From contig NC_047062.1 in the NCBI RefSeq assembly GCF_902459465.1, positions 9,114,001 to 9,178,000 of the forward strand: a stretch of 64,000 nucleotides of DNA, in the 5' to 3' direction. This DNA is from Asterias rubens (Eukaryota). Under the pieces are notes generated by a model, which did not search any database, was not told where the DNA came from, and saw only the letters and a program-made list of their open reading frames with translations. Made by a program: the position numbers and the translations under genes. Of this stretch, positions 1 through 64,000 are shown piece after piece; position 1 is the first letter of the stretch, and each line of letters starts with the position of its first letter.

Positions 1-270
1 AATAATAATAATAACCGTATTTATAACGCGCCTTTTGCCAAAGGATACAAAGCGCCAGGTATTATTACTGCAAGGAGTGGGGGCGATTTTTGAGATAATA
101 TAAGACCTAATCCTTAAGCACAATGTAATGGTTTACAAGGTGCTGTGGCGCAATATGCTGCCAATCCAGCCAGGAACACCGGGGCGAACCCCTTCTCTTT
201 TCGACAAGTGCACTGGGTTCTTTTACATGCGTTTAAACAACACATGGGACCAACGGCTTTACGTCCCATC
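1..270 (-). mobile_element. 5'-truncated SINE with L2-like 3' tail and (ATT)n end
   Basis: Body matches 57550-57700 and, in the opposite orientation, 51200-51300; ends in ...ggcgcgttataaatacggttattattattatt on the minus strand. Confidence 0.8.
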
Positions 271-447
271 ACATGTAGCTTATTTTGAACCGGCAAAAAA
301 ATTGTTATGTTTTTTATTACCCCAACATAAACACAACAACAAGCAGATGTAGACAGTGTTGCAGGTTGACTTCAGATGGAATCTTCATGTTATTAAAAAC
401 ATATTTCAAGGACTGGCAAATTTTCTTGTCACAAATAATCTACTTAC

Positions 448-661
448 AGGTGATCTTGCCTCTTGAAGCTCTTTGCGCAGAGTACACATTTGTGTCTCCT
501 CTCGCTGCTGTGTATCAGCTTGTGCTTCGCCAGGGCACTGGAGCTCCCAAAGATCTTACCGCACACCTGGCAGGGTTGCGAGTAACGATGCCCTGGGTTG
601 CGCGATGGTGGCCGCCCCTTCCGCCGAGGTGGCACATCAGTAGTACCGTCATTGTTGACCC
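448..661 (-). CDS. ZNF541: Zinc-finger exon of the ZNF541-like gene (214 nt, phase 1 to phase 2)
   Basis: Acceptor tttctttgaccag, donor gtaagta, open frame GVNNDGTTDVPPRRKGRPPSRNPGHRYSQPCQVC...QDHL with a basic NLS-like PRRKGRP followed by C2H2 fingers. Confidence 0.92.
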
Positions 662-3600
662 CTGGTCAAAGAAAACAAGCAACAAATATTTCTGTTACCA
701 AACTTACTTTACATGTGTCTTACTTTGTATCCATGGTGCTTGCAAGCTAGCAAATGAGGTCACAATTCTGGCCAATTGTAAACAAAAAAAAACATTTCAA
801 TTTAAAGCGCAAGGTGAACCCTGCAGTCAGCATCTCTTGCTTGTATGCCCTTGTATGTCTATTTTTATGCGTCTTTGCTTTTTTTTTTGCTGCTACAAAT
901 GTACATGTATATAAAATACTTATATATATTTTTTTATATTTTTCTAATTCTATTTTATTGTTGTTCTTTTTAGGATCAGCTGGAGACGAGAGCCTCTCGA
1001 CAGGAACTGTGTTTCTTTTAGGCAATCCTTCGGGCTCCAGCTGTTTCTTTTTCTTTACTGTATTTTAATTTCTCTTTGCTGTATTTTTCAATGTTTTTAA
1101 CCTAATTAATGTGCATTTTTGTACTTTTTATTCCCGAGAAATGAAATAAATATAAATTTAAATACAAAGTTTCCCTTGTGGTTAATTATTTTATAAATGA
1201 AAGAAAACCGTCACATCCCCTAAGGTGATCCCTCTGCTGCTACTTCCCACGTTGTACATGTATCTTACACATTGGTGTGATCCCTGGCTACACGGCAATT
1301 ACACGTTGTTTGGCTTTTAACTGGCACCACTAACAACAAAAATATTGAACAAAAATGGGAACTGCCAACCTAAGAAAAGATACCTTATGTAGTTGGTCGA
1401 GCGCCGGCACATAATTCTTTAGGCTACAGGTTCAACTCCTGCCTAACTAGTCAACTTTTCTCTGTTCAACCCAAAATTAATACTATTTAAAGACACTGGA
1501 CACAATTGTTAATTGTCAAAGACCAGTCTTCTTACTTGGTGTATCTCAACATATATGCATAAAATTACAAACCTGTGAAAATTGGAGCTCAATTGGTCAC
1601 CGAAGTTGCAAGATAATAATGAAAGAAAAAACACCCTTGTCACACAAGGTGGTGTGCTTTCATATGTTTGTTTTTGAGACCTCAAAATCTAATTCTGAGG
1701 TCTCAAAACCAACTTACGTGGAAAATTACTTCTTTCTCAAAAACTACGTTACTTCAGAGGGAGCCGTTTCTCACAATGTTTTATAATATCAACAGTTCCA
1801 CATTACTCGTTACCAAGTAAGGTTTCATGCTACTAATTATTTGGAGTAATTACCAATAGTGTTGACTGCCTCTAAATGAACGGACTAATGTTTCATGAGA
1901 TTCATGTTTCTTGAAACAAAACCTTAAAAGTCCTTGACCTGAAGTAACCTTATAGAAGAATAATCCCCCCCCCCCTTTCCCCGAAGGAAAAAAACTCAAC
2001 ATAATCAAGGTCTAATTCTACCTCCATGGTTGAACTGAAAAAACAAATTCATACAACATAAAGCAAACTCAATGTGTGTCTTAGTATTTTGAAAAGAATG
2101 AAGATCTCTTGTTGGTTGTTTTGTTTATAAATATATGATCAGCCCAACAGGAAGACTCTATTCAGAACACAAACAAAACAAAAAAAAAGCTTCCAAGCAA
2201 ACATAAAATATTAGACGCTGATGACTCTTTTGAATCCATTATGTAACAGGTGTTTTGTAGGCCTACACACATATTTATTACCATTTATATATTTATACAT
2301 GTACATGTACTGCAAGAATGTCATTAACATGAACATTAAACATCTTTGCCTCATGACGACGTGTATGGAAATATGGTTTTCATATGTAATGTACACACAG
2401 GAAACACCAAAAGGATGTAGAGTGTACATGTAATGAGTACAGATGTCTGTAGAATTGCATGCAGCATACATGTATAATTTTAACAAGCATGACAATTAAC
2501 ACAGTCTTCCATCATAACAAACATAACCATTGATTCCAATTATGTACCTGAGGCCATGAACTCAGTTGTAACAAGTCGCATCAGTCAGTAGTATGCACAG
2601 GTTTCATAATCATTTCAGAACGGTGTACTTAAAACTCAGGCGTGCGATCCCTCATGTTTATCTCTGGTGGTCGTCCCTGCCATTATTTCCTCTATCAGTC
2701 CAAAACACCCACACAACAAACAATGACAACCACTTGATGTTCTCAACACACACATGTACGCACAACATCAATGAGTGACGCAGCTCCAATCTATATAGTG
2801 TAGAATAATCCGTGGTTAATTCTAAACACCAGTCCACCTACAATACAAAGAATTTCTGCAGCTTGCACTGTCACTGAACCAGCATTCCTCAGACTATATC
2901 CCTACAAAGGAAACGCAAGTGTAGAGTGCAAAGCACATCCAGAGCGTTGGATTCCCTGGTATTCAAAATACACCAGGGTCCAGGTAAGGTCATGTATCCG
3001 TGGTCGACACCAGGGCTCACAACAACTTCCCTCTTTAGCGTGGAGTAGCGGTACCAGACAACACTGCTCTCTATAGTATGGGTAGCAGAATGATCATCTG
3101 TGTGTGGGTGTTCTTGTGTGCTCAACAGTGGTAGACCAAGTGTTGCAATGAACTTCATTTCAATCATAGGGGTCATGTAAACAGCACCAGTTCCTGCACA
3201 TACCTGCTACCTTGGAACAAACCCAATCCGCCTAGACTTCTACCAGGGTCATGTCTGCCTCATATACCAACAGCCCGTGGGAAACAAAATATTGTTTCTT
3301 TTAATCTGCCCTTCAAAAAACTTTGTTTACTCAATATTTTTTTCCCAGGCTAACAAAAGATAACATCAAATTGAATGACATGTTAATAACCCTTTAAAAG
3401 ACAATTATTCATGTCATCAGTTTTGATCACTCTCAGACAAATTACAGAAAATCAAAGAACGCTAAACACTATCTTGAAAAGCAAAAACTAGTTTTGCTCT
3501 TTGTTTTAACACAATATGAACCACTAATAATCAGTTCACAAAGCGAGAGCCAAAAAAAAATTTCAGGGCAGTCTAAAACCTCTATCTGTAAAATTCAGAA

Positions 3601-6600
3601 AGAATGAATGAAAACTGTTTTCCTTGAAAGAAAAAAAAAATTATGTAGTGCTAGAACTTAGCATAGTCAACTAATAAACGTATTTTTTTCACAGCCACCC
3701 AAGGATAAGTAGACAACAATGGCACAAGGCCAGCATGTTCAGAACTGTGTGACAAACTCATTTCAACTCCTACCATACTGCATTGAACAGCGCCCTCATG
3801 TGGCTCAAAACTGAAAGCCATTTATAAATAATCTCAAAACGGATACACTGGACGGCAGGAACAGACTGAGTTTCATGAGTAACAGGCCTATAAAAAGTAT
3901 GCATGCTTTTTAAATAACAGTGCGGGACATGTAGCTAATGCATGCACGTTTACTCCGGCAATGTTCTGCTCTGCGCGGCATGTTACCAGCCCAGGGATCT
4001 GGGCTCATTTTCATACAGCTGGGCACTTTGGTAGCCCTATACAGGACTCTTACTCAGTGCTGCACACGGATACAGAGTCCTAACTATTAGGGTCCGTTTC
4101 TGGGCAGAAAGTTGTCAAAGCTTCATAACTCAAATCTTACCTGCAACAAGCCACTAATCTCAACAGATTCACATTCCATGGCAGCATACATTTTTCTGCG
4201 GTGGGTTTTGGTCGTCTTTTTCTTGAAATAATGCAGCTCCCAACGTTAAAAAATTCAAATTTTTTTTCGTTCTTACACAATGTTGTCTGCTGCCCTGCGT
4301 AAGCGTATACATTTGCGTGCAAGACGCAAGATGCAAGACGCATGTAACTCTTGGTCACCAAATCTTGACTGCACAGCGTTAACACGCAAACGCAATAAGG
4401 CCGGTTTATAGTCGCTGCAACTGCGGGCACGCACCTGACAATTCAAAATTTGATTTAAGGTTCATACTTCATAAAAATAAAAAATAAATAAGCATTAAGT
4501 TTGCGTTCGCGCGCAGAAACGAACGCGTCAACTTGTGTTCATACATTCGTCCGGTGGAAGGATTAAATAAAATGCCTTCCGTTCAAATCTTTATCGCAAA
4601 TTTCCACAATTTCCTTACATGAAATCACTGTCGTTTGACATGTGGTATTCTTTCAAGCTTATATTACACAGTTTTGGAAAAAGAAGCACCCTTTTTTGGC
4701 TTTTCGTATCAGTGCGCTTCCTTTTACGCTCTGCGGACTTTAAAAAACGGGTCCGAGCGCTGCGTACACAGTGAATACGCAGCGAGTATGAACCAACCTT
4801 AATGTGTGTCGTGTGTCTTGGGTACGCACGGCAGACTGAGAGAATTTGATCATAAACAGGAATTTTTTAATGATGGGAGCTGCATTATTCCACGAAAATG
4901 ACGGATTTGTTAAGAATATATGACGACCAAAACCCACTGCAGAAAAATGTGAATCTTTTGAAATTAGTGGCTTCTTGCATGTAAGATTTAAGTTATGAAG
5001 CTTTGAAAAATTTCCGCCCCCAGAAATGGACCCTGATATTCAGGACGTCACTGTTGTAATACGAAAGTGTGAGGACTGCCAGGGCCAGGTACTTTGGGTA
5101 CTTGTGTGACGTGAGACGGAGTTCACGTCTATTTTGTCTCATTTAATTATTGTGTATTTCTCCCTAAACAAGTAGAAAACTTACCTTTGAGATGTAAAAT
5201 TTAATTCATGTAAAAACAAGTGATATAGATCCGTACAATTCTCATAGATTACTTTAGTTCTATGCGACGAGATGATCGTTGTATGGGCGCCGCCATTGCA
5301 CACTCAGTTCATTAATATTCATTAGGTCTATGACTCGTGATTCGTCATACCAAATAAGGGAGACGCTGTTAGGACTTTCTTTCCTTAAATTAAGCTTGTA
5401 AAAGTGCAGAAAGACCTGGGGTTATTCATAAATAAGTTCACAATCATTACTTGTCTTAGTCTCGATTTATAAAACCTTACAACTTTCCTTTTATTAAGGG
5501 TTTTATTGCAAATGTTGTCTGCTTTTTTCGTAGCGCGCGAATCCTATTTTGCGTGGCTGCCTTCAGCCAATCAAAAAGCGGTAAGAAATTCGCGGCCTAT
5601 ATAAAGGGAAAGTTTTACAATGTATGTTCAGTTGCTGTAATAGAAGCTGTCCTAAATTATCAGGTTAGTGTTGGTTTGCTTATAACTTGAAATGAAATGC
5701 ACCCAAAATGATTTATTTACGACAAAATGTTTGACGATTGCTGGAAATTATAGTGTCATATTATTTTACATCTCAACACTCAATATAAAAGATTTGTGGC
5801 TTTTATTTGTGGAACTTTTTGTGTGCTGTATTTTACGTGAATATTGCTTAAATAAATCTCTCTATATAAATATTGTGTGCTGAATTATCGGATATTTTGG
5901 GCCACTCTTTACTGAATATCAGGAGAAAATTATCGGGTTATTGTACATAAATTATGCTAATTATTTAGTGAGTTGCTGTAATAGAAGCTGTCCTAAATTA
6001 TCAGGTATGGGGACAGTGGCAGCAACTCACTCACTCACCCTTAAGTACGGACTCCGCATTTGGAGTTACTCAGCAACCGACTCCGCATTGCGAGTCGTAA
6101 TATCAACTATATGCTTCGGGGCCGAACGTTAATTTATATACAATGTATCAACTCCGCATCGAGTCATTTAGCTACTATGGGGTCGGCGGAGCCACAGTAT
6201 AAATCCAGCCGGGGGCTGAAGGTATAGCTTAGGCTAATACTCGTCATAATGACTCCGCATCAGTATGATTAGCTACTATGGGGTCGGCGGAGCCACAGTA
6301 TAAATCCAGCCGGGGGCTGAAGGTATAGCTTAGGCTAATACTCGTCATAATGACTCCGCATCAGTATCATTAACTACTATGGGGTCGGCGGAGCCACAGT
6401 ATAAATCCAGCCGGGGGCTGAAGGTATAGCTTAGGCTAATATACTCGTCAGTAATGACTCCGCATCAATATTAACTACTATGGGGTCGGCGGAGTCACAG
6501 GATAGTTGCAGGCGGGGCTGATACTCGTCATAACTTGACCCGCATCGGTATTATTATAACTACTTGTTTAACGGCTCAGGGAGTCAAGGTTTAATTCCAG

Positions 6601-9600
6601 TCAGGGACTGAAGGTGGAGCTTGGAGCTACTACGCGTTTAACGACTCGGGGAGTCAAGGTTTATTCCAGCCTGGGGCTGAAGGTATATTAGTTATCATAG
6701 AAACTATTAGTACTCGTCTTTTACTCCGCATTTTGAGTCAGACTAGATGATTCGGCGGAGTAAACACAGTTAATGGAAAGGGGATCGGCACTAGCCATCT
6801 ATAACCAGTCCAAGAACTAGAAGAGAGTAATCCCAGCAAGGAGCTGATAGTAATATGAGTCAAGGTTTAATTCCAGTCAGGGACTGAAGGTGGAGCTTGG
6901 AGCTACTACGCGTTTAACGACTCGGGGAGTCAAGGTTTAATTCCAGTCAGGGACTGAAGGTGGAGCTTGGAGCTACTACGCGTTTAACGGCTCAGGGAGT
7001 CGAGGTTTAATTCCAGTCAGGGACTGAAGGTGGAGCTTGGAGCTACTACGCGTTTAACGGCTCAGGGAGTCAAGGTTTAATTCCAGTCAGGGACTGAAGG
7101 TGGAGCTTGGAGCTACTACGCGTTTAACGACTGGGGGAGTCAAGGTTTAATTCCAGCCTGGGGCTGAAGGTATATTAGTTATCATAAGAACTATTAGTAC
7201 TCGTCATTTACTCCGCATTTTGAGTCAGACTAGATGATTCGGCGGAGTAAACACAGTTAATGGAAAGGGGATTGGCACTAGCCATCTATAACCAGTCCAA
7301 GAACTAGAAGAGAGTAATCCCAGCGAGGAGCTGATAATAATATGGGCGGAGTAACACGTCCTACACTTAGTGTGTGCCAGTGGTTTTTATTATAAATGAT
7401 GTAAATAGAGAGACGTCTCACAGCAGTTTCAGAGTTAATAATTTTGATGGTTTTATGAGTTAAATAAATAATTGTTGAAACTGTTAGACATGTGTCAATT
7501 CCAAGTTTTTGAGTCCATTTCTTCACTTAATAATTGTAAGCTGCCTGGTTATATATTTTAGCCCAACGGACTTGGGGAAGTTAAATTTATTTGTATCACG
7601 GTGATAAGTGGTAGGAGATACTGTAGAGAGAGACAGCGCCCCCACCGACCGCCGCGTCACACTTGTTTTGACACAAACAGATTTACATTAAACTTACTCA
7701 GTTTGAAGATTATGGTGGTAGAAAGCTTCCCTTATGAGAAATGAGTAAAACAATGTCACAAATATAATTTTTCGTGACATTGTTTTACTAATTTCTACAA
7801 AAATACAGCACCTCAACAAAACTTTTACTAGATGTTTGTGTCAGACTTTATGGTAGTTGTTTCAAAACGGTATACATAATCTTCTTCATAATAACAACAT
7901 ACACTGTATCTGTGGAGTGTTAGCTTGATGACGTCATCATGTGTCAAGTGGTATTGCTTTAAAGGTGCACTTTTCAAAGCTGTGTGTCTGCCAAACCAAA
8001 AGTTCGACTGAGGTGAAACTTGGTGTATTGTTAGTCAAGGACATTAACTTCTTGTACTCGAAATGACATCATGATGACGTCATCATGTTGTTTTGACAAT
8101 TTTTGCAATTTGGATCATTTATTACAAATCTTGAGAACAAAGCAAGGTGCAATATTTGCTTTTTACACAAACTCTCAATGTCTAGTTAGGAGTAGCCTAT
8201 TTTCTGAAAGTATTTGAGTGTCAGCCCTGTTATGTTAACTGCTGCCATGATAACCGAAAAGCATACTCTAGTTGACTCGGGGAGAACATTACATCAACAC
8301 AAGTTTCTGGGTCATGATAGTGTTTGAGTTATGCCGTGACGGTGCAGCTACAGTGCCTTGAAAAAATTTACTGTTTCTGAATCATGGGCAGCTACATTGT
8401 AGATCAAGTTTTGTAAATGTATTTGTTTATAATTTATTATTTTGAAGGCAAGGCAGGGGAAATCCTATGTACATGTGTAGAATAAAATTAACCTGATGAA
8501 AATTATGTCCACGCAGCAGGAACAATATCTAATAGGAATACACAATCTGAGAAGCATTACTGAGATTAAAATTTGGGGGATAAAAACTGATATATTTTGT
8601 ACACAACTTCGAAGTGATTTTTTTGTTTTCTTAAAACTATTTTTACTATCGAAAGCTGCTGTAGGCTTCTAACCTAAAGATTTGTATTTCCATTAATTTT
8701 AAGAGTAATTACCAAACATGTACCTTCCCTTTAAGTATCTCAATGAACTCAAGCCCAGGTCTGTCCATTTAAAGGGTCTATGTACATTTTGTAGGACAAA
8801 AAAACACAATGTCTTCAGATTTACACTAAACTTACAGTTTGAAGATAATGATAGTAGAAAGCTTCCCTGAAAATATTACCTGCTGAGGTGCTGTAGTTTT
8901 TGAGAAATGAGTAAAACGATGTCATGAAAATAATTTTCGTCTCGGTGATCATGAGACGAAAATTATTTTAGCATGTAAAAACTTATTTTCATGACATTGT
9001 TTTACTCATTTCTCAAAAACGACAGCACCTTAGCAACTAATATTTTAAGGTACGCTTGTTACTATAATTATTTTCAAACGGTGTAAGTTTAATGTAAATC
9101 TGTGGACATTGTGTTTGTGTTACAAAAAGTACCCAATTCCTTTAACACAAAGTACTGTATCAGCTGGTCTGAAATTGAATAACCTGACTAGAAGCCTGTT
9201 GTGATGATGGATTGGTGGATGTCTATTCAATAAAATGTAAATGGTTTCTCTGAATTGGATATATAAAGAAGCTGTCTGCACATTGTAAAGAAGAGGAAGT
9301 ATTGTGCACAAATACATAATAAAGCAATTCTGCAACAAATCTGTGTCACAAAATGTGAGTACACAGTAGGTTTTAGATTAATTCTAAACAGGTAGGGCCT
9401 ATAGTTTTGGAATAATCAACACATTTTCAATTCATCTGTGAACTACAGACCTTCGGTATTTCAAAGTTGGTAATGGTACTGAATAATGAGTCAAATATTA
9501 TTAAAATTTTTTGTTTGTTTACCCATACACTGATGAAGCACTGTTTACTCTGTGCTTTCCCGAGTCCTGTGAAAAAAATATCACAGGCATGTTATTCGGG

Positions 9601-12600
9601 TGGGATTAGTACCCATGAGTGAAACATTGCCATGCAAAAAACTTCCATACAATTACAATTTAAGCAGAAAATATTTATTGCAGTTTGTGTTTCGTTGGTT
9701 TTCTGTAATCTAAAAAATTATATTGGGAAACAACTGAACTATGAAAGGTTCAATATGTTAATTTGAGGCATTAAAACGTTAATAATTGCATTTGTGATAC
9801 CAACCTTGAGAGGTGTTAATAAATGGAGTTTTGTAGAGTGCAAGCTCATAATCCTTGGATTGCAAATAAATCGTTGAAAATGTATACATAGTTTTGACTC
9901 ACACTTTTGAGTCCATCAATAATATCAACACTATTTACATTGTATTGAGTTAAAGACAGGCCTGGTTTATGTTTTAGGGTTTTTATAAGAGCTTCCAAGC
10001 TTTGACACAAACTTGCTCCAGCTAAACATATTGTAGACTGTATCAAATTTCAATTGCCATTATTCTCAAGCATCCATCCCCCTGACACAGGACAACCACC
10101 CAAATGTGAGAATGAGAGTTTGCATGTTTATACTAGAGAACTTATTCCACCATACCGACAGTCATAGAAATGAATAACTCAATGATTGGTCATGTTGGTC
10201 CAGACTTTTTACGGAGCACCCGCACATCATGTCTGTAGGATAGGTATCACATTATGTGTGAAGCATAATTCATTGTACAATCTTGTGAAGCAGAGTGTTT
10301 CTCAGAGCATAGAGTAGTCACACTATAGCCGGTTCATACATCTATGCGATCAGACAATATCCCCAGGATCGCGTTACAAAAATTCATTGGCGGACTGTCC
10401 CCAACATTTTAATAGACTCTGACAGCATTTACCCATTGAGAGTCGCTCCATGTATTCACGTATTCCCGTTCATCAACTTGCTTGATCAAGTACAGAATAC
10501 AGCATTGATTATGATATTTTGTCCAGGGTCAGTCTGCATGGACAATGACGCCGAATCGCTCCGGGACAGGTTCAAGATTGCCAATCTGATTATGATAATT
10601 CGGTTAGAGAAACTGTGCATTTCTGTTCCTGTAATTGTCTACAATTACGACAGGAATAACAAACTCTACTATTGGCAAACATCTTCATTTTAATTAGCGA
10701 ACAGTGAAACAGTGTTGACTTGTCCGTGATAGATGTTAAAATCAAACTGCATGGTTTTCTAGGATACAAATGTTCAATGTTCACTTACAAACGTATTCCT
10801 CTCAGGTGTTCATGCATTGAGTATTCACTTACATGTATGTACACTGATCTTTCTTTGATCACATCTTCTCTCAGATTATATAGTGGACACACAAATCTCA
10901 TTCTATTTGATTATTTATTTCCGGCTGAAACTTTTAACAATTGTTTTTTAGCTCGGGTACAACTTCCAGAGCTCAATGCAGGCCTGGTCATTTTCATTTT
11001 GCAAAGGGCACTTCCAATGGAAAATCTATAAGTGAATGGGAAAATCTGTAAGTGAATGGGAAACTTTTGAAGGGCACCCAAGCCAAGACCAGGGCCAAAT
11101 TTCATGGCTCTGCTAATACCGTAAGCACAGAATTGGCACTAACGGAAGCAGGGAATTCTGTGCTTACGGCATGCGTATTTCAGGGGTTAGCAGAAAATTT
11201 TGGCTTCTGCGTGTGCGTATGATGGAAAGCACAGAATTCGGCGATAAGCAGAGCCAAGAAATTGGGCCCAGGGCAGCAATGGAGGCCATGGCTTCCATGA
11301 CCTGCATGTTATTCAAGGCCTGTCAATGGTCTTTGGTGGTTTTTGATTTGGGATCCACAGTATACCGTCGCCAATATACCACCATATTTGGTAAATATTA
11401 CAGAGAACTTTTTATTTGAGCATGAATTCTAGTACCCTTTGTCCATCTTTGTACAAGGAAAGAGTTGCAATGTGAATGCATGGACTGTGCACGCTGAGAA
11501 ATTAAATGTCCTGGCGTGTTAGCATTCCAGTATTAAAAATGGGTACATTTTAAGCGGGTTCACTGACTGAAAGAAGTGTACGGGAATACACATTCACTCA
11601 TCAGCTTGTAAACTGTAAGCAACTTCACATAGGGTGTAACTAGTCCGAGTATAAAATTTGACTTTAGAGTATAAAACATATTTTTGTATGAAGCTAGTTT
11701 AACATTTCTTTAGTTAAACAGTCTAAAATCAGGTCAGACACTATTCTGTATTATTTTTTATTGCATTTCATAATTGTGATGTTATTTTGAATGTGTTAAA
11801 CTTTGCAAAAAGATGTGGTCCAGTTTTATACAAAGTGACTCAAGGCTTTCTGCTACATGTATTTAAGGGCAAGCTCTATGGTAGTGGTATTACATCTGGT
11901 TTTGAATAACAAAATTGTGGGTTTGTATCCCACCCAGGTTATACATACCGTACTCTTGAATATATTTTTTTCACAGCATTCAAGAAAGTACCAAGTATAA
12001 AGCGCTTAACATTATGGGTTAGAACAATAATTACATTCTTTATCTTGGTTGGTTGGTGCAAATTTAGCATCTATTAAAACAGTGTTTACAGTTAATCAAG
12101 GAACCAAACCCATTTTGCAGCACACTTTGTGAAGAGCAAAGCCATTGCCCCAATGTGCTTCAATGAGACTGTGAGAGTGGTAACCTGGAGAAACCACCTG
12201 CCAGCTGTGCTTAATTATTAGGCTAATTTTGGTAGAGATAAGGTTATGGACCCTTCTTCAATTTGAAAGAACGGTGTGGTATGAAATGTGCTAAACTGTA
12301 ATGGGAGATTTTGTGGACAACAAAGGATATGTCAGGGCTCGAATTTCACGCTGGACCGCAGGCCCGAGGCCAGTGATTTTAGCTTCGGTCCAGTAAACTT
12401 TATGCCGAACAAGTCCGGCGGTCTTGTGGTTTTTTTTTATGCATACTAATATAGTTACTACTACAAAATAATTATATGAAATATATTATCTTTCATTAAA
12501 AAATGTATTTCAATATTTCTGGTTTATCTTCGGTTTTAAGAGGTCAAAGTAGACGCAACCCCGTTGCTCTAACATCCGGTTTTATTAATCAGATTCACGC

Positions 12601-15600
12601 ACCGAGCATGCCGAGATACTGAGGGCTCCATGCCCTAGACGATCATCAGAACATATTATTGGATAAAAACGGCTCAATCGAACGCGGAAAACAGTTTTAC
12701 CGCTGGGAAGATATGGGCACTTAAAACAAACATGAACACGACGCTAAAACAAAAAATTAAACAAACAAAACATTGATACAAACCGCTGAGAAAACTCACC
12801 GAAATATTATCCATATTCCATGAAACAGAACACGTTTTATTTTTGTGTTTTATACCACCGTTTCCGATTTAATACCTTTAGTTTGTACCTCAATCGATTG
12901 GAAGTTGCGATCTCTCAAAAGCTGGTGCTGCGATTTTTATTCCGATTCGTTCATAAACACAACTACACACGTGCAAGTTACGTAAATACATGTACTTTGC
13001 AGTATTTTCCCAACTTCCCAACAACGTGGTGATTGCTGGCGAAGGGAATTTCCCCTACACACAGCCTCGCACCCACGGCAGTTCATTCTCCTAATTTGAA
13101 AGTACAGCACGCTAGGAACGATGACAGCATTAGAAAGGCACATCCACAGGATCGGTGATGGATAACTATGGGATATGATCCCTATGGGATGGCAGCGCTG
13201 TGCATGTGAGAAGCATTAAAAAATATGCTCCTTCGCTGCGCTCGTAGTATAGTATACGCATGAAAATATAATTTTGTTTCAGAATTTACTCAATCATGTG
13301 CGTGGGCTGTTGTTAAACTGCATACACCAATCGAGAGAGTTTCGCCAACTCGGTAAGCGGCAAGAACGTAATATAAATACTTGGTGCTTTTCGGCATCAG
13401 AGGCAACAGAAACCGTATACAAGCACTCCGGGTCCCGGGCGTGTGCATTGAACCACACAATGGGTCGTCCGTTGCGAGTTAAAACCGGATGTCATTCTGT
13501 CCACACGCAGTGTTAAAAGATAAACCCGAACTGGTTTAGACTTAGACCGCCTCGCTGGACGGTTTAAGTTTGGGGGTTTAAACCCGATCCGGTCTAACTT
13601 TTTTTGCGTTCAGACGCACAAAAGTTGAATCCGAACCGGTCTAAGTTGAGTTAGACCCACTTTAGCAGACCATAATTTTAAAGGAGCGCGATCGCGCTCG
13701 CGCTCCTCCGCGCTCCTTAATGTTTTCCAAGGAGAGCAAAAAAAAGCGCTCCTTACAAATTTAACAAGAGCATGTTTTTTCAATACCCTAATTGTTGATT
13801 AAAATAAGCCGCTTGAATCTCGGAGTTTATAAGCCTGCTGCCACTTGAATGTTGCGAGTTGGCAGTGGCAAACGAGTCCTATTATAGTCTGCTCTGACTG
13901 TGTTTGCGTGCGCGCGTGCTTGATGATTACCGCAGCCGGTCACACAGACGAATGTGAGCGATTCCACACTGGTTGTGTTTTTGCGCGCACGTGCTTGATG
14001 TTTACCGCAGCCGGTCACACAGACGTATCTGTGTGGGGCCTATAGAATTCCACACTGGTGGGCGGGCTCTTACACTAAAGAGTGGTACCGCAAATACACG
14101 CTCATGATTGGTTAAGTATTTTGTCATGATAAAAGTATGCCGTAAAGGGGGGGGGGGGGGGGATCTCCGGCCACCTGGCTGGACAAACGCATTTTGGAGT
14201 AAAAACAATTGAAAGGAACTGGGATCATGCACAGTAAACTACAGTAAGAGCCCCATGCTGCTCGACGTGAAAATTTTGTTTGCTTATGCTGGATTATGAC
14301 ATCAAGATGTCAAGTGTTCAATTATCAACATTCTTGAGGTGGAATTTGGAAAGTTATGGTTACGAGACGGCACCAATAAATGACAGGGTCATGGTAACCA
14401 AAATTTGGTGTAAGGTTTGTCGGACATATATCGACAAAATCAAGCAGGATAAAAGAATTCGTGGACAAGCCCAAGACATGAGCTAGATAGAACGCCAAGG
14501 GACAGCCGACCGGAACTACTCCCATTTTGTGCATTTCGTCCGATACTTTTCGTGGATTCATGAAAACATCGTCAAATAATTATTCTCAAGATATACCTGC
14601 AACTTTAAACACTTTTACAACCCCACAGTGATAAAAAGGTACACTGATTCGAATAATAAATACTTGTTGCTCACAAAAACGCTGTTTTAATGGCGAAAAT
14701 GTGTGTCAAACTTCATAAAAAATGTCCCGCTGAATTACACACAAAATGGTGGCCATTGAGAAAGTTTTCGCCGTTACGTCATGAACTTGGGTCTCACTCG
14801 GGCCCACACAGCTTTGACGTCAAAGCTAATCATACGCACTGGGGATGGTCAGATCTGGGTCGACCCGGGAAATCTAATCGAACGCACCCGCAAGTAATTG
14901 TATGCCCCCCCCCCAACCCAAAGGATATTTTTGGCTCCAATTCAAGTCCCGCCCGCCCAGCTCTCGAGCCCAGCCCTCAAACCCCTCGTACATTTTAAAT
15001 AGCGCCGTTGCAACAACTACTGCCAGCGCGCGTCCTTCATTCTTGGCGCTTGCAACGCCGGTCCAATCACAAGTCACATAATCGCGTACTGATGCATATG
15101 GAAGATCCCACGTACTACCCATTGTATGCAGATATTTTTCCAGACCAATCACAAGCACACATGGTGTTGTAGCTCATGCATATGGATAAGTTTGCACTGT
15201 GTATAATAATTATGTACTGCATGTCCAGTACAAGTGTACAAAAGTATGGCCCGTGGTCGGCCCTGTGTGCAGTATGTGAAGCTGGCCGTACCAAGGCAGG
15301 CTAATCAGTCGCGGTCGTTTTGTGGCGCGATCGACGATCGGCAGCAGTCGGTGGTTCCCCACACTGCTTCATAGTACCAATACGGATTACGCTGACGTAC
15401 ATGTACACACTACGGTGCCGATGTGCACAGCCACAGACAAGAATGTTTCTTTGCTCTGGAGAGAGCTACAGACAACTACAGTATTAAACAAGCCCCAAGA
15501 AATAACAAAATAATTGAAAAATAGCGGACACAATTTTTTTTTTGACAGTTTTTCTGTTATCTTTAGGCAAATTCACAAAAGATAATTACTATAAAGTTAA

Positions 15601-18600
15601 GACAATTTCATTCTCTGCCATATTTTGTACTTAGGCCTATTCTTTTTTTTCTCAAAGGGTGGCAACATTCACAGCGGATAACCAAACTTTTTATTTTTAG
15701 GGGGGGGGGGTGCCTGGGGATATACATAATTGTGGGGTCTATTTAATTTATCGAAACATTCATTTTGATTGCAAAAAAGTTGTTTCATGATTAAAGTAAA
15801 CTCATTAAATTGAGTAAGAAAAAGTTAAACAACTGGTGAACTTTGTGTTCATTTTCTTGAGTACGTGTTCATTAAACTTGGGTTTTGTTAGCGAGAGCAA
15901 AACGCTCTCCTTAATTCATTTTCTTGAATTAAGGAGAGCAATTTACAGCTCTCCTCGGATTTATTAAAATGAAGGCCTGCTTTAGTACGGCGTGTGAACG
16001 ACCTCAAAAACCCACATGCATTTCTGGCCCAGGACGTATCACAGCCGATGTCAACCACCACGCATGACTGGAAGTCAACCACCAGCATTTTGGGCAGCTT
16101 CTCTAACCTACCGACACGCAGCTCTTTGATCACCAAATTATATGTAAAAATCTACATGAACATACGTGTGCACGACAGCTAAATACGACTTTAAAGATTA
16201 GCGGGCGTCCTTTTCTTTGCAATGGAAAAGGAGCAGTGACTAGGACGCCAGCTCTGGTCTCTCTCTTTATTCCTACAAGTTTGTAATAGTTGATACCAAA
16301 AGCACATTCCACTAACTGGATGTGATTTATTCATCACAGGAACAATCAAATTAGTTTTGCCCTTCTCTACAGTACTTTAACTCTACCATGTACTTTACTT
16401 ACCCAACTTACCTTTATCTTGGCTTTTGTCCTTTTCAATACATTTACATGTATTTTCTTTCAGTAGTTGTACAATGCCAATATGCTTCTACCAAAAGCAA
16501 GAGTTTAAGTTTGCAACACCGCTGTTTAATGGTACACAAGCGCATATGTACAGTAACTAGCAAAATACAACATTACACTGTTCATAAGTTTCTCTTCTCT
16601 TTTTGCCATAACAATTCAAAATTCATGTAAGTATTATGTAGAAGTGTATCACAACAAAGATACTAAACAACCTTGTCACAATTACATTTTCCCCATGCAA
16701 CAATGACAAATTTATGCAGTCTACAGTGTACATCACTCGGTCATGAATTTTTCATTAAAATGTTCATGACATACATGTACTACATGTAGTAAACTTTCTT
16801 TTTTGAATACATTTATGAGGTCATAGAGTGAACAGCAGTTGTCTGCATGTACTTGTCACTCCGGTTTTATTTGCAACCACTGCTACTGCAGTAAAATTTG
16901 TCAGAAGATAGATATGTTACACAGGTCCACCTTGCATTATTATCAAATATGTACAGTATGTGAAATAATTTGGTGACAAAAAGAGTGTGTCATTCACATG
17001 TACCAACAGTAGTTTGCCACCACCAACAAAATAACCAACATTGTGCCAATCATAGTCAAACATAGCACTTTGAGTCAAATTCATAATAAATTCCTATCAC
17101 AGGTTCATACTTCCTGCAAAGCAAATTTTCTTGCGTCACAATTTCCTAAACAAAGCATACCAGTTATTACGTCACCAAAAAATCGCTTTGCATTCGCAGG
17201 AAGTATGAGCCAGGCTTATGAACTTACTCAAATCAAATAAATTGAGAGCAAACCCAACAATAAAAATTGTTTACGTACCTATTGAGGTAGATGATTTACC
17301 ATCTGGTGGATTTTTGCCGCCACCGATTCCTAACACCCCTCCTCGCCCCATCGCTCTGGGTACACTTGCCATCACATCGCTCCCAGATGAGGATCCAATG
17401 CTTGGCAGGGAAGTTGTAACATGAACATCAGGATCAACATTACCGGGTAGCGGCTGCGGGGAAAGCGAGTCCGTCATGTAGTTGGCTTCATCAACATCTC
17501 CACCTCCATCAAAAAGGTCAAAGGCTTCATTGTTCACACTCGGTGGGCTGGAATCCATTCCAGTGAGATTGGAAGAATCAGTTAGGCGTGTGCCGCCGGG
17601 ATGTCCAATTCCCATAGACCCGCTTAGGAAGTTATCATCCAAGGTTCCAGTTACTGAATTATCTGTTATCAGACCATGCTCCTGAAGGAGCTGGTCGTCA
17701 TTGTAATTGATCATGCTCAGCATCTGATCGGCGGATGTCCGATAGGGCATGGCTGGACTGTTACTGTGTCGAGACAGCGAAGCTGGACTGTCTTGACTTG
17801 GCTCTGAGAAGGCTACAGACACACTTACAGATAACGGCAGCATGGATTTATCAACAAGGTGACCACCAACACCATCGGACATAGTCTGCATGTTGGGCGA
17901 GGTTTTATCATTGTTATTCTCATTGTGATGTTGGTGGGCAAGGACCAAGTTGCCTCTGATATCCTTGGTCAATTGCCTCTCACCCTCTTTGGCAGGTTTT
18001 CCATCAAACATGTGTGTTCCTTGCTGCCGCAAGGGGATCATGTTCATAGAAGACTGTCCACTTTGAAAAGGTAGGTTATCCCTTCCAAATGTAAAAGACT
18101 CACTGATAGGGAAGCCAAGCGCCTTGTCCATGACCTTACTATATATGTTTGCGACACTGGGGTTAAACAGTGTCTGACCCCCAGCCATGGCATGCTGGGC
18201 AACTGCAGGGAAGCCAGCTATGGCCGGATCTGATCCCCTCAGGGGTAGCCTTCCAGTAGTTTGATAGTTATTCCAGTCACCTAGATGAGGTAGCAGATTC
18301 CTGACCTGTCGGCTCATGTTCAACCTTGGCTGTTGGAATGGGCTCAAGAACTGTTTCACATCGGCTGACTGACTGAGATTCAAGGGCTGTTGCGGGAGGG
18401 CTGTCAGGTGCTGCTGACTAACATGCAAGTAGTCCCGCTGCAAAAAATGGCCTCCTTGATGACTTGCCTGGCTGGTTGATAAGCCTTCTCCGATTCCCAC
18501 TGAGTTGTTACCGAGTAGGTTACCTCGATCTGCTGATGTTAAATCTGCAAGAAGCTCCGGAGGGATCTCCTGACTGGAATCAAGGAGGGGGAGACTACGA

Positions 18601-18857
18601 CTTCGCTGTACGGGCTGGCAAGGAGGTGACAACGAGTTGCTAACATTGGAAGGTGTCGAAAGGGTGGTGGGGAGCATTTCATTGTTGCCTGGCAGGACAG
18701 TAACCGGATTCTGCATGCTGTCCAGAGATGAGCTTCGCTGAACAGCTGCAGGCACTGTCTGAGCTTCATTTTTAACCATACTCAAGTTGCCGTCCATACC
18801 AGATAAGGCCATGTCTGTGTTTTGAGGGCCCAATAAGGGATCCTTTGATGTCTTGAC
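448..18857 (-). CDS. ZNF541: ZNF541/TRERF1-like C2H2 zinc-finger transcriptional regulator, partial; supported exons 18857-17279 and 661-448, 3' part lies left of the window
   Basis: Exon 661-448 encodes CQVCGKIFGSSSALAKHKLIHSSERRHKCVLCAKSFKRQDHL, which matches from memory the N-terminal finger pair of ZNF541 (C..CGK.F.S.S.L.KH.L.HS.ER.H.C..C.K.FKRQDHL). The phase-1 donor at 17278 (ATA G|gtacgt) joins the phase-1 acceptor at 662 (ccag|GG) in frame. Orthology is not tested by search. Confidence 0.72.
4089..5034. mobile_element. MITE with ~110-bp imperfect terminal inverted repeats
   Basis: AGGGTCCGTTTCTGGGC...GTGGGTTTTGGTCGTC is mirrored at 4923-5034; no clean TSD. Confidence 0.8.
5567..5633 (+). 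promoter_or_regulatory. Candidate Pol II core promoter (CCAAT, TATA, Inr), antisense to the host gene
   Basis: CCAAT 5567-5571, TATAAAG 5600-5606, TCAGTT 5628-5633 with the A at 5630 exactly 30 nt after the TATA T. Motif evidence only. Confidence 0.5.
5630..6006 (+). repeat. Exact 36-bp direct repeat pair (5630-5665 and 5971-6006)
   Basis: AGTTGCTGTAATAGAAGCTGTCCTAAATTATCAGGT occurs twice, each ending in a CAG|GT donor-like site. Confidence 0.95.
6050..7360 (+). repeat. Complex tandem array: about 4 x 101-bp units (6151-6560), 70-bp units (6581-6650 and 6857-7136) and two copies of a ~206-bp block (6651-6856, 7137-7343), all with related hairpin modules
   Basis: Periods read directly (ACTCCGC at 6151, 6252, 6353, 6457; GAGTC at 6857, 6927, 6997, 7067, 7137). 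Shared core CCAGYCNGGGRCTGAAGGT occurs in 10 full and 3 degenerate copies. Confidence 0.95.
8773..9141. mobile_element. Palindromic TTAA-flanked MITE; partial relative at 7680-7900
   Basis: TTAA at 8769-8772 and 9142-9145; the arms are inverted around GAAAATAATTTTCGTCTC...GAGACGAAAATTATTTT. Confidence 0.82.
10200..10700 (-). mobile_element. Highly decayed CR1/L2-like LINE fragment
   Basis: Minus-strand ERFGVIVHAD*PWTKYHN resembles the LGV..D..L.W..H.N motif downstream of the RT core; many stops. Confidence 0.35.
11093..11268. mobile_element. Harbinger-like MITE with CAG TSD; relatives at 20640-20870, 37252-37397, 48858-49601 and 56403-56570
   Basis: TIR GGCC(A/C)AATTTC(A/T)TGGCTCTGCT; CAG on both sides. 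Confidence 0.8.
13905..14060 (+). repeat. Imperfect direct repeat pair of about 75-80 bp
   Basis: CGTGCTTGATG(A/T)TTACCGCAGCCGGTCACACAGACG...TTCCACACTGGT twice. Confidence 0.85.
14280..14486 (+). pseudogene. N-terminal fragment of a hAT (ZNF862/Tip100-like) transposase inside a composite DNA-transposon remnant (about 12333-14973)
   Basis: SSVQLSTFLRW...VTKIWCKVCRTYIDKIK resembles the zinc-binding N-terminus of such transposases. Possible TIRs CAGGGCTCGAA (12333) and TCGAGCCCAG (14964-14973), with no matching TSD. Confidence 0.45.
17279..18857 (-). CDS. ZNF541: Large 1579-nt exon of the ZNF541-like gene encoding an S/P/Q/G/M-rich, probably disordered region
   Basis: A 520-codon open frame bounded by acceptor ttttcacccccag|GTC (18858) and donor G|gtacgt (17278). 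The first in-frame ATG is at 18812 (gacATGG). Confidence 0.85.
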
Positions 18858-21800
18858 CTGGGGGTGAAAATGAACACCAAAACAGTTATTAAGACCTTAG
18901 TTAGTAAACTCAAAGTCTCTCATTGCCTTGGTGTCCTGTACTTTTGCTATGGTTCCCTCAACAACAGTACAAGGTTTCAATTCAAGTTACTTTTTCTACA
19001 TAGAAAAATGTTGTGCCCCTTCAATAGAGAAGTTCAAAGCCTGTACAGTGTACACCAAATGCAAGTTCCAGATTGAGACCAAGCCCAAGTACATGTATGA
19101 GACCACGATCAAAAGGTCTGGGACCAAGACTGACATCTGAAGGTCTGATACCGAGGCTGATTTAAGTTAAAATCTTTTGTGATAAAGCAAGGGTTACCAA
19201 GTTCTAAAAAGTCAGATCAAGGCCAATGAAATTTTTTAAATAATTTTGTTTTACCCGCATTGAATTATGGCTTAAGCAGGGAAAGCTTTATCAATCATTC
19301 CTTCTTTTCTGTGAATGATTTTAACACTAAAGACAAGTTAATGAACTACCCCTAGCATTCAGACATGACACGTAAACCAAATGGTTATTATTTTTTTCTA
19401 AAAAGAACCCTTCCATATGCCCCCCTTCTCAGAGTGTTCTTGTTGGATTGAAGTAATTTTCTTCAAAGACTTGGATTTGAGAATAGAAGGTTGGAAGAAA
19501 CTTAATTAAAAATTTCAAACAAAATCTCCCCAGATTGGTTAGCCGTATAAGCTTTCAATGACCTGATGTGCATAAAGTCTAAGGCTCACCTTAAACACAA
19601 GCAAAGCAATGACAAAATTGCTGTAGGCAAAACAAAACTTTCGCAACTTGCCCTGTGGGCTACCCAAAAACTGTTAAACCATTTTTTTTATAATGCTCAA
19701 ATTTCATGCTTTTCAGATTCGAATATAAAACCATAAATATGTTAATCTGTCTCTGTGTGCGTGAACGTTATGGTGGCAAAAGTTTGGTTTCGCAGCTCTA
19801 TATTCCAATTATTTACATGTAGTAACTTATTATACCGTAAGCGAATCATTTTCACAAGGCGGAAAGTCAGAACTGAAATTTCAGTCAGATTTTCACAATC
19901 TCAAGGTTAAATTTCTGACAAAAAGATTTGTAATCTCTGGTACATGTATATGTACATGAATCTGTCATACCATTGTGCATTTTTTTCCTCCTAAGCCGTG
20001 TACACACAAAGTCTCGTTTCTACAAGTACATTTCACGTTATTTCACCACAAATTGTGCAGTTCTGCTTGGAACTGACTTTTACATGGTCGAGTGACTAAA
20101 GCTATTCAAAGCTATGTATGCAGCCTTCTGTGGGTTTGACACCGAGTTACTCAACAAGCAAACTTGCCATGGGGCATTATGCCCACAACACAATTATCCT
20201 ACAATGTAATAGTTTATCCCTTCTGCCGTTGAACCAACAACAACAATTTTGTCCAGTTTTTATTTAGATAACATCATTCTAACCAAGTCGAAACATGTGT
20301 TCAGTTTGAGATTTGAGTGCGAGTGCAATCCTTCCACTTGTGGTACGATCCATGTGCCCTGACTGATCGTATTGACCTACACTCGGTGTACTCTGATTTT
20401 TTTGGCTAAAACAACGCAATTTTCTAGGAAACAAGGACTGAAACCATAAGACAACTAACCACAAGTTACATGAGCACCATCTAACCATAATATTAATTGG
20501 TTCGCTATGAAAAAATGTCTACGTGCTAAACGCCTAATTTAAATTTGGAGGCTCAAAACTTGATGAATTGAGAGAGCTATTAAATAATTCATAACAATTA
20601 TCTAAGATGTAAGATGTAATGTGCTCCTCTGATAACCAGGGCCCAATTTCATAAAGCCTGTAAGCACAAAAATGTGCTTAGTATGAAATTTCTTCCTTAA
20701 AATAAAACAGGATTTAATACCAACCACATGATTTTCAGGATAAGCAAACAGCTGAATGCTAGTAACAAGCAATATGCAACAAATTAAAATTTGGTTGGTA
20801 ATCTTGTTTTTATCAAGAAAGAAATATCATCCTAAGCAAATTTTTGTGCTAACAGGCTTTATGAACACCCTTATCCTTTTGAACAGGCCCATCATTTTAA
20901 ATATCAACCAAATTTACCCAGTTATTTTACAACAATGCGCCCAGTACATGTATATATTTTACAAATAAACAAATTTACCCAGTATATTCTACACACACAA
21001 AAACATGATCAATATGTACACTAAAACCATCAATAATTGTTCATTTGTAAATATATTATAACACGTCCTAGGATCATGCACACTGTGGTACCTATGTAAT
21101 GTAATGTACTCGCATGGTGCAATTATGTACTGTTAAAGATGATGTGCAACACATAAATGTAGACTACATGTAGTGCAAATTTGCCAGTAGAAAATTTACA
21201 ATTTGATTTTAATTATAACGGTCAACATTTTGGGTTTTTTTAGGTTTCAAACTTGGATACATCCATTGAATGCATGCTATCCTAAAGAATCATTTAGACA
21301 GTTATTTCAAATTCAACTTAAACCAATATTTTTAAAATGCCTTGTAAGTTAATGTACAGGGAGAGGGGTCAAGCATTTCACATTTACTTGTCTGTAGTTA
21401 GGCCTGTGTGATTTTGTTAAACATATTAGTTTTGAGCAATTTTCTTATGCTTTGAAAAACACAATCGCATGCACTATGGATGCACAGTTTAAACAAAGGT
21501 GAAGTTTTTTGAAGCAATGTAGTTGCAGCATTACTGGGCTGTCCAGGGGAAACACGCGCAAGCAGAACCCCTGTTCAATCACCACAATGTATGTGGCTTC
21601 AATACATGTAGTGTGTGGCTATATAAAGCAATGCATTCATCAAACACACTAATGAACAATGCATTAGTAAGTGATGTGGATTTGATCAGAGAAGACTGTC
21701 TGCACACGCATTTGTTAGCTAAGTTTTTTGATGTTTGAGTTTGAAATATATTTATTTTAAAACTGAACACAAAAGTTCTTCTTGTCCAGGATGAATTTGT

Positions 21801-22189
21801 GAAATTTTAGTAAACTTCTTCAAATATTTTGTTTATGAGAAATTCTGATCCCCTGGAAACCACTGTGTGGGCTATACAAAATGCATAATGCAAGAGAAGG
21901 CAAACAGTGACTAAAGGACTGCATTTACTTTCTTTTCATAAACGAAGTGAAGAGTGAAAAACTTGTTTTCCTAGATATTAGCATTCACATTAATTCAAAA
22001 CCTTGGTACCACACACATTTCTGTCCAAACTCCCCACTAACTGTATCCTGCATTTCTTTTACCACAACCCTTTTGATATGATAGTTTGCATATTGTAAGG
22101 AAGGAAATACAGTGTATGAATTTTGAAAAGCATGCATAGCTAGCATTTTGCATTACAAATGTGATTATGAGCTTATTATTCTTCAATAA

Positions 22190-22519
22190 GACTGGTTCCT
22201 CAACCATTCATCCAATACTGTCACAGTGGTCCAGATGTTCATGCTTCAGGTACCATACTTTGTGCATTGAAGTGCCATCTTCAATCAACTGCGGCTGCAA
22301 TGTAACTTGGTGTCATATCACATCCTGGAACTCTCTACCACTTAATCTTCGATCTTGTGTTTGTACCGCAAAATTCAAGTCTCTTCTCAAAACTTATCTT
22401 ATGTCACAGGTTTTCAATGACTAATTTTGTTGTGTCTGTTTTTCTTTGTGTTTTGTTTTTGTTTTGGTTTTACTGCGCCTTGAACACCCAGCAGGGTGGA
22501 TATGTGCGCATTACAAGTC

Positions 22520-22553
<34 letters not shown>
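22190..22553 (+). mobile_element. 3' end of an L2/CR1-type LINE with (ATT)n tail
   Basis: WNSLPLNLRSC..AKFKSLLKTYLM* is the typical ORF2 C-terminus; then GCGCCTTGAACACCC...GTGCGCATTACAAG and an (ATT) run. Confidence 0.85.
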
Positions 22554-22554
<1 letters not shown>

Positions 22555-23380
22555 CAATAGCAATGCTGAAAGTTTGACTTGTCTTCTGTATGGATCCGGA
22601 AAACTACTATGGTCATACGATAAAACGTTTTTATAACTCTTAGAAAGGATCAAGTTTTGGTCAATTGTACGATTAATGGTAGGCATTGATACACCACCAA
22701 TACATACAGCAGCTACCTGAGGCTTTCACAAACCAAGTTTGTTTGTAATTGTAGTGCATTATATGTTAGGCATTGATACACCACCAATACATACAGCAGC
22801 TACCTGAGGCTTTCACAAATCAAGTTCGTTTGTAATTGTGCATTATAGCCTCCTACTCACTGCCACCTTCCAAACTTATGAATGAACTCACAAGAATTGA
22901 TTTTGCAAAGGCTAACTAGCTATTAGTGTTAGGTTCATCTACTACCAACATACATGTGGCGTGCACTGCAAGGTTTAGGAAACATTATTGGCCATAGTTT
23001 TTGTTGGAAAGCACAATTTTCTCATGGAATTCGTGGGCAGCTTCCGAATGAGTGCATGTAGGTCACATGGGAAGGCAGCCCATGAAAGCATGTTGGGCAG
23101 GAAACTGGGAGGTCACGATGCAGGGGAAATGGAGTTAATGCGATGACTAACCCCACGGTGTACTGTGCATGCAACACAGACTGCCTTTCGGGGGGTAGCA
23201 CTGATTTATAGAGTGGAAGTATTGCAGAACTGCGCACCAAACGCTGTGCCAGCGTGAATCAAAATCTACTAGTTGATGCAGTGCAACTATTATTTGATAG
23301 GGCTGAGACACGATGCTATATTTGGCGTCTACTAAGCGATGTGCGAAAAAAATCCCCATGAAACAGTTATTCCCAGGGTT

Positions 23381-24179
23381 CAGACATGCCAACCTCTAGG
23401 ATCACAAAACTGTATTCTGAAACCCCAAAACCGGTATTTTGCATCAAAAACCTGTATTTTTTTTTAAACACACGTAAACGTAGTTTTAAGCCCCAAGATA
23501 GGCAAAATAGAGAAGGTGTGAAGGCCTTAAGTTATCAAACAGCCTAATTAAACCAGTTAATTAAAACTAAAAAATAAAAAAATACAAAAAATACAAAAAA
23601 TACAAAAAATACAAAATAAAATATAAAAAAAATTGGGCAGAGGTTTCCCTACGGGGTTTCCCTACGGGTGGTTAACCCAATGGAACAGGTTTTGTATGAA
23701 AAAAAAGATATTGATAAATCATATCTTAAAGACATTGATTAATCATATCCTATTTCATATAGAAACCCTTGTCAATTAATTAAATATCATTTTCGCCCTC
23801 TGTTGTTCAATGAATTGTGTTAGACGGGTTCCCTGTGAAATCGGGACGTCAGATAAACTGGCGTGTAGTATGCAATGCAGGTTTGTGCTACTAGCGTGCG
23901 TGCAATGATGTGTGCGAGGGAATCTCCGTTGCGCTGTGGTGAAAGTTGAATAAGGAATACCCCCATGGAATAATAGAGTTCACTGGATAATCATTATCGG
24001 CCGTAAGTAGTTGGCCGAAAACTTATTTGTGTCAATAAAAAAATATTGAACTTGAGTTAAAAAAGGGCACGACGGCCAACTGGGATAAAATTGTATTTTT
24101 GCGGCGGCGATGCTCAAAACTGTATTGTTTACAAAAACCCGTACGAAATACGGGAAAAACGTACTAGTTAGCATGTCTG
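23381..24179 (+). mobile_element. Non-autonomous DNA transposon (hAT-like), 799 bp, with 6-bp TSD
   Basis: TIR CAGACATGCCAAC / GTTAGCATGTCTG (1 mismatch); AGGGTT flanks both ends (23375-23380, 24180-24185). Confidence 0.85.
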
Positions 24180-24718
24180 AGGGTTGCACTGACTGATGTG
24201 CTACAGTAGATTGTTGATAAGAACAGTACAGATCCATTATTGGGGCTAATGCACAAGGGAAAAACAGTTGTCCTAATGGGCCATCACTTTATCAACCTCA
24301 GAAAGTGTTGTAATTTACATCATTCACAAGTATATGCAAACTTATGCAAAATCTGCCATAAAAGTTGGCTTTTTGTGAAATTTTGTTAGAAAGAATAACA
24401 CAACTCATAAACGAGAGAAGTTAGTCAAGTTAGTCAAAATCAACAAATTTTAGGTAAATCCTATTGAAACAATAGAGGTTTTATGTTTAAAAGTACTTGC
24501 TCTGGTGTATCCCTCACACTCTACCTTCAAAATAAGTTGAATTTTCCTATAATTTTCCTATAATGATCAGCTCTACAAGTACTAGGAAATGTGCATTATA
24601 TAATACCCCAAAAGGTTTACTATCCAATTAACTTGATCTCTTCCTAACTCACTGCAAAAAACTTTTTTTAAATGAGTGCATAAAACAGCTGAACCTTACT
24701 AAGAGTTTGATAATAGAT

Positions 24719-24821
24719 TAGAGAACTATGACTCTTGCTTCTTATAAGTTGCCCTGTTCTTTATTTAATTTCAGATCCTGTCAACATTGCTTTAATCAGC
24801 AAATAGTCTTATACTTATTTA
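24719..24821 (+). repeat. 5' LTR (103 bp)
   Basis: TAGAGAACTATG...CTTATTTA, followed directly by TGCTGACAG (possible degenerate TGG primer-binding site). Confidence 0.9.
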
Positions 24822-24852
24822 TGCTGACAGTATCATTCTTCTCTCGTCCGTC

Positions 24853-27800
24853 ATGAGTACCACTATCCCCTGCCCAGCACCTGCCTGCACCATGACATGG
24901 CCCACTTCCACACTTCGAGGTATTGCTCAGCCTGATCAATCTGCATGGGAGGACTGCTCACCCAGTCGACCAGGCCCCCACACCTGCACCTGCCCCAGGG
25001 GCAGCCAAGGCTGAGAAGGTGAAACGGCCTGCTATATTGGCAGCTGGCACAAGTGAAGAATGGGCGTACTTTGAACAACAGTGGTCAGACTACAAGGCAG
25101 CCACACATCTCACAGGCTCAGACATCGTCTTCCAGCTTCTTGAGTGTTGCGATGAGGCACTTCGCAAAGACCTCACACGGACCTTCGGTACCCTCGCCTC
25201 CAGTGATGAACAGACCATTCTCAGCAACATGAAGACACTCGCCGTCCGTCAGGAAAACATAATGGTCTCACGGATGCAACTCCAACAAACGCGCCAGGAC
25301 CGCGACGAGCCAGTACGGGCCTTCTCAGCCCGCCTCAGAGGTCAGGCAGGAGTATGTAGTTTCAAGATTGAGTGTACCTGCAAAACACAGGTCGATTACA
25401 GCAACATTATGATTAGGGACGCTCTCATCCGGGGACTCGAGGATGAAGAGATCCGCTTGGACATTCTCTGTGAATCGAGACAAGACATGTCGCTGGAGGA
25501 GGCACTCAGGTACGTCGACGCCAAGGAGAGTGGCAAGAGGTCAGCTAGCCGCCTCCTTGAGGGCGGCACCACTACAACTGTGTTGGCCGCTAGCTCCTAC
25601 AGGCGCCAAGAGAGGGGGCGACTGCGAACCCTACCTGCTACTACGGGACCCGCAACCTCGCTCTGCGGTCACTGTGGCAAACCAGGCCACGGACGTGGCA
25701 GACAGGACCGTATGAAGAAATGCACAGCCTACAACCACAAGTGCACCAAATGTGGCATCCTTCACCACTACGAAGACGTTTGTCGTCAGTCACTGCGCAA
25801 GCAACACCAGCCAGCAACCCTCACCGTACCTCTACCAGGAGATGACGCCACCGCCATCTTTGACTCCCTATGCTCCGTTAGCGATATCCCGACACACAGC
25901 GCCCATGCAATCACACTCCAGCACCATGTCTACAATGAGTTCTGCGATGCTTGGGAGAAGCGGGCATCCGACCCCCAACCCTTCATCGATGTCTCCATCA
26001 AGGCTGTCCCGTCCGATGCCCGAGCCCTCGGCTTCCCCACCTCCATCCTCAGCCCAACTTCCGCTGTCTCCTACCCTGCCATGGCCGACACTGGATGCCA
26101 GTCATGCTTAGCTGGCACGAAGCTCCTACCCAAACTAGGACTCAGTAGGCATCACCTCCTCCCTGTCACTATGAAAATGACTGCTGCCGACAACCGTAGC
26201 ATTGACATTGCAGGTGCCATTGTCCTGAGAATCTCTGGGACTTCCCCTTCAAAGGAGACAATTGAGACGCGTCAAATAGTATACTTCACTGACTCCTCTG
26301 ACAGGCTGTTTTTATCCAAACAAGCTTGTGTAGCCCTCGGCGTGATATCTCACAAGTTCCCCTCAATTGGTGAGGCACACGAGCCTAGCAGTACCAGTGT
26401 CAATTCCTGCAACGCCCCCGATGTCAAGCACCACCACCTCCTCCCACATCACTCCCACTCCCAGCCACAGAGGAGAACCGAAATAGGCTTGAAAAGTGGC
26501 TGCTCGAACACTACCAGTCAAGCACCTTCAATGTATGCGAACATCAGCCACTTTCCATGATGTCTGGCCCCCCAATGCACCTCATGATCAAGCCTGACGC
26601 TCAGCCGGTGGCTCACCACACGCCCATCCCTGTCCCTGTTCACTGGCAGGACGACGTGAAGGCAGGCCTAGACCAAGACGTTCGCCTCGGTGTCATTGAA
26701 CCAGTCCCTATCGGCACACCCGTTACTTGGTGCCACAAAATGGTGAACTGCCCCAAGAAGTCAGGCAAGCCAAGGCGGACAGTTGACCTCCAACTACTTA
26801 ACCACCATGCTCTCCGTGAGACACACCACACCCAGTCACCCTTCTACCAGGCACGTACAGTACCCCCTCACACACGCAAGACTGTCTTTGATGCATGGAA
26901 TGGCTACCACAGCATCGCCCTTGATGAACGAGACGGCCACCTCACAACATTCATCACCCCATGGGGTCGCTATCGGTACCGAGTTGCCCCACAAGGCTAC
27001 ATCGCCTCGGGAGACGGTTACAGCCGCCGCTTCGACGAGATCGTTTCAGACATCCCACGGAAAACCAAGTGCGTAGACGACACCCTTATGTGAACTGACA
27101 CGATTGAGGAGGCATTCTTCCAGGCAGTTGAATGGCTAGACATTTGTGGCCGTAACGGCGTCACACTGAACCCCTCTAAGTTCATATTTGCCCAGACAAC
27201 AGTGGAATTCGCGGGCTTCGAACTCACCCCAACCACTGTACGTCCCTGCCCTCGCTATCTTGAGGCCATCCAGAACTTCCCTACCCCCCACAACATCACT
27301 GATGTCCTCAGCTGGTTTGGCCTGGTCAACCAGGGGTGCGTTCCACTCGCGCAAACGTTGCCAACAGTTGCGCACGTTCGCCAACAATTTCTAGTGGAAC
27401 GAGTTGTTCGCCGCCACCGTTGGCGAACGTTGGCAACTTTAGGCGAACATACTTCGGAGGTGTTGGCGAGTGATTTTTAAAATGGCGGACAAGCATACGG
27501 TATTATTTCTTTGTCACAAACATAATTACATTGTATTTTCGGTGGATGATAATGCAGATTTGGAATAACAAAGTTAATTAGTTGATGTAATGATGTCAAA
27601 AAGAGGACTATTGCAGCAAAAACGAAGTTTTAAAAAAAACCTACGTATGGTTCGCGCCATCTTCAATTCAGGGCACCGCCATATTGACATCGCGTATACG
27701 CACCAGTTGCGAGTCGTTTGCGCGAGTGGAACGCACCCCAGGTCTCATACGCCTTTGCCGCCACTGAATGAATGCTGCCCTTCCACCAACTCCTCAAACA

Positions 27801-29740
27801 GGGCACCCGTTTCATCTGGACAGACCAATTGGACCGTCTCTTCCAGGAGTCTAAGTCCCTGATCATCAATGAGATCCATAAGGGGGTGGAGATCTTTGAC
27901 AAGACCAAGCCGACCTGCCTCGACACTGACTGGTGCAAAGAGGGTCTTGGGTTCTGGTTGTTCGCGAAGCACTGCACCTGCTCTTCCTCCAACCCCTTTT
28001 GCTGTAAGACTGGTTGAAAAATTACCCTCGTCGGAAGTCGCTTCACTTCGGGGGCTGAATCCCGCTATGCCCCAGTGGAGGGGGAGGCCCTAGCAGTTGT
28101 TGATGCACTCGACAAGGCACGTCACTTCACACTTGGCTGCTCTGACCTCATCGTTGCAGTGTATCACAAGCCCCTCCTGAAAACATTCGGCGACCGCTGC
28201 CTCAACGACATACCCAACCCTCGCCTGCGCAACCTCAAAGAGAAGTCTCTTCGCTACCGCTTCCGCATCGTTCACATACCCGGCCTACGCCACGCCGCAG
28301 CCGACGCCGTCTCTCGCCACCCTGTTGGCAAGCCAACGCCGATGACCCTCCCAGATGATGTTGCAACCGTACTCAACCCCCACACTCAGCTCCCCACGTT
28401 TGAACTGCCACACTCCTTCCTCAGGGCCCTTAGCACACTCGATCAGGACACAGCTCATGTTTGCTCCCAGGCGACCTCACCTCCCACTGCAGTGATTAAG
28501 TCAGTTACGTGGGATGACGTCTGCCTTGCTACAGTCAGTGACCCCTCCATGTCAAGATTGATTGACCTCATTGATGACTTCCCTGTGCTCCGTGGTGACC
28601 TTCCTCCTGAACTCCGCCAGTATCACCAGTTTCGTGACGGCCTGACCAGTTTTGACGGGGTAGTCCTCTACAACGACCGCATTGTCATCCCCCCATCCAT
28701 CCGCGATCGCATACTTCAGGCCCTGCACTCAGCTCATCAGGGTGTCTCACAAATGTGTTCACGGGCGGAATCATCATTCTTCTGGCCAGGTATGACACCT
28801 GCTATTACAGAGATGCAGGCACGCTGCTCATCATGCAACCGCATGGCACCCTCACAGCCGAACGCACACCCCACCCCTCCACTCAACCCAGTCTACCCAT
28901 TCCAGTGCCTTGTGTCCGACTACTTCCACTACCGTGGCCGGCACTACTTGGTGGCTGTGGATAGATACAGCAACTGGCCAATTGTGGAAGAATCTGCTAA
29001 TGGCGCGGCCGGACTTATTTTTGCCCTGCGTCGCATCTTTGTTACCTACAGCATCAGTGACGAACTAACATCCGATGTCTAGCACAACAACCACATTCCT
29101 GCGCCATTGGGGTGTGACCCATCGCATGTCATCGGTCGCCTTCCCCCACAGCAATTGCCGTGCAGAAGTGGGAGTAAAAACTGTGAAAGGCCTCATTACA
29201 GACAACACAGACGCCAATGGCTCACTGAACACAGACGCGTTCCAGAGGGCCATGCTCCAGTACCGCAACACCCCTGACCGCGAAACGCACCTCTCTCCAG
29301 CCATGTGCATCTTCGGACGAACCATTAGAGACTTCATCCCCATTCATCCTGGCAAGTACCAACCCCACACGACATGGAAGGCGACCCTCCTCTCGCGGGA
29401 AGAGGCCCTGCGCAACCGCCACATGCGTGCTGCTGAACGCCTTTCCCAACACACACGTGTCCTTCCCCCACTAGTCGTTGGGGACTTTGTCCGCATCCAA
29501 AACCAGACAGGCCCCAGCCCCACCAAATGGGACAAGACTGGTATCGTGGTTGAGGTGCGCCAGTTTGACCAATATGTCGTGAGAGTGGATGGCTCTGGAC
29601 GTGTCACACTTCGTAACAGAAAATTCCTTCGCAAGTATATGCCCGTGCTACCCCGTGCACCTTTGGCTATGGCCCCCGGCCCAGCAGCAGTCTTGATTTC
29701 TCCAGCCAAGGTGGCAACACCTGCATCTCGCCGCCCTGTC
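24853..29740 (+). pseudogene. Disrupted gag-pol polyprotein of the Gypsy element
   Basis: Gag CGHCGKPGH...C and CTKCGILHHYEDVC; protease MADTGCQS; RT DAWNGYHSI, APQGY, KCVDD; RNase H TDWCKEGLG, EGEALAV, ADAVSR; integrase H.AHQG...C..C, DYF, TSD, RAEVGVK. Lesions: frameshifts near 24910, 26420 and 29075; TGA stops at 27091, 27769 and 28015; MITE insertions at 27334 and 29741. Confidence 0.95.
27334..27738. mobile_element. PIF/Harbinger-like MITE (405 bp) inserted in the Gypsy RT
   Basis: Perfect 24-bp TIR GGGTGCGTTCCACTCGCGCAAACG; 3-bp TSD CAG at 27331-27333 and 27739-27741; removing it restores WFGLVNQVSYAF. Confidence 0.93.
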
Positions 29741-30349
29741 CAGACATGCCAACCTCTGGGATCACAAAACTGTATTCTGAAACCCCAAAACCTGTATTTT
29801 GCATCAAAAACCTGTGTATTTTTTTTTTAACACGCGTAAACGTAGTTTTATACCCCGAGACAGGCAAAATAGAGGTGTGAAGGCCATTAAGTTATCAAAC
29901 AGCCTAATTAAACCAGTTAATTAAAATCTCGCTTCAGGCGCTCTATATCTTTTGTGTCTTTATTTTGACAAAAAATTCTTTTGCAAACTCGATTCGTCCG
30001 TTCACAAAACGACCGATACCATATAAGGGCATTTGACAACAGCACCCTCTGTTGTTCAATGAATTGTGTTAGACGGGTTCCCTGTGAAATCGGGACGTCA
30101 GATAAACTGGCGTGTAGTATGCAATGCAGGTTTGTGCTACTAGCGTGCGTGCAATGATGGATGCGAGGGAATCTCCGTTGCGCTGTGGTGAAAGTTGAAT
30201 AAGGAATACCCCCGTGGAATAATAGAGTTCACTGGATAATCATTATCGGCCGTAAGTAGTCGGCCGAAAACTTATTTGTGTCAATAAAAAAATATTGAAC
30301 TTGAGTTAAAAAAGGGCACGACGGCCAACTGGGATAAAATTGTATTTTT
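29741..30349 (+). mobile_element. Second, right-truncated copy of the CAGACATGCCAAC element, inserted at the end of the Gypsy integrase
   Basis: About 185 bp of the left end and about 300 bp of the right part are near-identical to 23381-24100; the central segment differs and the right TIR is missing. Confidence 0.88.
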
Positions 30350-30519
30350 CGTCAGACCAGCTGACAGTCTATGGAGACTTTGTTACAGCATTATCATTTT
30401 ATGGAGGAACCTCCAGTTCTCTAGTTCCTATACATTCCGTTCCTCCACCGAGTTGTGTTCATCTGGTGCTGTTTACATATCAGTCTCTTTGTCGCTTCCC
30501 TCCAACGACTTGGGGGGCA

Positions 30520-30622
30520 TAGAGAACTATGACTCTTGCTTCTTATAAGTTGCCCTGTTCTTTATTTAATTTCAGATTCTGTCAGCATTGCTTTAATCAG
30601 CAAATAGTCTTATACTTATTTA
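30520..30622 (+). repeat. 3' LTR (103 bp)
   Basis: Identical to the 5' LTR except two transitions (GATCC/GATTC, TCAAC/TCAGC); preceded by GGGGGGCA. Confidence 0.9.
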
Positions 30623-31392
30623 TAGATGATATATTGAACAAATGGAACACTGTCATGATTGTAAAAAACTATGTGAACAAATTACACCTCGTATATCTAT
30701 TTCTAAAATGATGTAATTGCTAAGATACATGTAAAATGTACCTCTTTACAGGCCTTGAAATGCCCAGTGCTATTGCCGTGATGCCCTCGAAAATTAGTTC
30801 ATTTTGTCTTGTTGTTTTGTTGGGAATTTTGTGCGTGGTGTTTTTGCGTGGTGTTTTTTTTGCATGGTAAACAAAACAAGAGGTACCTCCGTCTTTGATG
30901 TTTCTGGATTTAGTCTTCATGTTCCAGATCTCAGTTTCTTGAGCCAAGACTTGGCACCCTTTCACTTTACGCACAACATTGAATATACTACAAGTAATAC
31001 TACTAAGTATTTCACTCTTAAAGGCACTGGACACTATTCATAATTACTCAAAATAATTGTTAGCAAGCATAAAAAACTTACTTGTTAACGAGCAATGGAG
31101 AGCTGTTGTTAGTGTAAAACATTGTGAGAAACGACTCCCTCTGAAGTTACGTAGTTTTTGAGAAAGAAGTAATTTCTACGTAAAATATTTGAAATGATTT
31201 TGAGACCTCATATGTCTCACAATCAAGCAGCTAAAAGCATACAACTTTGTGTGAAAAGGGTGGGTTTTTTTTTTCAATTTTTGTCTCGCAACTTAGACGA
31301 CCAATTGATTTCAAATTTTCACAGGTTTGTTATTTTGTGCATATGTGTAGATACACTGAGTGAAAAGACTGGTCTTTGACAAGTGCCTTTAA

Positions 31393-31735
31393 AGCCATTG
31401 GACACTTTCGGTAAACAGTATTGTCCAAGGCCCACACTTCGTGTATCACAACTTATATATATAAAATAACAAACCTGTGAAAATTTAGGCTCAATTGGTC
31501 ATCGGAGTCAGGAGAAAATAACTGGAAAACCCACCCTTGTTTCTGCACGTTTTGCCGTGTCATGACATGTGTTTAAAATAAATCCATAATTCTCGATATC
31601 GAAAATTGATATTGGTTTAATGTTTTCTCAAAAAGTAAAGCATTTCATGGAATAATATTTCAAGAGAAGTCTTTCACCATTACCTTCTGTAAACCCTGTA
31701 AGTTATTTGTAAATCCGTCAACTTCAAAAAAAAAG
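31393..31735 (+). mobile_element. Related TTAA-type MITE abutting the copy at 31022-31388
   Basis: Starts AGCCATTGGACACTTTCGG right after the shared TTAA (31389-31392); body resembles the family (AAAATAACAAACCTGTGAAAATT). Confidence 0.75.
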
Positions 31736-32139
31736 ACTTTATAAAATCATGTAGGGCCACTCAAACTAGAACTATTGCATTGTACATTAAGGTTGACTTG
31801 TAATCTCAAATTTTCTACACACACGTAAAACCCTCAATAACTTTCTAGAATTCAAATGGTTAAAATAAACTACACTACATACACACAAACAAGAATTCTT
31901 GAGAAACAAAACTGATCCTCCTAAAAAAGGGCAAATGATTGTCCCGATCACATAACCACAGGCTTGGTATTAAGAAGTGCAAGGCATACTTTCATTGACC
32001 AAGGGCACCGATGTGAGGGAAGCGTAAAGTTGTAGGTATGCTAGAATATTGCACTAGTCAACAGGCCGTAAAAGCCTAAACCAAAGGTGAGGTAACGAAG
32101 ATGAGGTCTTTAGTCCATAACCCTGCAAGGTTTAAAATG

Positions 32140-32660
32140 GTCATTCATAAATACCTCAGACAGTTTCGCTATTCCTAATGGTGCAGAGCGCGTCACGTGG
32201 GTGTGTATAGACCTTTGTTTATGACCGGTAAAAAGTGTTAATTCATGAGCCTGACACGCGACCTTGCACCTGTTCTTTTAAGACAGTTTCCTCATTCCTA
32301 TTGGTCGAGAGCAACGGCTGAAACAGTTGTACCATATCACGCGATACGCGCGACGCGCACAGCATTCCCTTATATGGAGTTGTTTACCCTAGGGCGGCGG
32401 AGGGCTTTACCATTTTATAGCTGGAGGGGTGTTGTTGTGTTGAAAGAAATCATTTAACAATTATAATTTTTGCATTTATTTTACTTTTTGACCAAAAAGT
32501 GATGATGTTTTTGACCGAAAAGGTATTTATGATTGGGAATCAAAGTGTGTTGAATCGGTTTTCAACTAGTGGTTTAAACCCGCCGAGGCCTGGTTCTTTA
32601 TAATTTACCTCGTTGGGATTAGACCACTAGTTGAAAACCTCTTCACCACACATTGATTCC
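32140..32660 (+). repeat. Dispersed repeat; related copy in opposite orientation at 38220-38580
   Basis: CATTCATAAATACCTCAGACAGTTTCGC...GCGTCAC and AAAAGGTATTTATGATTGGGAAT ends are mirrored at 38500-38578 and 38225-38250. Confidence 0.65.
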
Positions 32661-35600
32661 CTCATTTAGGACAGGGCACCAAGTCTTTCATTCCCAGTGA
32701 TAAATACCTTTCTGTTAATAACACCCAAAAACCTGTACACAAATTTCCTTGACATGGCATTGTATTTCTATCACATGTTGAGGGCTAAATAGCGCTCGCA
32801 CAAGTACAACATGCGTGAGATAAATAGCAACAGAGCCTTTTTTACACACGCACAATGTAAACTAGAAATTGAAGATAAAAGCCTGTTTTAAGGAGAAATT
32901 GTTGCTGATGAGAAAATTGTGCTGGCTGAAAATTTTAGGAAAGTATTTTGACCTCCGAATTTATACAACTTATTGATTTTTGATTAAGCTCCAAGTGTTG
33001 GGGAAAATGCCTTTTGAGCCATTAAAATGTTAGAGCAACCCCTACGATCCACACTTGCAATGACACAAAGGATGCACCAGTCTCACACTGCATACACACA
33101 CATTTTCAGAGACATCATAATACAAATTTCTTTTAAAATGCTGGTGGCAATGTCCAAGTTAAGTGAAAAGTAATAATAAATTAAAAGTAATAATACTTCC
33201 TGAACAACAATAATAACAGCACACATCACAACTGTCACAAAGGTTGGCGAACACCATTTTAATATCTGAAACTGTGCAACTAGCTGTGACAATCAGAGGA
33301 TTTGAGGTTAAATCTCTAATTTAGGATTATTATATAAAAAATGGAATGGCCCAACTGAAAACCCACCCACAAAAATATGATATAGGAGAAGTCATTATTT
33401 ACAAATACAACAATTAGGCAGGGCGCCCCAGTTTATGAACTGCTGTCTGTGCTCACCGTCACGGCACCACTGCAGTTCACTCGCGCCCTGCCCCCCTGCC
33501 TGCCCTGACTCGGTGACTGGGTCCACCAACAAGTATTACAAATAAAGAGGAATACAATTTAATTTGATTTTAAAAAGCAAAGAAAACCTTGTGTTGTTTT
33601 AAGTCCTCTCTTTATCTTCTACTGGCTTCTTCCTTGCACTGATAAACCGAACACATGCACATGATGTATGGACATTATGCACACACACACACACACACAC
33701 AGTTCGTACATGACTGCATATGCATGCATGCATGGCCTACTGCCGATTTTTACCCATTTATATTTCTACCTCCATACCACAACACTCAACAGTAAAGTTA
33801 TACACAGTGTAACGTAATGTACATCGTACATTGCTGTACATACCCACTAAATCACACACGAACTGACCGTAAAAATGCAGCCACATACACCAGATGGTTT
33901 TAACTGATGCCCATTTTCGTTTGCAAAATGCACCCTTTTCCGTGTGATAACACCGCACGGAAATCTACCCGAGTGTTCTAAAGACATTAAGGAGTAACCT
34001 TACAGCTGAAGTGAGGTTGCTTACCGGTGCTTTTAGGTAGAAATCTTCATGAGTTTCCTGTATGTCGAAGACTTTTGGGCCACGGAAACACAGCTTCGCT
34101 GATCCGCCGAGTTCCCGATGCCTAGCTCATTACTATGCATCGTGTGAGACGATTTACTTTGATAATAAATAAGATATACATCCGCCAACTTGACCTCACA
34201 ATATAGGTCATGCCGCTCAATAATGTACGCTCTGTTTCTATTCTTATAGATAATTCATTTGTTTTTGATAGAGGCTAAAAGATAATGTTTCTTCGATTTA
34301 ATAAATATTATTTATCATCCGTTCTTCAACTTAACGGGGGACCAAATCGTAATTGACATTGTATTCATCCGCGGCACTCGACCGGTGTATGTAAAGTTGC
34401 GGTAGATATAAGTAAATAAATAAATAAATACATAATGATTTATACATGACGTCACCTCCAAGCGCACTTATTGGTCTGGTCTAGTACCTTGTCTCGTTCA
34501 CCAAATGTTGGGGGTGCAATCGAGCAACCAGTTCACTGAGATTGCAGTTGCTGAGACCATCGCCAAAGCTTTACGGGAAAGCGGATTAACAACGCGTGGT
34601 TAATTTCCAGTTGTTCACTTTACACATAGCTTGAACAAAATCAATCAAAGTAACACAACTCAGTTAGCATGTGAAAGCACTCGTTTTAGTCGTAATTTAT
34701 GTTTGATGACGTGCATGACACAACTTGGGTTTGCAAAAAAATATATACACAGGGGGGGGGGACTTTTCTTTTTTAATAGACCCAGTATATTCAGGGAGGG
34801 GGGGGGCTAAAAAAAAAAATGTTGACATTGATTGCATTATGTTAATGCAAAGGATGTCAAAATCAGTACATAGCCCCAAATGGGTCTGGTGCCGATGTGC
34901 ACTATGAGTCCCGATAAAAAGAAGAAAAAACGGGTTGGGGGGGGGGGGGCACCACTTGATCTTTCAAATCTCATCATCAATCTCTCAAATCTTGCTGTTG
35001 ATCACAAATCATTCCAGCAATGTTGTTGTAAGATTTAAGTTTTTGAAACTAATGATAAAACTGTTGGGTGAAGGGGGGGTGGGGGGGGTGCACAAGTATT
35101 GGCGGGTGAAAACAAAATGTGGGATGTTCATCTGCCATCTGACTGAACGCGAAGCACTTACTTTATTTTGTTACTTGTCACTTTTTCGGTTATGCTGGTT
35201 AGCAATTGAATTTGAGCATTTGAATAAAATCGTCATGCAATGAGTCGATCCAAATTGTGCAGCTGCGTTTTTGTTTTTTTGTTTTTTGGGGTTTTTTTTG
35301 GGGGGGGGGTTACATAATATAATTTGAGTAAAAGGCTTACCAAAGGGACAATTATAGCAATCGAAATAACTTGACATAGATCTTGATTGAAATCAGAATC
35401 AAGTTGCCAGCTCCCCCATTCGAAAAAAAGTACCACTAGTAGACTAGCAGATACTTCCCCTAAAATAGTTTTGTAAGAAATTATGCGTAGCGCCCGCTAC
35501 GACAATATCACAATACTCTTTCATAAAACGTTTCAATTGTTTTGTTATTAATATTTTTCCTTGGCAAATAAATACTAATTGACGAGTAGAGTGTATTTGC

Positions 35601-36583
35601 GACAACTGAAATCGACAAAGTCAATGTAATTGTTTACAAAACAAATCAACAGAAAAAGAAGAAACTGCCAATGCACACCAAACCGACCGATAGAGAGACT
35701 AGCTTACCACTATTTGTTTAGCGCCCTCTATACGACGATTTGAAAGAAAAAACATTATTGCACTTTGAAATGGTCGTCTGTGCTGGACGGATTTGTTCAT
35801 CAGGTGAGATATTTTATCATTCATCTGGTGTGTCGTGTTTGCACAACCTGATGTTAATGTTCCGTGGTGGTATTTGAAGAATAATATCTTGTTCAGTGTA
35901 TTTATGTGGTTACATTATAATAATGTATATTAATTTAAGCGTAATTAACAGAGATGATAGTTGATGAATATGATGACACAAAAATATTGTGTAATGTAAA
36001 AATGGATACACCCGCTATTTAGTATTTTAGTATAAACACTGTCCAAACATGGACGTCGTGTGGATTCCTTACACTTACAGTAACACTCTCCCACGATGAC
36101 CTTTTCAAAAGTTAAAACATTTTAACATGGAGTCTCCCCCCCCCCCCAAAAAAAAAAATAGGTACAAATTTGACTTTTTGTCACTAGTCACTCACTGCTT
36201 TCTCCAGCCTCAGGGGTCAGCTCCTCCCCCCTATTTTATTAGAATTAGATTAGAATCTTTTCTTAACGACTTAATCTTTCTTCTTAGCAGTAATTCTACC
36301 TCCATGAATGATCTTAGGATTATACTTAACTATAGTTGCGATAACGTATAGATTCTTATTCTTTCAATTCATTGCATACAATAACTTAGTCTCAATTTGT
36401 CACCATTCATTATGTATACAATAATCCAATATTTTCATTCGGCTTTGTTGACTTTGCGAAAAAGAAGCCGAACCCAAATTTGACGCTACTGACGGCCAAG
36501 GCTGTTCCCACTACACTAATAAATTACATTCGTGTTCCAACATGCCCAATAATAATAATATGGCAATGTATGTTTTGACTTTT

Positions 36584-36940
36584 GGTGGCATGGTTGGCTT
36601 GTGTTGTGCGTAAAGTGCTCGCCTCTGAAGGTGACACCGGTTCGATTCCAGGCCAGGGCCATTTATGTGAGTTGAGATGGGCGTTGATTCTCTGCTGTGC
36701 CACAAGGGTTTTCCAGACTATCCGGTTTTCCTCCCTCGGGAAAAATCAAACACTTTCGATCTTGGCTATGCTCCGTGGTCAGTTGATGTGGCTGTCAGCT
36801 GAAGGCGCCCTTGCATGCCTGCTTCTCAAACATGTTGTAGCCGCGTCCTTCGCAATTCAGCTCTAGCTGTGAGTAAGGATGATTAGCCCCCAAATGATTT
36901 GTTTATTTATGTAGCCCCCAAATTATTTGTTTATTTATGT
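36584..36940 (+). mobile_element. tRNA-derived SINE with V-domain-like core
   Basis: B box GGTTCGATTCC; central GGGTTTTCCAGACTATCCGGTTTTCCTCCC resembles the V-SINE core; tail tandemly duplicated (gcccccaaat...gtttatttatgt twice). Confidence 0.7.
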
Positions 36941-39737
36941 TATGTCGGTGCGCGACGAAAGAAGATTCTTGGTGAATAATCCAAGCAATATCATTTACCA
37001 GCAACCATTGAAGCAAAACGGGTTAATACTTTACTACTTAATAATAACAAAACCTGGCATGTAAAGTTCCCAAAGAGACATTGGGGTAGACCTACTTTTA
37101 TATATTTTTCAGATGGTGCGTATTTTATTGTAATGTGGTGTTGTTGTCTAGTGTGTAATCCTGGAACTACGTGTATGAGGTTTGTTCCTCTTTTGTTCAA
37201 GATGGAGAAGACAGCAGAACGAACCCCATAGTCTTACTTCTAGATTACCTGGAGCCGATTTCACAAAGACCTACTTTTGATCTTAAATTCAAATCAATCG
37301 CAGTTGCTAAGAAAAGTATGATATCACAATACAAATCACTATGGTGATACTGACAACTCATCTTAAGATGAATCTCAAGGCTTTGTGAAATCAACCCCAG
37401 GTGTCGCTACATCCTAGGTAGAATCCTAACCACATTTCAGGTCATATTGCCCTGTTGGGTTGATCACATCAGTGGAGGCAAATTTAGCACCAAACTAACT
37501 ATCATGGTGGATGTTAATTTTGCACCGGACGCGGACGTAAAGAATGTACTTTGGATCCTTGCACCCATGTGTATCAAGAACTGTTTACTCTCCCAAGGTC
37601 TGTGAAAACTAGGTTACATGTACAAATACATAATTTTTTCTGTTACTCTTATTTATTTAAATGATGGTGGTTATCCACTGTTCTATATGGTAAAAACAAA
37701 ACACTGGCAAACAACTTGGGTGGGATTCAAACCCACTACCTTTGCATCGCTAGAGCAGACTAGACCACAGCTAGCTAGTAGTAGAGGCAGTATGAATCAT
37801 GGTGGTTTGTCATGATAGTGTATTAATTAGAATTTATGTTTTTTAAAAACCTTTTTTTTTTTTTCACTATCAGTGCTGGACTGTTGACACTAGAATCAAA
37901 ATGCATGGTCCTATCCATCAACTACATGTAGAATGAAAGATGGGGACTATCATATGATTGCCTGTTAACATTTGGTTGAAGATTGTCAGAAGTATCAGCA
38001 GAAATATTGGTAAAATCTTAATGACCAATGTATATATACCATTTACCAATTGAATTTAAGTCAATGAGGGATTAAAAGGGTAGCGACGAGCTCCTTAATG
38101 GCCGCTTAAAACAGGCAGGGTCGTTGCTGTGAGATAAAGGCCCGAGCCGAAGGTGAGGGTTATTATCGCATAGCAACGATCCTGCAATATTTTAAACGGA
38201 CGTATAAGAATGAGTCACTACTCTTTTATTCCCATTCATAAATAACCTTTTATTAAAAAACTTTAAAAAAATATGTTATAGACACTTTGACAATTGGAAG
38301 TTCTAGGTTTGAAGTATTTTTTTCAAAAACTTGTGAAGAATCTGTTTGATGCCCGTGGGTTGTGTGCGTGCTTAGAAATAGATTGCGCGCTGTTAATAAT
38401 AGCTATGAATTTTGCGTGCCGCGTGATAGTATTGGCAAACGCGGGCACCCGACACGCGGAGGCAAGCCATTTATAAACAGCCCCAGCTGGTCATTACCAA
38501 CCGTTTAAACACCCCCATGTGACACGCTCTCCACCAATAGGAGTGGCGAAAGTGTCTGGGGTATTTATGAATGGGGTTTTAAAATACACTCTCTAAGTCT
38601 AACATGAAGTGCATAGCCAATCCATAGCATGCACTGCTGTTATAAAAACAATTATGGGAAAGGTCATAATTAAATTGACAATTGATTTGTTTCCAAAGCA
38701 TGGTACATACATAGTAGGCTTATACATGTACAAGAAAAAAAGATCACTCAAACAACTTAAAGATACACAAGATGTACACTTGTTCTCACCATAGTTTGTC
38801 TTGTGCATAATTGCTGCTCTACAGACAAAGTATTTTGTGTGTATGATGTACACAGTACAAATGCTGGTACGCTTTCTTACAAGGCAAGTTCCATGATCAA
38901 TGTTTCTATAATGTGCCCTACTTAATAGTAATTGTAGGGGTTGTTTTTGCTACATGAATTTACACTGACTGTATGGAACATTTTCATTGGGCTTGGGCAA
39001 TGTTGAACAACCAGTGGTCGAGTGATGTACACTTTTCATATTGTACCGTTGACCTTCTGCTTAGTGTTTTTAATGTATGCATAGTGATGATTTTTAAACA
39101 TGAATACCAGCTACCTCCTACATTAAATTATACATTTTTAATCCCGAAGCAGTGTTTGTGTGTGCAGCACATAGCTTGGTCTTGGATCAAGAAGATCATT
39201 ACATGTAAATATACACAGTTCACTTTTCCCATTTGCAAACAATGCTATCTGGAGTCTTACCCAATTGTAATGCATGGCTATTGTTGTACATGGTGACGGA
39301 TTATGGCTATCTGAAAAAAACAAATGACCCCTCGCTTTTAAAAATTATAATCAAAAATAAATATTCTTTATTCCGATGCAAATTTAATAAACCATAAATA
39401 CATTACTTTGTCGCCTTGAAATGATTAAATACTTGCTTTTTATTACTATGTATTAGGGCCTACATAATATAACTTGGTTAGTGTACTGACTCCATCTTGA
39501 TTGGCTGTACTCATTATTATGTCTAATGGACCATTGTGTTGGTTTTTAGATGAACTAATTGTGACCTTCACACTGCCACTGTCTACATGTAGACCTGTCA
39601 TATTGACCAGTGGACTTCAGGCTTGTTCTCATACTGTAGTACAGCTGCTGGTAATACATGTCATTTGTAAACCAACCAGGGGCCATCCATTCATATTCAG
39701 ATTAATCAATGGGGTTACATTTTGAAATGGATACAAT

Positions 39738-39885
39738 AATGGGAGACTTTCTGGGACGATAGAGGGCAGCAGACTTACCGGGTAAATCCATTGTTCTCAG
39801 AATTATGCGCATGTTCAGAACTACGTAAACAATGGAAATTTACCCGGTATGTCTGCTGCCTCCTAGCGTTGGAAAGTCTCCTATT
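39738..39885. mobile_element. 148-bp palindromic MITE; second copy at 58961-59103
   Basis: AATGGGAGACTTT ... AAAGTCTCCTATT with inner inverted arms GCAGCAGAC-TTACCGG / CCGGTA-TGTCTGCTGC. Confidence 0.88.
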
Positions 39886-42800
39886 GCTGTTCAATGACAT
39901 ACCATTTACTGAAGCAAGCCTGGAATCACACAGGGGCCACAAAGGTCATGACTCTGTTGTCCCTGCTCTTGGCCTTGGTGCCCCTTCAAAGTTAACATTT
40001 TTTTTTTTTTTTTTTAATATTTATTATAAACTCTGGAACGGTTAAGTCCAAGCACGAAGAATACTTTATAATTGGAATACACAATCTGAGAACTGTTTCT
40101 GACCAATACATTTCTCAAGTTCAACTCTGGGGGAAAAAAACAAGTAACTTTTGCCATAAAACCACAATTCTGTGAATTTAAATGAATCTCTAAATGCTTT
40201 ATATTATTCAAAGCTGCTATACTTCTTATATAAAAGTAAGTTTGTATTGCCATTAATTTTTAGGAGTGGATACAAAACATGTACATTTTCAAGTTCCTTT
40301 CAAGAGTTTCCAATGGAAGTGCCCTTTGGTAAAATGAAAATGGCCTTGCCCTCTAAAAGATAAAAATGTTTTGATAATTAACCCTTACTTAGCAATCACA
40401 TTTTTTCAGTATAGAAAATAATTAAGTGACATACCGACGAATAATTTCATAGTAATTTTGCGTATATAGAGTTAAACTTTTGAAAATGATTTGGGCACAC
40501 TGCAAGCCATTATTCAGCAGAAAACTTTTTTTTAATTTGATGTCTAACAATTTTGTGTAACATTTTGCTATGTTACATTATAAAGGGAAATGGTTAAACT
40601 GCACACTGCATATGACAACCCATGTACATGTATGTGGAACACATATATTTATCTGCAATTACACTCACACTCTCAGATGACTTGTTTCTTCAAGAATGTC
40701 ATCACTAATTAGAATATCAAGAATTTACATACACTGTAAAGCTCTGGCATTTAGTTTTAACTAACAAGCAATCACTTTATCAATTACATCACAACCCAGT
40801 AATGAATGAACAATAATCTAAATGATACATGTTGTGCACATCATCCAATTGACCTCCCTGGGGATCATGGTGCCTGGGGAGGGATTAATGTCACATCAAG
40901 ACTGAGTTCAAGTTCAACTCAGACCACCATTAGCATTCCAAGCATTTTCAACAAAGTTAATTGAATAAAATATTTAAGTAACACCAACAGTATTTTTAGG
41001 AAGTCTGTGTGTCTGAGTACTATGGAATGGATTGTGCTATTTTGATGAGGATGGATGTTGTATTTAATCCCCTGCACTAAAATGCTTAATCAGGCGTTTT
41101 GACAATCTGCGCGGAACACCTCTTGTTTATTTTATTTTGTTGTCACCTTAAAATATAACATTATTATTCTTGTTAGTCGGCCTTAACTTGATCCTGCTTT
41201 AAAAGCTGAATATATTGCTTAACAATTTTCTACTCAGCAGAAATGAGCAGGAAACCAGTTGCAAATTGTACATTATGACATGATAGTTTGGCTGGTTAAC
41301 TTTTTCTGGTAAGCAAAATGTTGTTGTGCTTACCTACTCTTTCTGCTTTTAAGGCAGATGTAAGTAGGTCCTGTTAACTGTAGTGTTGATGCTGATACAT
41401 TTAAGGTGATTAAATGACAATGGTAAAAAGAAAAGCCTATCATAACAACAAATCAATTTGATAAAACATCGCTTGTCGAATTTATCAGTCAGTTGCCTTC
41501 AAAATAGTTCATGTTAAAAGCTGTTCAACTCTTATGACAATAATGATTGTGGGTTTTGCTTTGTGTACTTTATATATTGCCAAATTACCAACTTCCTCAA
41601 AGTGTTAAGGCTTAAGGCACTTTGTTATTTAGCAGGTCTGTTATCGGGTCAAATTCTAAGTCAAACATAGCCCTTAAATATTTCCAGGACTAGCTCAGGG
41701 CAGGAATTACTTGTGACTTGCGTTGGAAACAAAATTCTTTTTGCTTGACATGACTTGACTAGGGTAGACTTTAAGATTTTTCAACAGAAGTCCCTTTGCA
41801 AAATGAAGATGATGGCCTCTCATTTCAAAGATAAAATTCCTGGACAGTCCCATCTGCATGTATTATGTGTGTAATGTTCATGTGAACAGAGACTCAGAGA
41901 GACCTTTATTTGGTGACTAGAAAAGTGGCACATTGAACATTCTGAGACTCCCTGAAGCACTTTGGTAATGGTACAGGGCAAGTAGTGTCTGGCTGTTGCT
42001 CAATGCTCATGCTACAGATACATTATACTGGAACAGAAAAACATGTACTGAATTGCACATTTAATACATGTACATTGCAAGATGCTGAGTCCTGCCTGTA
42101 CATGTAGTGGTGTAATATGTTTAGTGCATACTTGCATCTGTTTTATGAGGAGACCCAGAACTATGTCTACGTACATTTACACGCAAATGCATACAAATGT
42201 TGCAATGGGTGGACGCTACCAGACTACAGCACTGCAAACCGTTGCATGATTTTTTGTAATTTCTGCATACTGTGCATATTATCCATCTGGGGCTATTAAT
42301 CAAATAATGTCCATGTGTGAGAGATAGAAATATTAATACAGACCCTGGATCCCAGGGGTTTATAAATACATGTGGACTAACCATTGCTTGGTTGATCCCT
42401 TCAGGGATAGAGAGTTTGCCCTTGATCTTAAGATGTTTTACAGGGATGGAGGATTTGCAAATAAGCTGCCAAGCCACAATTGTTGCCTTATAATCTAAGA
42501 GTTTCCTTTGTGTAAGGCTTAGGTGTACTTGAATTAATCATAGTTTGCTGTCCTGACTGAATCACTGTGTGGAGAAATTTCCGATTTTTTATTTGAATCC
42601 AGACTTGTTTTTGTAAGCCTGGTGATAGAAAGATGTCTTTGATTTTCTTTAGATATGAAGAAATCATGTTTTTGGGGTATTTATAGGCATACTTCTGTAG
42701 CTGTGACAATACTTAGTTCGCTAAAGCTTATTGATTTATTTTTGAATAACTGGTGGGGTTATAGGCTACTAAAATGTTATCATAGTATGATATCATACCT

Positions 42801-43680
42801 AGTAGAATTTTGAGACCTTTGTCTCAGCATAGGGACTACTCTTGCTCAATGTATTTAAAGCAATCTAAAACCCATTGAAATAAATTGGTGTAAAAAAATG
42901 CAATTATTCTCAACATTTGATGCAATTTTCAGATGTTAGTGATTTAGGCCTACTCCACATGTTTAAAATATTATGCATAATTCACATACGTACCATGTGT
43001 ACACAGTATGCATTTTGTATCAGATACAGTTAAACCGCATTTACTGCAAAGCCTTCAACACTTTTTTTCTTGTCTATATAGCATTAGTCTAAGGTAGGGT
43101 CATCTTGGTCGGGAACTACTCCAAAAACTGAATGACCATCAAAATTTACTTGGTGAAAATCACTGCAGCTGTTGATAGGATTCCCTTTCAAAAAATATAT
43201 TTTAATCAAAAATATTTTAATCAAAAATATATATTTTGTACCCCAAAATTTATGAATCAGAGAATTTCTCTGATATCTGAGGATTGGCATCTGATCACGA
43301 CCAACACATGCATGGTGGTGATAATGACAACAATTATTATTGTTTATTTTCTGGTAATGAAATCAAGTGGCCTTTATCACTGTATGGCACACCTGAGGAA
43401 ACCTGTAAACAAGAGCACTGGCTATGTGAATCAGAAACACGGTTAATTCGTCCTCTTCAAAGTGTTATGGTTTGTTTTATGTGCAGTACACAGGACCTAC
43501 AGCTTAATGTCCCACTTGAAGGACAAACCAATTATTGTAAAAGCATCTTGCTCAAGGAAACAAGTGTCACAACTGTGACTCAAAACCACACTATGTTGAC
43601 CAAAAATATCAGAGGTTAAGTGCCCCATGATATGCCTACACTGTAATTTGATTATTATTTTTATTATTTAGTTTTAAACC

Positions 43681-43893
43681 ATGCCTCCTATACCGGACCA
43701 GTTCGGTGAGCCGCTACAGATAGTGTCCAACTCCGAAGACCAAGGATTTGAACTGAAAGAAGATGTCCTGGAACAAGTACTACTAGACAAGAGAATCCGG
43801 GATAAGAAAGTATGTGTGCTGTCGGTGGCAGGAGCCTTCCGCAAGGGGAAGTCCTTCCTGCTGGATTTCTTGCTCAGATATCTAGTGAAGCAG
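43681..43893 (+). CDS. ATL: Atlastin coding exon 1
   Basis: aaaccATG with an upstream in-frame TAA; MPPIPDQ...[23 protein letters not shown]|gtaaga. Confidence 0.95.
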
Positions 43894-46800
43894 GTAAGAA
43901 ATGAGATGAGAGACAACATTTCTTAAAGTGAAGGTGGTATATGTTTGGTAATCACTCTTAATGGCAATTAGTAGCAATAAAACCTTTGGTAGGAGGCCCA
44001 CAGCAGAGAAGCGTTTGATAGCATAAAGAATTTTGAGAAACACTTCAAAGTAATGATGTAATGTAAAAAAAAAAATGACAGTTTTTATGCCCACAAATTT
44101 GAATCTGAGAAGTGGACTTGGAACGGAACTTAAATGCCATGTCTTAATGACTCAGTATTAAACTCAAACACCATGAGTTGAATTATTTCATGTCGGGCAG
44201 GAAGGTGCAATCTGGCAGATTTGAGTGATGGCAACATTTGTAGCTCGGCAGACAAGTGTTCACATCAAACAAGAAGACACCCATGCACCCAATGCTTGAT
44301 TGGTACTTTGTGGCAATCTTTGGAATTATATAACTGACATACAGATCCTTGTCATTCGATTGGTGGAACTTATTTCACGTGACATTCACTATTACTCCCA
44401 TCCGCACCGGCGATCAAAAAGACCTATTTGCCCATGGGGAATAGCATTTCCCATTCAACAGTTAAGGTCATCCTTGTTCCCATTGTTTTGAGCAGTACAG
44501 CGCCGCCGCGCCGCTGCTAAAACAAAGGAGCACCTGTGCAAAAGGTTGTGATCCGATTTGTGCATTGTAGCGGCGCTATATGATTTTTGGATGTCAGTAA
44601 TTTGTGTGATTTTTCATAATGTTATACTTTTAAAATACATCAAATGACAAGGATCTATAATGTCAGTTATATAAAACAGATATTGAGTGGCTTTAATTAG
44701 TGGAATGGAAGGAATATACTATCGCTCGGTAAAATTTGGACTGTTCCATTTCACTCGGCTTCGCCTCGTGAAATGGAACATTCCAAATTTTACCTTGCGA
44801 TAATATTCCTGCCATTCCACTCTGAGCCACTCAATATTTGTATACTAGTAGTGTCAGCTGTACCAACAGAAGAAACCCAAGCATCCTATGCTACTAGCAG
44901 GGTTTTTAAAGGGGCATTTGAATTGGGCATTCCCCTTGCAAGTCCTTTACAGTCTACAGGAATATTTTGCAGGGGCACCAAGGTCAAGACCGGAAGACCA
45001 TTAGAAACAGAGGCCATGGCCTCATCAGTGGCCTTGCTGTAATTCCAGGCCAGAATATTATTTGTTGCGATTTGTTGCGGACAAAAAAAAACATTCTCAT
45101 TCTATAAGAGATGTTAAATTTGCATTGGGGATAAAGAATATAGTCCACAGGACTCGGGAAAGTACTGAGTATACAGTGCTAACACACATCGGTGTATGGG
45201 TAAAAACCAAAATTAATATTCTCATTCTAATTGCTCATTTGTTGATAGGGAGCAGCGGACTGGCTAGGACGGGATGATGAGCCACTGAAAGGGTTCTCAT
45301 GGCGCGGTGGATCAGAGAGGGAAACTACAGGGATATGGATATGGAGTAAAGTCTTCTTGTGTCCTGGACCAGATGGAGAAGAGGTAATTAGGGTTGCTAC
45401 ATTTTTGAACATTTATATGATTCAAATTTCTGTTGTTCATCTCATAAAACTGAAACAATCTGAGAAGTTTGTCATTATCTGTTTCAATGCCAAGGTCAAA
45501 CATGTATGATCTCTTTAGTATCTGGAAAGTGCCTTTATTAGTTCAGTTCAGTACAACAGTTATTTCCAATTCCTCAATATAAATACAACGTTTATAAAGT
45601 GATACACAAAATGTAGGAAATTGGGGGCAACAACCAAGTACAGCTTGTGTTAGGGAGTGTTCATGCAACGAAAAGATCCAATACATATACAAGAGATCCA
45701 ATACATATACAAGAGAGTACATGGATGATCTACTCTATGTATCTCAGTGTGTTATCAGTCAAACATGTACGTGTACAACTCATAATAAACATGATATCAC
45801 AGGAAGGCATTATCACTCAAGAAATATTAATGACTTTTGTACCGTCAACATACATTTTATTTGGTGAGAGAGACTTTTTCTTATAATACACAATTTTGAA
45901 GAAGAAAAATCAAATTACTGGGGATTTTAGGTTTGAGTTGAAAAAAGAAAGCTCGCCCTGAAAGAGTTGATGCAAACCTTTTTACATCTTTTTTGGTGTG
46001 AATATTTTTGTTGGTTGGTTTGTTTTCCTTCCAAGGCTTTTGTTGTGTTCTTTTAGAATGTATACTTTTGTATGTTATTTTGCCGCAGTTCAACTGTTGA
46101 CTGTGTTGTCTGTTTGTTGTTTGTTTGAATGATCTTCCCATCAAGGGAACTCGGCAAACTCCCACAAGGGGGATATAAACACCAAGCTCTCTCACAAACA
46201 TTGGTTTAAGTCTATGAATTACACAAATCTAGAAACTGTGATTCATTAACTAGACAACTATATTTGTTCTAGTCATTGTGAAATCAGATTGCAAGTCCTG
46301 CAGTCTAACCACTTTGTGTTATAAATCAACTCGATTCAAATCATAAACTTCTCATATTTTTTTTGACATTTAGTTGCTGTTGGCTTTAATTTTTGATGTG
46401 TTTTTTTTGACTCATTAGATTGCGGTACTCCTGATGGACACCCAGGGAGCATTTGACAGTGAATCCACCGTCAAAGACTGTGCTACTGTCTTTGCACTTA
46501 GCACCATGACTAGCTCTGTTCAGGTATGCTCGACAAAAAAAACATAATGTTGAAGTAGGCAGGGATGAGAAATTTGGGCCTTTATCTGAATTCAGACTGG
46601 TCAGCCTGGTGACGAAATCTGCCGTTATTTTTTCCCAACATATGAAGAAATCCTTCTCTTTGATCTACTTCTTTAGTGCTGAGGACACTGTTCCTAAAAG
46701 CTCTGTGAAATCTAGACCCAAGGGGCTACCAAAGGTTGGCAATGCCATCATTTCAACATACCTCTCTAGGATTTTGGATCCAAGTTTCAGTGTTGTTTGT

Positions 46801-49800
46801 CAGACTCTCACTTGGAGTAAGCTAAGTTTCATCCTGTTAGATCAAACTGACTCCCTTGCACATTAACTCTGATGTTTGTTGTCTTCAGGTATACAACCTC
46901 ACCCAGAACATCCAGGAAGATGATCTTCATCATCTGCAACTCTTCACTGAGTATGGACGCTTAGCTATGGAAGACAGCAGCAACAAACCATTCCAGGTAT
47001 ACAAACTTTATGCGAATGTTCTGCCATACCTTCATTTGAGACCAGATAACTTGGCGTATCAAAATGCTATCACTATCAGTGTACTCTCCTGCACTTTCCT
47101 TGCTTTTCCACAAAACACCACAAAGGACCGTCAGTGTCACCCTGCAGGCTCTTTCTACAGAACACCACAAAGGACTGTCTGTGTCACTCCTGCCCAACCA
47201 GCTCTTTCCACAAAACACCACAAAAGACTGTGGAGACCAAGTCCACAGTGCACAAGCCATAGCCATGGCGTTCCCACATAGTACTAGCTGCACAAACAGA
47301 AGATCCACATGCCCATTGGTAGCCTATAACTCTTTGTTCACAGATCATGGACATTGAGACTTGCATATTGACTTTTACGTCACACTCTTGACTTGTGTGG
47401 CTGAGTTAAGCTTCCATTAATATAATGGGTTTTTTTTTTTAACTGTAAATTTCAGCTTTTAGCTTCTGTTTTGCCATGAATAAACCATGATCAATATAAT
47501 TCATGTACTGCTATTTTCCTATAGTCGTTGATGTTTCTGGTAAGGGATTGGAGCTACCCTTATGAATATGACTACGGAGCCGAAGGAGGAAATCTAGTCT
47601 TGGAAAAGAGAATTAAGGTAAATCACTTTAAAGGTATCCCACATTATTGGTTAGGATTCAAAAACATTGTTGTATAGTCTGAAAGCTTACCGAGTATGAA
47701 GTTCATATTAAAGAAACTTGTATCTTGAAAACTAAACATGCATCTGGTTTCTAGCAGATTTGAGTGAATGTTAAAGGAACACTACAGAGTTGGTTTTGCT
47801 GACAAAAGAGTTGCTGGCAGTGTAGGCATTTTATGTAATCCACCATATCCATAAACTGACTAACCTGTAGAAGTTTGAGATTGATCGGCCATTTTGGTCA
47901 CGAGAAAATAGTTAAAAACCGATTACAATTTTTGCATGACATTGATGCAAACAAAAAAATGAATTAGACGCTCACTGAGCGATAAACTCCAAATGCAAAG
48001 TTTAATTATTTATTTCTTATCAAATACGACATTTCAGGCAGAAATATTTCAAGGAATGTTTTCTATCATCATTAAATCGTGTAAATAAAAGTTTGATGTA
48101 AATCTGTGATCTTCACGAATCACGATTTTGTTTCTTACCAATTCTGTAACGTTCCTTTAGGTAAGATTTGAAACTTAGCATGGTGGAAATACAATATAGT
48201 AAGGTTTGCGGCAACACCATGTAATGATAATCTCTAAATGAGTTGGAGTGGTTCTGAAAAGAACCATTGGTTTCAACTCTGGAATAAATGTTGTTCACCT
48301 TTCTGTGTCAACTCTGCAATGAATTATCTCTCTAATTCTTAAAGCAAACGGGAAGCAAACACGAAGAACTCCGCCAAGTTCGTCGTCACATCCACGCTTG
48401 CTTTGAGAAGATCAGCTGTTTCCTGATGCCCCACCCTGGTATGGCCGTTGCACGCAATAGAGAATTTGATGGCCGATTGTCAGGTGAGACTTACTATAGT
48501 GAGAAAAATATGAATAAGATGTGGATCAGTTTGGTGTAATAATTCCAACTCTGTGTTTGTCCTTTGGATTGGGCGCAAAGCCCTTAAGGTCTTGTACAGT
48601 ATGTTGTTTAATATGTTTAGAGCACAGATTAGACAGCGCATTTATCAGTGTCTCTGGCATGGTCGGCAGCAGCTTGCACTCAAAAGCCTCACAAGTAGCT
48701 ATATAAATAGATTTGATTCAAGATGGTTTATTAGGCCAATCCCATCACTTGCAAAATCAATTATTATGACATGTATGAAATACAAAATCAAATACAAGAA
48801 TTCAAATCAATATGAAGCCTTGAAATGCCTTTAGATAAAGCGCTGTGTCACAGGCCTGCCCCCGATTTCACGAAGCGCTGCGACGCGTCGCAAGTGCAAG
48901 TTGCGACCGGTTACACGTCGTAAGTTGCGATGCGTATGAAATCGATTTCATCAAAGTTACAATGCGTTGGATCTGTCGCAAGTTCCTTGACAACGAGGGA
49001 GGACACGTCGTAAGTTACGACTACCCATAGGGTCGTCGTAAGAATGCGATGTTTCATTTGGTTACGCACAAAATGCATGAAAGGACATAACAATTACCAC
49101 ACGTAACTTCCTTGAACCAATCGAGAAGACACTAGACAACAAATGGAAATTTACCCTCCCCCCCCCAAAAAAAAAAAGGATGGGTAAAAGAAAAGAAAAC
49201 ATGCACACGCATAACAAACGAACACACACACACAAACTATTAAAAACAACTAATCAAATAAATAATTATAAACCAACCAAAAATCCCAAACCTAAACACT
49301 AGTCCGAAACGGTTGAGTGTCTGGGACTGTCTGCCATCTTGAATGAACCATAATACACGACTGTTTCATGACCAAGTTGTACACAACATAAAACAGCCGC
49401 AGAACTTTAGCAGTTCATCCTCGTCCAAAGGGTTGTTTTTATTAAGAGTGAAAATAGTGTGTATTGCGACTCGTCGCGCTTACGACGTGTTTGGTGAAAT
49501 GGATTATGGAACTCGTCGCAGCCCAACGTGTCTTAGGTCTGCGACGCATCGCAAACCCTACGATACGTCGCTTCTTGCGATGAGTTTCGTGAAATCGGGG
49601 GCACGAGTTACACGAAAAAAAATAAGAAGAAAAAAATGGTTTATTTATTTTAAAATGTCATCGCAGCATACCGCTGAATTGCGACATGATTTACATTCGT
49701 TAAAAATATTACAATAATTATTAAAAAGCTTTACAATAGAAACTACGTAGTGAGCATTTGATTAAAAAAATCCCCAAAAAGCAATGGAAAAAGCAATGTT

Positions 49801-52800
49801 GTGATCAATAACATGGAAAGCTTTAGAGAAATCAGTTAGTACAAGAGAACTGATGTTGCCAGGTTTCTCAGCTTTTGACACCAATTGGTGGTAGACATCA
49901 ATTAGGCAATGTGTGGTTGACATACCCTTACGGTTACCATACTGTCTGTCATCAACATGAGGTTGGATTGATATTAGCACATGTTTGGCTACACGACCTT
50001 CAGCAATTTTTGCTAAATTTTTGCTGAAGCCATGGCCTCCGTTGCCTTTGTCTTGGCCTTAGTGCCCCATCAAATGTTTCTATATATATAGACTTAAAAT
50101 GGAAGTGCCCTTTGTAACATGAAAATGGCCCTGCCTCTAAGAAATACTACGCCTGATATATAAACTGATGTTTGTCTGGTTTGGGTTCCTTAGCTGTGCC
50201 ATCAGGAAAATCAAAAACACAGAACAAAGTCCTGGGTGTACCTGGTACTTTCCTCTGTTTTAGGCAAAATGCAGTGACATGTCTGCGCAAAGGATGGATA
50301 TCAAGTTTATTGCAGAGATACTTAGGTTTTTGTTTCTATCATTTTATTTGTGACAGCAATTGATAGCGAATTCAAAGAACAGTTGACTAAACTAGCGCCT
50401 ATGCTACTCTCTGACGAAGGACTCCTAATGAAGGAAATCAACGGAACTAAAGTGACATGTCGAGCACTCTTAGAGTACTTCAAGGTAAGATCATCAGCAA
50501 AGCATTGAATGTAAACAAATGAGGGAGCTGTTCATGGTAGTAGTACCAGCCATGGAGACCGTGCCTAGTTCCGTTTATACCCACTGATGTTACACACAGA
50601 TTATTCAATTCTATGTTCAGTTCAACATGACATTTATAACACATGTCATCCTCAATGACAGCTTATGCAATTTGTATGATGGAGACTTAAACAGTAGTTT
50701 TCAGCAGAAATAAATGTGACAGGTTTACAATATTAGTATGCAAGTTTAAAATTCAACTTGCGTGTTTCTCTCTTTCAGAGCCAAACAACCTTGAAACCCT
50801 TGTTTGGGGATTCTATTTCTATTACTATTAGCCAAAACCAAGCTTAAAGTGAAGTCCCATTCATTCTGTAATGTTTCTTTCTCTCTGTAGGCATATATGA
50901 AGATATACCAAGGGAATGAGTTACCGGAACCTAAAACAATGCTACAGGTTTGTCTCATTACATGCTTGACCTTAAAGCAACTTTGCACTTTACAGGTCTT
51001 TGGTTGTTTGGAATTGTCTTTATTCCAGCACTAAATTCCTTTTAAAGGGATCCTAAAACATCTCCCTTTTTGCCATGTCGTGGCCGAGCGGTTAAGAGCA
51101 CTGGACTCAAGCTCTGGTGTTTCCAATCAGTAGAGTGTGGGTTTGAGTCCTGGCCATGGTATGTGTGTTCTTGGGCATGATGCTTTACCATAATTTTTTG
51201 GACATTAGGCCATATAGGTCTCATATACTGGATTTGATAGTGCACATAAAAGAACCCTGAACACTTATCGTGGAAGAGTAGGGAGTCAACCCTGGTTCGC
51301 CTGGTTTACATAGCAAGACCTTATTCACTCACGTTAGTAGTCAATGGAATGTCAATTTAAAAAACTAGTTAGAAGACACAGCCACCAAACCCCAATCCCC
51401 TAATAAAAAGATCATAAAGAAAGAGTGCATGTAAGTGGACCTTCTCATTGAAATCAGTCCTCCACAACAGTGAGGCATGTGGTATAATGCTAAGGTTGCT
51501 CTCATTTCCCTCCGCAAGAAGGAAATCCCTGCAACTGACCCCCTTGCTCCAACTGCCTCCACAAAATCAATCAGTTTACATATTGTTTAATGTTGTTTTT
51601 ACAGGCTACAGCAGAGGCCAACAATCTAGCAGCAGTTGCCAGCGCCAAAGACAAATTTGTCAAAGATATCGAAGAGGTGAGACAAATATTTTTTTTTTAA
51701 TTTAGCACCGGGGATAAATAATTTAAATGTTTTTATACCCTTATGTCGATGAGCATTAAGAACTGTATACTCAGTACTTTCCAAGTTCTGTGAATGAAAA
51801 TCAATGACAGGAACACTGGTACTCAAAGATTTGGAACAGTGCTGAGATATGTAATATTAATCCTGTCTGTCCTTAGTATACGTTAGTATGCTTCTTTGAA
51901 TATGATTGAAAGGTATTTTATCAAACTCAAAGTCAACATTTAAAGGCAGTGGACACTATTGGTAATTGTCAAAGACTAGTCTTCACAGTTGGTGTATCTC
52001 AACATATGCATAAAATAACAAACCTGTGAAAATTTTTGCTTAATCGATCGTCAATTTTGCGAGGTAATAATGAAAGAAAAAACACCCTTGTCACACAAAG
52101 TTGTGTGCTTTCTGATGCATGATTTCGAGACCTCAAATTCTAAACTTGAGGTCTCGAAATCAAATTCGTGGAAAATTACTTCTTTCTTGAAAACTATGTT
52201 ACTTCAGAGGGAGCTGTTTCTCACAATGTTTTATACCATCAACCTCTCCCCATTACTCGTAATCAAGAAAGGTTTTATAACGATTACTGTTTAACTAAAA
52301 ACACAAGACCACTTGACTTGTACGATCATAACTTTAATGGCCTGACACCTGGCCTTGGGGGCCTGTGGTCAGTGTAGAATTCAAGCCCTGTGGTCTCTCT
52401 TTCATCGTCAAAATGACCTTCTTAAAGACAGTGGACACTATTGGTAATTGTCAAAGACTAGTCTTCACAGTTGGTGTATCTCAACATATGCATACAATAA
52501 CAAACCTGTGAAAATTTGAGCTCAATCGGTCATCGAACTTGCGAGATAATAATGAAAGAAAAAAACACCCTTGTCATACGAAGTTGTGTGCGTTTAGATG
52601 GTTGATTTTGAGACCTCAAGTTTTAAACTTGAGATCTCGAAATCAAATTCGTGGAAAATTACTTCTTTCTCTAAAACTATGGCACTTCACAGGGAGACGT
52701 TTCTCACAATGTTTTATACCATCAACCTCTCCCCATTACTCGTCACCAAGAAAGGTTTTATGCTAATAAATATTTTGAGTAATTACCAATAGTGTCCACT

Positions 52801-55113
52801 GCCTTTAAAAAGCCTTGTTTGGGATTCTATTAGACCTGAATATGACTTCATTTCAGAGGGAAATGTTTTGCAGACAAAATGGTTCTCCTGTGGCTGGTAC
52901 TCTGTTTCATTTAAAGCAAGAGTCTGTTTGTCACCCAAACTGTGCTTATCGAGTGGATCTTGATAAACAGCGGCCAGTATCCGCCCCTGTTCTGTTTACT
53001 GGCATGAAATGAAATGATACCTTTCCTGCTTCAGACTGTTTTACGATTTGTTTTGCCCTTTGAAAAGTCTGAATTTTTTTAATTAAATAGCCTGAGATTT
53101 CTATTAAAGCCTAAACCATTGGCGTACATGTAGGTCAGTCCTTATACTCAACAAAATAAAATATTCATACTTTTTTTGAAAGACCGAATATCATGCCTGT
53201 GTTTATCAACCAGGGAATCAAGGGTAATGTTAACCATGTAGGAATTGTTACCTTTTTATAATCAATGAGGACCACCAGTTCTTTTTGGTTGGATTACTAA
53301 TAATGCAGTTTTGTAAGTTATCTGTATCTGTTCTCAAGAATCTTGACTGTTGCTTGAACTCAACAGGTTTGTGGCGGTGACAAGCCATACCTGAGTCCTG
53401 AGGAGTTAGAGAATCACCATGACCGCATAAAGGCCAGCGCCGTGGAGCTATTCAAAGAGACACGCAAAATGGGCGGCGACGAGTTCAGCGAGCCATACTG
53501 TGAACGCCTCATTGCTGACCTAGACGAAACCTACGAACAATACATGAAGCATAACGACAGTAAAAACCTGTTCAATGTAGCCCGTACACCCATCACGTTT
53601 GTGGTGACCATGATAATAATGTACATTCTCTCAGGGGTATTTGGACTGGTTGGACTCTATTCCATGGCCAATTTTGCCAACATGTTACTGGGTCTAGCGC
53701 TGGTGCTCCTGACGACTTGGGCCTACATCCGATACAGCGGCAAGTACAGTAATGTTGGAGTGTACATTGACACCCTAGCAGAGTTCATATGGGTCCAGGT
53801 AGGTATTGTAGCTAGATATTTGTTGTACAAACCTTTGTTTCCTGTAGACTGATCGAATAACCCCTCTGTTGCTGTGATTTTAACAATGTGTTTTGTATTT
53901 AAATGTCTTTTTAAGCACGAGATCCAAGGCAAATTATAGTGTATACTTAAACATGAATAGCAATAAACCAAATCAATCACTCAATCAATGAAGTGGTCAT
54001 AATGTAAAACAGGCCATTTGCGCGTCTAACCGCGTACATCGATGAAGCTTACAGTATTCCAGGTTTGATTATAGATAAAGAGAAAAATACCCATGGGTTT
54101 GATTTCTATGGCACACAAAGACGCCATGTTGTGGGACGGGTCTGTGAATGGTAACGTCATTATTCGATAAAGTCTATTGGCAAGTCGGCGCTTAGAAACC
54201 TGGTATTAAGCACTATATAAGTGCATGTTATTATTATTAAGTCGATATGTCACCAGTGTGCTCATCCGCTGTTCACACAAGGTGAAATGGCATATATTTG
54301 TGTGTATGCATCTTCTGGAAACCATTGGAGCCAGATGTCAAACTTGCCAACAGGATAGACTGACTCTTAATTGAGACCTTGTTTTATTGTACACATTCCG
54401 TATCTCTAATGTCGTACAGAACCTTTTGGTCAATTTGTTACAACTGTAATTTTGAGAGACAGTTCGAGTGGCACCATGCCGTGACACCATGAAGTAATTT
54501 CTCTGTGAATTGTTATGGTGTTGAAACGAATCGGTTGTTAAAAAAGAGGTAATTCAGATTTTCAAAAAGTAACCCTTTTTGTGTTTTAAGTGTGGACAGT
54601 TTTAGAAAGCTGCAACATTTAAGAACTCATTTATGTAGTCATAGATTGGTTAATATTCCCAAAACGAATAACCTTACAAACTTATTTGGTGGGAAGCAAC
54701 GCAGCTGTTGATAGTATAAACCCCTTCGTAGTAATACGGCTCGGACAATTTTTCATCCCCAAAACATTTGAATCTTAGAAATGATTCATGCATGAATCGT
54801 TTCTCAGATTTCTGAGGGTTGGTGTCCGCTCGCAAATGCTGCAGCCAGAGATGCAGTACCCACTGTCACCTCGCTGAATATGCATTGATTTCACATTCTT
54901 GGGAAAATACAGTGAACGTTTTTTACTTGTTTTTCTCTAAAAGTAGACGCTGAATTCAGCTGAAACTTTCACTTCTGATCTTTAGTTATTTTTTTATATA
55001 TGTTTTTATTGTGCATATAAATAAACTTGTGTTTCTCTTGTTTGCAGATATTTGGGCCAGTCTACAAGAAAGCAATGAGTCAAAAGAAAAAGCAAGACAA
55101 GAAGAAGAAATAG
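43681..55113 (+). CDS. ATL: Atlastin (dynamin-related ER-fusion GTPase), 11 coding exons, 515 aa
   Basis: All exons are GT-AG bounded and join in frame. Motifs: G1 GAFRKGKS, G2 RETTG, G3 DTQG, G4 VRDW, helical bundle [18 protein letters not shown], two TM helices, C-terminal KKKK. Confidence 0.97.
44680..44837. repeat. Long palindromic element with a central CGGCTTCGCCTCG loop
   Basis: About 55-bp inverted arms (44700-44754 and 44768-44820) plus outer ATATTGAGTGGCT/AGCCACTCAATAT. Confidence 0.85.
45249..45383 (+). CDS. ATL: Atlastin coding exon 2
   Basis: ttgatag|GAADWLG...[19 protein letters not shown]...DGEE|gtaatt. Confidence 0.95.
46419..46523 (+). CDS. ATL: Atlastin coding exon 3
   Basis: cattag|[35 protein letters not shown]|gtatgc. 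Confidence 0.96.
46889..46996 (+). CDS. ATL: Atlastin coding exon 4
   Basis: cttcag|[36 protein letters not shown]|gtatac. Confidence 0.96.
47100..47230 (+). repeat. Minisatellite, 3 copies of about 45-53 bp, in atlastin intron 4
   Basis: TTTCCACAAAACACCACAAAGGAC repeated near 47103, 47150 and 47204. Confidence 0.85.
47525..47617 (+). CDS. ATL: Atlastin coding exon 5
   Basis: cctatag|[31 protein letters not shown]|gtaaat. Confidence 0.96.
47776..48156 (+). mobile_element. TTAA-type MITE in atlastin intron 5
   Basis: ttaa|AGGAACACTACAGA ... TCTGTAACGTTCCT|ttag termini. Confidence 0.7.
48345..48483 (+). CDS. ATL: Atlastin coding exon 6
   Basis: cttaaag|[32 protein letters not shown]...FDGRLS G|gtgaga (phase 1). 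Confidence 0.94.
49790..50040 (-). mobile_element. Internal reverse-transcriptase fragment of a CR1/L2-type LINE in an atlastin intron
   Basis: [17 protein letters not shown]...[16 protein letters not shown] matches non-LTR RT motifs. Confidence 0.88.
50357..50484 (+). CDS. ATL: Atlastin coding exon 7
   Basis: tgacag|(A)IDSEFKEQL...[18 protein letters not shown]|gtaaga. Confidence 0.95.
50891..50947 (+). CDS. ATL: Atlastin coding exon 8
   Basis: ctgtag|[19 protein letters not shown]|gtttgt. Confidence 0.95.
51072..51310 (+). mobile_element. tRNA-derived SINE with an intact-looking head
   Basis: A box TGGCCGAGCGG, B box GGTTTGAGTCC, then a body homologous to the SINEs at 1-270 and 57410-57710. 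Confidence 0.8.
51605..51676 (+). CDS. ATL: Atlastin coding exon 9
   Basis: tttacag|[24 protein letters not shown]|gtgaga. Confidence 0.96.
52426..52804 (+). mobile_element. TTAA-flanked (Kolobok-like) MITE; family copies at 1491-1871, 51944-52290, 31022-31388 (-), 58485-58660 (-), 62490-62557 and 56366-56630
   Basis: TTAA|AG(A/G)CAGTGGACACTATTGGTAAT ... CCAATAGTGTCCACTGCCT|TTAA with a conserved ~380-bp body. Confidence 0.85.
53367..53798 (+). CDS. ATL: Atlastin coding exon 10 (end of helical bundle, two TM segments, start of tail)
   Basis: caacag|[14 protein letters not shown]...ARTPITF...[10 protein letters not shown]...EFIWVQ|gtaggt. Confidence 0.96.
55048..55113 (+). CDS. ATL: Atlastin terminal coding exon
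   Basis: Strong acceptor ctcttgtttgcag, phase 0, [21 protein letters not shown]; ends in a di-lysine ER-retrieval-type motif. Confidence 0.85.
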   Translation: MFGPVYKKAMSQKKKQDKKKK

Positions 55114-55424
55114 TAGGAGACGTCGCTAAAGCGGTTTTGTATAATAGTCTTGCCTTGTGAAAATAATTGATTGGTTGTAGGACATACATTGACATCTTGT
55201 TCCTTTGTTTAAAAGCTCGCAGACATTGAACATGCATGTAGATAACAAAAACAGTTTCTTGAAGCATCTCCCCCCCCCCCCTCTGGTTCTACCTTTGGTG
55301 ACCCTTGAAACGAAACTAGGCTTCCATGAACACAGGCCGTATGATAAGAGATGTTAATAGAGGGTTTACATTGCCTCTAGTAAGCGGGATAGTTGGTCTA
55401 GTTTTAAGACATCTGTTCTGGTAT

Positions 55425-55570
55425 GTATGGCAAAGGTTGGGTGTTCAAATCTCACAAAAGTGATATTCCTGTGGATTGTTTTTACAGGACTCGGGTGAAA
55501 ATGCTGAGTATACAGTGCTAACACACATTGGTGTATGGGATAAAACCAAATAACATCCAGTGTATTACTG
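55425..55570 (+). mobile_element. SINE-like family 2; related copies at 45140-45220 (+), 9545-9620 (-) and 51720-51810 (-)
   Basis: Shared CACAGGACTCGGGAAAGTACTGAGTATACAGTGCTAACACAC core. Confidence 0.7.
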
Positions 55571-57409
55571 AATATTGCAAACTTATCATAGTGTATGATA
55601 AGGTCGCTATACAAATACTCGTAGAAAATGTATACCCAAAACCTGTAATCACATACACAATGCTGGATAGATTTTGTTCACCAGAACAAAATTAGTCTAG
55701 ACTTACTCATGGAAAAATATATAGTTGATTCTGATTGCTCATGTGATAGCTTATGACGGTCAACTACTTTTCTTCATTGAGGGTTGGAGAGCTTCAACAT
55801 CTCATAGTAAAAACGATCCTAAATCAGTGCAATCAAGACCTGGTTTGAATCAAGCAACTTTAGCTATGTCTATTGGGCTACAGCCATAACAGTCATTTTC
55901 AGTGAGTCGATGTTAGCCACTGCCAAAGCCATTAATGGGGGCATGAGCTGAGACTGTAACACAGTAAACAAATCCAGTATTATTCATTTCCACTCCCTCT
56001 ATGAATGCTTTGAATTTGTCTGCTACTTCTCAAGAAAGAAAAATCCCTGCTAAGTCCTGATAGCTTATTTATTTGTAGAGTTACAGTAGAGAGCTTATAG
56101 TTCAGGAGACCAAAGGAACAAGGTGATTAATCTGTGTCCAAGAAAATGTGAATCTGCACTTTGTTTGATTGTAATCCGTTTGGATCGGTGAATAATAAAT
56201 CGTATTTTGAGGGGAATAAATCGTATTTGAGAATATAATAGATACCGGGTACCGTTCAAAGAATGCCACGCCTTCTATCTGTAGTACGCATTGGGAATGA
56301 ATAACCACCTAAAGTGCTAAGATGGAAGGTAACAAAGGTACAAAAGATCTACAGAGTGATGTTTAAAGGCAGGGTACACTTTTTGTAATTGTCAAAGACC
56401 AGCCGTAGATGTCACCAAACTCTTCCTAACTTAGGATTGATCTTAGGACTAAGGACAAGTTAAGTTCAGTTACCACAGACATTAGGACGCATTGAACCCA
56501 TCCTGAATTTAGGACGAGACTCGCCCTAACTCGAGATAGGATAAATTCTTGCGTTTTGTGAAATCGGCTGCAGTATCTTTACTTGGCGTGCCCCAACATT
56601 ATGCATTATTTGACAAACCTGTGAAAATATGGTCAACGGAGAAAAGAAGATAAATGATCTGAAAGGTTTGGAGTGTGCAGCTTAAATTGTTATGGTAACC
56701 AGTGATTATTTTCCTCCCAAAAGAAGTAATAATTTAACTGATTGTTCTGATAAATAATTACAACTTTGATACTCATTCAATTAAAGTAAAAATTGCGCTG
56801 GTGTTTTGCGCATTGAAAATGGTTTAAATTTCGCAATGTTATATTTGTTGATATGTTGAACTCTTAATTGATAAACCTTTTTTGTCATATTTCATTGTTT
56901 TAAATTAAATTTATCAATGTGGTCATCCACCACAGGTGATTATTTCGATCTCAGAAACGTTAGTGAATTATATATCTTTCGCTTTAAACGTGTGTGGTAT
57001 TGGAGAAATAATATTTAACAAATATCCTAAATTTAAAGGAAATAGTATACTATGTACCACAGTGGAGTTATGTGAAGAAAAGATATAAATATAAGCATAC
57101 AAGTCTATTGACCTGTAAGGCAGTTCTGTAAGGTGGCACACTGTATTTGAAAGTTTATTTAATTCCGTTTTATTCCCAAAACAAACTGATTTTCATCATG
57201 TTTTGTTATTTGTTTGGGATAAAAATGTGAAGTGTGTTTCTGTACTCCTGCGTTTCCAGATTCAGTGCAAGTATGACGACCGATAACTCTATATACGGTC
57301 CACGGTACTCTGGATGGGAAGCACTTTGTGCTTAACACAAATCAGTGCACGAGTAAAACTCAAACACCCGAGTATTATTTTGATGGTATTCCTACTTGGT
57401 ACTCTAGAA

Positions 57410-57710
57410 ATAATAATGATAATATTGTTGTCTTATAAAGCGCACGTATCTACCAACAAGGTACTCAAGGCGCTGAGTATTTACAAACTTTCAGAAAAAT
57501 ATTTTTTGAAGTGATGAATTCTGAGACCCAAATTATGTAGCAACTTATAAGGGTTTACAAGGTGCTGTTGGTCATTTAGCAGCCACAGCCAGGAACACCG
57601 GGGCAAACCCCTTCTCTTTTCGATAATGGCACTGGGTTCTTTTACATGCATTACACAACACATGGGATTAACGGCTTTACGTCCCATCCGAAGGACGAAG
57701 CAATGATTTC
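57410..57710 (-). mobile_element. 5'-truncated SINE of the same family, nested in a GTAC-rich hAT-like MITE (about 57310-57918)
   Basis: Shared core CAGCCAGGAACACCGGGGC-AACCCCTTCTCTTTTCGA...ACGGCTTTACGTCCCATC. The flanks carry repeated TTGGTACTC and end in GTACTTGCCCACCCTA. Confidence 0.8.
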
Positions 57711-60700
57711 ATTTTGATGACTTGGTACTCGAGTACTACCCGAGTGTCATTTTGATGGTACTCATACTTGGTACTCGAATACAAGTTGGAGATATAAGTA
57801 CCTGGTACTCGGCTGTTGGACCTGGTACTCGTATATAAAAATACTTGGCACACTTTAAAGGTATTCATACTCAACGGACCAAGTACCTGTGCTCATGTAG
57901 TACTTGCCCACCCTAGTACTTGCAGTACTTGATACTGGACTGAAAGGTACGTGACTACACTGATAACCATATAGGCTGTTTCTTTACATATATACACTAT
58001 GTAGGACCTGGACCTGTTGGGGTTTCACTCATGGTGTATGTACTGCTGTGTGTGCCCCTTGGGAAGTGGAGTGTAATGCATCAAGGGTTTATTGAACATC
58101 GCCCTTAATTCATGCATTGTTGCAGGCAATAGGAACAGACGTTTTGTTCAATTCGCAGTATTCTTTAGTATTGTAATGTTTAAGCAAGCAATTGCTGTAT
58201 AAATTGTAAACCTCATTCTTTGACAGTTTTTACCAATTCTATAATTAAGCCAAAATACTAAATGCAAATGTGTACAGTTATTTGTAAAAAAAAAAAAAAC
58301 ATGTTAAGACATCTGCATTACCTGGCAGAGGTACTTCAGTTGTTTGAAACGCAGAATGTTTCATTTCCAATTGCGGAATCTTTTTTGATAATTATTCAGA
58401 TATGTAAAGTTTCCATTTTGTACAGTGGATGTAATATTCAGATCATGATGATCTTCCATAATCTATGTACCGCTGCCTTGTAACGGCACTGGACACTTAT
58501 GGTAAAATACTCTAAATGATCGTTAGCATAAAATCTTACTTGGTTACGAGCAATGCAGAGCTGTTGATAAAACAGTGTGAGAAATGGCTCCCTCTGAAGT
58601 AACTTTTTAAAGAGGTAGTTTCTCACTAAAATATTAAAATACTTCGGGTGTCCAGTGCCTTTAATGCATTTGGTTGTGTTTTAAAACCTCACTGATTGAA
58701 AAGGTGTGTAGCAGCAACAGAACTGTCGTCAGTAGTTTGATTGTTAGAATTCATTCCTGTCAAGGGAACTTGGCAAAGTCAAGGGAATATAAACGCCTAG
58801 ATGGCAACAGCCAATCTCTTTTACGCAACCATTGGTTCCACGTCTATGATTATGAATTGCACAAATCAAAAAATTGTGACTCAGTAACTAGACGACAATA
58901 CTTATTCTAGCCGTTGTGAAATCAGCGGTTAGCTTGGGGGATTCGAACCCACAACCTTGTAATGGGAGACTTTCTGGGACGATAGAGGGCAGCAGACTTA
59001 CCGGATAAATCCATTGTTCTCAGAATTGTGCGCATGTTCAGAACTGGAAATGGAAATTTACCCGGTATGTCTGCTGCCACCTAGCGTTGGAAAGTCTCCT
59101 ATTGCAAGTCCTGCAGACTGACCACTCTATTGTACTTTCTATTGATTCAAGAGATGATATGTATCGTGTGAGAAGCACTGTATAGCAGTTTCTCAATAGT
59201 AGCAGGTGTTGGATGTCTTTTTCAAAGAGAGTAAAACATACCTCATAGCAAACAAATTTGCCAGCGTGACAAGTGTTGTACTTTCTCTTGATTCAAAGAA
59301 ACCAAAATCAGCAGTTGTGTCACTATAAAGGGGGGTAAAAACATACCATGCAGGTAGAAAACAGCAGTTTTGCCAGAGCTGCCAAGCATTGTACTGTATC
59401 TTGATTCGACCAGAGGCTACAGTTTGGTCAATCTTACAAAATAACTTACTTGTTGTGAATAGAAGCTGTGGTACATTTATGTGACATCCAGAATGCAATT
59501 GGTATGAGGTAAGAGTATGATTTGATATGTTCTTATTTATTTACTGTTTTTACAGTCCAATAATTCATTGAAAGTTTATTTTAGTATGAATATTTAGTTT
59601 CAAAGACACAAGCCTCTTGTGTTACTCCCAAACAAAAAATCATTTTGTTTTTATTCCGTTCAAAATTAGTTACTACTTTTTTTCTAATCTTAAAAGAGAA
59701 ATCATTTTGCTTAACTTTCAACATAATATTTTATTATTGCAAATCTTTGTTTATTGATCAGCGCTATGTTGCTTGTTCATGATTTTGGTGTACAATTTAT
59801 CGTAATGTATGTATAAATATGCATGTTTTTCGGTTATAAATTGAATCGAGTGGTTCTTTTCATTTTGAATGTTTAAGACTGATAACAGCTGTTGTCTGAG
59901 GGAGGTATTACTTTCAGTCAGTTTTTTCAAAGTATTTCGAAACAATGTAGAACTGTTATTAGGAGGGGTCACGAATTTAATTAAAAAGAAACGAAATTAA
60001 TATCAAGGTGTTTGTTTCTGTAACAGCCCACCCCCCACGCCCCGCCCTAAAAACTGCCCTATCCAATTTTGGTACAAGTCATTGTGTCACATTCGTGCAA
60101 GCCGCCCAGCGTTCTCGCTTTAAATCTTCAGACAAAACACAATGGTTACAAGTTGGACAGGGGCTTCTGCAAGGTTACATAAAATTATAAAAACTTTCAT
60201 CTTGAGAAGTGTAAAACAAGACTCCTGCCAACGATAAAAATGTAAAAAGATATTGCACTCAATCGCTACTAAAATCACACAGCAGAAAACGTGTCATTAG
60301 CAAAAGCAAATCCAGTTCATGCAAAACAATACCCAACACGACTGGACTTAAAACCATATAAATTTAATTTAAAAGCAATTATTATGACAGAAATTTATAT
60401 TTCAGAAAATACGTGTGATTGTAGGGGGTATATAAAAGCCAAATCAACTTTTCCTGCATAAAAAATCATCAAAGACAAACATTGTGGGCTTATGGAACCA
60501 GTTTATGCGAACTTTCGAACAGGAAGTTTTCAACCTTGCTTTAGAAGAACAAAAATGTAAGACAAGCAAATTGTTCGTGTTATTATAGAGGGCGGGCTAA
60601 TACTGTTTATACGCCATTCTCCCCTTCTTGCACATACGATTTCACTACATTTATAAGAGACCACGCGAACAAAACAGAAAAGATAACTCTATAGGTCTCA

Positions 60701-62324
60701 TAAAGACTGGAATTTTGTGCAAAATAAAAGTCTATGATGGGAGGTTCTTTACTAAAGGGAAAAAGGAAGGAACAAAGATGTCTCCACAGGGATAGGAATG
60801 TGTGAACCCTCCTCAAATATCATCTCTCAAGAATGCCAGAAAATCACAGAACACAACGGGAATGTAATAGATGCTAAATTTGCATCGGGGATATAAAGCA
60901 TTTACCCCGTGATACACCGATGTGTGTTAGTATGATACTTTCCGGAGTCATGTGAAAAATATATCACATTCATTTAACTCGGGTGTAATATAATTCGAAC
61001 CAACTACCATTACAATTCTAGCAGTGGGATTGGGTTGGGGGGGGGGGGGGGGCACGCCACATATCGGGCACCAAATGCAGTTTACTCCCTAAATGGAGCA
61101 TGTATGTTACATCACAAGTTTACAAAAGAGCAAGCAGAGCCTGGACTATACCTTTAGGTATGTTTTGTACACAGCTCAATGAAACAGAAATCTTACATGT
61201 TATGGAGATTGCACCTGTCTGATTTTTATCAAGTTGATTGAAAGCAAGGGGCACAACTCAAAACTTAATCAGCTGTTACGTTTTTGTATATTTTGCTGTA
61301 TGCCACGAATGTACTTCTTCTAAGCATTTTTTAACATCAAAACCACACTTCTAGTAGCAACATTTAGTTGTGATTAACAATTAAGAACATGGTATTATTT
61401 CACAGATTTGCAGACAATGTTGCTTACAACGATGTGCTTAGCAAACATTGCATCAGGGTACCAGTTACTTAGTTCATGCGGCATTGTATTTTGGCTGTGG
61501 CCTTTAATTCTGAGAAGCACAACTTTGTTGTGAAAATGGTTCACAGTGTCTGCTGGTCTACACATGGCCCAAGTCACCTGCAGAGAATTTTGCTCCTCGT
61601 GTAGTTTTAAGAATTGAACTTCGCGCCCGGTCTATCTATAATGGCAGAAACTGCATGCTCCTAAACAATAGTTTGATGTCCTGTTGCTTTTTTTGTGTTG
61701 AATCCTTTTTGAACATTATGTTAAAAGTCGGCCTACTTAGACAGGAAAACACTGCACTTACCATGTAACAGTCGATGTTGTAGCTCTTGCCTCACATGGT
61801 GTAGGTTTACATTAAAACATGATTTCAAGTGAACCCACCAACAGCAGGTAATTGACGCCGTCCATTGTTCATTCTTTGTTCATGATGCACTCACCCACGG
61901 CTCCAGGTTTTAGAAAAAGGGTAATCTGTATGACAAGAGCTTATTATTCCTCTCGGGCATGGCGTTTGATAAGAATTTGTCAAAAAGGGAGGCTTATTTT
62001 CAAAGGAAGACATTTGTGTTTGGTGCTTTGATGAAATTCTTTAGCGAAGTTCTATCATTTTTGTCTCTGAGCATTGTGATAGACTCAGTGTGCTCACACC
62101 ATACCATGTAGTATTGCTCCGTGACCAACTGGGGAAAATTCCATCCTATTATATTAATTTTGGTGGCCCCACGTTGTAGTGAAAGAAAGAGCCAAAAAGG
62201 GCTTATGTTCAGTTATTCTGTGCACGACCGCACTTGTTTCGATCATGGAGGTACACATGAAGGAGTTTCCCTCCTCCATGGTTCAATGTACATGTACATG
62301 TATATGCAAATCTGGATGACTGAC

Positions 62325-62470
62325 GGTTATTTGGTGTTGTTTGTTAGAAAGAAGAATTCCCAGAAGGGACTTAATTAGCATGTGTTTATACAACTCCAGG
62401 TTATTTGGTGTTGTTTGTTAGAAAGAAGAATTCCCAGAAGGGACTTAATTAGCATGTGTTTATACAACTC
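62325..62470 (+). repeat. Exact tandem duplication, period 74 bp
   Basis: GGTTATTTGGTGTTGTTTGTTAGAAAGAAGAATTCCCAGAAGGGACTTAATTAGCATGTGTTTATACAACTC twice. Confidence 0.92.
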
Positions 62471-64000
62471 GAGGTTGCTCAATACACTAAGTATGTTGAG
62501 ATACACTAAGTGAGAAGACCGGTCTTTGACAATTTACCAATAGTGTCCACTGGCTTTAACAGATGAAGATAAACTACAGCGGAGTGTGTTACCCAAAATA
62601 AATAAATAAATATTAGTAATTTAATAAATATATATAGTTGATTGACTGATTGGTTGGTTGAATGGTTGATGTATTTGTCTGTCTGATGGTGTGTATGTTT
62701 GTATGTTTGTTTAAAGGTTATGTATTTGTTTATTTATCAAAACAACATTCGTTGGGTTTTGCTGAGCACTTTAATTCTCTTGAGTCTCGTAGCTTGAAAC
62801 AATCACTCGAAATCATTTGATATAGTATTTATTCACATGTCCTTCATTTGCTTACAAAATAACACTTCCGATCTGTTCGAAACACACACACACAACAATA
62901 CAAATTGGGCCCTACTATTATTAATATTATAAATATAGTTATTCCTTTCAAAGAACTCCCTTGTTGTTCCAAGTTGAGCAGAGAAATACTTTGTGGGTAT
63001 TAATTTTGTTTAATAATGGTGTAATCCGCTTCTCATCCGATTTTTGTTTTTTGTTTTGTTTTTGTTTAGTGTAGGGCCACACTGACACACTCACAAAATA
63101 CATACCGGTATCAATGGCCACATAAGCCTATACTGTACATGTAATATCAAAACATTTTAGAACTCTTGTCCAACACAGGATAATTAAGTAAGGCATCATT
63201 CACTGTACATGCATTAAGGCACATTTCACAACAAGACACTACAATAAGTACGTATGGTATAGGCCTAGTGGTTTGCTGTTCTTATTATTCTACCGTTAAC
63301 TGGTTGCTTTTGCGTAGCGGATCGTGTTACACTCATGCTCTGTTGCAGTCGCACTCTGTGGACAATCCTATCTTTACTGTAAAAACACTCTGTGGGCGTG
63401 TGGTAGTCCATGTAGTTTTTTCAGCTCCCTGCATTATGTTGACCTCTTGATCTTATGTCAACACAGATGAAGCAAACGTTTAAAACACAGGCATGGACAC
63501 CCACATTATGTCACTACAGTCTTCGTATAAGATCGTATAGTTCTGAAAGGACATTCCCGTACGGTGTTTACAAGCAAACTAATGCATTCAGATACTAAAT
63601 TAATAATACTAGAATTCTTTTATAATTAATACTATACATGTATGTATAATTAATTTCATCCCAAGAGGCACACGCACCGCCATTGATTGTCAAAGCCTGT
63701 ATCGTTATTAAATTAGGACAAAAACATGACCGCGTAAAAAAAAGTATATTATGAAAGTTAGCCATCTGTACTGTTTACTTTTCCAATTCCCTTTCTACTG
63801 AAGAATTCCCTCGTGAGGTCCAAGTTGAACAAATAATTCCCTTCTGGGGTCCTCGTTTAACCGAGTTGAACCGTGTTAAAACACAACATAAGTGCACTCC
63901 CAAGACTTTGATACTCTTTGTTCTGTGCAAGAAAACACATACATGTATTCTTCAATACTGTAAAACATACAGTGTGGACGCCTAACAGTTCACACAGTGT

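What the first reader, a model, noticed from the sequence alone, without database searches (positions are those of the whole stretch)
6050..7360. Repeat array whose different unit types share one covarying hairpin/three-way-junction fold
Seen: the 101-bp, 70-bp and ~206-bp units differ in sequence but keep the same ordered modules. Hairpin II is CAGCC-NGG-GGCTG or CAGTC-AGG-GACTG (C-G swapped for T-A). A fixed AAG linker follows. Hairpin III has a conserved bulged A: GTAT-AGC-ttag-GCT-A-ATAC, GTGG-AGC-ttgga-GCT-A-CTAC, and GTAT-ATTAGTT...AACTATT-A-GTAC. A closing GAGTC/GACTC or GGAG/CTCC stem completes it. The 70-bp unit can close into a three-way junction with linkers TTC, AAG and GCG. Every non-Watson-Crick pair in these stems (GTGG/CTAC, GTAT/GTAC, GGCTC/GAGTC, GAGTCA/TGATTC) is G.U on the + strand and would be an A.C mismatch on the minus strand. 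Inference: selection has acted on a + strand RNA or ssDNA structure. Candidates are an unrecognised self-cleaving or protein-binding RNA motif, or a replication/recognition module of an unknown mobile or viral element. It matches no ribozyme core I know. This is the best candidate for an undescribed system in the window.
Basis: partly seen in the sequence, partly recalled or inferred. Interest (0 to 1): 0.78.

Follow-up and report, generated by a model that had tools for sequence, protein, structure and literature searches.

The report
Hairpin-rich tandem repeat, echinoderm noncoding locus
A real but probably ordinary tandem repeat: one old ~100-base unit carrying two short hairpins was recently copied many times inside a low-copy, partly conserved noncoding stretch of an echinoderm-like genome. 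The hairpins do seem to be preserved, but nothing shows a ribozyme, a virus or a plus-strand-only structure.

Summary
The array exists as described: 101-bp units (6151-6504), 70-bp units (6567-6647, 6857-7133) and two long units (6648-6856, 7134-7344). All share one ordered set of modules. The unit types are paralogues of one ancestral unit. A related contig (L031, 76-81% identical) has the same leader and tail but only two short units and one long unit, so the expansion here is young and lineage-specific. Hairpins II and III are the best-kept part. The 70-bp type differs from an L031 unit at 17 of 70 columns, yet all 13 pairs form (25 of 20000 random trials). The rest of the reading does not hold. 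Single units fold no better than shuffles. A strand-symmetric count gives 21 G.T against 20 A.C mismatches. The minus strand folds about as well, and Rfam finds nothing. No other copy, terminal inverted repeat or mobile-element or viral protein lies nearby. My best guess, held weakly, is a plus-strand noncoding transcription unit that displays repeated hairpin modules. A functionless minisatellite or a low-copy transposon remnant remain serious rivals.

The parts
5567..5605 (+). CCAAT (5567) and TATAAA (5600) motifs. They sit about 26-30 nt upstream of the first 36-mer copy and look like a promoter (inferred only).
   Evidence: Sequence reading and motif positions. No transcription data.
5630..5665 (+). 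36-nt leader sequence, copy 1, ending in CAG|GT.
   Evidence: Exact duplicate of 5971-6006. There is no homology on either side of the two copies.
5859..7532 (+). Whole segment shared with the related contig L031: leader, repeat units and tail. Homology fades gradually on the 5' side, near the end of the L031 contig, and stops sharply at 7532.
   Evidence: blastn and MAFFT against L031 give 75-81% identity. Identity is uneven along the segment: chi-square 31.4, 10 df, p=0.0005.
5967..6031 (.). Strong leader hairpin. Its 5' arm is 36-mer copy 2 (5971-6006) and the CAG|GT lies in the loop.
   Evidence: MFE -30.1 kcal/mol, z -5.45 on the + strand and -5.50 on the - strand. The inner stem is kept in L031 and the outer stem is weaker there.
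6048..6097 (+). Two small hairpins built on the ACTCCGC motif. 88% identical to L031.
6151..6504 (+). 101-bp units x3.5. Each holds an ACTCCGC...GCGGAG inverted repeat, hairpin II, the AAG linker and hairpin III.
   Evidence: TRF 94% matches. Covariance-model hits at 6186-6258, 6287-6359 and 6388-6463.
6489..6566 (+). Degenerate or transition unit. Hairpin III is deleted and hairpin II is damaged.
   Evidence: Weak model hit of 15.9 bits at 6489-6543. Sequence reading.
6567..6647 (+). Single 70-bp-type unit ahead of the first long unit.
6648..6856 (+). Long unit 1. It has hairpin II (CAGCC-TGG-GGCTG), a lengthened hairpin III, an ACTCCGC...GCGGAG hairpin and an ~85-nt tail-like segment.
   Evidence: The tail-like segment is homologous to 7247-7344 at 97%.
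6857..7133 (+). 70-bp units x4. The MFE and the consensus fold are a three-way junction. The last copy has a broken closing stem in this allele.
   Evidence: The broken stem is intact in L037.
7134..7344 (+). Long unit 2, 96% identical to long unit 1. It closes the 487-bp higher-order repeat.
7345..7532 (+). Conserved tail. It holds the only + strand AATAAA of the segment (7463), also present in L031, followed by a block (7489-7528) in which 38 of 40 aligned columns match L031.

Best explanation
The array is a young, lineage-specific copy-number expansion of one older ~100-nt unit. The duplications have periods of 101, 70 and 487 bp. Each unit carries an ACTCCGC/GCGGAGT inverted repeat followed by two short hairpins joined by AAG. 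The array lies inside a low-copy noncoding segment of about 1.7 kb (5859-7532) that a related species also has, with only three units. The unit types share their modules because they are paralogues. The 70-bp type is a 101-type unit that lost the interior of its first hairpin.

Mechanism I commit to, weakly: the segment is transcribed on the + strand, and the repeated two-hairpin modules act as a multivalent platform for an RNA-binding protein, so that expansion raises valency. The transcript would start at the 36-nt leader, which follows a TATA/CCAAT promoter-like stretch at copy 1 and a conserved upstream block at copy 2. It would end at the conserved AATAAA at 7463.

Shown: the array, the paralogy, the expansion relative to L031, the pairing-preserving changes in hairpins II and III, and the uneven conservation.
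Inferred: transcription, its strand, and any protein binding.
For: - Array and module order.
- L031 has the same leader, two short units, one long unit and the same tail at 75-81% identity. Units within the window are 96-99% alike.
- Pairing is kept: 92% of cells paired, three pairs changed on both sides; 13 of 13 pairs in the 70-bp type after 17 of 70 changes, matched in 25 of 20000 random trials; stem columns differ at 4% against 19-23% elsewhere between species.
- RNAalifold recovers the fold independently.
- Conservation is uneven, p=0.0005, with peaks at the leader, the hairpin II-III module and the tail.
- There is one conserved + strand AATAAA near the 3' end and none inside the array, against seven or more signals on the - strand.
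- Low copy number: no second copy in 64 kb, in L006 or in the other loci. Only one near-identical ORF hit was found in 5.8 billion protein clusters.
Against: - There are no expression data.
- Single units are not more stable than shuffles.
- There is no strand preference.
- Individual units are decaying: an A.A break, a lost hairpin III and a broken closing stem.
- The covariation rests on about two events in one lineage. In L037 the hairpin II variant moves as a block of three linked changes, which looks like conversion between units or an assembly mix.
- RNAalifold's covariation term is only -0.4 kcal/mol.
- The number of pairs changed on both sides is not above the shuffles (229 of 500).
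- The donor-like GT after the leader is poorly conserved beyond GT in L031.
- L031's species and its neutral divergence are unknown, so some of the conservation could be shared ancestry alone.
Confidence: 0.35

Rival explanations
1. The array is a functionless complex minisatellite. Replication slippage and unequal exchange amplified a quasi-palindromic unit. The hairpins are inherited dyad symmetries, and the apparently compensatory changes come from template-switch mutation or conversion between units, not from selection.
For: - Copy number differs between relatives, and the copies here are very young.
- Fold stability is no better than chance and shows no strand bias.
- Units with broken stems are tolerated.
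- The hairpin II change is a cluster of three substitutions within 7 nt, and in L037 it moves as a block.
- Template switching can create and maintain stems in one event (PMC8794818).
- The lengthened hairpin III of the long units looks like a newly made inverted duplication.
Against: - Stem columns are the slowest-changing part between species.
- Conservation is uneven, with strongly kept leader and tail blocks.
- The multi-unit architecture predates the split from the L031 lineage.
Confidence: 0.3
2. The array is the internal or subterminal repeat region of a low-copy non-autonomous transposable element. The short ACTCCGC motif in both orientations would serve as transposase-binding sites, as in hAT- or CACTA-type subterminal repeats.
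For: - The 7-nt motif recurs about 8 times forward and about 7 times inverted.
- Homology with L031 stops sharply at 7532, and the rest of L031 (2.3 kb) matches nothing in the window.
- MITE-like insertions are common around the locus.
Against: - No terminal inverted repeats lie at the homology bounds.
- No second copy of leader, tail or unit was found in 64 kb plus 21 kb of a relative.
- No transposase-like domain was found in the neighbouring ORFs tested and none is evident in L031's ORFs, which were not scanned against Pfam.
- 5' similarity fades gradually instead of ending at a sharp edge.
- Identity is uneven, unlike neutrally decaying copies.
- No transposon library was available, so a named match could not be tested.
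Confidence: 0.2
3. The array is double-stranded cis-regulatory DNA: a cluster of palindromic transcription-factor sites near the developmental gene castor. From memory, TGACTCC/GGAGTCA and TGAGTCA resemble bZIP/AP-1 or MARE-type sites, and GCCNNNGGC in hairpin II resembles an AP-2-type site.
For: - Dyad symmetry works equally on both strands, which fits the lack of strand bias.
- The locus lies in a landscape with conserved noncoding blocks.
- The motifs are read directly from the sequence.
Against: - Symmetric double changes in a palindrome (GCC..GGC to GTC..GAC) would destroy both half-sites instead of preserving binding, yet pairing is what is preserved.
- The motif resemblances are recalled, not tested.
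- No homologue of the segment was found in the part of L006, the more distant relative's castor contig, that was fetched.
Confidence: 0.1
4. The units are an undescribed self-cleaving RNA in a retrozyme-like tandem repeat, or a single-stranded DNA hairpin origin of a rolling-circle or parvovirus-like element.
For: Tandem units of 70-100 nt with a three-way junction recall satellite and retrozyme hammerheads and T-shaped terminal hairpins.
Against: - No Rfam family, ribozymes included, matches at E<=10 on either strand.
- By eye, the hammerhead core motifs are absent.
- The junction linkers and closing stem vary or break between copies.
- No Rep, NS1, capsid or reverse-transcriptase domain was found in the ORFs tested between 285 and 15158, that is within about 6-8 kb on either side.
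- The five viral-contig pattern hits are single chance matches with no extended similarity.
Confidence: 0.04

Closest known systems
Complex minisatellites and higher-order tandem repeats in noncoding DNA
   Same: Head-to-tail copies at 94-99% identity, several nested periods (70, 101 and 487 bp), and a copy number that differs between relatives.
   Different: The unit is older than the expansion and is shared across species. Its two hairpins keep pairing through sequence change.
Long noncoding RNAs with tandem structured repeats (Xist A-repeat, roX stem-loop repeats, NORAD repeat units; named from general knowledge)
   Same: Repeated short stem-loop modules separated by spacers, inside a promoter-to-poly(A)-signal-like unit of 1.5-1.9 kb.
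   Different: Neither transcription nor a binding protein has been shown here, and there is no sequence similarity to any of these RNAs.
Smaug/Vts1 recognition element (a stem-loop with loop CNGGN0-3 on a non-specific stem; PMC4053848)
   Same: If the innermost C-G pair is counted as loop, hairpin II reads as a 4-bp stem plus loop C-N-G-G-G in every copy in both species. N varies (G, A, T) and the loop-closing pair covaries.
   Different: The motif has very low information content and is common by chance. Hairpin III has U, not C, at the first loop position. There is no evidence for an mRNA context or for binding.
Subterminal repeats of hAT- or CACTA-type DNA transposons (general knowledge)
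   Same: A short motif reiterated in both orientations over several hundred bases.
   Different: No terminal inverted repeats, no visible target duplication, no second copy and no transposase nearby.
Hammerhead-bearing satellites and retrozymes
   Same: Tandem units of about 70-200 nt with a three-way junction.
   Different: No covariance-model match and no catalytic core.

Membership tests
Known self-cleaving ribozymes (Rfam hammerhead, twister, twister-sister, pistol, hatchet, HDV-like and others) | A match to the family covariance model (conserved core plus helices) | tested here: not met
   No match in the array at E<=10 on either strand, including small slices with lax filters. The same holds for L031.
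Retrozyme or hammerhead satellite | Tandem repeat units that each carry a hammerhead motif | tested here: not met
   Tandem units are present but there is no hammerhead hit.
Tandem repeat / minisatellite | Head-to-tail copies with high identity | tested here: met
   TRF scores of 596 and 567. Repeat families D1-D4.
Tandem repeat / minisatellite | Copy number varies between related genomes | tested here: met
   L031 has two short units and one long unit, against about 13 units here.
DNA transposon with subterminal repeats | Terminal inverted repeats at the element ends | tested here: not met
   No inverted pair lies at 5859 and 7532. The only pair involving these ends (15 nt, 87%) falls 120 bp inside the 3' bound.
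DNA transposon with subterminal repeats | Multiple dispersed copies with different flanks | tested here: inconclusive
   None in the 64-kb window, L006 or the other loci. The whole genome was not available. L031's 3' flank differs.
DNA transposon with subterminal repeats | A match to a catalogued element (Repbase or Dfam) | not testable with these tools
Parvovirus-like or rolling-circle terminal hairpin | Location at the end of a unit that encodes a Rep/NS1-type protein | tested here: not met
   No such Pfam domain in the ORFs of 70 aa or more that were tested between 285 and 15158.
Smaug recognition element | A stem-loop whose loop begins CNGG (CNGGN0-3) on a non-specific stem (PMC4053848) | tested here: met
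   All 10 window copies and both L031 copies read C-N-G-G-G between the CAGY and RCTG arms. One L031 copy has an A.A in the stem.
Smaug recognition element | Presence in a transcript and binding by a SAM-domain protein | not testable with these tools
   No expression or binding data.
Structured-repeat lncRNA | A transcribed unit with its own promoter and 3' end | tested here: inconclusive
   CCAAT and TATAAA lie upstream of leader copy 1 and a conserved AATAAA lies at 7463. These are motifs only.
Structured-repeat lncRNA | Covariation supporting the repeated stem-loops | tested here: inconclusive
   Three pairs are changed on both sides, from about two events. Shuffles reach that pair count 229 times in 500. 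A substitution-placement test gives P about 0.001.

The most novel reading that the evidence does not exclude
The segment 5630/5971-7490 is an undescribed echinoderm noncoding RNA gene. Its core is a repeated two-hairpin module: a CNGGN-loop hairpin, an AAG linker and a bulged-A hairpin. The module would recruit a hairpin-binding protein, for example a SAM-domain Smaug-type protein, in many copies, and copy number would evolve quickly between species.
Probability: 0.1. Interest if true: 0.65.

Novelty: new member of a known kind. Interest (0 to 1): 0.33.

Why it matters
If the hairpin module proves to be transcribed and conserved across echinoderms, it would be a compact case of a structured RNA module whose valency changes by tandem duplication. 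It would also offer a natural test of selection against template-switch mutation as the source of compensatory changes. If it is not, this is one more lineage-specific minisatellite. The finding then shows mainly how paralogous repeat units can mimic independent covariation.

Tried and rejected
- Rfam at gathering and at E<=10 on the window, on array slices and on L031: nothing in the array.
- Pattern scans. The five viral-contig hits were all single chance matches. Leader and tail patterns found nothing in viral contigs or in bacterial and archaeal genomes. The one metagenome scan gave 29 loci, of which only L031 is a true relative.
- Protein-route searches for more copies. The 82-aa ORF gave only one same-locus contig, L037. 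The 63-aa ORF gave nothing. Exact look-ups of three array ORFs gave nothing.
- The window's own short ORFs are not in that collection, so a blank result would say little.
- A covariance model of the unit found no extra copies in the window or in L006, L007, L031 and L037 beyond the known units.
- The spliced-leader RNA idea for the 36-mer: no Sm-like site between the stem-loops, a poorly conserved donor in L031, and a 14-paper search hit list that I did not read, so it neither supports nor excludes trans-splicing in echinoderms. Left open as unexplained.
- Sequence strings from the array searched in the paper library: no paper.
- Orthologous position in L006, whose castor exon is 80% identical: no array within the 21.6 kb held. 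The expected position is close to the end of that locus, so absence is not proven.


Full report
**What the window is.** The window has 38-43% G+C over most of its length, a CpG observed/expected ratio of 0.63 and no N. A 520-aa open exon at 17271-18833 (-) finds castor-like proteins. The best named hit is from the sea urchin Lytechinus at 44% identity, and an unnamed one reaches 80%. A 3.7-kb contig from an ENA metagenome assembly is 99.7% identical to the window. The source is therefore an echinoderm-like animal and not human. The array lies about 10 kb from the castor exon. No significant protein domain was found in the ORFs tested between 285 and 15158.

**Checking the observation.** The array is real and is unique in the window.
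- Tandem Repeats Finder gives period 101 x3.5 at 6151-6504 and period 70 x4.5 at 6857-7171.
- The repeat finder adds a 198-nt pair 487 bp apart at 96% identity. The long '206-bp' unit is thus part of a higher-order repeat made of 70-bp units followed by one long unit.
- The hairpin II module occurs ten times, all between 6205 and 7171, against 0.01 expected.
- The module order, the two hairpin II versions, the fixed AAG linker and the three hairpin III versions read as the finder described.
- The 70-nt three-way junction is the MFE. RNAalifold returns it as the consensus for 11 units.

**What the unit types are.** One metagenome-collection contig, L031 (JACSEG010003758.1, read on its minus strand), is a true relative.
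- It aligns to window 5859-6292 and 7287-7532 at 75-81% identity.
- It has the same leader, the same small ACTCCGC hairpins, two 103-nt units, one long unit and the same tail.
- Units within the window are 96-99% alike, far closer than window against L031.
- The basic multi-unit layout is therefore old, while the expansion to about 13 units is young and specific to this lineage.
- The alignment of units (A3) shows that all types are paralogues. The 70-bp type is a 101-type unit in which the interior of the ACTCCGC...GCGGAGT hairpin is reduced to GACTC-GGG-GAGTC. The long type is a unit followed by a tail-like segment that L031 also has.
- The shared modules thus reflect common descent, not convergence.

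**Is pairing preserved?** Partly, yes.
- On A3, 92% of pair cells are standard pairs, against 24-48% when partners are slid. Three pairs change on both sides.
- The 70-bp type differs from L031 unit B at 17 of 70 aligned columns. Five of these fall in the 26 stem columns of hairpins II and III, yet all 13 pairs form. Random placement of 17 substitutions achieves this in 25 of 20000 trials.
- Between the window's 101-type unit and the L031 units, stem columns differ at 4% and other columns at 19-23%.

Several caveats apply.
- The structure was chosen after seeing these sequences.
- The changes amount to about two events in one lineage.
- The count of pairs changed on both sides is not above the shuffles (229 of 500).
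- RNAalifold's covariation term is only -0.4 kcal/mol.
- In L037, a 97.6% identical copy of the same locus from another metagenome, the long unit carries the 70-type hairpin II as a block of three linked changes. That points to exchange between units, or to an assembly mix.
- Template switching during replication can create and repair stems in one step (PMC8794818).

**Is it a plus-strand structure?** This is not supported.
- RNA z-scores for single units are -0.26 and -0.78 on the + strand, against -0.89 and -1.98 on the - strand. The long unit gives -2.5 on + and -2.6 on -.
- DNA parameters show no preference for the + strand either: z is -0.6 on both strands for the 70-nt unit, and -0.93 (+) against -1.71 (-) for the 101-nt unit.
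- The consensus fold energy is -10.1 kcal/mol on + and -9.15 on -.
- On the - strand hairpin II is 7 bp long because of an invariant U.G that is a C.A mismatch on +. The three full 101-bp units carry an A.C in the ACTCCGC/GCGGAG stem.
- A stem finder that treats both strands alike counts 21 stems with an internal G.T and 20 with an internal A.C. Perfect stems are enriched (27 against 14.6 +/- 3.7 in shuffles), so the region is rich in dyad symmetry without strand bias.
- The whole region folds to -455.6 kcal/mol on + and -411.9 on -. The + strand is G-rich (356 G against 261 C), which favours wobble pairs by composition alone.

**Known families.**
- No Rfam family matches the array at E<=10 on either strand, in the window or in L031.
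- The covariance model built from the units finds only the known units.
- Leader and tail have no second copy in the window or in L006.
- No terminal inverted repeats bracket the segment.
- The viral-contig pattern hits are single chance matches.
- A transposon library was not available, so the finder's own refutation test (a match to known subterminal repeats) could not be run.

**The surrounding segment.**
- Identity to L031 is uneven. Non-overlapping 40-column windows give 25 to 38 matches (chi-square 31.4, 10 df, p=0.0005). The peaks lie just upstream of and within the 36-nt leader, at the small hairpins, at the start of the tail and at 7489-7528.
- The 36-nt leader occurs twice with no mismatch, at 5630 and 5971, and nothing around the two copies is homologous.
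- Copy 1 begins 26 nt after TATAAA, with CCAAT further upstream.
- Copy 2 is the 5' arm of a hairpin with z -5.45 and is 92% kept in L031.
- The only + strand AATAAA of the segment lies at 7463, is shared with L031 and precedes the best-conserved block. The - strand has a signal in nearly every 70-bp unit.
- Together these are compatible with a + strand Pol II unit of about 1.5-1.9 kb. They are motifs only, not proof.

**Verdict.** The hairpins appear to be preserved. The claims of plus-strand selection, a ribozyme or a mobile or viral module are not supported.
- I commit, at 0.35, to a recently expanded array of an old hairpin module inside a low-copy conserved noncoding unit. It probably acts as a + strand RNA that displays many copies of a protein-binding two-hairpin module.
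- A functionless minisatellite whose stems are maintained by template switching is nearly as likely (0.3).
- A low-copy transposon remnant (0.2) and a cis-regulatory cluster (0.1) follow.
- One lead is noted but not tested. Hairpin II reads as a C-N-G-G-G loop on a covarying stem in every copy, which fits the published Smaug recognition element loop definition (PMC4053848). That motif is too simple to carry weight on its own.

- L037 contains a run of N, which was left as it stands.
The consensus units that Tandem Repeats Finder prints were not used.
- The substitution test scrambled an existing unit inside the script for a count only, and kept nothing.

Noticed in passing
window 5630-5665 and 5971-6006: An exact 36-nt duplicate ending in CAG|GT, with no homology on either side. 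Copy 1 follows TATAAA and CCAAT. Copy 2 forms a hairpin with z -5.45 and is 92% conserved in L031. These could be alternative first exons or a leader; the question is unresolved.
   Followed up: partly
window 4102-5019; 7677-7818; 8802-9116: MITE-like inverted-repeat elements flank the segment. The one at 7716-7813 gives sub-threshold miRNA-family hits (35.6 bits against a gathering score of 80). L037 diverges from the window at 7662, just before one of them, which suggests an insertion polymorphism.
   Followed up: partly
window 24923-29830 (+): A G+C-rich LTR-retrotransposon-like pol remnant. Reverse transcriptase (RVT_1) and the integrase zinc-binding domain hit separate ORFs, and the reading frame is split over at least four ORFs, so it is broken several times.
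   Followed up: no
window 17271-18833 (-): A large open exon of a castor-like transcription factor gene. It is 80% identical to a protein on a 46-kb ENA contig (L006) and 44% identical to Lytechinus castor-like.
   Followed up: partly
window 10473-10647: A conserved noncoding block shared with L006 at about 68-76% identity, with homeodomain-like TAAT cores. It is the only alignable noncoding stretch between the two contigs apart from repeats.
   Followed up: partly
window 444-635 (-): An open frame with an AT-hook-like RKGRP stretch followed by C2H2 zinc-finger motifs. It is probably an exon of a different gene on the minus strand.
   Followed up: no
window 46856-47281 (+): A fragment matching the guanylate-binding protein N-terminal domain (Pfam GBP, E 2e-7). 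It overlaps a 47-bp tandem repeat at 47105-47231.
   Followed up: no
window 51072-51161 (+): A tRNA-Leu(CAA)-like sequence of 90 nt. Short similar pieces occur in L006, so it may be part of a tRNA-derived repeat.
   Followed up: no
L031 940-1021 and about 2050-2330: The part of L031 that does not match the window carries a 24-bp tandem repeat and a reiterated CATTCAA-type motif just past the homology break. This may be an insertion that hides synteny.
   Followed up: no
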